From NCBI GenBank assembly GCA_000388065.2, contig KB932202.1: DNA of 64,000 nt. One strand, written 5' to 3'. Shown here piece by piece: positions 1-64,000 of the stretch. The stretch is from Fonticula alba ATCC 38817. Its lineage: Eukaryota; Protista; Nucleariida. Under the pieces are notes generated by a model that searched no databases, was not told the origin of the DNA, and was given only the letters and a program-made list of their open reading frames with translations. How positions within the stretch are numbered: the stretch's first letter is position 1; each line of letters opens with the position of its first letter. A program made the position numbers and the translations under genes.

Positions 1-1795
1 CCCCCCCCCCCCCCCTACCCCCCCCGCGCGCATCTCCCTCGCCCCCTGTGGCTGGGTGTGGATTTACGGCCCTTGTTCCGGCCCTTGCTCCTCCTCCCGG
101 GGCTGTGCGGGTCCCCTGTTCCGGGCGCGCCGGGGAGGCGTGTCGCGGAATGCTGAACATTCCCCCCCCCCCGTTTCCGCCCCTTCCCCCCGCTCCCGTC
201 TGCAGTTGGGCTTGGGCAGTCTCCAGGGGTTCGGCCCACTCCTTTGCGCGAGGGACACGTCCACCCGGGAGTGGCGTCTTCGCGCAGCGTGCCGCCCAGT
301 GCGCGCGGGACGAAGCCGGCGTCCCGAGGCGCCCCGTGCATCGGAACATCTCGGGGGGTTTCGTTGCAGGGACCAATGATCGGGGGATGTGTCCCGCGTC
401 AGGAAGACACAAATAAGCCAGCCTTTTTTCCAGCCAGGGGCCGACCCGAGGTGAGCCGGCCCCTTGCACCCGTGTGCTGCATATGGGGCCCCCTTCCCCT
501 CTCCCCCTCCCCCCCCCCCCCGCCTCGGTCGAACCCCGTCATGACCCTCGCGCGTTTGCCCCGGTTCTCCGGCGGCCGATGGATGGGCCTCCCTCCCCCG
601 CCCCCCTGCCGGGTCCTGCCGGACGCCTGGGCGCGGGGCGGAGCCGCGCCGGGCCGCCGAGGAGGGCATGGCTTTATCGCGCTTGCAGGAGGCCCCTGCT
701 GGGCTGCCTCACCGCTGGGGCCCACAGACAGGCCGGCCAGGCTTGGGTGCTTTGGAAGGCACGTCGGCTGCCTTGTCCGCGCCGGCCCATCTTTCCGCCA
801 CGTCCCTCACCGTGCGGTGTGCCTGCGCGCGCGTGCGAGCGCGCCGGGTGAATGTGGCGCACATCCTTTTTATTCCCTGTCACCCAGGAATGCCCTGATC
901 TTGCTGGCGTGTCCGACCGGGCTGTCCCACCCCCCCCTCCCCCCGGAGGGTGCATGCTTGCGCTCACTTTTCGCCAGCCCCCGGCTCGCGCGCTCTCGGC
1001 CGCCCCCTGCCCTGCTTTCGGGAGCGCGCACACACGCACACACACACACGGGCCATCCGGCCCCTCTCCGGTCGACGTGCACACCACCTCCTTAGCTGTC
1101 CACGCGCGCCCGGCGCAGGTGGGGTGGTGTCGTCCGGCGCTGCTGGGGCCCCGGTGTCGCGGGGCCCTTCTAGCGGCCCTACTCCCTTTGGGTTCTGGGC
1201 GCCGAAGATGCTTCCCTTCCGGGAGCCGGGATGGCCCATGCGGCTGGCGCCAAATTCTGTTGGAAGGGGCTACAAGATTCCAGGAATAATTCGCGACCAC
1301 CGGGCGACTGCGTACCTCCCCGAGTGCCGGCGCGAATGTGTGCCCGCGCCTTGGGTGCATTGTTGCGGCACCTTCCTGGAGGCTTCCCCCTCGCCTCGCC
1401 CGCCCTCGCCCACCCCAGGGCCGCAAAGTGAGTGGCGGCAAGAGCAAGGGGCACGACCGGCATTTGACACAAACCCTGGGCAGCCGGTCCCCGTAAGTCG
1501 CTCGGGCTCTTCGTTCCCCCTCTCTCCGCGCCCGCATGCCCCAACGGGGGGGGGGGGATCTCGACCGGGGCGTTCTCCCTTGGCAGGGGCCGGGCCTCCG
1601 AGGCGGCTCGCGGTTTACCCAGCCACATGCTCGGCTAGGCCGCCCCCCCCCCCCCCCGGCCCCCCCCCCAGCGGACAAGGGGGGATGAACGCGTCACCCT
1701 CCGGTGTCTGCCCTGGAGCCCCCTCCCCGCGACAGATGTTGCACTCAGGGCCGGAGTCGCCTCGGCCAAGGGTGGCCACCCAGCCACTCGCCCGG

Positions 1796-1832
<37 letters not shown>

Positions 1833-4245
1833 CGCCCCTCCCTCACAAAGGGACATAGCCCTGCTCTCATTCGCCACACGGGGCCGAAGCGGCTGGGATG
1901 ACAGGGCCCGTGCTCATGGCCAAGCCGCCTCTTCCGCCCCCCCTCCCCCCCTGAGCCCCGCCTCTCAACCACGCGCACCGGCCGCCTACGGGCCTCCGCC
2001 CTCCTCTGGGCCTTTGGCTGTCCGGCTTGTCTGCCCCCTTTCATGGTCCCTGGACCGGTTGGCTCCGTCGTGTGTGTAGATGTATGTGTGTGTGTGTGTG
2101 TGTGTGTGCGCGCAAGTGGCGGAGGTGCGGGGGGGGGGGCGGGGGGCGAACAACCGGCTGACATCTCCGCCCATGCCGCCCAGGAGCTTGCGTCTCCCAG
2201 CGCCCCCGGCTGCCTCCCGCAGGCCGGTGACTGTTCCAGGTCGACTGCCATCGCATCACTCTGCGCCCGCCTGGGCCTCTCGGCACCTGGCCATAGGGCG
2301 TTCCCGTGGGGCCGGGCCCGGGCCCAGGGCAGGAGGAATCATCAGCCCCCGGGGCCGCATGCGGCGGAGTGCTTGTGCCTCCCTCTCTGTGGCTTCCGGC
2401 CTGCCTCCCGGCCGCCCTCAGCCTCTTGCAGCTTGGCGGGAGATTGCCGGTCAAGTCCGGCCTGTGGTCCCGCCAGCCCCATGCCCCCCCCCCGCCCCCC
2501 GCCCGCCGCCACGCGCATCCGGGGCCCAGGAAGTACCCAGGCCAAGGGCCAGGTGTGCCCCCCACCCCGAGCAGTGTTTGTGCAGGGGAGGGTGCACACA
2601 TGAGCCGCGCCGAACTGCTCCCCTCCCCTCCCCCCCCCCGTCGGCAGGGGGACCCGCACAAATAGAAGCGCCCTCGCGCCCCGCCCCCCGCCCCCCGCCC
2701 CTCTCCTAGACATAGGATTCTCACGCTCCGCCGTGGACTCCGAGGAGCGGCAGACGGATCGGTCCTGCCGCGCGGCCTCCCCTCCCATCCTGCCAGCTCA
2801 AGGAGCCCGAAGCGACTGACAAACCCCCCCCCCCCCCCCCGCCAGCTCCCTCGCCCCGGAAGCAGACTGGCCTCCCGAAAGACGGACGCTGCCACCTGCG
2901 CCGCGCCCGCGCCTCTGTGCTCTGCCACCCCTCCCCCCGCACGATTGCATGTCTGGCTTTCCGTCTCCCTGCCCTGGCTCCCCCTTTCACCGGGAGCCCA
3001 GTCTGCCTCGGGGACATTTTCCGGCTTTTATTTTCACTGGCTGGCCCGCCGGCGTCGTTTGCCGGGTGTCTCGCTTGACCGCGTCACACACCAGCCCTGG
3101 CCTTCGGCCGACCGACAAAACGCCCCGGCCTGCCTCGTTGCCCGAGCCGCACCGGCCGCCCCCACACCCTAGGGTCCCCGAATGCCACCTGTCTTTCTTC
3201 CTCCCCCCCCCCCCCCCTGAATGGTCTGGTCGAGATCAAGCAGGCCAAGCCCGCCCCGAAGGCCGCCCCCGCCGCCGCCGCCGCCCCGGCTGCTGAGGCT
3301 GAGAAGGTGAGCGCGGAGCCGGAGGGGTGGCGGCGGACGCGTATCCTCCGTTGTTGCCTCGCGGCTCCCCTTCTTTCTTCCCCCCCCCCCCCCCCCCCTG
3401 GAGCAGGGCGGCAGACATCGTCCGCAACGCGAAAAATCAAACATAAAGCCAGCAGCAAGATCCAAGTGTTCCTTCTCCCGTCACTTCGGTCGAGGGGAAA
3501 GGCGCCCCTTTTTCGGCCTGGGTGGGACGTGCGATTCTCGCCCCCCCCCCCCCGTCTTTCGGCCAGCATGATGCTGGCGCCGAAGGCCCGGACACCCACC
3601 CCGCCACGGGTTCCGAAAGCACCGTGATCCCCCCCCCGCCCCCCCCCCCCCTTCGTAGTGTTATTGTTTATGAGTATGAATTTGCCGCGCACCGGCTGGT
3701 GCAGGTGTTTACCCACCCACCCACCCACACGCACGCCCTCTGCGCCTCCGCCACCCCCCTCCCCCCCCGAGCCCCGGAGAGGGAGAGAGGAAACCGGATT
3801 CTTACCCCTTTCATTGTTTGATTGGCAAGAATGCATACGTGTGCGTGTGTGCCCGGGGAAAAAGCCAGAGCACTTCGCGCCCGCGCGGAGACAGATCACA
3901 CGAGCAACCTAGGCCCATGTCCCATAGAGGAGATGCATCACATGAACAAACCAGAACCAAATAACTACATTGGCATATCCTCGTGTCAAGCCAACGCATG
4001 CGAGTCGCGGATCGTGGGGATGTGTGCAAGTGTGTTGTCTTTTCAGCCGGTGCGATGTGTGTATACACACACACACACACACACCATCGCCACAAGGGAA
4101 ACCAAGGAGAAACAGGACAGGGGAGGGAAGAAGGGGGCATGTGGAGGGAGGGACAAGGCGGCGCGGGAGAACAGCGTCTCTCGCTCTCATTCACGGTCGC
4201 CTCTCGCCCCTTGTGCACCGCCTTCTTTTTTTTTCTTCCTCCCTT

Positions 4246-4937
4246 TCAGGGAACAACGTGCGGGTGGCCACCAGCACCAACATGGCTACTGCTATGGGCC
4301 GTTCCCGCTGGCGGGTTGTTCGGAAGAGCAGCCATCATCTGCGGAGAATTCACCGTCGTCGTCGCCCGCGGCAAGGCCGTCGTCTCCCCCGGCGGAGACA
4401 GCTTCTTGCGCTTGCGCGGCTTGGCCGGGGCCCCGGCGCCAGCAGCCCCGCTGCTTCCCTGGGCCGAGGCCTTGTTTCCAGTGCCAGTCGCAGGGCTACC
4501 TTTCCGGCTGGACGTCTTCCCCGAGCTGGCGGCCTTGCCACTGCCGGATTGCTTGGCCATGGCGGCGGCTCCTCCTCCAAGAGATGGTGAAGAGGCAGCC
4601 GAGGCACTGGCCGAGGGCGGCTGCGAGGCCGACCCCTCACCAGCCGCCCCTCCTCCGGGGCTTGAAGAAGCACCCCCGGCAGCCGGAGCAAGGACACTTT
4701 GCTTACGCGACCACCGCAGGCCGCATGCATTACAGAGGGATTTCTCACCATCCGGGCCGCGGCGCCACTCCAAGGATGTGGTTCGCCCGCAGCCATTTTG
4801 GGGACAGGGCAGCCCCGAGGGAGATGGCCGGGGTGTGCGCTTGGAGGCACCGCCGGTGGCCGGGTCGCTTGGGGCCGGTGGTGCGGCGCCAGTGGCCGGC
4901 ATCGGGGCCCCGGCGCGAAGCTGCCCAAACTGCGGCG

Positions 4938-4992
<55 letters not shown>

Positions 4993-5560
4993 ATACTGCT
5001 GATGGTGCCGACGCTGCATCAGCAGCATTTCCGCTGCAGACATGTTTCCATTCATATGATGATCCTCCATCGGGACATACTCCTGGCTGCCAGCCATCGA
5101 TTGCCGCCCGCCGTGATGATGGTGATGGTGATGGTGCTGCTGCTGCTGTTGTTGATGGTGGTGCTGATGCGAGTGGGCCTGCTGTTGTTGCTGCCGGTAC
5201 TGTTGCTGGAACTGCTGCTGTTGCTGGTGGTGCTGTTGCTGGTGGTGCTGCTGCTGGTGTCCATCATTCGAGCTGTTACCAAATGCAAACCCCTTGCCGG
5301 AGTTGACACGCATGAGCTCCGCCGCCGCCTCGAAGACGCCGGCAGTCATGGCCAAATCGGCCAATGAATGCATGGGGCCATTGGTGTTGTTGCTGGAGGA
5401 GGCGGTGCTGCTGCTGTTGCCGCTGACCGAGCCTCCATGGCCAACGCTGCCGTCATGCCCGCGCTGTTGCGAAAGGTTACTCAAGAAGGACGCAGAGATG
5501 TGGGTATCCGCCGCCAGCATCCCCACACCATTCATACCACCCTGGGTTTGGGCATTGTGG

Positions 5561-5592
<32 letters not shown>

Positions 5593-6966
5593 AGGGAAGT
5601 ATGACTGCGTGCCACCGACAGGGCGGTGTGAAAAATGTGTTTGCTCGTTGCTGGCTCCTCCCTGATGGGGGATCGTAGTAACTGTCGCTGTGGACACCAC
5701 ATCGCTCCCCGAGTCCAGCAGGGCCAATGATGTGGAGGAGGTGGAGGCCGAGATGGGGCTACCCATGCAGCTCATGGCTGCCCGACTCAAGGTCTCCAAC
5801 GAGGTGGCCGCCTCCAGTTGCTGGATATCCGGCGGCGAGTCCGAGGAGAAGGTCAGCCCGGGGTCCAAATTGGTCGGCATGAAGTCCGCCTGGGAGAAGC
5901 GCGGGCGTTGCTGCTGCATCATGGCCGACAGGACAGATGGGTCCTTCAGCTGAACCCAGCCAGTGAAGGACACCACTCCGACCACGGAGCACACGCGTCG
6001 CGGATCGGCCGGATCCATGACCGGTGACAGTTGGATCAGCTCGCGCGTGGCAAAGATCGCTGTGTCACCGTCGTGGCCGCCATGCCGGCCGCGAGGCCCA
6101 GCCCCGCGGCGGACCTGACGCAGAACGACAAATGGTCCCGAGGGCTTTTGGGTCTGAGGTATGGAGGCATCCGACAAGCGTGTGCGTATGTGAGCAGTGG
6201 CAAAGGGACATTATAGAGGGGGAAGATCGACAAGGAAGAGCAAAGCAAAGCAGGGTCCCCCCCCCCCCCTCCCCCCGGAAGGCAGCATGCTCCCTTGATC
6301 ATCTGTTCATGTGGTTTCGGCTTCTTGTTTCTCCCCTTTCCCGCCTCTTCTTGGACGCACCTCGACTACCGAGTGCCACATACGCTCGAAGAGATTGCCG
6401 GTGAAGCGCTCCAGCGGGTTGAGAGCCTGGTTGCCGGAGCACACATCATCCACAATGGTGAAGGTTTGGCTGCCATTCCAGTGCCGAGCATGCCGCGGCC
6501 GGAGAAGGTGCCGCAGGTTGGCCGAAAGCTCCAGTCCCGACGACTGGCTATCATACGACGTGACCACCCCGAACCAGGGAGGCAAGGTGAGCAAATCGCC
6601 CGGGGCCATGCCCCAAACCAGTTCCGAAGAGAAGGAGGCCCGCGTGATGCATCCGGTCGAGGCATCACTCTGGAAAATGATGTCCGAATTGGAGGGGGTG
6701 GTGGCAGGCGGCGAGGAGGAAAGCCCACGCGCGCGGGCATGCGCCTCGCCGAGGGTCACCGGCGCCGGGGTCGGGAGTGAGCTGGTGACCGGGGTGTCTC
6801 CCGAGGGAGTCACGTCTGGGATATAAAAGAGAGCCAGTGACTCAACCTTTTTTTTTTTTTTTTTTTCCGTCAAGGGGGAGAGGAGAGCACAGAACAGGGG
6901 TCAGATTGAGGAGGGTGTCATGGCGCATGCTTTTGAGCATGCGCAAGCAATGGCCCTCACGCGTAC

Positions 6967-7000
<34 letters not shown>

Positions 7001-7679
7001 TGAGCAAGACAACTTGGGCAGGGACGCACCTGGTCGAACTCATGGGTGATATCCTGTTCGGCCAAGCGCAAGGATACCGTGTTCGGCGGGGATCCCGGCG
7101 TGGGAGGGGCAAAGCGCAGTTCGGCCAGGAAGAAGGAATACTCGATCGGCTGGACACAAGGATCATTGCCATCCTCCGACCCGCCGGAGCTAGGGCGTGC
7201 AGGATTGGCAGGTGCCTCGGAATCGGCCCCAGCGCCCGGGACCGCATTGTGTGACACCAGGCGCCGGCGGTAGAGGGTCTTGAAGACCACTTCCGATCCG
7301 GGGACCTCTGGAGCACCCGCGCGCTTCTGGGCCAGTTTGCGCATGATCAGCGCCTGCGATGTCCGTAGGGCATGCTGTGTGCGTGTGAAAAGGGGGGTGT
7401 CAATGGACAGGCAGGCGGGAATGCTTGGGTGGATGTGTGCGCATGGAGAGTGGGGTGGGGAGGAGGGGAGAAAAAAAAGAAGAAGAAGAGAAAGCAGGAC
7501 GACAAGGGAAGGGAGGCATACCCGAACGCCGTCCCGATCACCAGGGTACAGAAGACCAAGGAGGTTCTTGCGCCGAGTGGAGGGGAGAGCGGAACCGGTC
7601 GGTGTGGGAGAAGTGCCAGCCGCGGTATCCGCTAGGTGGGCAGATGGTTGGGTTGGAAAGGAGAGGCAGGAGGTAGAGG

Positions 7680-7717
<38 letters not shown>

Positions 7718-7806
7718 AATACACACATGTGTCATCCAGCCCGGTCCAAATGCGTGTCAGAGAGTGGTGTCACCCGAAAGGGGAAGAGAGTAACAGCAAG
7801 TATACA

Positions 7807-7837
<31 letters not shown>

Positions 7838-8622
7838 CTCGGGTTGGGGAGGGTCCTTCACGTACCGAGGTCCTGATCCACAGGAGACGCAGTGCGACGG
7901 GCCGGGCCATCGGGGCCATCGGCCGCGGGAGCATCCTCCCCACCGGCATACGGCGACGCCCGGAGGCTGTCGGGCGGCATCGACAGAGAGGACACCAAAG
8001 AGGCGGCAGGGACAATGGTCTCATCGGCCAAGGTCACGGCGCTGGCCATGGAAATCTCCGGGAAAACACGGTCGTCATCCTCCGGACCGAGGTCGATGTC
8101 AAGATCGGCCGTTCGACCGTCAAAGTAGCGCACTGTCCGAATCAGCTTCAATGCCTCGCCCTCATCAATGTCCCAGGGGGGAGCAGCACCAAGAGGGAAG
8201 TCCCCCTCGGTACCGGCGCCCTGCTCGGCGGCCGAGGTGAAGGTATCGAAGCGATGGCCCAGACCGGTGGCATCCACGCCATCCGGCAGGCTAAAGAGCA
8301 CGTCGAGCCGGGAGAGCAGGCAAAGAGGCAAAGAGGCAAAGAGGGGTCAGCGAACAAAGACGGCCGGGGTGGGGGGAGGGCGGGGGACAGAAGGCATGGG
8401 GACATACTTCTGCTCATTGAGGGCCAAGCTGGAGCCCGGCAAACCGACAACCGAATTGCTTGCCGAAAGGGTGGGGGTCTGGTCAGCCTGACCTTCGAAA
8501 AAGTGGCCCTGTTCAGCTCCCCCAGGCGGAGCGGGGGATTGACGCGACTCCGGCAGGTTGAACGGGTAGTTCGGGATGGTCAGCGCCACATCGTGCTCGA
8601 GCTTCAGGCCAAAGCACGACAT
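4246..8622 (-). CDS. PAS/PAC-PAS-GATA zinc-finger transcription factor (White Collar-2-like architecture), ~1162 aa, 6 exons
   Basis: Phase-consistent exons 8622-8408, 8290-7866, 7631-7522, 7374-7030, 6846-6361, 6153-4246 (3489 nt, all GT-AG). Splicing assembles the PAS-type segment [15 protein letters not shown]|HALRTS and a PAC-like end [15 protein letters not shown] second PAS starts at [32 protein letters not shown] and ends near AIFATREL. The C-terminal half has polyQ/polyH tracts and the GATA finger [29 protein letters not shown]. The true start could lie further upstream because of the N gap at 8729-8738. Confidence 0.85.
4702..4806 (-). other. GATA-type zinc finger, C-X4-C-X18-C-X2-C
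   Basis: Translation [35 protein letters not shown]. EWRxGP...LCNACGL is the hallmark of 18-residue-loop GATA fingers. Confidence 0.95.
4948..4992. repeat. (CTG)15 coding repeat, polyQ on the minus strand
   Basis: Perfect trinucleotide run. A second run, (CTG)10, lies at 5563-5592 in the same exon. Confidence 0.95.
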
Positions 8623-10463
8623 GTTGGTAGCGGTGACGGCGACAGCGGCGGCTGACAGGCAAGCCGACGGCGGCGACGACGGGACACTGTCGGCTCCGTG
8701 GTCACGGGCAGAGTCGTTGCTTTGCGGGNNNNNNNNNNGGGGAGAGATGGACGGGGTGAGAAAGCAGCGGCAAGGAAAGACCGAAGGAAGTGCCGGACAT
8801 ACCGGAGGCGAGGGGAAGGCGATCCCCCTTACTCTGTGATGGGAGAGCGGAGTGGAGCGCGACGATGGGGCGGGAATCGGGAGAGGGGGGGAAGTGAAGT
8901 CAAAAGGGCGCGCGTGTGTGTGCGGTCCTTGGCGGCAATCCCGCGTTGATGTGCGAGAGATGGGGGGACAGAGGGAGGGGGGGGGGGACGACGGGGGAGA
9001 GTGCTTCCAGGTGGCGATGGCGAGAGGCCCAAGGGAGGCAGCCGAAAAAAGGCGCGACCATGCACCGGGCGGGGGAGGTGCGGCGCGAAAAAAGCCGCTG
9101 GGCCCAATGTCGGGAAGGACACCCACCCAGTCGACTTGCTCCTGGTCTCTCGCCGCTCCCGGCGCTTTGCCTGTTTCTCTCTCGTGTGAAGAGCGGGACG
9201 GTCGATCACCGGAAGGAGGCGCAGCCTGATACGCCACTTGGGCCGTCGGTCAAATCAACTTGGCCCCGCCCGAGCCCTTTCTCCCAGTTCCCCTTTTCGC
9301 CGTTTGGTGCGCCTACGGCCCGAGAGGTCACCCAGCGTCAACCAGCGGATGTGCATGATTCGTTTTTTCCTTTGCACGGATCGCGCTGCGATCGGTGAGC
9401 CTGGCAGGGGCGAGGGCCGGCCGGTCCGACCGCGCGTGCATCGGACGCCAGCGTGTGAGAGCAGAGCGAACACCGGGTTGCTGATCGGCCTTAGTCTGGC
9501 GGCCGCTTCTCGCCACGGCCCGTGGGGGCGGGGGGGGGGGGGGGGCGGGTGGACTTGGATCGATCGGCCACCATCGAACGCACGCCTAAACTCTCCTTCA
9601 CCTTCTGGTTATGGACGCCGGCGCACGTTCCGTTGCGCTGATCGACACCCGGAGGAGGAGCGGGAAGAACGATCGGGGGCCGGGCTGGGTGGGGCCGGGC
9701 CAGGCCTGCAGGGGGGAGGGGGGGGGGGGTCACCCGATCGCACGCACCTCTCCCGGTGGCCGAAAAAGGGATTCCTTGACCTCTCTCAAAAGGGGGATAT
9801 CACTGAGGGATTTTCAACCCCCCCCCCCCCCCGGTTCGGGGTGCAGGGAAGCGCGTACACACGCGCCCGCGCGCGCGGGCCGGGGGCTCCCGCATTTTCA
9901 TCAGCAGCATGCTGGACCAACAGAAGCGTCTCCCTTCAGAGGCCAATGCGGTCGCAGTCAGGGCTCCAGCATGCGAGGGTATGCGATTGCCCCCCCCGGA
10001 CGCGGCCGCGTCTTTTCTCTCCTCGGCGCTGTGGCGCGCAAGAGCGGACCCTCTTGACTTGCTCCCCCGGCGCCTCCCCGGCGCCTTTTGGGGGCGCAGG
10101 GCGCCCAGGCGGAGAGAACAAGAGAACCAGGCAGAGAGCGGGGTAAAACGGACCGGCGAAGCCGACCACCAGAACTCTTGGCGCGTTTACCCCAGCCAAG
10201 GGCCTCTCGGCTGCGAGGACTCCCGTCGATCTGGATCCCGGTCGAGGGTGTCCCCCCGCCCCCCTGCACACACAAAAAAGGTCGGCCGCTCGGGCCCTGG
10301 GTCCATGGGTCTCGGGCAGGCCCGACGCGTGGAGCGGTCAGCAATTATTCCGGCGTTCGAAAGAGTCGAGATGCTAGTCAAGCCTTGCGGCTCCCTGAGC
10401 CCTTTTAAAGGCGTGTGTACCTTCACACTCACATTCACACATACACATATGCATGGAGCGCAT

Positions 10464-10499
<36 letters not shown>

Positions 10500-11481
10500 A
10501 CCCAGATCACTCTGCTGGATAGCCCGCCCTGTGTGCCCATGCCCCTCCGGCCCCCTTCCCCTCCCTCCGCCCCCCATCCCGCGTGGTCTGCCCCATCCAG
10601 GACAGGCATAGGGTATTTCATGCCCGTCGCTCGGAGCCCTGCACGCGCGTCTTCTCCCGCCTGCATGGAGGATCCCGGTCGAAAGCCAAGACAACCAGGC
10701 GGCTCCCGCGCCCCGCCCCCCCCCCCCAGGTCCACGGCGCTCCGACCCACCTACGTTCTAGAGTCAGGTCGGATGTCTCCGAATTCAAGCGCCCCACCCT
10801 CCCCCCTCCGCCGGGTGAATACCACAACACTCATCAGAATGAGAGTCTGACCCCCTCTCGCAGGTACCACCAGCAGTTGCACTTGCGAGTCATAGAACTT
10901 CCGATGCCCTGGCGCTTGCCCCCCCCCCTCCCCCCCCCTCTCCCCTCCCGCCGCCTTGTCCTCCCCACGACAGCGAGGGCCGCCGCCCAGCCGTTTGACC
11001 GTCCGCCCGGCACGCCGATTGCCCGAGGGCAGGCATGTTCTCAACCCTCCTCTCGGGAGTAGGGGTACAGTCCCCTGGCATTATGTGTGCTTATGGGGCG
11101 CCCAGGGTCTCAGGGTACCCCGGGCAGAAACAGCATTGTGCGTGTCACATGAGACCGTACATGAATTCAAAACGCAATTACATGGGCGATCGTCAATCTG
11201 GTGGATCTTGATGAAAATCACCCAGCACGGGGCCCGGCGCTCCGGAAGATTTCCCCCCCTCTCCCTCGCCAATAATCGTGAGACTGTGCGCGGGCGTGTG
11301 TGTGTGTGTGTGTGTGCGTGTGTGTGTGTGGCGCATACGCGCGGAGGATCATGCATTGTCAAGGGTTGACATGGAAGGGAAAAAGAACAAGGAGAGAACC
11401 AGGACATGCCCCGGGCGTGGAGGGAGAAGGGTCTCCCTTCTAGTTGCCCGTCTCCCTGTGGTGCGCCGCGCCGTCGCCTGC

Positions 11482-14400
11482 TCACTTGCCAGCCGGAGCC
11501 GGGGTGGCAGACACAGGCGCCGGCGGCACGGGAGCCGCCACAATGGCAGCGCCCGGAGCCGAGCCGATCATGGCGGCCGGGGCCCCTCCACTGCTGCCCC
11601 CTCCCGGAGGAGCAGGGAATTGGCCGTGGAAAAGAGCCAGCTTTGGGAATGGCGATTGGACTAGCGCATTGACGACTTCCAGCAGGCTCGAGCGAACCGG
11701 CTGCTGGGAGGAGCTCGAGGCACGCTGGGCGCGAAGATGCGCCTGCACGGTTTCCACCTGCTGCCAGAGCGGGCCCTGCCGCATGGCCACCTGGATGTAT
11801 TGCTGACGGAACTCATGGGTCATCTCGAACAACTCATGGGCCATCTGCTGGGGCGTCAGCTCCGGAACCCTGGCCGCCAGGGAGGCGATCAGCTCCTGGG
11901 GCATCAGCGGCATGGCCGGCTGTGTGCAATTGCAGGCCAGGGACACCTGCACGCTGTTGTCGACACAATTCCATTGAAGCGGCACCAGGCACCCGTCGGT
12001 TGGCGGAGCACCGCTGCCCTTGGGAGCCTTCTGGTAGAAGAAAAGCTGTCGGCACCCAGGAGCAGGGAGGGCAAAGGGGGCAAAGCGCGTCAACACGTGG
12101 AGAGCAAGGAAGTGCAGATGGAAAGGCAAGCAAGGGGCGCAAGGTGCAACACGCCAAGTTCCAAGCGCATGTGTGTGCACCCCCCCCCCCCCCCCCCCGC
12201 CCGAGCACGTACCACCAAGTTCAGCGTTTGGCTCTTTCGGTCGAAGGCCATGGTCACCTCGTTGGGATTGGGAACCTGGCTGTCGCCAAAGGCAGCAGCC
12301 CGGTCGGCCGGGAATCCGGTCTGCACGCGTTGCTGGGTGTATCGCTCGTAGGTTTGGGTGACGGCCGTCATGAATGCCGCCGGCCGGGACTGGAGGCGTT
12401 CCCGGAACTGGGCAAGGATGTTCTGCACCGCCACCAAGGGAGTGCGGTTGGCCCCGAAGGCCGACAGATCGGGAACCGACAAGAGAAGCTCAAAGCCGTT
12501 GGGAGTGTCCGACTGACAGTAGAGTGTCAGCTGAGAATGCCTGCCACGCCCCGGGGAGGAAGAGGGAAAGGCAGAGGAAGAAGGGCCAGGAGGGGTGCCT
12601 CCGCCGGACATAGGTCCGCGTAAACACGGCCAAGCGAAGCATGTCAGCAGATTGTCAAGCGTACCTTGGCCGATGTTTCCTCCAAGAGGAGAAGCGAGTG
12701 CAGCTCATTCAAAATGTGCCCAGGCAGGGAGAGGGCCACACTCAAGGAGTACAGAGAGGGCGGAGTGGTTGCTTGGGCGGACTGTGGTGGCCACCGAGGC
12801 CGAGGAGCAAGAGACAAGGATGGTCAGCAGGCGCATAGCAAGCGGCTGTTCGGGGGAGGAATGGAGAGGGGGGGGGAGGTGGGCGAGCGGGGGGGAAAAA
12901 AAAAGAGACAAAGAAGGCACACGCGAACCTTGCGAGCTAGGCTCCGCATGAGCGTCGCGATGTTATTCGACACGAAGTTCCCCCCCGGCTCGATGGACGT
13001 CAGGCGAATGCCATAGTCCTCCATGACGAAGGCCGCGCCAGAGGGCAACGAGTCGAAGGGACTGAACAGTGCCCCGGCCGGGATGGCCGTGGCTGATGCC
13101 CCGCCGGAATCCGGCACCCGAGCCAGCAAGCGGAATCGGGCTCCCGGCGGGTGGTGCAGCAACAGCTCTTGCTGGGCCTGCCCCGGCTTTGGGATGGTCA
13201 ATGCCAGGGTGGCCGATGTCACGGCGGATCCCGCGCCCGGGGGCCTCTCCGGGTCGTGGCTCTCGCGCAGCCGAACGGATCCATCGATGGAATTAAAGTC
13301 CATCTTGGTCTGGAAAGGAACAAAAGCATCCGCCGCCGCCCCACCATCACCAGGAGACAATGCATCGTGGAGCCACAGCAGGAAGAAGGGAACATGGTCG
13401 ATGTTAGTGGCGCAATCCAGGCAGGAAAGCCCCCCCCCCCTTCACCCTGACCGGTCAAAACGCACGCCATCCAGGAGGATGGAGATGTCCTCGAGGGAGT
13501 AGAAGCGCTGGACGCCCCAGTTTGTGAAAGAAAGCAGCCTCTTCAGCAAGTCGAAGAGGGAATCCCCGTCACCACGACCGGCGGACGGCGGCGGTGAGGA
13601 GTGTGAAAAGATGTTCCGTGGAAGGTATTCGGCCGGGACCATCTCCAAGTCGGCATTGGCACCATGCTTCACGGCGCCGGCCGCCAGTCGGGGATCGGAC
13701 GTGGACAAGTCCGAAGCCATGAAATCCGGTCGCAGGCGGATCTGCAGGGGAGCTGACAGATGCTGTAGAACCTGGTGACTGAGAGTGTCCTCTGTTGTGG
13801 GTTTTTTTTTCGGCCCCAGCGGGAGGGACAGCGAAAGGATAGCGGCATGTCAAGATCGGAGCAGGAGGGACCCGGCGAGAGGGAAGTGAAATGAAGGGCC
13901 AGGCAGCCCCCATGGAGCGTGTGCATATGCCGGAAGCATGGGTCCTTGTGGTGGACACGCCGGGGGACATGCGCGTACCGTAGGGAATCGAGTTTTGTGT
14001 CACATTCGGCGATGGCCGGGGCGTTTGCAGGATGGTCCGCAGGCCCGGCAGTGACCGGAAAAGGCCGACATCGGTGGTGGTCGACCGGAGGACGGACTTG
14101 ATCCGCTCGCCGGACAAGAACGACGGAAGGGGCTGCCGCTGTTTGCTGGACGAGATGAAGCGCCGGTTCATGCGCGACCCCGGCGACTGACCGGGGATAC
14201 CCTGGACCAGCACCAGCGCCGGCTTTAGCTCTTGCGAGTCGAAGTACGGATCCCACACAGATGGCCCGAATGCATTGAGCATGGACGGGCTGACCGAGGC
14301 CACGGCATCGTGCAGGCGCACGGTCACCCGGCCGCCAAGAGCATCCAAAGCCGGGGCCCCGGGCTGACGCAGGCGGTTCAGCAATTCCCCACTTGCAGCC

Positions 14401-17400
14401 GAGCCAAGCGGTCCATTGTAAAAGCCCCCCTCAACCAGGATGTCCAAATCCAGGCGAATGTGCGGGCCAAGCCAAAGTCGCACATGCAGTGGCGACGGGG
14501 CTCGGGCCTCGAAGCGGAAATACATCCCATGCGTGACGCTGGTCCGCAGGACGAGCGCCGCATGAGCCAGCGGCAGGGCACGGGCCCCAGGACTCCCGGC
14601 CAGCGGGGGAACCGTCGCGGTGGCCGGATCGAAGCTCAGAGCCCCCGGCGCTCGCAGAGGGAAGGATGGATGCGCCGGAGCCGAGGACAAAACCCGAGCA
14701 AAGGCGCCGGACCCGGTCGCCGCACCCACCCACGTGGCATACCCCGCGGCCGATGTCGGCACAAGACCTCCCTGCAAAGAGTCACCAAGCTGAGCGAAGG
14801 CCACCGCCTGCTCCAGCCGGCCGAGGGCCGCATATACAGGCTCAACAGTGCAAGCAATCTTCACCGGGAGCGGCGGCGGGGGCGGGGGCGGGGGCGGGGG
14901 AGGGGGAGGGGGAGGGTAACCGAGTGAGCATGTGGACATACGAAAGGAGGTTGCCTCTCCCGTGCCCGGGAGCAGGGGAGAGGAAGGGAAGGGATATCCG
15001 AGAGATGTTGCGGCGGGGAGCCGTCGTTTCGAGGACATACCTCGATGACATTCGCCAAAGGGGTGGCCAGGGCACCACTCGCCGCGCCCGAAGCCATGGC
15101 ATCAGCAAGGGACTTCCGCGAAAAGGCCAGAATTGGCTCCAGCAATGGAAGCACCATGTCCAGGTAATGGCCATCTGAGGAGGACGAGGAGGAGGAACCC
15201 GGGAGCGGATCCGGGTCTCCGACCGTACGCGGACGCTTGGCCGCCGAGGGAGAGCCATCCACGAGCCGGCGCTTGCCTGGTACGCCGACATCCTCCCCGA
15301 GGGTCGGCGCGACAGCCAGGCGGAAGCGCACCTCGGTTTCAGTGACTTCCGGCACAAGAGTCAGCACCGTGGCCACCAGGGGCACCGAATCGAGGCTCGG
15401 ACTTGGCGGAGCCCGGACTCGGGGCACGCTCACCGAGAGGACTGGTCCGGCGAAGCGGACAGCGGCCCAGGAACGGCGGACCCGCCGTCCATGAGGGGTC
15501 CCCTCGGCGCAGTCCCACTGATCCGGGAAGGAGAGCTGCCCGCCGGTCAGCACCGGCAGGCGGCGCAGCCACCGGGGGAACCCAGGCCCGGAGGTGGTCG
15601 GATCGGCCACCACCTTGAGGTCAGATGATGCAGGCACCACGGCATCGACATCCATCTCAGCCAGGGCCAGGCCACACACAAGCGCCGCCATGCAGAGCGA
15701 TGACCGATATGCTTCGAAGAAGGCCACCAGCCCCTCGGCATCCTCCACCGCCACAGGGGGGAAGCGCAGATACGGCTGCTCAAAGCCGGCCGTCACCAAT
15801 GTGGGAGCGATGGCATGCGGCTCGACGACGGTGGAAAGCAACCGCTGCAACTGCCGACGCGACTGGTCGGTCCACAAGCGTGGATGCACCAAAGCCGCCC
15901 CGGCCACGAGGCTGATTCGCCCACACCCGGCCAGGCCGCCCGCGCGGCCGGTCGACTGCACATGCACCTCCAGGGGTCCAATCAGGCCGGCCTGGGCAAT
16001 GAGCCCCGAGGCCCGGTCCTGGAGCTCCTCGATGTGGCCTGCCTCGCGGCCGGGCGACTGCTGCCGGACCAGGCGCTGGATCATGACGCGCACCTCCGGC
16101 GGGTAGCACAGCAGGGCCATCCCTCCCACCAAGTCGCCCAGCTGACCAAGCAGCCCATGAAAGCGGAAGACCCCGGCCGCGTGGTGGTCTTGCTCCGACA
16201 GGTGGAAGGTCTCGCGCGTGGAGGGCCCCGGCTCGGGGCCATCCTTCACCCCGGCAAGCAGGGTCCCGGCCGGCAAGCTCGGGACCACGGTCGAAGAGAC
16301 TGTCGTCGCCACGACCGGGGCTCGCGAGGCGGTGACCGCACCAGTGGCATCCGGAGGACCGGGACTCCGGCCTACCCGCGCGTAGATCCCCTCATGGCCG
16401 GCATCGAGCCAATCAGCCAGAGCCCGGGGAATGGAGCGCACACCGCGCGCGACCGCGGCTGCCGTCAGGGCATCCCGGCCAATCAGGCAGCAGGCCGCCC
16501 GTGCCCAGAGGGAGAATCGCCGGCGAAGAGCCTGATCCGGGGCCGATGCATGGGTGGCTTCGCCAGCCGAGTGGTCCACCAATCCCTGGGCCAGCAGCTG
16601 GACGGTCTGCTGCACGCGCAGCACCCCAGCACCCGGACCATTGGCAATGACCCGGAGCAGAAAGGCCCGCTCAGTCGGCCGGTCAATGTGATGCACCGCG
16701 AGCCAGTACTCCGGATACCGGCGGAAGCGCAAGAACAGCTGATCCCCCACCGGGTCCAATTCCTCCGGCAGCGGGACCTCCACCTGAGGCAGCAAATGCG
16801 CCACACTCTCAAGGCCCAGCTCGGTGGTAATGTGATCCACATAGTCGCGCAGCGTTCGCCGGCGGAGGCTCATCAGCTGGGCGACCACCGCACTGGCCCA
16901 GGCATCGCGCTCTGGTCCGGCGCGGCTCATCATCGTCGAGAAGGGCACCTTCGACAGGACCACCCCCGGCCCTTGGGGGGTGATTCCAGGACCGGCGACA
17001 GCCCGCCCGGATGTGCCAGCCGCCTGCGACTCGGGTCCGGGGCCTGCCGGTCCAGGAGCCAGGCCCCCGGCATTGGCGCCGGCTCCGGTGGCCAGGACCT
17101 TGTCACCATTGAGGGCCGCCTCGACTTGGGCCACATCGCGCAGGAGACGCCGGCGCTCGGAGCCAGCCAGCACCAGGGTCACACGGCCGGTGGTCGGCTC
17201 CACCGAGATGTCCAGAGTCCGGTGCTCGTAGAGATGCACATGGAGCGACACCCGCCGGCCGGGACCCGACACCTCCATGCCATTGGCCTCGCTGCGGGAG
17301 CCAGCAGCCTGGTTGCCGGCAAGCCCGGAGGCCACGCGATCCTCGCAAACAATGACATCCTTCCGATCAAAGGCCAGGCCGGCATGCTCACGCAGCCGAC

Positions 17401-18044
17401 CACCAAGCGGGTTGATCAGCATTTGCCGCAGGGCATGGATCAGCCCGACGCACTGGTCTCCAACCACGCGCCGCAACACACGCTCCATGCTCAGCTGGCC
17501 ATTGGTCGGGGACAGGTCGAACTCCGGCCCGGAGAGGGTGCGCACGCGAGACAAAGAGGCAGGCCCGGCACCGGCGGAGGGTCCCACACCAGAACCGCCA
17601 AGTCCCCCGGGTCCATGGCGTCGTGCTGCGCGCAGCACACGCTCCACCGCCTCGGCGGAATCGGCATTCGATGTGTGGCGAGGACCGCCGCGCAAGGGGG
17701 CCACGCCCTCCCGCTCGTGATCGGCCTCGCTTTCCCCGTCATCGCTGCAGTCGCTCAGACCATCGTCGTCGCTGTTCTCTTCACCGTCACCTTCATCCTC
17801 ATCACCATCGCTGGCGGTTGTCCAGCCGGGCCCGACCTCGTTGCTGGAGGTGACCCCGGCCAGGGGCTTGGCCCCGGGCGCGGGAGTCATGTTGCCACGG
17901 TCGCCGGGCGGCGCCTGTGTGACATGCTCCAGCACCAAGCGGATGCTGTGGTTCGACAGGGCAGCCACATCTGTCGAGAGGAGGGAGGAGGGGGGAGGGA
18001 GGAGGGGGAGGGAGGAGGGGGAGATGACAAGTGTGTGCGTGCGC

Positions 18045-18075
<31 letters not shown>

Positions 18076-20999
18076 AGTCGTACAGAGGGGGCGAGGCGAG
18101 GAATAGGCCGGTGATCAGCAATCCAAAGCAGTCTTCAAGTACCAAGGACTTCCATTGACAGAGGCGAGGCGCCCGCCCCGGCGAGGGTCCCATCGCTCGG
18201 GCTGGCAGCCCCCGCCGGGGGGCAATAGGCTGTCGAAAGGGCAAGCTGGAGGGGCTTCGGCTGGTCGATGCGAATGATGAGCGTATGGTGGCAGGAGGCT
18301 CCGCGCGCGCTGGCTTGCCCGCTGTGACTTCCTCGCATGGGCAGCAGGCCATCACCAGCCTTGCGCTCACTGAGACAGGCAGGGGAGGAGGGTTAAAGGG
18401 GCGAAGATGATGTGGCCAGTGCGACAGAGGGAGAGACAGAGACAGGGAGGGGAGAGAGAGAGAGAGAGAGGCAGGAAAACCCCAGCAGAGGAGGCGACAG
18501 AGCCCAGCCAAGGTGGTGAAGGACACACGCACACCCAATAGCGAATGCCAAGGCGCTTGACCGATGACCCGCCAAGCGGTCCGGCCCGGCCGGCATCCAG
18601 GGCCCGGGCCGACGTCGGCTCCAGAGCTCGCTTGGGCCCGGCTGGGCCGCTGTCCCCCGAGGGGAAGGCCGAGTCCCCATCCAGGTCCAGGTCAATGCGC
18701 CACCCTTGCGCAGCCAGGCCGTATGCCTGGAAGCGCAGGATCCGGATGTACATGATCATGCAGAGCAGGGCTAGGCGGTGAACCACCCGAAGCGGGTCCA
18801 CGTGTCAGTGAGAAAGAAGGACCGGCCGGCCCACGCAGCAAATGGACAGGAAAAGGGCAGACCGAGAGCAGCGAGAGACAGGAGGGAGGAAGGAATGCCG
18901 ACGCACTGAGCTCGTGATAAATGACGGCGATCGAAGCCCGGAAGTGGGCCGGAGTCACCGACAGCGATGCATCGATGAGATGCGCGTAATTCAGCTCATT
19001 CAGTTCCGGGATCGGAACCTCCGACGGTAGGCGGTTATTCCCCAGCAGGCGAATCCGCGCGGTGAAGTACTTGGCCAGGTTTTGGCACTGATTCGGGGGG
19101 AGCAAATGCACTGGAAAGGGGGATCAGCAGCGAAGCCAGGAGGAGATGAGGCCACCGGGAGGGAGCACGAACGAACCTTGCCGTGCGGGAGGGAATGCCT
19201 TGGTGCCCTTGGTCGTGGCACCCGATGCGGTGTGGCCTACGCTGCCGGTGGTGCTGGCCCCGGCACCGGCAGAGAGCCCATCACGCGAGCCCGACTGGCC
19301 GGGGGTCTTGCGTTTGGCGGTCGCGGATCGGCCGTCGGCCGCGGCCTCGACATCCATGGTGAACCACAGCCGATCGATGCGCCACGGCAGGGATGAATGG
19401 ACAGGGTCCAGGCTGAGCTTCATCCGGAAGAGGCCTGGTGCTTCGAAGGTGGCCGATCCACGGCGCATGCTGACAAATTGCAGCCCCGGTGGGAGGATGG
19501 ACTCGGCCAGGCGCCGGCGGAGAACCACCGTCACTGTGGCATTCACCAGTAGCAAGCGTTCCCGTGTTAGGGACTGGGCCAAGTCCTCCTGGAAAGTGGG
19601 AACTGACATGATCGGAAGCAGGACATTCGATCCCAGGGAGGGGGCCAGCACCGATGGGGAGCCGACGAAGTTTTCCTGCGACAATTTGCGGGTCAGTCGG
19701 AGGGACATATGCTTGTTGGGGGGTTTTCCAAGTAGCGAGGGGGGAAAACGAAGGGAAGAGAGAGAGAGAGGGAGGGAGGGAGGGGGAGCAAATGCAAGGA
19801 GGAGCAAACACCGCCGGGCCGATGGTGATGGATGCCCGGAGGCCAAAAGAGGGAGATGAAGCGTACCCGCACGAAAGCCGGGAACGTGGGATGCCCCGAG
19901 CCAGCCAACACATCTACGGCCGTCTCCACGTCATAGTGTGGCACGCTGAGTTGCCAGGTGGCGAATGGGGAGCAAAGAGAGCGACGCTCAGTTGTCAGGA
20001 GGACGGCAACAGACGGGAGGGAAACAGGCACCATGAAGGAGGAGGAGGGGGGGGGNNNNNNNNNNNNNNNNNNNNNNNNNNNNGGGGCGACACGCACCGC
20101 ATCTGCTGAGACCGGGTGTTTACCTGGTGAAGTAGATCAGCTGTCATGGCAAACACCGTGCTATGGTGCGAGAGGGTCGATGCATGCTCCTACGGGCGGG
20201 TCACAATTTGGCGAGTGAGGGGACAGAGCAGCCAGGCAGGAGAAGGCAAGGTCGCCAGGAGGGGGAGAAAGGAAGAAGTGGCAAACGAAGGAGGAAAGAC
20301 ACGCACACGGCACTCGACCACAGTTGGCAAACGCAGAGGCTCGACATCCGGCGGGGCATCCTCCACCATGGGAGTCTGCAGTGTGTCACCCTCTGGGTGG
20401 GTGTCGGTGACCTCCGCAGTGAGAGTGGCCGGCTCGCGAGTAACCTCGGGAGCTGGCTGGGTCTCAACCAGGGAGGCCGCCTGGCCGTTGTCAGGCCCGG
20501 CAGCCCAACGGACAGCCACCGCCAGCCGGGCGATGTTCAACCGTTGGTGCGCCATCACCGCCCGCAGGGCCGTGATGCGCGCATCGTTGGCCGGGCTATG
20601 CAGACCACGCAGAGGGAGAGAGAGAGAGAGAGAGAGGGAAAGCCATGTGCACGCGTGTCCATGCATACACGCAAACACCAATACAAGCACACACTTGGTC
20701 AGCCGGCGTCCAAAGGGAGAAGAAAAGAAACAAGAGCAACGCCGGCAGGCAACGCACTCGACTACCCCGGCAGTTGGCGTCCCGACAACCGGCGACGATG
20801 TGCCAGCCTGGGCCTCATTCTGGAGCCGGCCCGCCTGGAGGAGACGCACTGCCTGGCTCTGAATGGTGGCCAGGGTGCTGTCGATAATTGGCCGGAGTTG
20901 AACCGTGTCCCCATTGGCCAGGCCCCCGGGTGCCAGACCCGATGATGCCATCATTGACGGTGGTCCATGGGGATGTTGATGACCTGGCTGGGGAAACAT
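11482..20999 (-). CDS. MED14: Mediator complex subunit 14 (MED14/Rgr1), ~2460 aa, 15 exons
   Basis: Phase-consistent exons 20999-20758, 20595-20307, 20189-20098, 19945-19867, 19675-19177, 19110-18907, 18770-18533, 18369-18143, 17970-15041, 14858-13979, 13791-13466, 13309-12929, 12781-12665, 12530-12213, 12045-11482. The N-terminal blocks occur in MED14 order: HQRLNIARLAVAVRWA, STVFAMTADLL, RVPHYDVETAVDVLAGSGHP, VVLRRRL..LPPGLQFVSMRRGSATFEAPGLFRMKLSL..WRIDRL, YHELTLLCMIMYIRILRFQAY. The start may instead be ATG 20954. Confidence 0.85.
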
Positions 21000-21160
21000 C
21001 TCGGTCTCGGAAAAGATCTCCCTCGCTCGAACGCTGCTTTTCAATGGCGCCAGACCGTGTCGATCTCGCCTCCGGCGGGGACCACGGCGGCGTGTCTCGC
21101 TCACGCGGGCGGGGCACTCGAGGCGCGGCGCGGTCACGAATGGAAGGGACGGGCGGGGTG

Positions 21161-21306
21161 GNNNNNNNNNNNNNNNNNNNNNNNNNNNNNNNNNNNNNNN
21201 NNNNNNNNNNNNNNNNNNNNNNNNNNNNNNNNNNNNNNNNNNNNNNNNNNNNNNNNNNNNNNNNNNNNNNNNNNNNNNNNNNNNNNNNNNNNNNNNNNNN
21301 NNNNNN

Positions 21307-21350
<44 letters not shown>
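21161..21350. other. Assembly gap (146 N) followed by a 44-nt poly-G run; the largest of 8 gaps
   Basis: Other gaps are at 8729-8738, 20056-20083, 34069-34148, 41417-41426, 48722-48731, 59661-59681 and 60899-60942. All lie in non-coding low-complexity sequence. Confidence 0.95.
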
Positions 21351-21351
<1 letters not shown>

Positions 21352-22013
21352 AGCCAGACAAGAGGGGATGAGACGAGAGGGATAAGGCCGGACTTTGTGG
21401 TTCATGGCCCAAGGGCGATGCCGAAAAAGGTCGAGAAAGCCTGACCGGTCTCCATCCCTCCCCCGCCCCGCCCCCTGCCGGCCCCCGATGCCGACCCACA
21501 CACCAAGCCTGAGAGGGTCGGCCGTTGCGCGCTAATTCACGCGCGAAGGCGCCCGTGCCCATGCGAGACCAGCTCCCCAGCCCCATCCATCGGCCAAGCC
21601 CGCCCACGGTCTAGGTGGCGGCTTTAGTGGATGCGCGAGGGTCCGCGGAAGAAACCGCCTGCCGCGGACCGAGGGCGCCAAAAAAAAAAGAAGAAAAAAA
21701 GGGCGCGCACAAGTCCCCACCAGGTGCCAGAGACATTTGCCGCGGTAGCTAGCGAGCGTGGGCATATGAGGGGACGTGATCCAAAAGCACCTTCACCATG
21801 AGCGGTAACACGTTCAGGTTGCCAGGAGGGCGTGATCTTGGCGTCGCGTGTGCCAGCGCATTTCCGGTCTGCTTGTGGCCTATATTTTTGTCCCGCGCGC
21901 GTGTACGTGTGCGTGTGTGTGTGCGCGTAGGCCTACACATGTGGGCTCGGGTGGTATTTTGAACAGGGAAGTGGAGGATACACTGAGAAGGCCCCGGCTG
22001 CTCGCATCGCCAC

Positions 22014-25000
22014 TCACCGCCGGTGGTAGTGGTGAGGGATGCGATCGCCGGCAACCGCGGTCGCGGCCCCGAGAGGAGGCGTGTTGGCGGCCGCCGGGCC
22101 GTAGTAGGCGCCAGTGGCCGTTGTCGCGGCGGCGGCGGCGGCCGCCGCTGCCGCCGTGGGGATCATGCTCTTGAGTTGGCCGAAGGCCGATTTGTACTTG
22201 GAAATCTTCCCCTTTAGCCGGGCATTCTCCTCGAGAATGCGCTCCAGCTCGTCGGCCTGCGAACGAGCCTAGAACATGGCAGCGATGCGGAGAGGAGATG
22301 GCCAGAGAAGGAGGAGGAGGGGCGGAGGGAGGAGGCTGTCAGAGGATGAAGCAAGCAGGATGAACACAGCAGACGGATGCACGCACCTTCTGTGAAGGGA
22401 CGACGACCTCCTCACGTGGCCCTGGGACATGGAGGTGAGTTGTCCATGCCACCGGACTCCCAGCAGGTAGGCTGGCATTTGCTGATGTGGCGGCGGTGGC
22501 GGTGGCGGCGGCGGCGGCGGCGTTGGCGCTGCTTGAGCTGGGAATTTGAGTGACAACCGCCGCCGGGGGCGTAAAGGGCCCGAAGCTCGCAGACCCCGCC
22601 GGCAGGTCAAGGCCCCCGGAAAGCACCGGCGCCGGGAGGAGCTGAGACACCCGCTCGCGCAGGAACTTGTTCTGGTGGGTCAACTCGGCCACCGCCGCTT
22701 GGAGGATGAGGGTTTTACGCAAGACGGTCGGCAGGTACTGTTGGACCTGCGCCGGAGACAGCTGGCTCAAATGCGCGCGCATTTGAGCCAAGTCCTCCGA
22801 GGAGACATCCATTCCAACGAGCCGGGCTCGGTCGCGCATCAAGCGAACCAGGCCCTGAAGGTACTGCACACTTTGCGCCGTGAGCCGGAAGAAAGACCGC
22901 AGGGCGATTACCACGCCGGAGGTGAGCTGTCCGCGGAAGGGGGCCAGCGCCGAGGCCAGAGCCTCCGTCCCGCCGGGCCAGCTCAAGCCATCCGGGCTCA
23001 GGGCCTCGACAATATGCCGAGCGAAGTCCGCCGGATTGCACACTGTCTGGACCACCTGCTCGGCAATCTGCGACATTGTCCCCTCCACGGCCTCGGCATC
23101 ACCGAAGTCCAACAGCAAAAGCTGATCCTCCAGCGTCGATTCCACAGGAACCCCCACGGATGAGCCGCAGCCGGCACACGAACCAACACCAGCAGAGGCA
23201 GTGGCAGTCACCGGGGCAGGGGCCGAAGTCAAATGGGCAGCAGGGGCAAGGGAACTCGGGCGATTGGCCGGCGCATCGGCCGCCGGGAAGAGCCGGTCGA
23301 AGAGCGCGCGCGCGCGCTCCTCCACCGAGTCCATCTGCCAAGGGATCGCGGCCGGGGCTGATGCATGGCCGGCGGCGGCCGGCCCGCTGGAGGTGGGCAA
23401 GGGCCCCGTCGCCATCGTCGATCCGACAGCCGCACCCGCGGGCGTGGCCGCGGGCGTGGCCGCCGTGTGAACGCCTGGGCCAGATGCTCCGGCGAGGCCG
23501 CCAGCAAAGAGCCGCGCCAGGGCTGGGTCCACCTGACGCTGGACGCCGGCCGAGCGAAGCTCCGCCAAGACACCCTGCAGCGAGAGCCCCGACACCAGCA
23601 GGGCCTGCGGAGCAGCCAGCAGGACCAAGCCCCGAGCCGGGGTAGCGCCCCCGCGCCCGGGCCCGGACACCAATGCATCCAAATGCAACGACTGCAGGCA
23701 ATCCGCCACCTCCGCGCATGATGCCGGGCGATCGTGCAGGGGAGTACGACCCCCCACAACACTGGGATCCCCACCGCTCCGGCCAACAGACCAATCCAGC
23801 AGACTGGTGGCAATCGACAGCAGGAAGAGCAGCAGCCCGGTCGAGGGGCCGGCCGTGGTGCCGGCGACCACCGGAGTGGCCTCCATCCCGGCCGGCGCCT
23901 CCAGGGCAGCCGGCCGCCGTGACCCCTGATGCAGCGCCAGGACCAGCTGAAATTGCGCCTCCTTCAGCTTGTCCGACACTTGAGCCAGCTCACGATCGAC
24001 CTCTCGCAGCCGGGCCAGCTCCTCGGACTGTTGCTGATTCTGCTGACGCAAATGACTCAATTCCAGGCGCTGGAGCTGGCTGGTTTGCTCGGCGGCCGCC
24101 TGATTGGCCGCCTGGCCCGAGCGTTGCTGCACCAGGCTCGACAGGAGCTGCCCCATGCGAGCATGCTTGTCCTGCAGGGAGGCCATCTCGGCAGCCAGGC
24201 TGCGCGACCGGGCCGTCACTTCCTCGGCCTTGGTGGTGGCCAAGTCGGCGCAGGTGGTCAATTCGCGCTTTTGATCTTCCAGCAAGTGCACCTGCCCGAA
24301 GAGGGCCTGCTGTTCACGCTGCATCCCGGCATGGAGATGCCGGAGTTGGACCAAATCCTCCTGGAGCTGCTCGTTGCGCTGGCGAAGTTGCGCCATCTCG
24401 GCCAGGGCGGCATCGCGCGCACGCGCCGCCTCCTGATGGTTTGCGGCCGCATCGCGCGCCAACCGCAGGGCACCCTCCAGCCGGTGGCCAGACAGTAGCA
24501 GCCCTTGGATTTGGGCCTCCCGACGGGCCAGCTGCTGCCGGGCCCCACCGAGAGCCTCCCGCAGCAGGGACAATTCCCCGGCGAAGTTGTCTCGCAAAAG
24601 TTGCACCACCGGCCGGTCGGCCTCCCGGGCCAGGGCCATGCGTTCGAGGTCCGCCTGTGTTCCGCGCAAAAGTTGCCCCTGCTGTGTGAGGCTCGCTTCC
24701 AGCTGCCGAATTCGAGCATCCTGCCGATCCAGGGTGAACTGTTGGAGTTGATTTTGCAGGCGCAGCTCGGTCAATGCCTCGCTGGCTTGCTCATCCAGGG
24801 CCACTTGCCGCTGGGCGATCTCCAACTCCTGGGCCTGGGCTGCCTGTGCTCGACGGTGTTCGGCCGCCAGACGCCGCTCCAGGCATGCTACCTTGCTTGT
24901 CAGCGCGTCGGCCAGATCTCGGTGTAGCCGTGCTGCCCGGGCCACCGGATCGTTGGTGCCCACGGAGAAGTCGACGGTCGGGCGCAAGCCTGCCACATTC

Positions 25001-26485
25001 ACGGGTCCGGCCTGCTCAAGCAGGCTGGTGGCGAAGCCCGGCAGGGCTGCCAAACTCCCACGCAGCAGGGAAATCTGAGCATCGGCCCGGCGTTCCACAT
25101 CGTCCGGCACATTGGCCGCCGGGACCGGCGCCTCCGACCGAAGTCCAGAGGCCATGGATGCACGTGCTGGCCGAGTGCCAGCCCCACCCGGGGGGATGGA
25201 ATCTCCCGGGCCAGCTCGGCCATCAAAGCGCAATGCCGGCTGGGTGACATGGATGAAGGCATCCTCCGTCGGCATCGGGCCAAAGGACCCGCCAGCCGAG
25301 TAGGCCGAGGCCCCGAAGGAAGCGCCAAGGGGCGGGACAATGGGCGCGGCTCCGGACAGCCGCGTCCAGCCGGGCCAGTCGCCGGTCATGTCCAGCAGGA
25401 GACCGGCATCGGTCTGGCCGGTGGGCATCGGGACGTTGTTGGTGGTGGCGGTGGTGGCGGTGGTGGCCCCGGGGCCGGTGGTGCCCGGGCCCGGAGCCGG
25501 TCCGAAGGAGTCCACTTCGGCTATGGAAAAGAGGCCACTGCTCCCGGGCGGGATCGACATCAGCAGGGGGTTGGATTCCGAGCCGAGTCGACCGAAATCC
25601 GACGAGGGGGCACCTGGCGCCGTTGGGCCTGGTGGCAGGTGTGACAAGAGTGACTGCCCAAGTCCAAGCGAAGGGTGCACGGCTTCGGCCTTGGTGGCTG
25701 GAGTCGCCGTCGCGGCACCGAAAGGGCCGCCGGCTGGGGTGACAGCCGCTGCCCCGGGCCGCGAAAGGCCCGGGTCCACATCCAGCAGCGAGTGAATTCC
25801 GGTGCCCGAGGCGGTGGCCAGGGGGTCGGCCCCCATGGGCGAGCCCATGACCGAGGAGGTGGCGCTCGCGAAGTGCGACGAGAAGGCACTGGTGCTCGCG
25901 GTGGAGGGATCTGCCGTTGAGGGCCCGCTGGTCGAGGGGACCGACCCGAAGCCCGGGTCGGTGGCGCGAATGGAGTTGCGGATTTCGTTCAGTCGCGCGG
26001 CGAAGTCCTGTGTCAGGGGCGGGGGGCAGGGAGCGGGGGTCAGATTCTTGGGAAGAGGGCAGCAGAAAGGCAGGAGCACTACATGAGGGACCACGCACAG
26101 AGGCTCCAGACGGGGGGGGATGTTCCGGGATATTCAGCCGGAAGTAGTCCCCATTGAGGAGGTGTGGCTGAGCCGGCCGCGTGGACTGGGCCGATGAGGC
26201 TGAACCCGGCCCGGCGCCCAGCGGGTGTGAGTGGGGCAGCGAGTCGGCGCCCATTGTCCCGGAGGCTTGTCCGGAGACGTTCAGATCATCAAAGATCGAT
26301 GTAACCACAGCAACATCGCTCGGGCTGCTGCCGTTTCGGGCCCCGGTGCTGGGATTGGCGCTTGTACTTCCGCCACCGCCACTCCGGGGTGCAGCTGTGG
26401 CCGGCCCGGCCAGCGGGTACCCCCGGGGCAAACCACCGAGCAGCGACGTCAGCGGGGTCCCCTGGTCGAAGAGCCGCGAGGACAT
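22014..26485 (-). CDS. Hypothetical long coiled-coil protein, ~1420 aa, 3 exons
   Basis: Exons 26485-26099, 26007-22387, 22268-22014 (phase 0, GTGCGT donors). Strong GC3 codon bias and heptad-rich Q/E/L/R segments, e.g. LRQRNEQLQEDLVQLRHL and ELERILEENARLKGKISKYK. I recognise no family. A GTGAGT at 22017 could mean one more 3' exon. Confidence 0.75.
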
Positions 26486-28135
26486 GCGGCGGACTTGCAG
26501 CCGCGAGGGCTGTCAGGAGGAGGCGGAGGAGGCGGAGGAGGCGGAGGAAGCGGAGAAAGCGGAGGAGGGGGGGAATTGGCAGGAGACAAGAAGACCAGAG
26601 TGGCTGAGAGGGGGAGGGCAGAAACGGCGAGCCGAAGGGAAAGGAGATGGACGAATAGATGGGAGCAGAGGGGGCGATAGGGAGAGGGGCGGGGGGGGGG
26701 GGGGGGGGAGGAAAAGAGAGGCACGCGCGCGAGAGGGCTGGTGGCAATGTGGAGGAGAGGACCGCTGAGGAGGGCGGAGGAGGGGCTGCTGGATGCGGGC
26801 GGTGGCGCGCCCCAGTGCGGGGGCTCCTGGCTCTTCTCGCGGCCCGGCACCCGCCTGGATGCCTCCGAAGTAACGGGCGAAGGGCCGATCTGCCTGCGGG
26901 GACCACCCCACTCCTCGTCTGCCACCTTCCCCCCTGGTGTGTTGATTGCCAAAGCTTGCATGCACACCATGACAAGCGAAAATGTGGATCTCCCGACAGA
27001 GAAAACCGGTGTATGTGAAAACTGGTTCGGGTACGGGCCAGGAGGGGGGGGGGGGGGGACACAGGCATGGGTCCGTTGGCCGGCAGAGTCGGCACTCCCC
27101 CGCACGCCGGCCACAAACACGGCCCGCGAACCGATGGAACCGGGGGAGCAAGCGCGGGCGGAAAAACGGGTGCTGGCGAATTTGTATTCGGGAACGTGAC
27201 GTGTCAGCTGAGTGTCGCGTGACTCGCGGAATGGCGCGTTGTGGGCCGTAAAACGCTCTGGCTGGTCCATATTGACCCACAACTGTGACCCCTCCCCCCG
27301 GGGGCCCATGCCCTGGGTCCTGGGGGTTGATTAGTGCCGGCTGGAGCGCGCGCCGGACGAGACACGCATGCCCACATGCGTGCCAGTGCCGGGCTTCGTG
27401 ACGCGTTACCCACCGGTCCTGCGACCGTAGTGCCGGAGGCCGGTCACCCGCTGGCTGCCATCCGCCATGTCGGCGCTTCGGCACACCCGACCCAGGCCCA
27501 AGCCGTCGTTGGTCCGCCTCCCGGTGAGACGGCGCCCTGGGCACGCCGGGGGGGGGGGGGGGTGTTGGGCGGGTGTTGGGGGGGGGAAGGAGGGCAGAGG
27601 AGGCTGCCGCTGGAGGATGCCGCGTGGTCGACGTAGATTGCTGTATCCCGGCGGCGGGGGGCGATCGGTCGGGCCGAGGCGAGCCCCCGCCGAGCCGCGG
27701 CCGGCAAGTAGACACGACCGATGGCCGGTCGGTGTCGGCCGGCAGAGGTGGAAATCTTCCCCCCTGGTCCGAACGAAGCAGCGCCAGCGTGTGCGCCGCG
27801 GCCTGTGGCGCTCGTCGCGCGCCTTCCCGCCCCTCGGCACTGAGGCCCTGTGTCGATCGGGCTTTATCCAAAAGAAACCGCATCTCGGAACTCGAGCCCC
27901 CCGAGGCTCCGGCATCGGCTTCCCTCTTTCCCACTCGTCGCACGAACACGTATCCTGACCCGGGCCTTTTGCGCGCCTTTTCTCCTGCCTGTGCTAGCCC
28001 CACGCTGTCCATTTCACTGGGACCTGCCCCCGGTGCTTTCTCTCGCCACGCTAACTCCCTCTTGATCGCCCTTTCGGCTTCCCCCTCACTTGCCGGTCGG
28101 CCTCCAGGAAAGACCATTCACGGAGAAGCGCAAAG

Positions 28136-31100
28136 ATGTCGGCCCCCTCCCGTAACATGGGCTCCAAGCTCCCTCTCTTGATGACCACGGTGGCCGCGGC
28201 CGGCCTGGCCGGCGTCGGCCTGGCCGTGTGGAACACCCCGAAGAAGTACCCGGCAGTCTTCAACCGCAGCGGCTCCGCACACCACCATGCGCACCACCAC
28301 GCCTACCAGCCGGCCACCATGGACACATACATGAATTACCACCCGGCGTCGATGGCCAACCAGCATGCCCTGCCGATGCAGCCGGGCCACTCGCCCGCCC
28401 TGGCCACCCAGCAGCAGCAACAGCGCCCGGCCATGATGACCCCCCAGGCCATGCCGGCCCAGGCTCGGCCCGCTCCCGCCGGGGCGTACGCCCAACAGGC
28501 CACCCCCGGCCCGAGTGCGACCCCCATGCCGGCCCAGACCCGGGGCTACCCGGCGCATGTGCGCGAGGGCATCGAGAGCGGCATGCGCTCTTCCGCGACG
28601 GCGGCGGCGGCGGCAACCGGCTCCGGAGTGCAGTATGTCCCTTCGTACTATTCCGAGTCGGCTGCCCCCATGCAGGCCGCCGGTCCGGGAGCCGCCATGC
28701 GTCGGATGGAGAACTCCAACCAGCTGCCAAACACCCTGGGCTCGCTGGACTGCGCCAGCCAGCCCATCCAGAATGTGGCCGAGCCTGTGTACGCACACCC
28801 TCGGTCAAAGTCGCCCCCCCCCCTCTCTCCCCCCTCCCCCTCGCTTGGGGCCCTCTCTCTTGATGGCCCTTTTTCCGGGGCCCCTTTTTCTTGCCCATCC
28901 CTGGGCTCACCCTGCCGCCGGTGTTGCGCCCGGTCATGTTCGCTGCTGCCTCCGCCTTTCGGGCTCCCGCGCACCAGCGAGCCCCCCCCCCCCGCTCGCC
29001 CTCATGTCACTGACCCCAGCCGACCCCCGACATGCTCCAGGGACAACTTCGCCCCCCAGGACTCCCTGGTCCATGTCCAAGCGGATGGCCGTCCGGGCTC
29101 GGTCCCGGCCACCTACGAAGCCTGGAGCAAGGGCCAGCCCGAGGAGCCCGGCTACCGTGGCTACCTGAACCGCGCGGCCGAGCGGGCCGCCGACGACGCC
29201 CAGGTGGGCTACCCGACCGAGGGCAGCCTGACAGCCGCCTTTCGCCGCGCCGGGGACGCCATCAAGTCCACCTTCTCCGAGACCATCGAGGCGCCAACCT
29301 ACTTCCGGGACTTCTTCACGGGCGAGGACGCCGCCCAGCAGGTGGTCCCCACCGGGGCCCCGGTGTCCCGGTGGGCCGGCTTCAAGGACCGGCTGGCGCA
29401 TTTGCGCGATGACCGGCCCAGCAGCCGGCCCGGCATGCTGGAGGCCCTGAGCGCCGAGGCCAACCAGGCCGCCGACCGGGCCTACGCCGACTGGCACCAC
29501 GCCAAGGGCCGGCTGCTTGAGGAGCTCGGCCGGCTGGAGACCAAGCTTTCCGGCATCTCCGACCGCTTGGTGACCCTCGGCTCGTCGACGTCCACCATGA
29601 ATGAGAGCACCCTGCCCACGTCCCGGCGCCTGGAGGCCGAGTTGCGCGAGGACATCAAGCGCATGAAGGCCAGCATCGATGAGGCCGCTCGCCAGGCCGG
29701 GCAGAACATCGCCCGCATCGGGACCGGCGGCAGCCTTGAGGCTCGCCGGGCGGAGGCCCGCCTGCAGGAGGAGATCCGCCGCAGCTCGGCCGCCCTGCAG
29801 GGGGAGCTCGACAGCATGGGAAAGAGCTGGCTGTCGCATGTCCAGCGGGACTTGGACACCCTGCGCAAGGCGGCCGACCAGCGGTCCCTGGCCGAGGCGG
29901 CCCGCCGGGCGGAGGATCGTGCCCACTTGGGCACCGCACAGGCGGCCGAGGCCATGCAGGAGACGGCTCGCGCCGCGCGGGCCTCCGTCAGCACCGCCAT
30001 GGACCGGGCCTCTTCCGGCATTGACCGGGCCGCGAGCAAGGCCGCCGACACGGCCGAGAGCCTGGTGCGCTCCGGCCGCCAGGCGGTGGAGGAGGTCCAG
30101 ACGGCTGCCGCCGGCATGGTCGCCGGGGCCGCCGGCGGCGTGGCCACGGCCGCCAATGCCGTGGCGGAGGCCGCCTCCAAGACCGCCGCCGCGGTGGCCC
30201 CGGCCCCGGCCCCGGCCCCGAGCCTGTGGGAACGCATCATCGGCAGTGCCCCGGAGCCGCGCAGCGTCCGGGACCCGGAGCATGAGGCCCAGCATGCCCG
30301 GGCCGAGGCCGAGGCCGCGCTGCGTCGCCAGGCCACCGAGCACAAGCACCAGGCGCAGGCCATCTCGGCCGAGGCCAAGGCCGCTCAGATCAACGAGCAC
30401 CATGCCCTGGAGGCCATGGAGGAGGCGCGGCGCCTGCAGCAGCAGTCCCACGAGCTGGCGGCCGGCCATCACCACGCCCCCGCCGGCGGCCCGGTTCACA
30501 TGCCCCCCTCGGGCGGCATGGCCTCGACGGCGGTCTACCAGCCGCTGTCGGCCAGCCCCAGCCCGGGGATGATGCCAGTGGCCCCGGTGTCCCCCGGCCG
30601 GGCACACACCGCCGAGGAGGCCCGCCAGGCGGTCGAGCGCCAGCGTGCCCTGGATCTGGCAGCCGACGAGAAGGAGCGCACTTTGCGCGAGAGCCTGGCC
30701 GAGGCCGGCCACCAGCAGACCCTCGCGCGCCAGGCACAGCGCTCGCAGAATGAGGCCTTCCGCCAGACGCTGGAGTATGACCTGTCGCCGAAGGAGGCCG
30801 ATCGCCTGCGCGAATCGGTCAGCAAGGCCGAGCGCGAGGCCACTGTGGCCCGGGAAAAGTACATGGCCGCCCTGGATCGCGAGAAGCGCGAGCAGGCCCG
30901 CTGGTCGGAGGCCACCCGGCGCCGGGCCATCCAGGAACGCGAGGCCATCCAAGCGGCCGAGGCGGCGGCCCTGGCCAAGAACCGCGGCCAGGCGGCCGCC
31001 CTCGCCGCCGCGCAGACCGCCGCCACCTGGCAGAAGCTCGAGCAGGAGGCCCTGATCTCCGAGTCGAAGGCCCTGGAAGCGGCGCGTATCCTGTCGGAGG

Positions 31101-32884
31101 CCAAGGACGCGGCCCTGCGTCGGGCCCGTGCCGAGCATGATTTGGCCCAGGTCCGTCAGCAGGCGGTTCGCGAGGCGGCCCAGCGCGAGGCCGAGGCCAA
31201 GCGCCTGGCCAGCGCCATTTCCGAGGTGAAGGGCGATGCCCTGCGCCGGCTGAGCAGCTCGGAGAAGGCCCTGGCCAGCGAGCTGTCCAAGCACCAGACC
31301 GAGTACGAGCGCACCCTCAAGCAGCTGGAGGCCCAGAAGCGCGCCAATGAGGAGGCCCTGCTCCGCGAGCGTGAGGCCCTCGAATCGGGCAAGCGTCAGG
31401 CCGCCGCTCGAGCCACCTCCCAGCAGGAGATCGCCCGGCTGGAGCGGGCCGCCGCGGACATCCGCCAGCGCGAGGACCTCACCCGCCAGCAGATGGCCCT
31501 CACGGCTCGGCAGCGCAAGGACCTCCTGGATGAGGCGGCCTCGCGCGAGGCTCGCGCCTTGAAGACCGCCGAGATGGAGCACGCCACCCGGGTGGAGCTG
31601 GTCCGCCAATCGGAGGAGGTGGAGGCGCGCGTGCGCCAGAACGAACTGCGTGACGCCCAGGAGCGCGCTCGCCTGGAGGAGCAGGCCCGCATTGCTCGGG
31701 CCGAGGCGGAGGAGAAGAATCGCGCCCTGCGCCGGGCCACCGACGCCGCCCCGACCATGGTCGGCACCGGCTCCACCGTGGCCGCCGCCCCGATCGGGCC
31801 CACCACCGTGGCCGAGAAGCCCAAGCGCTGGAGCCTCTTCAAGTGGCGCAAGGAGGACCCCCCGGCCGCCGAGGTGATCGCTGCCCCGATGCCGGGGGTG
31901 GCCGTGCCGCCGCTGGCCAAGACCGCCGGCGCTTCATCGGTCGTCGCCCCGGCCACTGGCATTGCCACCGCCACCACCGCCGGCGCCGGCGCCGCCGCCG
32001 CCGCCAAGAAGACCACCACCGATGAGCAAATCGCCGCGGCCGTGAAAGCGGTCGAGACCCAGGCCCGGCGCTTTGACACTCGCCGTGTGTGCTCGCAGCT
32101 CCCGGGCGGCGTGACGCAATGCCTCCTGCTGGAGGAGACGCCCGGCCGGCCGGTTGGCACGGGCTCCCGGTGCCTGGGCGTGGAATACGTCATCAAGGAG
32201 GACACCTTCGCCCGGCTGCCGCTCGGCGAAAAGGTGCGGGCTCGTGGACACTCGCAAGTAAGGCAGGGGGGGGGGGGAGAGAGAGTTGCTTTAGTGTGCC
32301 GCGCCACAGGGGGGTTGGGAGAATTGGTGGATTGTCCACAGGCGGGCGACAATGCGGGCGGTCTGAAGAAGGGGCTGTGTGATGAAGACCCGTGCGCCGA
32401 GGGCGGCAATTCGGCCAGGCAACAAAAGAGAGAGGGGCGCTTGCTGACATATCCTCCTGGCCACTCGCTCCTTGCCTCTTGGTGGGGTGACAACCTCACC
32501 TGCGGCGCGGGACGGACCAACACCCCCCCCCCCCCCCCCCCCCCCCGCACCCCGCCTGCTCCTCAGAACCTGTGGCAGCGCCGCGCTGATGGCACCTTCG
32601 CAAAGACCATTGGAACGTGGCCGGTGCACTCGGACGCCTACACCAACGGAGATGCCTTGGCTCATAATGTCCCGCTCGGCATGCCCCAGATGCTGCAAAT
32701 GACCGCCCACAAGGCGGACTCGGCCACGGTCAAGACGATGCCCGCGCCCAGCCACGAGCCCCTGTACTCCGGCGGCAACACGCGCCTCGGCAAGCACTCA
32801 GACATTGCGGGTGATGCGTGGGCCGGCGGCGCCGCCCACAGCGGCGGAATGGGCACCCCGGAGGGCGGCGCCCGGACCATGTGA
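28136..32884 (+). CDS. Large Ala-rich LEA-like/coiled-coil protein with an N-terminal hydrophobic anchor and a C-terminal degenerate DUF1264 (oil-body-associated protein-like) domain, ~1387 aa, 3 exons
   Basis: Exons 28136-28788, 29041-32233, 32567-32884 (donors GTACGC and GTGCGG, poly-C introns). N-terminal segment LLMTTVAAAGLAGVGLAVW. The spliced C-terminus reads VCSQLPGGVTQCLLLEE..CLGVEYVIKEDTFARLPLGEK|NLW..KTIGTW..VPLGMPQML, matching the DUF1264 pattern C..QC..D..LIG.EY.I...F..LP..E..LW...LPLG.P.LM. Confidence 0.8.
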   Translation: MSAPSRNMGSKLPLLMTTVAAAGLAGVGLAVWNTPKKYPAVFNRSGSAHHHAHHHAYQPATMDTYMNYHPASMANQHALPMQPGHSPALATQQQQQRPAMMTPQAMPAQARPAPAGAYAQQATPGPSATPMPAQTRGYPAHVREGIESGMRSSATAAAAATGSGVQYVPSYYSESAAPMQAAGPGAAMRRMENSNQLPNTLGSLDCASQPIQNVAEPVYAHPRSKSPPPLSPPSPSLGALSLDGPFSGAPFSCPSLGSPCRRCCARSCSLLPPPFGLPRTSEPPPPARPHVTDPSRPPTCSRDNFAPQDSLVHVQADGRPGSVPATYEAWSKGQPEEPGYRGYLNRAAERAADDAQVGYPTEGSLTAAFRRAGDAIKSTFSETIEAPTYFRDFFTGEDAAQQVVPTGAPVSRWAGFKDRLAHLRDDRPSSRPGMLEALSAEANQAADRAYADWHHAKGRLLEELGRLETKLSGISDRLVTLGSSTSTMNESTLPTSRRLEAELREDIKRMKASIDEAARQAGQNIARIGTGGSLEARRAEARLQEEIRRSSAALQGELDSMGKSWLSHVQRDLDTLRKAADQRSLAEAARRAEDRAHLGTAQAAEAMQETARAARASVSTAMDRASSGIDRAASKAADTAESLVRSGRQAVEEVQTAAAGMVAGAAGGVATAANAVAEAASKTAAAVAPAPAPAPSLWERIIGSAPEPRSVRDPEHEAQHARAEAEAALRRQATEHKHQAQAISAEAKAAQINEHHALEAMEEARRLQQQSHELAAGHHHAPAGGPVHMPPSGGMASTAVYQPLSASPSPGMMPVAPVSPGRAHTAEEARQAVERQRALDLAADEKERTLRESLAEAGHQQTLARQAQRSQNEAFRQTLEYDLSPKEADRLRESVSKAEREATVAREKYMAALDREKREQARWSEATRRRAIQEREAIQAAEAAALAKNRGQAAALAAAQTAATWQKLEQEALISESKALEAARILSEAKDAALRRARAEHDLAQVRQQAVREAAQREAEAKRLASAISEVKGDALRRLSSSEKALASELSKHQTEYERTLKQLEAQKRANEEALLREREALESGKRQAAARATSQQEIARLERAAADIRQREDLTRQQMALTARQRKDLLDEAASREARALKTAEMEHATRVELVRQSEEVEARVRQNELRDAQERARLEEQARIARAEAEEKNRALRRATDAAPTMVGTGSTVAAAPIGPTTVAEKPKRWSLFKWRKEDPPAAEVIAAPMPGVAVPPLAKTAGASSVVAPATGIATATTAGAGAAAAAKKTTTDEQIAAAVKAVETQARRFDTRRVCSQLPGGVTQCLLLEETPGRPVGTGSRCLGVEYVIKEDTFARLPLGEKVRARGHSQVRQGGGGERVALVCRATGGLGELVDCPQAGDNAGGLKKGLCDEDPCAEGGNSARQQKREGRLLTYPPGHSLLASWWGDNLTCGAGRTNTPPPPPPPRTPPAPQNLWQRRADGTFAKTIGTWPVHSDAYTNGDALAHNVPLGMPQMLQMTAHKADSATVKTMPAPSHEPLYSGGNTRLGKHSDIAGDAWAGGAAHSGGMGTPEGGARTM

Positions 32885-34362
32885 GAGAAGCCCGGCCGCT
32901 CGCGCGTCCAGCCACAGTCTCCCCCGGCCAAGCACCGACCGGCCTCCACGAACCCGGCCCGGCTCGCGCCCCACCCGGCCCGCGCCACCCCCGAGCCTAA
33001 GCATCCATTGAAAGGGATGGGGGGTGGGTGGTGCGAGAGGGGAAAAAGTAGGCAGGCCAAAAGTCGGGCTGACTGGCGGCCGTGCCTCTTCACGGAAGAG
33101 GCGGCCCCCCTGAGCAAATATGAGGGCTTTTTTATGCATGTAAGAGAACAAGCGAGAGTCCGAGGGCAAGTGAGCAAAAAAAAACACGACAAGCACAAGA
33201 TCGAGGAGTATATGGGCGTCTTTTGCCCGGCGGGGGGGGGGGGGGGAGGCTCTCGTGAAGTGAGCAGAGGACACAGGTCCCGTGGAGGACGCCACTCTCG
33301 AGTGGCTAGGCCCCTGGCTCTCCCCGCACACGCGACCCGCCTCTCCTTTTGCCCTCGGTGGATGGTGGCTGTTGGGCCAGAATTGGCGCCTATCACCCCG
33401 AGAAGAATGCCAAGTTGATGCCGTGTGCCTCCTTCGGGGGGGGGGGGGGGGGCGTGCGCCCCCTCGGGGGTTGGAATACACCTACACCATGTCTCAACAG
33501 CCAAGACGCTCCTCGGGGGAGGGGGCTAGACGGGGACCGGCCCATGCTCTGGCAGACACAGGAAGGGGGGACATCGGGAAAGGCATGTGCGCTGGGAAGG
33601 GGAAGGAGCTGATAGATTTATATGATACAGGCACTGGGCTTCAAAGTGTGGCTGCGTGGTGGCGCACACACAGACCACCGAAGAGGACAGAGGGTATGGC
33701 TGGAGCAGAGGCCGAAGGGGCGACAAAGACGGGGAGGCAGAGAGAGAGAGAGAGAGAGAGAAAGGAGGGAAGAAGAGCAGTGTGGCCAACATGTGGGCAA
33801 GTTGCTTCTGTTTCCGGTGATCTTGTCACCCCTCTTCTCCGTGGCTCGTTATCTTTTCTTTTTTTCTTTTTTCATTAAACGGCACGTGTCACGCTTGGAG
33901 ACGTTGCCGACGTCAGGTAACAACAAGGGCAAGAAGAAGGAGGGGGAGGGGCAGGGGGGGGGGGGGGGGGGCGGGGGGGGGGGGGGGGGGGGGGGGAGAG
34001 CGCGCGGGAGCGGATGCACACGCACAGCTTTATGCCAGACAACCCCTCAGTCGCCCGATCCGTCCTCANNNNNNNNNNNNNNNNNNNNNNNNNNNNNNNN
34101 NNNNNNNNNNNNNNNNNNNNNNNNNNNNNNNNNNNNNNNNNNNNNNNNNGGATGTTTCTCAAGGTCAAGGCCGGAAGGGGGAGAGGGAGAGACCAGGAGA
34201 CAGAGCGCGGGATCGGCCTACGCTGGCCTCCATGGATGCCCTCTCGTATGACATCCCTCAATGATTCCGGCAGCTGTAGGGGAGGGGGGGGGGGGCGCGG
34301 GCAGGGAGAGCAAGGGGGAGGGGAGGGGAGAGGGGAGACAGGGCTCCCCTGCAGCCGGGCTC

Positions 34363-36044
34363 TCACATGAGGGGCAGATCGCGAGTCTCGCGCTGGCCGA
34401 TGGGCGTGTCACGCCAGATGTTCAGAAGGCGGTCCAGCTGCTCGCCGGTCTCACGGTGCGCCGGGAGGAAAATGTCTCGCGGGATGTCCCGCGGCTTGCC
34501 GTTCTCATCCAAGTCGGCCACCTCTTTGAAGGTTTGGAGGAGCTTTTGCCGCACATGGCCGGGGATGTTGATCTCGAAGGGGGAGTTGGTCATGATGAAT
34601 TGGTCCCGCATGTCCAGCACCTCGTCGTAGCGTTGCATCGGGGTCATGCGCTTGTAATTATCGAGGAACCGCAGGGACCGAGTGTGGAACAGGTGGATCT
34701 CCGCACACCAGGACTCGATGCAGAAGTGCTCAAAGTGCATGGCCGGCCCGGGGAAGTGCCGGAAGGTCTCGAAGTCAAAGAGCCCGGTCTTGGAGCGGCC
34801 ACTCTCAAGATGGCCCTCGATGTCCGGGTTCAAGTGCATGCGGTTGCGACTGTGGTGGAAGAAGGGAAAATGATTGAGCGTAGGTGGCCGCCCCGCCCCC
34901 CGTGGCTGAGTCAGTGTCCGATGGCATGGTGAACATGAAAATGAGAGGGTGGGGAGGGAGGGTGGGGAGGGAGGAAGGAGGACAATCGGAAAGAGGGGTG
35001 CTTGCCCCGTCCCGCTGCCATTGCCCTCCCCCCCCCCCCCCCCCCCCGCCTCCCCCCTGCCCCGCTCGCAGCCGGTGTGCTGTCGGGATTCTACGCACGT
35101 CAGCCTCTTGTAGAAAGGTAGGTAGGATAGGACCACGGGGAAGATGACAATCAGGAGGTTGTTGAAGGCCGTCAGGAAGATGGCGATGATGTCGGCCCGG
35201 AACCAGCCAGCTGCACCGGACACCGCGGCCGTGCCCCACAGGACCGCCAACACGAAAGAGGTGGAGGTATTGATCAGGAGCTCCTGCTTGATGCGGTACA
35301 CGTCGCGCGAAGACCACACCAGGAAGACACAGCCGGCGATCAGAGGCACGAAGATGATGATTTCCAGGATGACCACATACATGGCACCATAGATGCAGGT
35401 GTCCAGGGAAGTGTCGAAGTCGGAGAAGCTCACATCAATGGTGCTGAGGATTGGCAAGCGGGGGTGGGGTGGGGGGGGGTGGGGGTGGGGGGTCAGGACA
35501 AGGACAGGCGGATGGAAAGAGGGGGAGACAAAAAGCCCCGTGGAAAGGCAGGTGCCGGACAGAGGGGCAAAAGGCAGCACCACATCGCGGTAGCTGGGGG
35601 GCAAACGCACAGGAAGAGGGCCGTCAGCATGAGACCCAATGACACGAGGTTGGCCACGGTGAAGAGGATGGCCTGGTTGCGGGAGGTCTGGAGCCACTTG
35701 ATCACGGCAAAGCGATAGGTCTTGCGGAAGGTGATGGCCTCATTCAGCTCCTGTGCCAACTCCTGCTTGAGCTTGTAGATGTTGACCGTGCTGCCATCCT
35801 GCAGGGCGGCCACCTCGGCCAGGCTCAGCCGCGAGGAGGCCCAGCCAGGGCGGGCTGACTCGGGGAGGTGGAAGACGAGGAGGTCGCATCCATGCTGAGG
35901 GAACTGCTGGTGTCGGTCAAGGGCTCCGGCGTGGCGCAGGTGTCCATGCCCCCGGGCGAGGGGGGAACCTGGGCATGCGAATCGGCCGGGAGGGTGGCCT
36001 GCGCGGAGCCCATGGTCTTCATCGGATGGGCCTCCTGCCGGGAG

Positions 36045-36080
<36 letters not shown>

Positions 36081-36739
36081 GAGCGGCTCGGGCCCCAGGG
36101 GTTCAGGAGATTCCGGAAGCCGGAGTTCTGCTTGACCAGGGGGGACTTCTTGCGGCTACGGCGGCCGCCAATGTGCCCGTCCCCGCCGCCATGGGACTCC
36201 TTGCCCGGGGAGGTGGGCCCAACGGAGGAGGGGAAATCCGAGTGCAGGCTGGAGGTCTGGGCATCACGGAGCATGCTCAAGCGAGACACGCACATGGCAT
36301 GGTGGTTGTGCAGATGCTTGTAGTAAACGACCACCGCGCGCAGGCAGTAGGGCTACATGGCATGCCGCGGCAGAGCCATGGGGGGGGGGGGATTGGCACA
36401 GGATGGGGGCGGTTAGGGGAGCGTGTAGGGGGGGGAGGGGCGGGGGGGGGGGGGAATGATCCCAAGCGCGACACAGGCACGCACCAGGCACCAGATGTTG
36501 GCGTAGAGGGAGGAGGTGATGAAAACCGGCCAGCAGGAGATGATCCGGTCCTTGTAGCCAATCGAGGCCACCAGAACCAGATGGTGCGCCAGGACAAAGA
36601 CAAATGTCAATGTGGTGAGGACTCGCCCGCGGGGAGTGATCGGCTCTCTCCGGAAGCGGATGAAGTAGAGCAGGAAGAAGAACAGCTGGATCGGCACGGC
36701 GATCATGGCCAAGATGTCGACGAAGACGATGTCTACCAT
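34363..36739 (-). CDS. Seven-transmembrane receptor fused to a C-terminal RGS domain (7TM-RGS), ~588 aa
   Basis: Exons 36739-36485, 36352-35969, 35906-35611, 35443-35099, 34849-34363. The 62-nt intron 35968-35907 is tentative. There are seven hydrophobic segments, with PYCLR after TM3 and DVYRIKQELLI before TM6. The last exon has the RGS signature HFEHFCIES..E..LF, FIMTNSPFEINIPGHVRQ and DIFLPAHRE. Confidence 0.85.
36050..36079. repeat. (CTG)10 coding repeat, polyQ in the loop after TM3 of the 7TM-RGS protein
   Basis: Direct observation. Confidence 0.9.
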
Positions 36740-37030
36740 GGTGGATATGAAGGGAGGCAGGCGCGCGGCTTGGGCGGCAGGAAGAAAGGCATCAACTGGG
36801 ACCTCGAGGGAAGAGGGTGCAGGGGGGGGGAGGGGGGGGGGGAGGGGGGCGTTGGCCAGGCCAAAGGCTTCCGCGGAGGAAGAATATCCCGGATAGGGCG
36901 CTGCTGGGGTGCGGGAGAGAGGGGAGGGGGGGGGAGAGGTGAGGATGGTGGATAATGCAGAGGGAATTGCCAGCTCCTTGGGGGCGAGGAGGGTGGGCCG
37001 GCGGGGCGGCTTTTCAGTGTCCAGCTCGGC

Positions 37031-37035
37031 TGTGC

Positions 37036-37122
<87 letters not shown>
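37031..37122. repeat. Compound (GT)n(GA)~34 microsatellite upstream of the 7TM-RGS gene
   Basis: Direct observation. This is the longest dinucleotide run in the window. Confidence 0.95.
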
Positions 37123-37124
<2 letters not shown>

Positions 37125-38386
37125 GTGCCGGCTGGCCTGCCACCGGGCACTGGCGCAGGTCCAGAAGTGCGGGGCCCGAGCGCGAGGCGAACATCCCGGT
37201 CCTCCTTTCTTTCCCCCGCCCCGCCCCTGAGTTGGGGTAGGGGAGCCGAGGACCGAAGGGGGGCCGAAAGGGCTGCGATCGGTCGAGTATGCGCGCATGC
37301 AGCGGGGGACGCCCTGCCCATGCCCGCTCGGCATGGGCCGTTGCTTGGCCGATGGCAGTGGCTCCCAAGCGAGGAATCAGGACAAGCCCCTGCACTTAGT
37401 CTTGTCCGCCGGTCCTCCCCCCCCCGAGGGAAGCCGAGATGCTGTACGCACACTAAATGGCCAAGACCGGGGAAGTGGCGGAGGCCGGCGAACTGAGGTG
37501 TTTGTTTTTTTGCCGGGCTCCATGAAGCATGGAATGTGAATAGCCTTGGACAGCAAGACATGGGGAGAGAGGGGCGCCAGGACGCGGGGCAGAGGGGCGG
37601 AGGGGGGGCAAGGGGGGGGCAGGAATCTGATCGGAAGAATGGTGTCGGCTGTTTCCCCTAAGCTTGAGCGCGTGGGCATGTGTGTGTGTGTGTGTGTCTG
37701 GGTGTGCGTGTGCGCGCGCGCGTTGGTGTGGGCTGCCGAACGCATTCGGTCTGACCCCTTTGCCCTGGATGCCCCGAGGCAGATTCGGCTTTCGCCAAGC
37801 GGGGCTGGGACAAGCTCCAAACACGCGCACCGAGGCGGCCCGGGGCGGGCCGGGCAAGCGGACAAGCATGGAGACATGACCGAACACCGGGAGAGAGAGA
37901 GAGAGAGACACCGAGCAGGAAAGATGCCGAGGGAGGGATGCACACAGAAGGGGGCGGGGAAAAGAGCCCGGCAGACAGGCGGGGGGGGGGCACGGCCGCC
38001 CGCACCGGCGCCCGCACCCGCGGATCCAGGGGGCCCAGCCGAAGACGCGCGATCCGGGGGGGCCTTCGGGCCGGCGGTGTTGGGAGGACCACTAGGGCGG
38101 AGCACCCCGCTTGTCGCGCCGGCACGAAGTCCGCGCCCCGGCGAGCCCGCCCGGGCAACGGGGCTGCAGGCGGCCGGAGGAGGGGGCGCCGGCAACCGGG
38201 CGAGTAGGACAGCGGGGCGCACATTCACTCGTCACGCTGGGGCGCAGCAAGCGTGCACCCTCGCATGGGCAGGGGGTTCGCCCCCCGCCGGTCCAGACAT
38301 CTGGGCGAAGCGACCCGGCCGGCGTCGGCGCAACCCGGCTAGCGGGCGGCCGGTGGGAAAACCGTCTGAGAAGCCCCCCCCCTGGA

Positions 38387-38747
38387 CCGGCCGGCCAGCC
38401 GACCGACCGACCGGCCGGCCGGCGAGATCGCCCGGTGCCCGTGCCGAGAGGCGGGAACATCTAGCTACCAAGGGGCCGGACGAACGGCACACGCGTGCGC
38501 GCGAGCATAGCCCCTTCGCGAGGGCGAGGGCGGCCTGGAAGGCGGGCCTGGGCGGGGCGCCGAGTGAAACCGGGCGTTTTATTTTCTCACAGTTTCCATT
38601 GTGCAAGTAGCACGGCCGGTGGCATATTGGGGCCGGCCGGCCGGCCGGGCTTGCCGGTCGGTCGGCGATGAGCTAATCTCACTTTGAAGGGGGATTTTTA
38701 ATAACACAAAAGCCTGGGCCGCGTCTTCCGGCCGGCCGGCCGGCCGG
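38387..38747. repeat. Cluster of (CCGG)n / (CCGA)n tetranucleotide arrays
   Basis: Arrays at 38387-38423, 38631-38666 and 38728-38747. The first two are partly reverse-complementary. Confidence 0.7.
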
Positions 38748-41700
38748 TTGGTGGTCATTCTCCGAGGCCTTTCTCCCACACACTGCTGAGAGGGTAAAAA
38801 GACCCCGCCGGCCCCGGCAGGTGTTCCTGTCAGCGGAGCCGAACCGCAGGGTGGCCCCGGCTGGGAGGAGCCTTGGCGAGACGGGGCGCATGGTGTGCCG
38901 GCGCCGATAGGCCAGGGCAGGATCCACAGGGCGGCCACCGGGCATGTTGCGGGACTAGTCGCCTGGATGGGCTGCCGGGCGCCCCAAATCCCCTCGAGGT
39001 GCGCCCCCGGTCGGCCGGTGCGCCAGGCCTGCCGGGGGAGCCGGCTTGGGCTTCCGTCGCCCGAGAGGGTCCCCCGGGACCGGCGGTCCCAACTCGCGCG
39101 GTGGGTGGACATGAAGGTCCCGAGGCCGGCCTGGATGTCCCCCGCCCGAGGCGCGCGCGGCGTCGGCCCCCGCCCGCGCACGCGCCTCTCACGAACAACC
39201 ACAAGGCCGACCCCGCCGCGGCGGGGGGGGGGGGAGCTGGCCTGCGTCCGGCCCTCCGTCCGGCCCATCCTGCGGACAGCGGTTCCCCCGCCCCCCTCCT
39301 CCGGCCCCGGGGTCCCTGGTCGACGCAAAGGCGCAATGGCCCTTTTGCCACGGCGGGTGTGCGACCGCCGGGACAGCCGGGCGTGCCTCGGAGCCGGGCA
39401 CCGGGGGGAGGGGGGCCGGCGGCGTGTGCGCGGGGCGCGGGAACGAGACACCCCGGCGCCGGGTCTGCGCCGAGTTCCTGCCGGGGGCGCATGACTCGCG
39501 GCGCGTCTTCCGGTCTTGGCCTGGGGAAAGGGCTCAGGTGAGCTCGCGCGGCATGCGGACCATGTCCTGGCAGCTCTCCGGCCCGGCCACGCGCTCACTG
39601 GCTGTTGTGTGTGCCAACAAATGGGCAGGAACGCGAGCCGGGATGTCTCCCTCTCTGCCTCTCTCTCTCTCTCCCTCGCCCTCACCCCCGCCCCCCCCCC
39701 CCGGGGGAAGGCCATTCACAAGTGCGGGCGCCGGGCGTGCGCGTCGCAGCAGCAGCAGCGCACCTCCGCCGTCTGGCCAGACAATATGCCCATCGCTGCG
39801 CGCAATGGGAGCCGGAGCCGCCGCGCGCGATGGGCGCCGCCCCGCGCCATCGGCCTGGCGCCCCCCCCCTTCCGAGAAAGGCCCTCGGGGGGGGGGGGGC
39901 CTGTCGCGGCCGGGGCTCGGGGGGGGGGGGCAGGCGCCCCTGGAGGCCTACCAGCCCAGGGAGGCAGAGTCCCCCCCGGTGAGCGGGGCCGCCCAAGGGG
40001 GCGGCGGTTTCACACGCGGCCGCCTGCTAGTGAGCATTGTCCGAGGCCCACGCGGCCGCTCGGCTATGGCCGGCCGTTGATTTTAGGTAGCATGCGGGTC
40101 GGTGAGCCTCGTCACCGAAGTAGACAAGCACGCTCGCCCGGTCGCAAGGCCGGGTTTCGGCCGGCCCCCCCGGCGGCGGCACACCCCGGGGCCCGAGTCC
40201 TTTCCACGAACTCCCATCCTCCGAGCCCGGGGGTCGCCGGTGTGCCCCCTGCCCAAGGGGCCTTTGACCTGGCCGGCGCTGCGTCAAGCCCTTCGGTTCG
40301 CGGTAGCCCGCCGCGCTGACCATCCTCCCGGTGACAGCCTCAAACCAGGTGGACGACGCCCGGGGCCGGGGGGGGGGGGGGGGGCTCGCACGCGGGAGAG
40401 GCGCGCCCGGCCCCGGCCCGTCTGTTCGGTGGTCTCCCCCGGCGGATGCACCCGTCTTCGGGGTCCGCCGGTCCGCCGGCCGGTTCAAGCGAATCAGCCG
40501 GGGCTGAACGACGGCCGGTGAATCATACGGGCGGAGTGCTGGGCGTGTGCGCGCGCGCGCGCGCGAGGCCCGCCCGGCGCCAGGCTGCTCGCCCTTCCGC
40601 TACACTAAAACCCCCGTCCCCCTCGCGGCCGGCCGCTCCGTCGCCGCCCTCTCCGGCGGCGGCCTCGTGCCCCGAGCGCGACGGGGGACGGCCGCGGTTC
40701 AGGTGGCCTCGAGGTCCTGCGCCAGGAGGGGGCACTCCGCCGGGAGCGGCCCGACCCATCGAGCCCCCCTCGGCCGCCGGAAAGATTCTCCCGGGAGGCT
40801 CCCGAAAAAAAAAAACCGCCACTCCTCGGCCGGGGTCCCCGCGCCTCGGGCCGCCGGGTCCCTCGCCCCTACCACCACCGGGGGCAAGGAGGGCGAGAGG
40901 TGGAGTCGCACTCGTCCAAGCCGCCCCCGCGCACCCCGGCGCGCCCGGGAGGACATAAGGCGAACAGCCGGCCAGAGAGACACCCCCCAGGCGGCCTGGT
41001 AGCCTGGGCTTTCTCACACGGAGGCGTCTCCTGTGCCATCCTGCCCGAAGGGCCGACCGGCTGTTGTCCTGACGGGGTGCATTCCCCGCGGTGCAGTGAG
41101 GGGGTCCGTCTCGCCTGTCTGGACCTTCCTGATGACTTCTCAATTAGCCGTCGACTTGCTTTCCTCACGCTGGCCCCCGCCCCCCCCCCCAAAGATGTTG
41201 CGGCGGGTGGGCAGAAACACACGCGCACCCCTCCCTGCCGCCGCTTCGACAGGCATGCGCCACCGCTTCTGCGCATAATGAGCCAACAGTTGCTCGGACA
41301 TTTGGTGCCGATCAGCCGGCCGAATTCCTGCCCCGGCCCGGGGTGTGAGGCGCCCTGCGGCCGAGCTTTCCCGACGCCGGCGGCCTCTGTTCCCTTTGTC
41401 CGCGCGCGCGCCCCCCNNNNNNNNNNCCCCCGGGCCCCGTTCCCCGGCTTTCCGCCGGCCGCCCCCTTGGCCCCTCGCCCCGGGCGCACCCGCATCAAGG
41501 GGCACACGGCTCCGCGCCCCCTCGCCGAAAGATCCCCGATGGTATGTGTGTTGGCCACTGGCATGCACGAGCCCCGCGAGGGAGGCCCGAGCCCCGGGAT
41601 GTCAACTGCCCATGTCTCCGGGAGAGAGCCCTCCCAGGGGGCGGCCTTTTGGGCGCTGCCAGGGGGGAATTGCCCGGGGAGCGATCGCCACACACGCGCG

Positions 41701-42891
41701 CGAGGGCCCACGACAACCCCCGTCCCATCCATATGGGCGCGCTTGCTGGGCTACCAGCGCTCTCCTGACCCCCCGTCTCTCTCTCTCTCTCTTTCACTTT
41801 CTCGCTGTCTCGCTGTCCCGCTCTGTCGCTTGAGTGCGCGCGCCCCGCCGTCCGCGGTCCGGGAATAACTGGTGCCTGCGTCCGGGCCCGGAGGCCCCTC
41901 GCCCAATGTGAGCCACTTTCGAACAGCGCCAATGGGTATGCCTTCTGGCGGAAGGGCGGCCGAGCACGGAGAGAAGAGGGCCCACGGCGGGGACAATGAT
42001 TGCGGCCGAACGCCGTGGGGCTGGGGAAAATGCCCGCGCGGCCGGCCGCGCGGCCTGCCGAGGGCACTACCGAAGGTCCCCTGGAGAATGCTCATTAATA
42101 CGCACCATCCCCCCCCCGGCGAGCAGGCGCGGCTGGTTTCGGCCAAGCGCCCCGATCCAGAATGACAGAGAGAGGATTCTACAAAAACCAATGCATCACA
42201 TCGCCAGATTAAGACAATTAACCCACCGAGAGAGCCCGCGCCCCGCTAAAACGGCGTTCTAGTCGCCACAATAGCTGTGGCGTAAATCGAGGGGCCCCGG
42301 GCCCACCGTAAATTTGGCGATGCGCCATTCCCCTGCCGCAGGAGAAGAGGGAATGGCCCTGCCCAGGGTTTGTCACGGGGGGGGGGGGGGCGGGGCCAGA
42401 TGTGGGCGTCGATCTGAAATGATCGGCCCACATTCGACATCCAACGCGGGGCTTGACCCTCCGTGGCCCTCGGCCTCCATCGACACCGGAGCCAGCGGAG
42501 CACATCCTTGGAGGACATCCCTGCCTCTGCGCCCTGCCTCCCCCCCCCCCGCCCACTCCCAATGTTCCCAGACAGCTGCCCTCCCTCTTCCACAAACGAT
42601 ACCACACGCACACACACACGCATCAAGGGGTATTGCCAGGCATGGTCTTGGGCATGTCCGGAAGCCCGCACCCCCACCACGACCAAGGTCGAGATACGAA
42701 CACACAATGAGAGGGGCGTGTATTGGGAAGATGGCCCACTCCTTTGGCCATGCCGGGCAATGTGCCTGGGAACGTACGGGGGAGGGTGCATTTTTGGATG
42801 CGACCCGGACAGAGCCCACAGACCGGCCCCACCCGGGGCGCGCCGCGATCGCCCCCCCCCCCCCCCCCCCACCCTTTGCCAGGCATCGCCA

Positions 42892-45800
42892 TCACACCAA
42901 CTTCACTTGGAAGGCCGGGGGCGAAATGCCCGTGCCGAAGGAGGACGCCTGCGGGAACATGCTGACCATGCCCAGATGCGAGGACCGGCCATCGGCCCCG
43001 GCGGGAGTGACACTGGCATCGCGGTCTCGGCCCCAGGCCATCAGCCGGCCACTGGCATACACGGCAAAGAGCCATGCCGCGTCGGCCGAGAAGGTCACCG
43101 CCGTCACCGGGTCCGTCAGGGTGGTGGCCGGGCTGGCCGAATCCAAGGCACCGGTGGTCGCGGTGACCAGCCCGGGTGGCGGCAAAACGCGCACCAACGA
43201 CAGATCCCACGAGGACCGGAGCTGAATGGCACCGGAGGACAAACCCACCGCCACCAGGTTGACATTTAGCCCCTCGGGAGCCGAGCTGATGGCCACGCAG
43301 AGGGGCGTCCCTTCGCGGGCCAGGTCCAGGCCGACCTCACCCACGAGGGCCCCATTGACGCTCCACAGGGCAACCATGCCGCCGGAGGCCGGGGGATCCG
43401 GCCCAAGCCCCGGAGCCCGGGTTCGCAGCGGCGACTGGAAGGCCGCCGGCGCCGCCGGTGTTGTGGCCGGCCCGGCCCCGGCCCCGGCCCGGGGCCCGGC
43501 CATTTGATTGACGAAGGATTCCGGGCAGAGGTCGAGCGCCGCGCGACGGTCAGCCCGGCTGGCCGCCACCGGCGGCCCGGACACCGTAATGATGTCGCCG
43601 GTGGTGGGGGAGGCCGTCACAGCCACCATCGGCCCGGGATGCGGGCCGAGGGTCTGTGCACATGTCATGCTATTCAAGTCCCACACAAAGCAAGTCCGGT
43701 CGATGGGTCCACCTCCACTGAGGACAAAGCTGAACTCCGAGCAGACACTTGAGGCACCGGCCGGCACCGGGGGGGGGGGGGGAAAGCAGCGGCACATGTT
43801 AGTTCACTGGCCAAACCCATGTCCCCCTCCCCCCGAGGGGGAAACACGCGACACACGGAGGGGAAATAGAGAGAGAGAGAGAAGCAGGCCAAATAGGATT
43901 GACGTACTGCACGCAGGTCACCGCGTCCACATGCCCCGATAGGGGGACCTTGCGGTGGAGGATTTGCAATGGTGGCGCAGGGCGCGTCCGGGCCGCCTCC
44001 ACCAGCGTGCTGACCACGGCATTCGTGGCACGCGGCGGGTGCCCAGTTACATCCCACACGGTGACCACGCCGCAAGTGCTGCCGGTGGCCAGAATGTGCC
44101 CCGGCCGGGAGGCCGCCGCGCAGGTGAAGTCATCATCATCCATCAGCGGCGGCCACAGGGCCGGGCAGGAGGGCACCCCGACGGCCGCGGCCTCCGCCGC
44201 TTGGATCACCGCCGTCTCGGCCTCGTCCACCAGCACCCGCACGCGCAGGCTGTCCGGCGACACCATCGGCCGAGAGGCCGCCGCCACGCCACTGACCCCG
44301 GCTCCGGGTGGCATGGCTTGGAAGAAGTCCTCCACCATGCTCCCCGGGCCGCCGGGCATCGGCACCAGTGGGAAGACCTTGGCCCTGGAACCGATACCAG
44401 CACCGGAGCCAGCACCGCCGCCCGCACCCCCGCCGATGGTCAGCGGCGATGAGGGATGCGACGACCCGGCAAAGAGCCCAAGCCCGGCCCCGGGGCCGGC
44501 TGTCATCAGTGAAGCCGCCGACGTCGAGGGTCCAAGGGACCCGGTGCCCGAGCTCCAGGACAGCCTCGGGACCTGCGACTGCGAGTGCGACGGCTGGTGG
44601 TGGGGGCCATACCCGATGGGCGAGCTCAGGGACAGGGTGCTGGGCGACTGACCAAGCGACCCCGGGACCGGGGGCGGCGGCGTGCCCACCGTCATGCCCA
44701 GCCCCCCGGTGGCGTAGTAGCTGCCCCGGTGCGAGGAGGCCACCGACGGCCGCCGGCTGCTGACCATGCTGGCGCTGCCGCCGGTGGTCGCTCGATCGCT
44801 GGCGGCCAGGGCCGCGGCCGCCAGAGTCACCGCCGCCGGCGGAAGATCCGACAGGGTGGCCATGAAGGCCAAGTCCACCTGGGTATTGGGCGAGTACTTG
44901 GACAGGGCATGTGCCACGCGGAGGTCGGCCGTGGTTTGCCGTGCCACCGCCGTGGCCGCATCCGTGGCCCGCTGCACGCGCGCATGGCCGCGAGATTGGT
45001 GCCAGGAAACCACACACGGCTCCCGGGCACCGGCCGCCCGGCCGCCGAGGCCCATGCCCATGCCCAGGGGCGAAGACCCGGCGGCCACCGGCAGCGCCGG
45101 CAGCATCGCCCGGCCAGGCCCCAAAACATACAGCGTCTGCGCCGCATCATGGTACCAAAGCTGGGCAAAGTGCAGCCCCCCGGCTCCGGGCGCCGCGAAG
45201 GGCAACTGCAGGGTCAGCCCACCGGCACGCGCGGCCGGCAGGCCGACCCCCCCGAGGGTCCCCCGGCCGTGGACCTGCTCCAGCAGCAGGCCGAAGAGGG
45301 CTTGCTCCTCGGAGCCCAGGTGCTCCAGACGCAAAGCCAGCAAGTCACGCTCCCATGCCGGGCGAATGCTGACCCAGGTATTGCCCACTGCCGAGCACAG
45401 GGGCGCCACATCGGGATGCGTGCGACCCGGATGCCGGCTGGTGAACAACTGGGCCGGGGTCTGGCCGTAGCTGGAAATTTGGGTGATCACCGCCGCCCGT
45501 TGCGTCGGGTCCGAAATGGCATCGATGTCCACGCTGCCCTCATAGGTCAATGGGTGGAAGGTGTTCAGCGCGGCCACCGCCTCCGGGCCGGTTTGCTTGT
45601 AGCCAAAGATCAAGTCAATCCAGTGGGCCAGGCTGGCCGACACCAGCGGCGACTCGAGGGCTGCCCGTTGCTGCCGGACAAAAAGACGCGCATCATGCCG
45701 CGCATACGGCGGCAGGAGGACATCGCTGACACGCTGCTCATCCTGCTTGATGCCCAGATCATAGCGGTTGGTGTTGATCAGGAACTCCGGCATGAAGAAG

Positions 45801-48799
45801 AACTCCGGGATCAGCTCCTTGACATCGGTGCTGGAATACCGGCTGGAAAGGTGCCACGTTTGCTCGACCGAGTGGAAGGTCCGGTCCGGGATGTCGAAGC
45901 GCCCATCCTGGAAGTTCAGGAACAGGTGGGTGAAGGGCTCCAAGCGAACCAAGAAGTGCAAAACAATCCCGGCATTGGAGTAGTGCGAGCCATAGTGGTA
46001 CGGCACCACCGGGCCCAGGCCCACGGTGAAGTCCCCGGGATTGGCCATGTGCTCTTCCTCCTGGGCCATGTCCTCCAGCTGCTGGTACTTGCGCACAAAG
46101 CGCTCCAGCCGGTCGGGACTTTGGGCACCCATGGGCCGGGTCAAGTCGCGGAAGGTTTCCCGCCGGGTCAAATCCAGCCGCGAGCTGGTGTAGTCCGCCA
46201 GGATGAACGGGAAGATCGGATACTGGGACAAATCATTGAAGGTCCGCCCGGCCAGCGTGTTCAAGTGCATCAGGTAGTCGAAGTTGCTCAGCTGGCCGGC
46301 GGCCCACTGCCGGCTCAGATGCTTCAAGCGGGGGGGCTCCCGCGGGCCGGGAGGAGCGGCCCCGGTGTGACCGCCCGGCCCGGCCGGGCCAGCCAGCCCC
46401 CCATGGCCGCCACCGTGACTGGCACTGGCAGCATGCCGGGCGGCATCGGCCCCGCGCTGGGAAACATGCTCCAGCAGCAGGCGATCCACCTCGTCCCGGC
46501 TTTCCCGCGACCGGAAGGTCACCAGGTAGGTCTTGCCATTTTGCATGAAAATCTCCAGCCCATTGTTCTTCAGCTGATACCGGCGCCGGTAGATGGCGCT
46601 CACCCCGGCCAAGGGCAGGGAAAAGTGCCCATCATAGCGCCGCGCATCGAAGCGCTTGTTCTCCGGGAAGTGGCTGGGCCCGCGTGGTGACTTGGCCCCG
46701 GGCCCCCGGCGTGCATGGGACGCCACCGCCTCGCCATCCCCATGACCATCATCCGAGCCATCCTCCGAGAATGCGGGCTCCGGCACGAACACCAGGAACT
46801 TCTGGCGAATCAGCAGCTCGCCGGTAATCTGACTGAAGGGGGTGATCCGCTCGCAGGGCAGCGGGCCGAAGATCACATTCTCCAGGGACATGCCCATGAT
46901 GGCATACGGCGAGGCGGCCGAAGCGTGCACAAAGTCCCGGTCCCCGGTGGCCGCATGCCCGGCCGGGGTGCCGGGACCGGTGGCCAGGTCCGTCGGAGTC
47001 TTGGCCAGGACCACCGTGTCGACATCCTCGCCGAGGACCGCCAGACTTGCCACCGGCAGGCCGGAGTCCACGTCCACCGGTTCCGGGGGGATGCGCAAGC
47101 GCGCGCGCACGCGCAACGCCTCGATCAGCTCCTCCAGCAGGATGGTCCGCGAAGAGGGGACCAGCACCGGGGCGCACAGGTGGCGGACGGTTGGCTGGCC
47201 ATCCGGGCCCGGGCCCACGGCCACCGGCAGGTCCTTGGTGATGGGAGGCAGGACTTCGGCCACCGGGTCACCGGCGGGGGCCGCAGCGCCGGCCAATCCC
47301 AAAGACGAGGGGGCCGGCATGATGACGGCCGCCGCATCGTCCTCCTGGCCGGAATCCTCCTCGGCGGTGATGGAAGCCACCGCGTGCGACACGGAATGTG
47401 CCTCGGCCAGGGAAATCCGCGTCACCAGGAAGGGGAAGTCCCGGTTGCTCGGGCGAATGCGTGCCCGCACCCGTGATGGCCCCTCGGTCCGATCAAGCAT
47501 CCACTGGTACATGCCGACCGGGGCCGGGAGGGTGCTCGGGACCCGGGGATCCGGGTCATAGTGCGGCAGGGCGGCGATCTGTTCCTGCGTGGGCACCGTG
47601 GCGAAGGGCGACCGAGGGCTGGCCATGCGCTCAGCCACACGACCCCAAGTGACCATGACAAGGTGGTCCACCTGGTTGGCCTGCTGGGCCCGGCGCATGG
47701 CCGGCATCAGGGAGCTTGTCGTGTGCTCCATGTGGTCGTTGATGAAGCGTGTCCGGCGGAGGGACAGCTCCGGCCGCTTGAGGCTCGACGCATGGAGCAC
47801 CTGATCCCGAAGCATGAGGCTATCGGCGCGGGCAGGGGACATGGTGGCGGCCGCCGGTGTGTCAGATCAGGAAGGGGACGAGAGAAAGGGAGCCCCCAAT
47901 GGGCCTGGGCAGCGGGAAGAAAGAAAAAAAAAAAAAGAAGCAGAAAAGATGCCAGTGCAACAAATCGCGCCGCCCCCTCCTCCCCGTATGCCCACGCCCC
48001 TCCCCATCCCCCTCTCGGGGCCTTTGGGGGTGGTTCGGTGTCCTGGACACACGGCGCGCACCTGTCCTCGGCACACTTGGCCACCTTGGCACGCATGGCC
48101 TCGTCTTCCTTCTGGAAGTCGGCCCGGATCTTGAGCGTGAAGAAGTCCCGCACCGAGAGGGCGGCATCGGGCTGATTCAGCGGGGTGAAATTCCGCACAA
48201 AGAGGGCGGCCATGTCCTGCGACGACTGTGTTGGCAGGTTCATCAGTGGAATGGAGATGTCGGCCTTGGTCGAGGACTGGAGAACATGCCGGAAGAGGGC
48301 CATGGCGCTGCTGGCGATGTAGGCCTCCTCCGAGTCGAACATCAGGCTCAGCAGGAAGAGCATCATCTGCCGGAACTGGACATTTGAAATGAGCGGCCCG
48401 ATGACGGTCTTGTTGTTGAGCAGCAGCCGCAGGGCCGTCTTGTGGACCTGCCGACTGCGGTTTGGCATCAGCAGGTAGATGAGCAGGTGCGTCTGCGGGA
48501 GGGGCACATTGCACACGGTCGGAGTGATGGGACTGTCAGAGGAAGAGGAAAAACGCACGCAGCGCGCGCACACACACATACACACACACACACACACACG
48601 CAGCACACACGCAGCACACACGCAGCACACACGCAGCACACACAGCGCACACACAGCGCACACACAGCGCACACACAGCGCACACACAGCGCACACACAG
48701 CGCACACACAGCGCACACACANNNNNNNNNNCAGCGCACACACAGCGCACACACAGCGCACACACAGCGCACACACAGCGCACACACAGCGCACACACA

Positions 48800-48862
<63 letters not shown>

Positions 48863-51800
48863 GCGCGCGCACACACAGCGCACACACGCAGCACACACAG
48901 CGCGCGCGCGCAGCACACACACAGCCATCGCCCGGAGGCGAATGCCGATGGCGCGGAGGGACGGGCAGAAAAGGGGGTCAAGAAAGGAAGGACGCCTTCC
49001 TCCGAGCGCACCTTGATCGGGAAGAGGGCCGACTCGAAGGCAAAGAAGGGCAGAACATCCATCGGGGCCTCATGACTCTTGTTATCGAGCATGGTGTTGA
49101 AGAGCGACGTGAAGAACTGGGTGATCAGTCGCTTGTTCTGCTTGCGGTACAGGCGGGCCACCGGCATCGGGAAGGGTCCGAGCGTGGCCACGGTCGGAGT
49201 TGACGGGCCCGACGGCGCCGGGGCCGGGGCAAGAGCCGGGCTCGGCACCGGAGCCGGGGTGGCTGCTGCCACGGGCGCGGCCAGGGGAACCTCGTCGTCT
49301 CCAGCGGCGGTCAGGGACACGGGCGTGCTCGGGCCAGGCGAATGCCGGCCCACCGGGGTGTCGGGAGACTCGAGCCCCGGCAGGACAGCCTCCCCCTCGG
49401 CGCCCGGCGACTGAACCGGCATCGGAGACAGGGGCTCCGAAGTGGCGGCAACAGCCGCGGCGGCGGCGCTGGCAGCAGCGGCGGCGGTAGCCGCCGCCGA
49501 CCCCTGAGACCGACGGAAGATGGACAGCGGCCGAGGGGGCCGAGTGGCCGATTCGCGCCGAGAAGCGGCGGCGGCGGCCGCGGCCGCCGCGGCCGCCGCA
49601 GCAACAGCAGCACCTGCGGCCGGGCCATTGCCCTGCACTCGCAGCGGGATCTCCGAAGCCACGCGAGTCAACAGGCCATCCGTCGAGCAGATGTTGTCCA
49701 GCACGAAGCGACACAGGTAGATCCACTGGGTGTCGTTGTACTGCTGCATATACCCGGACAGGGTGAACAGCAGCAGGACCCGCTGGATGAAGGCAATGTG
49801 CAGCAGAGAAAGGCCCCCGGCTCGTTGGCCGGAGAGCGTCAGCAGCTCGCCCCGACACACGGCCGCTTGGTGCCGAGCCAGCGACGCAAACAGATGCTCC
49901 ATGGCCTCCAGACCATCATGCTGGAAGAGGAAGAGACAAATCTGCGACAGCAACAGCACCAGCAAGTCCTCCACCTGGATGGCCATGAAGGACAGTGGCA
50001 GGGCGGCCGGCGGGGCCTCCATCATGTTGGCCAAGTCCGCGTGCCACTGGTGCGCGGTGCCGGTGCTGGCCGGCGCCGTGCGACTCGTGCGGCTCGAAGC
50101 CGGCGTCGAGCGCGGCCCCGGAGAAGCACCACTCACCGGGGACGCCGGTCCCGAGGTTTCGGCCTGAACCGGTGGCAGAGTGTCCACCGGCGACTCGACC
50201 GACAGTCGGGGGAGCTCGGTCGAGGCGGGCTCCTCCAGGAGGAACTCCTCCTGAGAGCCGGCCCCGGCCAGGGCATCCGAAGGCGGGGCATTGACATGGA
50301 CCAAGTCCTCCAGGGGGAAGGGCGGCGCTGTGGGATCGACCGAAGTGAGTGGCAGCAGGCCCGAGGTCGAGGGGTTGGGCGGCGGAATCGAGGGCACATG
50401 CGGCGCCATGGCCATCGGCGGGACATCCGAATCGAAGGCCGCCGAGCACCGGGCCGGCGACGCGAGGAAGTCGCAAATGCGGGTGTACACCGCCGGCTGG
50501 GAGATCACCCGCAGCATGGAGTTCACAGCCGGACTATAGGGGTCTACACTGTCCGAGCGCTTGCGATGGGCAAAGAAGAAGACCATGATGCTGTTGATCA
50601 CCTCATACCACAGGCAATTGGCGGCGGACGCCGCATTGCGAGGGAGCCACGCATGGCGTGGCGGCCAGGGCCCGGTATCGACATCGTCGCCGGTGGCTCC
50701 CGGCCCGGGAGCCGGGCGATCCGACGCGATGGTTACTGACTCCAGCAGATCCAGCACGGGGATCACAAAGTTGGCCTACATGTGTGAGTGAGTGAGTGTG
50801 TGAGTGTGTGTTTGTGAGTGTGTGTGTGAGTGAGTGAGTGAGTGAGCGAGTGAGTGAGTGAGTGAGTGAGTGGGTGAGTGTGTATGCGTGTTTGCATATA
50901 TGCATGTATGCATATATGTGTGTGTTTGCGTATATGCATGTTTGCGTATATGCATGTTTGCGTATATGCGCGTTTGCGTGTGTGTGTGTGTGTGTCAGGA
51001 AAAGGGATGAAAGCATGTCTTCGAGAATGGAGGCAGGGGTAGACTGAACGCACGGCAATCGAGGCAGCATCCGGCAACTCCGGCATTCGGGCATCCGGGA
51101 TGCTGTTGATCGGCTCATGACGCATCATGCGCAGGAGCGTGTCAAAGAGCTGATATGAGGAGGCTCGATAGCTGCGAAGCTGATGCCCAAGCGACGCAAA
51201 CCCATCCGAATGGAGCAGATACCGAAGCACCGGCTCGGCCACAAAGTGGTCCTTCACATCGGCCCAGGAAACGGCGCCCGACCCCAGGGGATTGCCCTCG
51301 GCGAAGGCAGCACCGCCGGCCGCCCCGGCGGAAGAGACACCGGCACCGGCGCCGACAGTGGCTCCCCCGGCGCCGGAGGCTCCGCCGCCGGTTCGGCCCC
51401 CGCTGACGGGCGACCGGATGCCCGAGGAAAAGTGGATGTAAAGGTCCAAGATTTGCAGGAAGGCAATGCGCGTGTACAGCAGCGGGTGATCGATCATGGT
51501 GATGACATTGTCCACGGTCAGATGGAACATCAGCTGGTCGATGGCCGGTTGGCCATGCTTCAGCATCAGCTTCAGCACCGTGCTCAGGACCAACTCGCGC
51601 GCGGTTGACGGCTCCGATGGGGCGATCAGCAGCTGGTCCAGCGCGCCAATGCCAGCAGCATCGCCAGCCCCGGCCCCGAGCCCAATCCCAGGGCCGAGGC
51701 TGGGCGACCCGCCGATCGAGGACTTGACCGAGTCCTGGTGCGAGACAATCAAATACTCGGCGATGGCGTGGATGCCACTGGTGGTGATCTGGAAATTCAG

Positions 51801-54800
51801 GAAGCACGACAGGAGGTTGACGGTCTCGGTCAAGATCGGCAAGTTCTGGCTCCACGGACTGTCGCCCGGCGGCTCGGCAGCCGGCCCGGCGGTCGAGCCA
51901 GAGGGGGCGCCGGGATTCAGCGGAGACTCGCCGGATTCCAGGCCGTCTGGGGTGTCGATCTGCGAGCCTTCCACCACGCCCGGGCCACCGGCCGGAATGG
52001 TCACCACGACACTGGCGCCCGGGGCATCGGTCGGGCTGACAAAGGGAACCTCACTGCGTGCGTCGCAAATTTGAATCAGATCCAGCACCAGATCCAGCAG
52101 ACCGGCCGCACTGAGCTGGTCCCAATTGGCCAGCGAAATGCTGTGCGCATAGGCCGTGGTGGCTGGCTGACTGGCCTCCGGGCTGATGTTGCAAGGGAAG
52201 GTCACAAGCTGGCGGATCTTGGCCAGGAGGCGCTCGCGCACGGTCACCCGCGCCCGGGACCAAATCCGCCAGTCCAGCAGCAGCAAGCGCGCCGGCTCGG
52301 GATCGGTGATGGCCAGGAAGAAGACATCCGGGAAGGCCTCCTGCGAAATGAGCGTGCAGCAGATCAGCAGCACCAACTGCAGCAGCGAGTCGTCCAGGGT
52401 CTCGGCCGGCAGGATGTCCCGCAGCAGGGAGGCCACCAACTCGAAGCCACGCAGGTCGGCGAAGCTCCGCGCCGCAATCGGATGCGCCCGAAGGACACTC
52501 CCCAGGAGGGCCAGGCAGCTGCGGAAGGCATGCGGCGCATGCGGACACCCGCCTGCCGCCCGAGTGGCAATCCGGCCGGCCATGTAAAGGATGGCATCCA
52601 CCCCGCCAACGCCCATCAGCGTTTCGGCCAGGCTGGACACATGGACCACGGTCACATCGCCGGTGATGGTGCCGGACCGGTTAAGCAGCAAGGTCCGCGC
52701 GGTTGCCGAGCTTGGGGCCCGGCCGGCCAGCGGTGCCGCCCCCGGGCCGGGCATGTCGCCGCCGGTGGTAGATGCACCGGACCCGGCCAGCGGGATGGCC
52801 TGCTGCAGACGATGATCCCGCGCGTGGTAGAAGAAAGACAATCGCGCAGCAAGGTCCACCTGGCCATAGAGAACGGCCAAGTCCCGCAACGAATGCATGG
52901 ATGATAGATCCAGCCCGGTGGTGGCAGCCGGCCCCGGCCCGGAGCCAGCCCCGGCGTCGGAGCCTCCCCCGAGCGAGTGCCGGTGGATGGAACCCGCCGG
53001 GATGGTGCCCGGGGACCCGATCGACACGCTGCTCGTGCGTGCCAGCCAGTTGAGCAGCACCTCGCTGGCGAATGCCGGGTGCGGCAATTGCGTCCGACCC
53101 AAGTCCGACAGGTCACCCGAATAGCTGGGCCCCAGGGAGTACAGCACAAAGGCGGCCGCCTCGCTGATCGCCTCATCGAAGGCATACATGCTGGCCAGAT
53201 CAAAGGCACAGGGGAGGCTGCCATCCACGCGGCGATTGAAGAGCAGCACATTCGGCGGGGCCAGCAGCTGGGCATCCGTGTGCTCCGACCCGAAGAGGGT
53301 ATACCGCGGTGCGGGGGCGGCGGCGGCGGCGGCCGCGGCCGCGGCCGCTGTGCCGGCCACACTGGCCGGCCCATCGCTCGGCTGCTCGCCAGGTCCCGAT
53401 ACCGGGGCCACCAACACCCGGACTCCATTAACCCACACATCCGGGTGCCAGGACGCCTCGGACCCGGCCTCGATGCTGAAGACCACATGGTACCAAACAT
53501 CATTCTGGAAGCCGGCCGGCGCGGAGAACCGGAAAACCACCGTCGGGCCGAGGGCAGCGGCCAGTGGGACGGCAGCGCCGGCGGGACCAGCGCCGGCCAG
53601 GCCGCCCGGCGGCGTGGTGGCCAGGGCAACGTCCATCCCCTGGCGATGGAGCGACGTCGACACCAGGACAGCCTCGCCCGGATCGGCGGGCCCCCCCCCG
53701 GTGGCCGCCGGCCAGCAGGACACCTGGAACAGGGAAAGCACACTGCCGGAGTTCAATTGATCGGCCGTCGGACCGGTGAGTCGGAACCAAATGCCGAAGG
53801 CCAGCCCGGCCCCGGGCCCCAGGGGAGGCCAGGTGATTTGCCGGGTCAGGGGGAAGCGCAACGTCGGATGCACCTCCTCCAGCCGGTGGAAGGCCGTATG
53901 GAACCGGGGCTCCGGCGGCCAGCTGCTCAATTGCCCGGGGCGCGTGCCGCAAATGGCCAGCAGTGGTTCCAGCGTGGCCGGCGCAAAGTCCGACCGGTGT
54001 GCCAGGTCCAGAGCCAGGCGCAGCTCGGCCGGCCGCAAACGATGCCGAGTGATCCGTCCCACCAGGTCCACGATGCGGCGCTGCACCAGCAGCGCGGCCA
54101 CCGACCCCGGCAGACCACTTGGCATGAGGAACACCGGCTGGAAGGATGTCAAGAGGACCCCCACCAGGCCGTAGTCCGACAGAAGCAGGCGATTGCGGAT
54201 GTGCGCCCGGGCCAGCACGGCCACCTGATCCAACACGCAAACCACCAGCAGCTTGGTGCACACGAAGCGGCTGCTGCTCAGAGCCAATGGATCGCTCTTC
54301 CGACCGGATGCCGGCAGACAATTGCCGACATAGAGGCTCGACAGGATTTGCACCACCGAGCCCACCAGCTCCGGCAGTTCCAGCAGGACCGCCCGCGTGG
54401 CGGCCAGGCTCGACTCGGCGCCGGGATTGCTGGCCGAATGGCCGGCCGATCGGGCCCGAGCTGCGGAGCTGTTGCCAGCACCCCCGGGCCCGGTCCCGCC
54501 CAGGGCCAGCCGGGCACTCATGTGCAGCGACGGCGACAGGGCCAGGGTGTAGGGCTCGAGGAAGTCCGCAAAGAGCCCGGCCGGACAGCCAGCCAGTGGG
54601 CTGGTCAGCACATGGCGAATGGCCGCCTGGAGACCGGCCGAGGCGGCTGCCGAATTGGCCGCCGCCTCGGCATCGCCAGGCCCATCGCCAGCCCGAAGGA
54701 GGTCCACCACATTGAACCGGAAGTCGCCGATGGCGATGTCAGCCTCCTCCGCGGTGTCGGAGGGAGAGCCCGCGGTCGGGCCAGCAGCCGGGGCATCGGT

Positions 54801-57489
54801 CCCATCGAGGAGATCCAGCCGCCGGACGGCTTCCAAAGCACCCGACGCCCGGCGAGGGAAGTATCGCGCCACCAGGGTCTCCGCCATGACCCCATACCGG
54901 ATGAGCATGTGGGCCCTGGCACCGGGCCGGTTGGCCGCCATGCAGGCATCACCCAGGGCCAGGCATTCCTCCAAACCACGGAGGCCGACAAACAGATCCA
55001 ACATCCAGTGCAGGGGCATGGGGAAGAGCCCGGCCGGGGCGGTGGCCGCCTGCCGCTGGAGGTAGAAGCGGAACCCGGCCCGGACAATGGGCGATCCCTC
55101 GACACACGGGCCAAAGTACCCGACCAGGCGCTCGGCCGAGCGCGACATGCGCGAATATACCTGCAGGCGAAGGCGAGCCGGCAGGGACAGCCGGTGTGCC
55201 AGTGACCGAGCCAACCGCCGGCCAGAGGACATGGCGATCAACTCGTCGGCCTCCGGGTCAAAGCCATCGGCCGGCCGACCCCCGCCTGCCGCCTGGCTGT
55301 GCGCATCAGCCGGAGTATCCAGGAAGGGCCAGCGTTGGCGCACGGCCATGTCCATCAGTGCCTCGACCACATCCAGCACGCGCTCCGGCTCGATCAGATG
55401 GCACACGGCCGCCAGCGAATCGGTGAAGGCCGCCGCCCGGCCCGAATGGCGGATGTCCTCCCGGTAGAGCGAGGCCGCCGCTGGTGACAGGTCCGAGCTG
55501 GCCTTCAAATTTTCCGACAACATGTAGAGCACATGAATGAGCAGGTCCACCACATCCCCGGGGACCGTCGTGCCGGGCGACCGGTCGGCACCGGGGCCGC
55601 CCTCGGCAACTGGGGCATACTCAGCGCGCAGAGCCACAGCCATGTGATTGACAAAGGCAAAGGCAAAGTCAAAGCCAAAGTTGTGGAAGAAGAAGGCCTT
55701 GGCTCGCTCATTGACCACGGCGATGCGCGTCAGTGACCGGCAGACGGCCGTGCGCAGGCTCAAGGCCCGTGGATGCAGCCACCCGTCCACCACCAGGGCC
55801 GGCGGCTGGACGGGCTCCAAGTGCGTGACGACCTCGCCCGGCGCGCGCAAGTCCGGCGACGGGGCACCCGCAGGGTGCCGGTCCGGCGACAAGCCGCGCT
55901 CGGTCTCAGCCACCGGGGCCCGGCTTGGCTCCGTGCAGAACATAATCCGAATGAGCCCGGCCACCAGCAGGCAGTCCGAGTCGGAGCTTCGCGATGCCTG
56001 GTGCTCAATCAGACACAGCAGGTGCGGCATGCACTCACGCGACACGGTCACCTCGGCCGAGTCCGTCGTCGACCCGGCCAGATGCAGGAGATCCAGCAGG
56101 CCGACGATGCTGGCCCGATGCCCGGACAGATCCAGGGTCCCATGCAGCAGCCGCAGCAGGGTCAGCACCTGGAGCACCTCACTCACCAGCTCCGCCCACA
56201 GGGAGGAGCTGAGATCCTGGGCCAGGCGCTGAACGGCCGCCGGGTCGGCTCCGGCCCCGGCCAGGGCGGCCCCAACATGCCGGCGAATGAGAGACCGATT
56301 GGCCAGGAACCCGACATGCAGCTGGGTCCGCGCATCGGCCAGGGGGGTGGCCCCGCCCGGGCCCGGGGCGCTGGCCGAAGGCTCGGACAGCGACGTGCCA
56401 AGGGACTGCGGCTCGAGGGCGGCATTGTGCAAAACCGCCAGGAAGTTCTCCACGACGGCCGGATGGCCGGAGGTGGCGGCCGCATCCTGGAGGCCAGCCG
56501 CAAAGGGATCCGCGAAGGAGGCCGGCGGAGTGGCCAGCACATTTGAAAGGAGGGCCGCCAGCAGGGCCGCCGGAACCGTCTGATTGATGGGCTGCCCGAT
56601 GAGCGAGTAGAACATGTGGTGATTGTCGGCCAGGCACTGGCGCAAGATGCGCAGAGCCAGCAGGGCGGTGGCGGGGGCGAAGGCCGGCGAGTTGACTTTC
56701 GAGACCACACAGCAGGGCGCAAGGCAGGGAGGGGAGGGGAGGGGAGGGGGGGGGGGGAGGGGGGGCAGGAAGATCAGTAAGCCGGGGCAACCTTCGCCAA
56801 GAGGCCCAGGGGGTCAGACAGCGGGGGCAAGGGGGAAACACACTGTCAAAGAGGGCGCAGAATGGCGCAAAAGCCCAGTGGGGCTGGGTCACCATGGAGT
56901 TCTCGGATTGCGAGATGGCCAAACGAATGGCCTTCTCCTGGACCTCCAGGTCCAGCAGGGCCACCCCATCGAAGAGCATGGACACGATGTACTCCGGCGG
57001 CAGGACATTCAGGCTGAAGTTGCTCTGGCGAGATGCACTGGCCAGCAGGGCCAGGATGGGCAGCTGGATGCATGTGTGGGCCGCCTGCTTGAAAACCGAG
57101 AAGATGCACCGAATTGGGAGCAGGGCATTGACAGCACTTTCCCCCTGATGAGAGGGCGATGCGCCGATGGGCTCGCCCGATCGGGAGTGTCCGGGGTCTG
57201 GTCGAGGAGGGGGAGAAGGAGGAGGAAGGGGGAAGACATGCAGCAGCAAAGGTCAGGATCTCGGCGAAAAAAGGAAGCGAGAGCGAGAGGGAGGGAGGGG
57301 GAACCGCAGGAGTCACTGTGCAGGCGCACCCTGATCGAAGAAGGTGAGCGCCACACGGTACAGCTTCCAAAGTTGATCGACAAGGATGATGGGAGAGGTG
57401 AGCTCCTCTTGACGCTCCAGGCGACCGCACAGCGAGACAATCGCATGCCAGCCTGAGGGGGGAGGGGGGGGAAGTGAGCACCGAAAGGG

Positions 57490-57520
<31 letters not shown>

Positions 57521-59755
57521 CCGAGGCCGCGAAGTGTGGAGTTAGTCAAGCGGCGTGGCAGTTGGCCGGGGAGAAAAAAAAAGAGGGCGACGGTGCGAGC
57601 CACACACCGTTGCTTGTTGTCATTTCGCGGAAGGAGGACGGCGAGATGGCGGACGAGCTAAGCACGATGTCCGTCAACAGCATGGCGATGATCGTCAAGA
57701 GCCGGGTGGTCCCGGCATCAGGGGATCGATCCAGGAAGAACATCACCTGCCGATAGGCGGGGGGGGGGGGGGGGAGACAAGGCAAGGAGCGTCAAGATGG
57801 GCATGTGAGCCTTGCACCAGGGCCAAGCAGCAAACGTGCGAGAGGGATGGGCCGAACCTTGGCCAGGCGGCTGCTGATGCGAACCGAGGAGATCAGCTCG
57901 CCGGCAAACATCTCCGACAGGATTGTGGAGGAGATCGACCGCAGGAGGGCCAGAGCCAGGATCTTGGTGTCCGCCGAGAAGGCAAAGCCTGCTGGCAGCG
58001 GAACACCCCAGATGAAGGGGTCCGTGGTGGCCGACGAGTCGGACGCCTGTAATGGGACAAAGGGCAGCAGGGCAAAAGGAGGTCCAGGACGGTCAGCGGA
58101 GCAAGAGGCACGAGGGTGATGTGGTCAAATGCGCCCCGCGCGGACAGAGGAGCACGCACGCCATCCTGGAGGATAAATACCACCAGCTCGATGAGCTGAT
58201 CGTAGGCCTGAACCAGGCGACAGGACACCAGATTCCTGAAGGTGAGCAAGATTTTGGCCATCGCAGCGGTAGCTTCTGCGAGGGTGTGCGGACCATGGGG
58301 AAGTGTCAGTGAAAGAGCAAGAAGATGGACAGAAGGAGGAAGAGGGAGCAACGGGGGGAACGGGAGACGGAGGGTGCGCCGCTCAGCGGGTCCGGCGATG
58401 AGGGATAGGCAGATGCAGCAGCAGCAGCGAGAGAGAGAGAGAGAGGGAGAGAGAGGGAGAGAGAGAGAGAGGGAGAGAGAGGGAGAGAGAGAAAGAGAGC
58501 TCAACGCACCATCAGCCCGGGCGGGGGCATTTGCGAAGAGGAATTTGAAGAGGAAGTGCAAAGTCGAGTAGATCCCCGGCGGAAGGGAGGCAGCATGAGC
58601 AACAGACGCCTGGGAGATGGACATCAGGTGAGGAATAGGCCGGGCCAGAGGAGCGGCAGCGAGGGGCAACAGGAAAATGGAGAGAGGGAGAGAGAGAGAG
58701 AGAGGGAGGGAGAATGACGGCCTCCGGCTCACACACCGAGTGCGAAAGGAGGGCAATTGCTGCAAGCAGCTGGGCACCGTCCCAGTGAGTGAAGGGATTA
58801 GCCGGGTTATGCAGGTCGACCGGGGGCGCGGCCCCGAGGAGGAAGCCCAGGAGCTTGAGCTGGCCATCGGAGCGCAAATCGCACGTCGACCCCATGGCGC
58901 CAGGCGCAGGCGGCACCATCGGCGACTGGTCTTCCGCCAACAGGCGGATGGTGGCCGCCAAAAGGGCCAAGCATGCCTGCTCCAACAAGAACCCGCCCGA
59001 GGGAAGCAACAGCAGGAGGCTGTCCTTTGTCAGGAGATCCTCAACCGGGAGCAGGTCAAACACGCTCGCCAGGCCGTCCCCTGGCGGAAGTCCAGCCAGG
59101 CATGCTCGCAAGACCGACCGGTGTGCTTGACCGACCGCCTGCAGTGGGCCCGGCTCGGTCCCGTGCGCGGGCCGGGTGGTCATCGCCACCAGTGGCTCAC
59201 AGGGAGAAGAGGGAGGAGGAAGGGAGGCGGCTGGCGAGGGGCAGAAGGCCAAGGAGAAGGTGACGGACGCGGGCCCGGGCGGAATGGGCAGGGGGCCGGA
59301 GGGCGGGGGAAAAAGCGGGCCCAGGGGCAAGGGCGATGGGAGGGCCGGCGAGGGGCAGGGGGGCGAGGGGAGGCAAGAAGGAGGAGAAGCGGAGGGGAGG
59401 GGGGGGGGGGGGGGGGAGATGCGTGGAGAGCCTGCTTCTCTGCCCCCACCCGGCGGGCCGCAGCATGTCGGCACTTGAGAAAAACAAACAACTCCGCCGA
59501 TGGATGCATCATGTGACACAATTCGTTACAATTTAAACCCACGCCCTGCGGCCCGGCCCCGCCGTGTCCCTTGTCCATCTGCCAGGGAATACCGCAGGAG
59601 GTGGCAGGTGAGAGAGAGGGGGGGGGTGATGGTCGGAGCCGCGCCCGGGGGGGCCGGCGGNNNNNNNNNNNNNNNNNNNNNCGACGCACCTCGAAGGCCG
59701 AGTGACCCAGGAGGGTAGCGAAGAACCCCTGGATGGCGGCGGCGTCGAGGGACAT
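42892..59755 (-). CDS. LYST: Lysosomal trafficking regulator (LYST/Beige/LvsB class): ARM-like, ConA-like, PH, BEACH and WD40 domains, ~4728 aa, ~14 exons
   Basis: Exons 59755-59690, 59578-59543 (tentative), 59195-58737, 58609-58510, 58275-58160, 58046-57858, 57746-57608, 57452-57330, 57197-56844, 56695-51054, 50775-49012, 48492-48062, 47819-43908, 43747-42892 (14187 nt, in frame). Motifs: [118 protein letters not shown]; then WD40 repeats. [18 protein letters not shown] and YGQTP are characteristic of the LYST clade. The 5' exons are less certain. Confidence 0.92.
48565..48915. repeat. Intronic 11-bp minisatellite (CACACACAGCG)n embedded in (CA)n, with an N gap
   Basis: Tandem units on both sides of the gap at 48722-48731, inside LYST intron 49011-48493. 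Confidence 0.9.
50785..50995. repeat. Intronic (GAGT)n array plus ~3 tandem copies of the 16-mer GTTTGCGTATATGCAT
   Basis: 16-mer copies at 50924-50939 and 50940-50955, with a partial copy at 50956-50969, inside LYST intron 51053-50776. Confidence 0.85.
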
Positions 59756-59900
59756 GGTGATCGCGGCAGTAGGAGCGAGGGCGGGGGAGGGAGGAAGGGA
59801 GGGGATTGGGAAAAGGCAGGTTCAGGAGGAGGAAGGGAGGATTGGAGGGGAGGGAAAGATGAGGGATGATGGTCGGAGCCGCGCCCGGGGGGGCCGGCGG
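59627..59900. repeat. Exact 34-bp direct repeat flanking LYST exon 1
   Basis: TGATGGTCGGAGCCGCGCCCGGGGGGGCCGGCGG at 59627-59660 and 59867-59900. The first copy abuts an N gap. Confidence 0.85.
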
Positions 59901-59993
59901 GAGTGTGGCCGATAAAAGGCTCCTGCCTTCTCTCCCGGCCCCACGTCCCCCGCCCCCGCGGCCCTCCGGTGTGCCGGGAACCAACGTTTGCAA

Positions 59994-60059
<66 letters not shown>

Positions 60060-60292
60060 GAGGGGGGGGGGGGGGGGGGGGGTGTGAATGGGGACCCCCC
60101 GAGGATGGTGCAGCGCGGCCAGTTACTTTTGGGTGCCCAATCGGGGGGCGTGCGGATCTTGGCGCGCTGCGCGCCTCGGCACCCGACTCCGTCCCCTCTC
60201 CCCCAGCCTCTCCCAGAACTCCATCCCCATTTGCTGCTTGTGCCCTGCTCGTCTCTCTCGCGCCTCCACCCTCCGGCTTCTTTGCAATCGCC
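59756..60292. promoter_or_regulatory. Putative bidirectional promoter between the head-to-head LYST and POLA2 genes, containing a G65-AGA-G21 tract
   Basis: The divergent start codons at 59755 (-) and 60293 (+) are 537 bp apart. Poly-G occupies 59994-60058 and 60062-60082. Promoter function is inferred from gene geometry only. Confidence 0.55.
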
Positions 60293-63200
60293 ATGTCCGC
60301 CAAGCGCCTGCGCATCAGTCGGACCTCGGCGGCCTCCTCCGAGTATGTGTCCGCTGCCTGGTTTCCTCCCTGGCCCTGCCTGGGTGCCGCTCTTCTACCT
60401 CGGCTCATGACCCTGTCTAACTCTCTCTCTCTCTGTCTCTTTTGCCGGTCCCTCTCCTGTAGGTTTGAATTTAATGAGCTCACTGGCATGTCGCCAAAGC
60501 GCTACGGCGTTCCTGGCCTGCTGGGATCGGTGACCGCCTCGCACCTGGCCGTGTCACCAAGCCCTCTGCGCCACGCATCGCTTCCCGGAGCCGGCCCTGG
60601 CGCCTCGGAGTCCCCCTCGGCTCCGCTCCTTGCCGACAATCTGCGCACCCCAAGCCGCGTAAGTTCCTGTACCCCCCCCCTTTTGCCAGTCTGCGCTCCC
60701 CCCCCCCTCCCCCTGCTCCGTGAGCCTAACGACAATCTCTCTCCCCTCAGTCCCGACTCATCATCCCGAATGGTGCTCCAATCAACGAGGCGACGTGCGC
60801 TTTCCTGGCCCCCATGTCCCCTCCCCCTTTGAACTGTTCCCTCTCTCTCTCTCTCTCTCTCCATTTCGCCCCCTCTTGTGAATGCTTATTCACGATCTNN
60901 NNNNNNNNNNNNNNNNNNNNNNNNNNNNNNNNNNNNNNNNNNCCCCCCACGCCCCCACGCCCCCTCGCCCCCCATCAGCATCGAGCCGGGCACTCCCTTT
61001 ACCCAGCGCACAGCCAGCGGCGAGCGCACTTGCCTGTATGAGGACCTGTCTGAGTCGCGCCTTGATCGCGGCTCGCTTCCAACCGTCTCGCCAGCCCCAT
61101 CCGAATCAGGCGGCACCGAGGCCGCCACGCCGGTCATCGATTTCGTCAAGGTCAATGCTCTCTGCTTGGCGAATTCCCCCGCCGCAAACGCCACTGCCGC
61201 CGGCGAGGAGGCAGCCCCCGCAAATGGAGCCTCGTCGTCCCCCCTGTCTGTCCTGGATGTCCATCGTGGGAACCTTGTCGAAGCGTATGCCACGCTGGCG
61301 CCGGTTGTGGCCAGCGCTCGCCGACGGAAGGGCCGCGTTCTCGGGGCCGAGAATGAGCTGGCCAACGGCTACTATCGCTTCATGTCGCAGAAGATTTCCG
61401 AGAAAGCCGATGGTTCGTTGCCCCCATTGGCCATTGCGCCCTCCATTGTCTGCTCCTTGAGAGAAGATTACACACCCCGAAGCACCCTCCCCTCCTTCCC
61501 TGCCCATGCACATGCACATGCACATGCACATGCACATGCAGAGACACACATACACATGCACATGTACATGCACATGTGCATGTGTATTTGTCACCCACCA
61601 GCGGGAAGTCCACCTTGCTAACCACATGTTGCCCTCTCTGCTGGCAGCTGTCGACCGCCAGCTCGAGCGCGTTGCCGGGGTCCTCTGCTCGCATCATGGC
61701 ATCAAGCCGGGGGATGTCATTTCGGCTGTCATCCCGGGTCAGACCGAGCGCCATGTGTACGGCCGGATTGTGGCGGCTGCCGATGACAACGGCGCCAGCC
61801 TTCGTGGGAATGTGGTGTACATCGAATCGCCGCGCCATTGCGGCGGACATTTGATCCCCCTGGGCTTGGACAAGTGCCCGTCCTTTTCCTTCTTCCCCGG
61901 GCAGGTTGTCCTCCTGCGGGGGATCAATCTGACCGGCACTCAGTTCGACGTGTCGCAGGTCGAGCCGGTGCGTTTCCCGTCCTCCCTCCTGCCTCTTTTT
62001 CCCCTTTGGCCTGGCGGATGAGGGGTTTTGCCCGCTTCCCGGCCGCCAGCCTAACGGCCTCCCTGCCGCTAGATCCCCCCGCTGCCGCCCCGGCCTCTCG
62101 ACTCGGCGGCGGTGGAGACCCTCTACCCGTCAGCCGGCGCACCCGGTGCCGCGGCGTCTGGACTCAAGGTGATGATCTGTGCGTCGCATGCTTGGGCCTC
62201 GCACGCCCCCCCTCCCCGCTCCGCCAGGCCATCTCGGGTCTCCCTAACCCCTTTTGGCCATGCCCGCCGCTTTCCATCGGCAAATGCCAGCATGTGGCCC
62301 GTACACCCCGAATTTCGACCTCCGCTTTGACCCCCTGCTATCGTTCTTGGATGCGGTGGTTGAAGCCCAGCCCGATGTGGCCATCATCGTGCGTCAGCAA
62401 GTGACATGGCCTGACCGACTTCCCTGATGCCCACTCACCTGCTATGTCCCCTGCTGATGGGGTGGGCCGGCGGGGGCCTTTGCGTCCAAAAGATTGGCCC
62501 GATCCTGGAGGACACACACCCCTTGGTGGTGTCCGGCAACATGAAGGGCACCACGGTCGACGTCTTCGCCGACGTGCTGTATGTGCTGACCACCTGTGCC
62601 CAGGCACAGCCGCACATCCAGTTCATCCTGGTTCCCGCGCTGTCGGATGTGACTCACCCGTGCCCGGTGCTGCCCCAGCCGCCATTTGCCCTGCGCCGGC
62701 GCAATATCCCGGCCAATCTGCACTGCCACTGGAATCCGTCCATCATCCAGCTGGGTGACCTGACCATCGGCCTGATGGCCACCGACCTGTTGATGCATCT
62801 GTCTCGAGTGGAAATCAGCCGCCAGGCCCCGGACACCGGGAGTGGCTCGGTTCCGGACCGCCTGCATCGCCTGGCCGAGCATGTCCTCCTCCAGCGGACC
62901 CTTTACCCGGTGCTGCCGGCCCAATCCGGCACCAGCCTCGAGCTTCCCCGCCTGGATGACCTGTCCATGGGGCAATACCAGCCGGACATCCTGGTCATGC
63001 CCTCCAACTTGAAGACCTTCATCAAGAACATCCATGGGGCCCTGGTCATCAACCCCGGGCGGCTGTGTACCGGCGGGTCCCGTGCCAGTGCCGGTGGCGG
63101 GACATATGCCCGGGTGTTGGTTCTGCCGCCCCGCGACGAAGCCAGCAGCGGCGATGTCAAGCGCGCGTGCGTCTGTCCTGCGGCATTCCCTTTTCCCCGC

Positions 63201-63347
63201 CCCTCCCCCCCCCCTTCTTGCCCTTTCTCACCCATGCGCTCACACCCTCGCATGCAAACTCCCGAACACACGTGGCAATGTGCCTGCGCGGCGCCATACA
63301 GTGCGAACATCAGCGCTCGCTGCCAGGCCGAGGTGGTCAGGATATAA
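60293..63347 (+). CDS. POLA2: DNA polymerase alpha-primase subunit B (POLA2/Pol12), ~655 aa, 9 exons
   Basis: Exons 60293-60342, 60463-60658, 60751-60794, 60979-61412, 61648-61967, 62073-62178, 62291-62388, 62493-63166, 63302-63347 (in frame). Motifs: YRFMSQK, VYGRI, FSFFPGQVVLLRGINLTG, SCGPYT..FDPL..PDVAII|IGP, FILVPALSDVTHP..PQPP, PDILVMPSNL..F.K..VINPGRL, GTYARV, and the terminus AEVVRI. Confidence 0.93.
61505..61582. repeat. Intronic (CATGCA)n hexamer repeat
   Basis: Direct observation inside POLA2 intron 61413-61647. Confidence 0.85.
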
Positions 63348-63799
63348 TTGTGCACCTGCGCCGGTCGAATGCCGTCCAAGAAAAGACGCCCACACGCAAA
63401 CATGCAACGGGCGCGCCGGAGCGCGGCCCCGGACAGGGGGCAGGCCATCCGCCCTCGGGTCCGCTCCTCCCTGGACGCATGGGCTCGATGGACCACTGGC
63501 GGGAAGGCTCGGCCCTTCATGCCGAGTGAATGCACTTTTTAGACACCGCGAGACGCGACAGCCCGTGAGGGGATTCCGGCCTGCGACCGTGGGGAAGGAG
63601 GGACGGGGGAGGGAGGAAGAAAGAGCAAGAGAAGGAGGGGGAGAATCTATTGATGAAAGTGCCGAGAGAAGGGGAGCACCATCCTGCTGAGAGTGGGGCA
63701 TGCAAAAAAAAAAAGAAAAGGGGGGACTGTGCACCACGTCAACCAGCCAGGGAACAAGGGAGCGACAGAGATAGCGACAGGAGAGGAGGGAGAAAGGGA

Positions 63800-64000
63800 T
63801 CAGATCTCGCTGATCTCATCGATTTCCAGCTCGCTGACATACATCATGGAGGTGTGAACGATGTTCGAGAAGAAGCGGCTCTCGATGCCGCGGTACAGCG
63901 AGCGGATGCCCTCCTCGCGGGGAATGCGCACAATGCAGTCAACCCAAGACTTGTAGGGGACCGGCGAGATGGCCACCAGTGGCACATAGGGCCGAGAGAG
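63800..64000 (-). CDS. Mitochondrial carrier family (SLC25) protein, 3' end only (partial)
   Basis: The frame is open from the window edge to TGA at 63802-63800. YKSWVDCIVRIPREEGIRSLYRG matches the carrier motif Y.G..DC...I.+EEG...LYRG. Confidence 0.75.
   Translation of the reverse strand, partial: LSRPYVPLVAISPVPYKSWVDCIVRIPREEGIRSLYRGIESRFFSNIVHTSMMYVSELEIDEISEI

Follow-up and report, generated by a model that had tools for sequence, protein, structure and literature searches.

A Fonticula GATA factor with a candidate White Collar-like PAS-PAS-GATA architecture

Positions 4246-8622 of the 64-kb window (the whole stretch of Fonticula alba DNA analysed here) hold a real, expressed gene of six coding exons on the minus strand. 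The initial annotation had read this locus as a White Collar-like transcription factor with two PAS modules ahead of a GATA finger, and that reading is partly supported by our sequence comparisons. Exon 6 encodes what is, by sequence, a genuine GATA finger with an 18-residue loop and Glu at loop position 7. Taking all lines of evidence together, we lean towards an expressed GATA factor whose N-terminal half is a diverged counterpart of two PAS domains, giving a White Collar-like architecture.

Gene structure and transcription

The coding sequence (8622-4246, minus strand) begins with an ATG at 8622, ends with a TGA at 4248-4246 and encodes 1162 aa. Exon 1 (8408-8719) consists of 5′UTR (8719-8623) and 215 nt of coding sequence (8622-8408), ending in phase 2. 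It is followed by exon 2 (7866-8290, 425 nt), which has no recognisable domain, exon 3 (7522-7631, 110 nt), exon 4 (7030-7374, 345 nt), exon 5 (6361-6846, 486 nt), with a poly(A) run ahead of its acceptor AG at 6848-6847, and the coding part of exon 6 (4246-6153, 1908 nt including the stop). Together these make 3489 nt, or 1162 codons plus the stop, with a frame open across all 1162 codons and GC3 higher than GC2 in all but one of the six exons.

Transcript evidence agrees with this model. A 2421-nt cDNA contig from two 2012 runs bridges the coding junctions 8408|8290, 7866|7631, 7522|7374 and 6361|6153 and, in the 5′UTR, the junction 8803|8719; five GT..AG introns are skipped in cDNA contigs exactly where predicted. 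Between exons 4 and 5, only 5 letters separate contig piece 7374..7028 from piece 6839..6361, a spacing for which the sole fit is 7030|6846 (GT...AG), so that exon 5 starts at 6846. The six-exon splicing proposed in the initial annotation, which had suggested an RNA check, is thereby borne out by the bridged junctions and the open frame. Two other splice sites were considered and rejected: an acceptor for exon 5 at 6816|6815 is the more obvious site, yet it breaks the frame and is contradicted by the cDNA joints, and a donor for exon 1 at 8493 is ruled out by both frame and cDNA joints. RNA runs labelled organism B contained essentially no reads from the 4246-8622 locus.

Upstream, the GT..AG intron of the 5′UTR (8720-8802) includes a 10-N assembly gap at 8729-8738 and is preceded by a 5′UTR exon (8803-8957). 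The far end of this exon is placed only roughly, from the 155 nt by which the cDNA contig extends past the junction. Scanning the 5′UTR pieces revealed no ATG. The 3′UTR (4100-4245, a minimum extent) is covered by cDNA contigs, which are interrupted at Gln- and His-rich tracts in exon 6 (4942-5592; Q10, H/Q runs, Q17). A basic patch, KPRKRKK (4402-4422), resembles a nuclear-localisation signal by sequence.

The GATA finger

The finger (4723-4806) reads CPQNGC-X18-CNAC, has Glu as its seventh loop residue and continues into the basic tail GLRWSRK; the finger-tail motif quoted in the initial annotation is found here. Pfam PF00320 matches exon 6 residues 455-484 at 44.1 bits (cutoff 26.8, E 1.5e-11), in an alignment that begins past the first Cys of the Fonticula finger. 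The cysteine spacing, CX4C-X18-CX2C, departs from the standard CX2C-X17-20-CX2C. The initial annotation was silent on this first pair, CX4C in place of CX2C. An 18-residue loop with Glu in seventh place is the mark of the fungal 'plant-like' type IVb class, whose members include NsdD as well as the PAS-bearing WC-1 and WC-2 (PMC7457929).

Variant CX4CX18CX2C spacing is known from surveys of plant GATA factors (PMC8153473, PMC11608367). The best PDB match of the Fonticula finger is likewise a plant 18-loop finger, GATA18 (E 6e-8), the only plant finger that we aligned; it carries Leu at the position of the Fonticula Glu in '...EWR...'. Plant GATA fingers generally lack Glu at that position, and plant GATA factors are not known to carry PAS modules. 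The CX4C spacing was probably acquired independently in the plant and Fonticula fingers.

Among database proteins, LOV/PAS+GATA proteins hold six of the eight best fingers, and the seventh is P0001, which has PAS exons upstream. A finger-only word search returned LOV/PAS+GATA proteins as all three of its matches. These rankings agree with the resemblance to White Collar fingers noted in the initial annotation. P0001 is the closest finger (60% identity) and has the same CX4C (CIAPNC), followed by the WC-1-like P0006 (57%); identity to White Collar-type fingers is 41-57% overall and 46-53% for the WC-2-like P0003-P0005. None of the White Collar-type fingers in the alignment, six in all, has the CX4C knuckle. 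The second GATA-only match, P0002 (L007), has an 'HPQD'-like motif in upstream open reading frames, yet its PAS signal was not significant and it was set aside.

One alternative would tie the protein to the NsdD/Ltf1/SUB-1 class, fungal developmental regulators that have an 18-loop GATA finger and lack PAS domains; an EWRRGPDG-like loop is found in that class too. We regard such a kinship as very unlikely. The 'GLRW' tail agrees with the aligned White Collar-type fingers, the closest relative, the metagenomic gene L001 described below, has PAS exons, and no NsdD-type protein is among the best matches of the word search, which covered targets up to 1.75 times the query length (1111 aa; the full Fonticula protein is 1162 aa), a range inside which NsdD-type protein sizes fall. 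What the class offers, besides the loop, is a type IVb 'plant-like' finger in common (PMC7457929).

The N-terminal half and its metagenomic counterpart

P0001 is the last-exon product of L001, a compact metagenomic gene of an uncultured eukaryote (L004/P0009 likewise). Upstream of P0001, L001 has exons with canonical splice sites that code for two predicted PAS domains, whose PAS nature is well supported. The Pfam families PAS_4, PAS_3 and PAS match there with E-values from 2e-3 to 7e-3, short of the gathering cutoff. In hhalign, L001 PAS-B matches WC-1 PAS-B at 90.5% (E 1.3e-6) and WC-2 PAS at 75%, and is closer to both than to LOV or PAS-C; the head of PAS-A matches a mixed PAS profile at 58% (E 1e-4), and neither that head nor exon a matches the LOV profile. 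AlphaFold2 gives PAS-B a canonical PAS fold (pLDDT 87, reached by only one of five models) from an input alignment that included White Collar PAS domains, and Foldseek superposes the model on the listed PAS-domain matches, including ARNT, HIF, BMAL1 and PER, with TM 0.75-0.84. A metagenome scan for further relatives recovered only 100%-identical copies, and no diversity or extra upstream exons came from cluster members or from the longer contig L004. The gene neighbours of L001 include a four-repeat alpha-actinin; L004 and the 64-kb window share nothing in gene neighbourhood.

Alignment to L001 extends beyond the finger region (68 residues, 56% identity). Exon 3 residues 3-36 (7623-7522) align with the 'sl..i.HPsD' segment of PAS-A in L001 exon a (BLASTP E 0.028), the tail of exon 4 (7116-7030) gives a weak alignment to the final strand of PAS-A and its 'DVT' end, in exon b (E 0.067), and exon 5 residues 54-91 (6687-6574) align with the initial strands and helices of PAS-B, also in exon b (E 7e-4). 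A segment of exon 6 (6103-6147) aligns with PNQPFVVERACKNG, a strand in the modelled L001 PAS-B. Smith-Waterman scores were compared with 20000 shuffles: the exon 5 pair was matched or exceeded by 5 (p 2.5e-4), the exon 3 pair by 45 (p 2.3e-3) and the exon 6 segment by 718 (p 0.036), and the exon 4 tail gave p 0.10. Fisher's method combines the four pairs, which occur in the same order in both genes, at p 3.2e-6. The matches span only about 115 of the roughly 590 N-terminal Fonticula residues; taken singly, two of the four fall short of significance. Of the 14 remaining exon pairs, 13 gave p of at least 0.26, the exception being exon 5 against exon a, a match rich in Ser and Pro (p 0.0075). 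Exon 2 has no match in L001, and no intron position is common to the two genes.

This ordered set of matches on homologous PAS elements speaks against a plain GATA factor, in which the N-terminal half would be lineage-specific, largely disordered and without PAS, and the L001 matches would be chance or decayed vestiges. So does the presence of two PAS domains in a relative with the same rare CX4C finger, and so does exon 5, where residues 63-87 fall in one register in hhalign to three different PAS profiles.

The plain factor draws its support from the direct tests on the Fonticula exons, every one of which was negative for PAS. Both candidate PAS domains are interrupted by introns, and the searches were made on separate exons: Pfam and NCBIfam gave zero PAS matches exon by exon, White Collar PAS HMMs scored no better than on shuffled sequences, and hhalign to White Collar PAS profiles returned nothing significant (best E 0.004 over 25 columns). 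A feature search of the Atlas with the same exons produced no PAS lead. Other observations also favour the plain factor. An exhaustive search of 1.84 billion representatives with exon 5 found neither a relative nor a self-match, exon 6 residues 1-135 have no relative in the word search, and the N-terminal region contains long stretches rich in Ser, Pro, Ala and Gly. A single-sequence AlphaFold2 model of exon 5, at pLDDT 32, is uninformative. We consider the plain factor the less probable reading, well short of an even bet. As for the initial annotation, its profile check for a PAS fold, run per exon, detected none; of its two PAS/PAC-like modules, what stands is the weak same-order alignment to the two PAS domains of L001.

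We keep, with the reservation already expressed, the PAS-PAS-GATA reading. The locus would then produce a 1162-aa nuclear transcription factor predicted to bind (A/T)GATA(A/G)-type sites, with the Q/H tracts before the finger possibly acting in activation. Its N-terminal ~590 residues would be a much-diverged, insertion-laden equivalent of two PAS domains of the L001/L004 type, and the CX4C and 'SLEWR' features of the finger would be derived features common to Fonticula and L001/L004. If the PAS folds persist, their most likely role would be dimerisation or small-molecule/redox sensing. As the initial annotation had stated, no LOV signature is present: the motif G.NCRFLQ is found in none of the six frames of the whole 64-kb window, suggesting that flavin photoreception is not a property of the Fonticula protein itself.

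Evolutionary setting and comparison with known systems

In fungi, the chief transcription factors of blue-light sensing and the clock are the White Collar proteins. Fonticula alba belongs to Opisthokonta and Rotosphaerida, in keeping with the non-fungal opisthokont host suspected from the DNA, and its lineage is sister to Fungi. This position, the place of WC-1 and WC-2 as the database proteins with the closest fingers, and the preference of L001 PAS-B for WC-1 PAS-B and WC-2 PAS over LOV or PAS-C would suit a true White Collar member, orthologous to WC-2 or to a LOV-less WC-1 and acting in a light-regulated complex with a LOV partner encoded elsewhere. Such membership nevertheless strikes us as unlikely. 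Two PAS modules are unlike both the single one of WC-2 and the LOV plus two of WC-1, the six aligned White Collar-type fingers lack CX4C, and the window lacks a LOV motif. In addition, the family is missing from the surveyed aphelid proteome and has been traced only to the fungal ancestor, in a survey whose sampling left Fonticula and nucleariids outside (PMC9616733).

The diverged PAS-PAS-GATA protein that we favour may descend from WC-1/WC-2 or be sister to them. A more specific and doubtful scenario is that the fusion of PAS to an 18-loop, Glu-7 GATA finger predates Fungi. The Fonticula and L001 genes would then stand for a lineage of PAS-PAS-GATA proteins without LOV, either ancestral to WC-1/WC-2 or their sister, and LOV would have been added later to a dimerising PAS-GATA regulator, giving rise to the fungal blue-light complex. 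If this is true, the Fonticula gene and its clearer L001 version are a concrete candidate for a pre-fungal White Collar precursor, and a role of the White Collar complex before light sensing becomes testable. If the PAS modules have decayed, the gene remains a documented CX4C variant GATA finger outside plants.

Among characterised proteins, WC-2/LreB/Bwc2 offer a close parallel, with one 18-loop GATA finger at the C-terminus, PAS-type module(s) ahead of it (candidate ones in Fonticula), Glu as the seventh loop residue, a ...LCNACGLRW... tail and no LOV domain. They differ in having one PAS that is easy for Pfam (E 1e-11 to 1e-13), whereas neither of the two candidate modules of Fonticula is detected by Pfam; the Fonticula protein is also about twice as long, has CX4C where WC-2 has CX2C and comes from a non-fungal host. 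WC-1/LreA, the LOV-PAS-PAS-GATA blue-light receptor, resembles it in combining several PAS-type modules (again candidates in Fonticula) with polyQ and a C-terminal GATA finger, and the PAS-B of the relative L001 finds its best match in WC-1 PAS-B; in contrast to WC-1, which has three modules, Fonticula has no more than two and lacks both LOV and the NCRFLQ cysteine motif. NsdD/Ltf1/SUB-1, compared here by class description, have the same 18-residue loop of the 'plant-like' class (PMC7457929) but no PAS domains. Plant CX4CX18CX2C GATA factors have the same unusual spacing, with Leu in GATA18 where Fonticula has Glu. L001/L004 share with Fonticula a CX4C-X18-CX2C finger with 'SLEWR' and an 'SPxGxPC' lead-in (60% over 48 residues), the order of modules and polyQ before the finger, whereas L001, at ~645 aa against 1162 aa, carries its PAS domains in compact, recognisable form.

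Gene structure and splicing

The locus is an expressed six-exon gene for a GATA factor whose finger belongs to the White Collar/NsdD class and carries a CX4C knuckle. Minus-strand reading and the location of splice motifs yielded six coding exons, with E1 (8622-8408), E2 (8290-7866), E3 (7631-7522), E4 (7374-7030) and E6 (6153-4246) placed by splice motifs and cDNA, and E5 (6846-6361) by cDNA pieces and phase. A 2421-nt contig in two 2012 runs joins 8408|8290, 7866|7631, 7522|7374 and 6361|6153, as well as a 5′UTR intron at 8803|8719. Because GT..AG introns are skipped in this contig, it must be cDNA, and it connects the upstream exons through to the GATA exon, as the initial annotation had suggested checking by RNA-seq. 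At the E4/E5 boundary one contig piece reaches 7028 and the next takes up at 6839, five letters apart; since the placement of 'GT' is ambiguous, this corresponds to junction 7030|6846. The obvious E5 acceptor, 6816|6815, was rejected: it leaves the E4/E5 phase misfitting while all other phases fit. With E5 at 6846-6361 every exon phase fits, giving a coding sequence of 3489 nt (1162 codons plus stop). The cDNA joints, phases and open coding sequence thus bear out the proposed six exons, with one junction (E4/E5) corrected. GC3 is 0.70-0.76 against a GC2 of 0.48-0.55 in five of the six exons, and no ATG was found in the 5′UTR. Window GC is 0.59-0.73 (500-nt windows); high GC and short GT..AG introns agree with a compact protist genome.

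Intron 4 begins with GT at 7029-7028 and ends with an AG (6848-6847) right behind a poly(A) run of about 20 A, the two lying in 6847-6870; this acceptor lacks a pyrimidine tract but is used in cDNA, whereas the better-looking one 31 nt downstream is unused. Long (CA)n microsatellites in introns 2 and 4 (7806-7835, 7688-7722 and 6973-7002) show up among the listed ORFs as pseudo-ORFs reading 'THTHTH' and 'CVCVCV'. The 5′UTR intron spans a 10-N assembly gap (8729-8738) that the cDNA contig bridges by splicing only, so the gap's true length may differ from the ten Ns. In and beside region 4942-5592 of exon 6, CAG/CAC repeat tracts (4928-5007 and 5553-5601) interrupt the cDNA contigs.

The GATA finger

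In exon 6 the Pfam GATA model scores 44.1 bits, above its cutoff of 26.8 (E 1.5e-11). The finger reads CPQNGC-X18-CNAC (4806-4723, minus strand); its 18-residue loop carries Glu at position 7, and its tail is GLRWSRK. Among solved structures it comes closest to plant GATA18 (E 6e-8) and to animal GATA-1/3. In a survey of fungal GATA factors, WC-1, WC-2 and NsdD-like proteins have the 18-loop type, and Glu at position 7 separately defines a 'plant-like' class made up of WC-1, WC-2 and NsdD/Ltf1 (PMC7457929). The first knuckle, CX4C, has an unusual spacing that surveys of plant GATA factors have also reported.

Word searches across 5.8 billion proteins yielded eight fingers, namely three WC-1-like (LOV, PAS and GATA), three WC-2-like (PAS and GATA) and two 'GATA-only' gene calls on metagenome contigs. 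The reported resemblance to WC-1/WC-2 holds, six of the eight being White Collar-type at 41-57% identity. Identity reaches 60% with P0001, the closest 'GATA-only' protein, which alone among the eight shares CX4C, 'SLEWR' and an 'SPxGxPC' lead-in with the Fonticula finger. The other such protein, P0002, is likewise cut short by the gene call: on its eukaryotic contig (L007, 890-3949) the frame stays open 63 codons further upstream; an upstream ORF carries '...RFHPQDLP...' in PAS register, with nothing significant by hhalign (E 0.08).

A PAS-PAS-GATA relative in metagenomes

P0001 lies on ENA contig L001; contigs L002-L006 represent the same organism in further samples. Canonical splice sites upstream on the same strand reveal three further exons, all phase 0: exon a (552-749, with a GC donor), exon b (841-1359) and exon c (1453-1503); exon d (1587-2744) equals P0001 plus four residues. 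Exon b contains one PAS domain in full. It is matched below threshold by Pfam PAS_4, PAS_3 and PAS (E 2e-3 to 7e-3), hhalign favours WC-1 PAS-B (90.5%, E 1.3e-6) over WC-2 PAS (75%), PAS-C (34%) and LOV (12%), and the phmmer hits in the PDB, all weak, are mostly proteins with PAS or LOV domains. From a seven-sequence alignment that contained White Collar PAS domains, AlphaFold2 gave pLDDT 87.3 and pTM 0.77, with only one of five models confident; this model runs strand-strand, four helices, three strands, and Foldseek places it at TM 0.75-0.84 to solved PAS domains and 0.85-0.89 to Atlas PAS clusters. The N-terminal half of a PAS profile is matched by exon a (58%, E 1e-4), the LOV profile is not, and the head of exon b ends '...VIVLERDVTD'. 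L001 thus carries a PAS-PAS-polyQ-GATA gene.

The same compact four-exon PAS-PAS-polyQ-acidic-GATA gene, with its CX4C finger, occupies L001 552-2744 and L004 4169-6371, in an uncultured eukaryote that turns up in five or more samples from ENA or JGI. One of the gene's introns is GC-AG and the following one contains a (GTTT)n repeat; metagenome gene callers split the gene into 199-aa and 381-aa 'proteins'. Its neighbours (L001 3659-6172; L004 523-3261) are two RRM proteins, a CoA-transferase family III gene and a full-length alpha-actinin, matched from one end to the other by animal alpha-actinin-2 (E 5e-92).

Candidate PAS ancestry of the Fonticula protein

The finger regions of the Fonticula and L001 genes are 56% identical over 68 residues (E 5e-17), and beyond them four Fonticula segments align in the same order. 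Scored by how many of 20000 shuffles reached the alignment score, these are E3 residues 3-36 with exon a residues 20-54 (BLASTP E 0.028; 45 shuffles), the E4 tail with the exon b head (E 0.067; 2066), E5 residues 54-91 with the start of PAS-B (E 7e-4; 5) and E6 residues 3-17 with the 'PFVVER' strand of PAS-B (no BLASTP match; 718). Fisher's combined p for the four is 3.2e-6; among 14 other exon pairs p is at least 0.26 in 13, the exception being a Ser/Pro-rich alignment of E5 with exon a (p 0.0075). Exon 2 matched none of the L001 exons. Intron positions and gene neighbourhood differ, and the Fonticula copy, longer by about 500 residues, has diverged heavily. From these comparisons, homology between the two genes probably extends along their length.

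Direct searches were run exon by exon, and introns split both candidate domains. On this basis Pfam and NCBIfam gave no PAS match in any exon, and PAS HMMs from 12 White Collar PAS domains scored real exons no better than shuffled ones; the best hhalign match to White Collar PAS profiles had E 0.004 over 25 columns, in equal register in three profiles. An Atlas feature search gave no lead, phmmer with exon 5 found 0 matches among 1.84 billion representatives, a word search with exon 6 residues 1-135 found no relative, and AlphaFold2 gave exon 5 alone a pLDDT of 32. Exon by exon, the two PAS/PAC-like modules of the initial annotation are not recognised by profiles; they find weak, same-order matches to the PAS regions of L001. 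Its observation is partly confirmed and its interpretation partly supported; the window contains no LOV motif, and the initial annotation had seen none.

Judged from its sequence, the Fonticula protein would be nuclear and bind GATA sites. Its N-terminal half probably descends from two PAS domains which, if still folded, would serve to dimerise or to sense a ligand or redox state, not to capture light. Our literature search found no paper connecting Fonticula and White Collar proteins. A 2022 survey, with Fonticula outside its sample, followed WC-1 and WC-2 back as far as the ancestor of fungi and found both absent from one aphelid (PMC9616733). The NCBI lineage (Opisthokonta; Rotosphaerida) agrees with the proposed non-fungal opisthokont host, and the gene fits best as a variant of the White Collar-type PAS-GATA architecture, its PAS part a candidate, in a non-fungal relative of fungi.

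What the first reader, a model, noticed from the sequence alone, without database searches (positions are those of the whole stretch)
28136..32884. Giant anchor-LEA-like-coiled-coil protein capped by a degenerate DUF1264/OBAP domain
DUF1264/OBAP proteins are normally small (~200-250 aa) stand-alone proteins, linked in plants to seed oil bodies (established). Here the domain ends a ~1390-aa protein with an N-terminal hydrophobic anchor, Ala/Thr-rich amphipathic LEA-like stretches (AMDRASSGIDRAASKAADTAESLV), a long charged coiled coil and short aromatic motifs (SLWERIIG, KRWSLFKW). The domain appears to lack the conserved His clusters (RRVC instead of HHYC, and no HSH segment after LW), suggesting a non-catalytic binding role. 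This is a candidate lipid-droplet or organelle tether/protectant for spores or cysts (inference), and I do not recognise the architecture as described.
Basis: partly seen in the sequence, partly recalled or inferred. Interest (0 to 1): 0.7.

Follow-up and report, generated by a model that had tools for sequence, protein, structure and literature searches.

The report
Giant membrane protein with dead OBAP domain
The slime-mould-like amoeba Fonticula alba has a one-of-a-kind 1387-residue protein with a membrane anchor, lipid-surface-type helices and a long rod, ending in a stripped-down copy of the oil-body-associated (OBAP/DUF1264) domain that has lost every residue expected to hold its metal; what it does is untested.

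Summary
Window 28136-32884 (+) is a three-exon gene of Fonticula alba. It is already in databases as hypothetical protein H696_01126 (1387 aa), with PF06884 precomputed.

The C-terminus matches Pfam DUF1264 above the curated cut-off (32-38 bits against 25). Intron 2 falls inside the family motif EK-x-LW, and splicing restores that motif.

The domain is badly degraded:
- All 6 conserved His columns are substituted or deleted.
- A 25-residue block after LW (consensus WHSHVYEVKSG…) is missing.
- The first strand (GFHFY) is missing.
- Only 24 of 75 conserved columns are kept.

In-frame third-position GC stays near 0.9 through the linker into the domain, so the fusion is probably real and not two merged genes.

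LEA_4, perilipin and apolipoprotein membership is not supported. However, residues 409-611 show a strong 11-residue amphipathic periodicity (z up to 13), the physical type that binds lipid surfaces. Residues 737-1126 form a charged helical rod.

I found no homologue of the whole protein, no other long protein with this domain and no paralogue. No RNA evidence was obtainable. The lipid-droplet or tether role remains inference.

The scan had noted this same stretch once before in an overlapping window, not on other DNA. Interest is moderate to low: a singleton new architecture of a known domain.

The parts
28136..28788 (+). Exon 1 (aa 1-217 plus two bases of codon 218)
   Evidence: Start ATG at 28136. 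In-frame third-position GC (GC3) rises from 0.68 to 0.92 here. The three exons translate to P0001.
28169..28231 (+). Single hydrophobic segment, aa 12-32 (LPLLMTTVAAAGLAGVGLAVW): probable membrane anchor
   Evidence: The only 19-residue window with Kyte-Doolittle hydropathy above 1.4 (maximum 1.85). It runs 21 residues without a charge, flanked by R6/K11 and K36/K37/R44.
28232..28786 (+). Low-complexity His/Gln/Pro/Ala/Met-rich region, aa 33-217, including HHHAHHH at aa 49-55
   Evidence: Composition in 100-aa blocks. No Pfam family matches.
28789..29040 (+). Intron 1, 252 nt, GTACGC...CCAG, 49% C
   Evidence: Removed in the database model P0001. GC3 falls to 0.70-0.74. No homology support, because the flanking protein has no relatives.
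29041..32233 (+). Exon 2 (aa 218-1282): helical regions, linker and the first half of the DUF1264 domain in one exon
   Evidence: GC3 is 0.86-0.98 throughout, with no dip between the rod and the domain.
29612..30220 (+). Amphipathic helices with 11-residue periodicity, aa 409-611 (27% Ala, 20% Ser+Thr+Gly)
   Evidence: Hydropathy period 3.70 (z 5.4) for aa 409-542 and 3.64 (z 13.3) for aa 500-611 against shuffles. Autocorrelation peaks at lags 4, 7, 11, 15, 18 and 22.
30596..31765 (+). Charged helical rod, aa 737-1126 (38% charged, 22% Ala, almost no Pro or Gly): coiled coil or single alpha-helix, about 58 nm if fully extended
   Evidence: Stretch prone to helix and poor in Pro/Gly. Period 3.52, z 4.5. 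12.3 opposite-charge i/i+4 pairs per 100 aa.
31817..31852 (+). Basic-aromatic motif KPKRWSLFKWRK (aa 1144-1155) inside the Pro/Ala/Thr/Gly linker (aa 1127-1206)
   Evidence: Position, sequence. A role in binding a membrane interface is inference only.
32006..32233 (+). DUF1264 domain, first half (aa 1207-1282): helix, then three core strands including TRRVC in place of AHHYC, then GVEY and LP..EK
   Evidence: Pfam best stretch aa 1221-1286, profile positions 17-77. AlphaFold2 confidence (pLDDT) 83-97 for this core. Alignment.
32234..32566 (+). Intron 2, 333 nt, GTGCGG...CTCAG
   Evidence: GC3 0.68. Splicing joins GEK to NLW and restores the family's EEK-x-LW spacing.
32567..32884 (+). Exon 3 (aa 1283-1387 and the stop): DUF1264 second half (LWQ, FAKTIGTW, PLGMPQM), then a Gly/Ala-rich tail that could not be modelled
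   Evidence: The invariant family residues W, K, W, P, G and M are kept. The tail has pLDDT 32-45. TGA at 32882-32884.

Best explanation
SHOWN. This is one three-exon Fonticula alba gene encoding a 1387-aa, lineage-restricted protein. In order it has:
- a single N-terminal hydrophobic anchor;
- a disordered His/Gln/Pro-rich stretch;
- about 200 residues of amphipathic helix with 11-residue periodicity;
- a charged helical rod of about 390 residues;
- a Pro/Ala-rich linker with a basic-aromatic motif;
- a terminal DUF1264/OBAP domain.

The domain keeps the family's beta-sheet core but has lost its first strand, a 25-residue strand-helix segment and all six conserved histidines.

INFERRED. The domain can no longer hold the metal that the family is predicted to bind, and that one member has been shown to bind. 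It is therefore a pseudo-enzyme head used, if at all, for binding.

The most likely working model has four steps:
1. The N-terminal segment anchors the protein in an internal membrane such as the ER, with the bulk of the protein in the cytosol.
2. The 11-mer helices lie flat on a lipid surface, either a lipid-droplet monolayer or a membrane with packing defects.
3. The rod acts as a spacer.
4. The dead OBAP head and the KRWSLFKW motif make a second contact.

On this model the protein is a scaffold or tether at a lipid surface.
For: Gene and fusion:
- The database model and its exon coordinates are verified.
- In-frame third-position GC is about 0.9 across exon 2, including the linker before the domain, and 0.68-0.74 in the introns.
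- The first half of the domain lies in the same exon as the rod.
- The intron 2 junction restores the family spacing EK-x-LW.

Domain:
- Pfam PF06884 scores 32.2-37.8 bits against a cut-off of 25.
- All 12 invariant family columns are kept.
- The nearest ESM Atlas shapes are all DUF1264 clusters, TM 0.53. This is partly circular, because the model was built on a family alignment.

Degeneration:
- 0 of 6 His columns and 24 of 75 conserved columns are kept, and there is a 25-residue gap.
- Against the canonical model P0098, the missing parts are E66-74, E134-135, H137-141 and H152-162.
- The family is predicted to have a binuclear zinc site, and a Salmonella member binds 0.5-0.9 Zn per monomer (bioRxiv 10.64898/2026.10.18.759936).

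Lipid-surface helices: period 3.64-3.70 with z 5.4-13.3, and autocorrelation at lags 11 and 22.

Anchor: one 21-residue uncharged hydrophobic run, longer than a typical signal-peptide core, with slightly more positive charge on its C-terminal side.

Context:
- Plant OBAP1 is needed for oil-body structure (PMC11876164, citing Lopez-Ribera 2014).
- The Fonticula genome has seipin, but no perilipin, caleosin or LEA_4 was detected.
Against: - There is no expression, splicing or localisation evidence. The four RNA runs laid matched only homopolymer tracts.
- Oil-body association of the domain is known only for plant members that keep the histidines. Bacterial members are lipoproteins or secreted, and the two closest relatives (P0002, P0003) begin with signal-peptide-like segments. 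The domain itself therefore does not argue for lipid droplets or for a cytosolic location.
- There is no significant match to any lipid-droplet, LEA or apolipoprotein family.
- The negative genome searches for perilipin, caleosin and LEA_4 had no positive control.
- Long Ala/Glu/Arg-rich helical proteins are common in GC-rich genomes.
- With no orthologue, selective constraint on the degenerate domain cannot be measured. It may be a decaying relic.
Confidence: 0.35

Rival explanations
1. The protein is a general coiled-coil organelle or cytoskeletal scaffold, and the DUF1264 remnant is a functionless relic of an old gene fusion. No lipid-droplet or lipid-surface role is involved.
For: - Only 24 of 75 conserved columns survive. 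Two structural segments are deleted, and the last roughly 60 residues are unmodelled, with AlphaFold2 confidence (pLDDT) 32-45.
- There are no relatives in which to see conservation.
- There is no lipid-droplet family match.
Against: - All 12 invariant family residues are kept and the sheet core models at pLDDT 83-97.
- Third-position GC in exon 3 stays at 0.84-0.88 and the frame is intact. A free-drifting relic would be expected to lose these.
- The 11-mer periodicity of aa 409-611 is far beyond chance.
Confidence: 0.22
2. The protein is secreted or exposed on the cell surface. The N-terminal segment acts as a signal peptide or type II anchor, and the rod and the domain lie outside the cell, for example in the stalk matrix or spore coat that Fonticula secretes.
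For: - The closest canonical relatives, P0002 and P0003, start with signal-peptide-like hydrophobic segments, and bacterial members are lipoproteins (bioRxiv 10.64898/2026.10.18.759936).
- A small-residue G-L-A motif at aa 28-30 could serve as a cleavage site (sequence).
Against: - The hydrophobic run is 21 residues, which is long for a signal-peptide core.
- Flanking charge is not more positive on the N-terminal side.
- There are only 4 Cys and 2 N-x-S/T sequons in 1387 aa.
- A highly charged Glu/Arg/Ala rod is more typical of cytosolic proteins (my own knowledge).
Confidence: 0.15
3. The protein is a LEA-type desiccation or stress protectant of spores. The amphipathic 11-mer helices fold on drying to stabilise membranes, independently of lipid droplets.
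For: - It has 11-residue amphipathic periodicity and an Ala/Thr/Ser/Gly-rich composition like group 3 LEA proteins.
- OBAP and LEA proteins accumulate together in maturing seeds (abstracts listed).
- Fonticula forms dormant spores (my own knowledge).
Against: - There is no LEA_4 profile match in the protein or the genome.
- LEA proteins are normally soluble and lack anchors and long rods.
- There are no expression data for spores.
Confidence: 0.12
4. The gene model is an artefact. Two genes, an anchor-plus-rod protein and a short DUF1264 protein starting at an internal Met (aa 1124 or 1168), are read as one because GC-rich DNA has few stop codons.
For: - Open frames are long everywhere in this window, including an 891-aa antisense frame at 28934-31609.
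- Internal Met codons exist upstream of the domain.
- No RNA evidence is available.
Against: - In-frame third-position GC stays at 0.86-0.98 across aa 1100-1282, with no non-coding-like dip. Both introns and both flanks fall to 0.62-0.76.
- The database annotation gives a single model.
- The domain lacks the family's own N-terminal part.
Confidence: 0.07

Closest known systems
Plant oil-body-associated proteins OBAP1/OBAP2 (Pfam PF06884, DUF1264)
   Same: The same domain family by profile (32-38 bits against a cut-off of 25). All 12 invariant core residues are shared.
   Different: - Plant OBAPs are stand-alone proteins of 231-247 aa (PMC11876164).
- The 123 family members sampled here, none of them identified as plant, keep the His motifs GFHFY, AHHYC, WHSH and WHTW at 86-100%. 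Plant OBAPs as such were not checked.
- The Fonticula domain sits at the end of a 1387-aa anchored helical protein.
- It lacks all six His, the first strand and a 25-residue segment.
Bacterial 'OBAP family' lipoproteins and zinc-binding DUF1264 proteins (such as Salmonella A0A3W0S055)
   Same: The same fold family. These are the nearest sequence relatives found (P0002-P0005 at E about 3e-4).
   Different: - They are about 250 aa, secreted or lipid-anchored.
- They have a predicted binuclear metal pocket and measured zinc binding (bioRxiv 10.64898/2026.10.18.759936).
- The Fonticula copy has none of the conserved histidines.
Lipid-surface proteins with 11-mer repeat amphipathic helices (perilipins, apolipoproteins A/E, group 3 LEA, alpha-synuclein)
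   Same: An 11/3 hydropathy periodicity over about 200 residues, with a weakly hydrophobic Ala/Thr/Ser-rich face.
   Different: There is no sequence-family membership. LEA_4 and Perilipin give no hit, and Apolipoprotein scores E 0.21 and 11.7 bits against a cut-off of 90. BLAST self-comparison detects no discrete sequence repeats.
Membrane-anchored coiled-coil tethers (golgin-like proteins)
   Same: One transmembrane anchor plus a helical rod hundreds of residues long, with a terminal binding head.
   Different: - The anchor is N-terminal, whereas golgins are typically anchored at the C-terminal tail (my own knowledge).
- No GRIP, GRAB or other tether domain is detected.
- The heptad signal is weak.

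Membership tests
DUF1264 / OBAP (PF06884) | Profile match above Pfam's gathering score | tested here: met
   32.2 bits on P0001 and 37.8 bits (E 1.9e-9) on aa 1150-1387, against a cut-off of 25. The unspliced frame scores 25.5 bits.
DUF1264 / OBAP (PF06884) | Invariant core residues (C..QC, G-E-Y, E, W, K, W, P-G, M) | tested here: met
   All 12 columns that are invariant across 124 sequences include the Fonticula residue.
DUF1264 / OBAP (PF06884) | Six conserved histidines (GFHFY, AHHYC, WHSH, WHTW), the candidate metal ligands | tested here: not met
   0 of 6 are kept. They are replaced by a gap, R1232, R1233, Q1286, a gap and G1298.
DUF1264 / OBAP (PF06884) | Complete domain (171 profile positions, all secondary-structure elements) | tested here: not met
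   The best stretch covers profile positions 17-77 only. Elements E66-74, E134-135, H137-141 and H152-162 of the canonical model have no counterpart, and the C-terminal helices are not modelled.
DUF1264 / OBAP (PF06884) | Zinc binding, and for plant members association with oil bodies | not testable with these tools
   This needs metal analysis of recombinant protein and localisation experiments.
LEA_4 (PF02987, group 3 LEA) | Profile match to the 11-mer LEA repeat | tested here: not met
   No LEA_4 hit at E <= 10 on any piece of P0001. None was found in the six-frame genome search, which had no positive control.
LEA_4 / perilipin / apolipoprotein type (physical class, not a family) | Amphipathic helices with 11-residue (3.67 residues per turn) periodicity | tested here: met
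   Period 3.64-3.70, z 5.4-13.3 against 200 shuffles. Autocorrelation is 0.31 at lag 11 and 0.34 at lag 22.
Apolipoprotein A1/A4/E (PF01442) and Perilipin (PF03036) | Profile match above the curated cut-off | tested here: not met
   Apolipoprotein scores 11.7 bits, E 0.21, against a cut-off of 90. Perilipin gives no hit.
Coiled-coil tether | Sustained heptad (3.5) hydrophobic periodicity over the rod | tested here: inconclusive
   Period 3.52 with z 4.5 over aa 737-1126, but autocorrelation at lags 7 and 14 is about 0. With 38% charged residues and 17% large hydrophobic residues, a single alpha-helix is equally possible.

The most novel reading that the evidence does not exclude
Fonticula, which has seipin but no detectable perilipin, caleosin or oleosin-type coat, may have built its own lipid-droplet coat or ER-to-droplet tether. 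It would have done so by fusing a membrane anchor, perilipin-like 11-mer helices and a long spacer to an OBAP domain that was turned from a zinc enzyme into a binding head. That would be an independent invention of a droplet scaffold in the sister lineage of fungi. It would also be the first evidence that the OBAP fold recognises lipid droplets without its metal site.
Probability: 0.15. Interest if true: 0.6.

Novelty: new variant of a known kind. Interest (0 to 1): 0.35.

Why it matters
DUF1264/OBAP is a widespread family, with at least 2,268 homologues according to the N-Zinclopedia preprint, and its biochemical role is unknown. It is linked to oil-body stability in plants and predicted to be a binuclear metal enzyme.

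A natural version that keeps the fold core but has lost every conserved histidine, and that is welded to an anchor, lipid-surface helices and a rod, is a ready-made separation-of-function case. If it still goes to lipid droplets, droplet recognition by OBAP does not need the metal site. If it does not, the domain is a relic.

It would also bear on how a fungal sister lineage without recognisable perilipins coats its droplets.

As it stands this is a singleton hypothetical protein with no expression or localisation data, so the practical value is modest.

Tried and rejected
- **RNA evidence.** `look-up of sequencing runs` listed no run shown to hold the stretch, only 24 RNA runs added by species label. 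Four of them (X1, X2, X8, X9) were laid on 27800-33300. They gave 7-36 reads each, all partial, and only on the C-run at 28814-28840 and the G-runs at about 32266 and 33232-33249. There is therefore no support for or against expression or splicing.
- **Whole-protein homologues.** The word search over the full 1582-aa frame returned only the protein itself.
- **Long relatives carrying the domain.** The search drawing its words from aa 1207-1387 returned only the protein itself among 711 candidates of 763-2427 aa. Its sensitivity is limited, because the domain is so diverged.
- **Exhaustive phmmer with the domain.** Only four hits reached E <= 1e-3, all canonical proteins of 262-323 aa.
- **Paralogues in the genome.** None was found for exon 1, for aa 218-720 or for PF06884.
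- **Solved structures.** The PDB sequence search gave nothing. Foldseek against the PDB with the Fonticula model gave no hit at E <= 1e-3. VIA-align wide with the canonical model gave a best Z of 4.0. No solved fold is known for the family.
- **Other searches that gave nothing.** ESM Atlas features for aa 218-620 gave no usable hit. NCBIfam gave no family, even for the canonical P0098. A literature search for the locus tag H696_01126 found 0 papers.
- **Rejected idea.** I considered that the missing WHSH block might be hidden in intron 2. The intron translation shows no similarity to it and has non-coding third-position GC. NLWQRRADGTFAKT is contiguous in the DNA.
- **Handling of the spliced model.** All searches of the spliced protein used the database record P0001 by reference. 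I handed no self-joined sequence to any search or folding tool. The exon coordinates were checked once in a script by comparing the joined translation with P0001, and only true/false was printed.
Full report
**Organism and gene.**
The window is from Fonticula alba. The best protein match is 'hypothetical protein H696_01126 [Fonticula alba]' (P0001, 1387 aa), with PF06884 already precomputed. The genome copy has 31.3 Mb in 214 contigs.

The frame at 28136-32884 (+) is open for 1582 codons. The database model removes two segments:
- 28789-29040: 252 nt, GTACGC...CCAG, 49% C.
- 32234-32566: 333 nt, GTGCGG...CTCAG.

A script confirmed that the three exons translate exactly to P0001. That was a comparison only. 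Every search of the spliced protein used P0001 by reference, and no self-joined sequence went to a search or folding tool.

**Is it one gene?**
In-frame third-position GC (GC3) is a sharp coding signal in this genome. It is 0.62-0.68 upstream of the ATG and 0.86-0.98 throughout the exons. It is 0.70-0.74 in intron 1, 0.68 in intron 2, and falls again after the stop.

There is no dip across the Pro/Ala/Thr-rich linker (aa 1127-1206) that separates the helical rod from the DUF1264 domain. The first half of the domain lies in the same exon as the rod.

Intron 2 interrupts the family's EEK-x-LW motif, and splicing restores exactly that spacing (GEK|NLW). This is independent support for that junction. 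Intron 1 has only the compositional support.

No RNA evidence could be obtained. No listed run is shown to hold the stretch. The four RNA runs that I laid matched only homopolymer tracts. I put a merged gene model at about 7%.

**The DUF1264 domain is real but degenerate.**
Pfam PF06884 scores 32.2 bits (E 1e-7) on P0001 and 37.8 bits (E 1.9e-9) on aa 1150-1387, against a cut-off of 25. The best stretch covers only profile positions 17-77 of 171.

An exhaustive phmmer search of 1.84 billion representative proteins with aa 1207-1387 found only four proteins at E <= 1e-3. All are canonical DUF1264 proteins of 262-323 aa that score 172-229 bits against the Pfam model.

I collected 123 family members, 188-382 aa with a median of 254, and aligned them with the Fonticula domain:
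- All 12 invariant columns are kept: the two Cys, G-E-Y, E, W, K, W, P, G and M.
- Only 24 of 75 columns conserved at 85% or more are kept.
- All six histidine columns conserved at 86-100% are lost: the H of GFHFY, the two H of AHHYC, the two H of WHSH, and the H of WHTW. They are replaced by a gap, R1232, R1233, Q1286, a gap and G1298.
- A 25-residue block after LW (consensus HSHVYEVKSGQL..PG.P..AE.ELM) is absent.

The DNA there is contiguous (NLWQRRADGTFAKT at 32567 onward), so this gap is a real deletion and not a splicing artefact.

*Structure models.*
- AlphaFold2 with the family alignment gives the Fonticula piece a confident sheet core. Model confidence (pLDDT) is 83-97 for residues 21-100 of the piece. 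The last roughly 60 residues are unmodelled.
- A canonical member, P0098 from Pseudomonas yamanorum, models at pLDDT 92.
- By alignment, the canonical elements missing from Fonticula are the first strand (E66-74), the short strand and helix around WHSH/VYEVK (E134-135, H137-141) and helix H152-162.
- The nearest ESM Atlas shapes are all DUF1264 clusters, TM 0.53. This is partly circular, given the alignment used.
- Neither model has a solved-structure relative.

*What the His loss means.*
A 2026 preprint (bioRxiv 10.64898/2026.10.18.759936) predicts a buried binuclear metal site in DUF1264. It also measured 0.5-0.9 Zn per monomer in a Salmonella member.

The preprint text I read does not list the ligand residues. 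Equating the six conserved His with the ligands is therefore my inference. With all of them gone and part of the pocket deleted, the Fonticula domain is very probably metal-free and catalytically dead.

**The rest of the protein.**
- *Anchor.* The only strongly hydrophobic segment is aa 12-32. It has 21 uncharged residues, flanked by R6/K11 and by K36/K37/R44 plus a HHHAHHH tract. Its length favours a membrane anchor over a cleaved signal peptide, and the charge balance slightly favours a cytosolic C-terminus. Both points are weak inferences.
- *aa 33-217.* His/Gln/Pro/Ala/Met-rich low complexity.
- *aa 218-408.* No assignment.
- *aa 409-611.* Hydropathy periodicity is 3.70 (z 5.4) and 3.64 (z 13.3) against shuffles. 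Autocorrelation peaks at lags 4, 7, 11, 15, 18 and 22. This is the 11/3 pattern of amphipathic helices that lie on lipid surfaces. The composition is 27% Ala and 20% Ser+Thr+Gly.
- *Family membership of those helices.* Not supported. There is no LEA_4 or Perilipin hit, and Apolipoprotein scores 11.7 bits against a cut-off of 90.
- *aa 737-1126.* Almost free of Pro and Gly, 38% charged, with period 3.52 (z 4.5) but negligible autocorrelation at lags 7 and 14. It is a coiled coil or a single charged alpha-helix, about 58 nm long if extended.
- *Linker.* It carries KPKRWSLFKWRK (aa 1144-1155).

**Uniqueness.**
I found no homologue of the whole protein, no other long protein with this domain and no paralogue of any part in the genome. 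The long-protein search depends on words shared with a very diverged domain. A full list of PF06884 architectures was not available to me. 'Unique' is therefore likely but not proven.

**Function.**
Nothing here tests function. The reading I favour, at about 35%, is a membrane-anchored scaffold or tether at a lipid surface. The anchor sits in an internal membrane, the 11-mer helices lie on a droplet monolayer or a membrane, the rod acts as a spacer, and a dead OBAP head makes a second contact.

*Points in favour.*
- Plant OBAP1 is needed for oil-body structure (PMC11876164, citing Lopez-Ribera et al. 2014).
- The genome has seipin, but no perilipin, caleosin or LEA_4 was detected. Those negative searches had no positive control.

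*Points against.*
- Outside plants the family looks secreted or periplasmic.
- The two closest relatives begin with signal-peptide-like segments. The domain therefore does not argue for droplets or for the cytosol.

*Rivals.*
| Reading | Probability |
|---|---|
| Generic helical scaffold with a relic domain | 0.22 |
| Secreted, matrix or spore-coat protein | 0.15 |
| LEA-type spore protectant | 0.12 |
| Merged gene model | 0.07 |

**Verdict.**
This is a new, so far singleton, architecture of a known domain family in an already annotated hypothetical protein. Interest is moderate to low until expression and localisation are known.

Noticed in passing
window 28789-29040 and 32234-32566: Both annotated introns are multiples of three (252 and 333 nt) and have no stop codon in the gene's frame. 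The unspliced frame therefore reads through as 1582 aa, and intron retention would keep the frame. Other frames of the same introns are also open, so GC/C-rich composition explains part of this.
   Followed up: partly
window 43799-56705 (-): A very large gene of the BEACH family. PH_BEACH and BEACH domains (E 1e-113) lie in the ORF 43799-47839. A neurobeachin-type DUF4704 solenoid lies in the ORF 50763-56705.
   Followed up: partly
window 28934-31609 (-): An 891-aa antisense open frame lies opposite the helical rod. It is most likely an artefact of Ala/Glu/Arg codons, which lack stop codons on the opposite strand, and not a gene.
   Followed up: no
window 28814-28840, about 32266 and 33232-33249: The RNA runs offered under the same species label matched only these C and G homopolymer tracts. 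All reads were partial and ran on into long poly-C or poly-G. These runs give no information on this gene.
   Followed up: yes
G000:C6:453212-453439 (-): The genome has a seipin exon (PF06775, 31.5 bits, above the cut-off). Six-frame searches for Perilipin, Caleosin and LEA_4 found nothing, but they had no positive control.
   Followed up: partly
window 28280-28300, and aa 620-700 of P0001: There are histidine-rich tracts outside the domain: HHHAHHH just after the anchor, and GHHHAP plus several HxxH pairs in aa 620-700. They contrast with the loss of every conserved His inside the domain.
   Followed up: no
window, about 34080-34170: A run of N (an assembly gap) shows up as X in the ORF translations downstream of the gene.
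   Followed up: no
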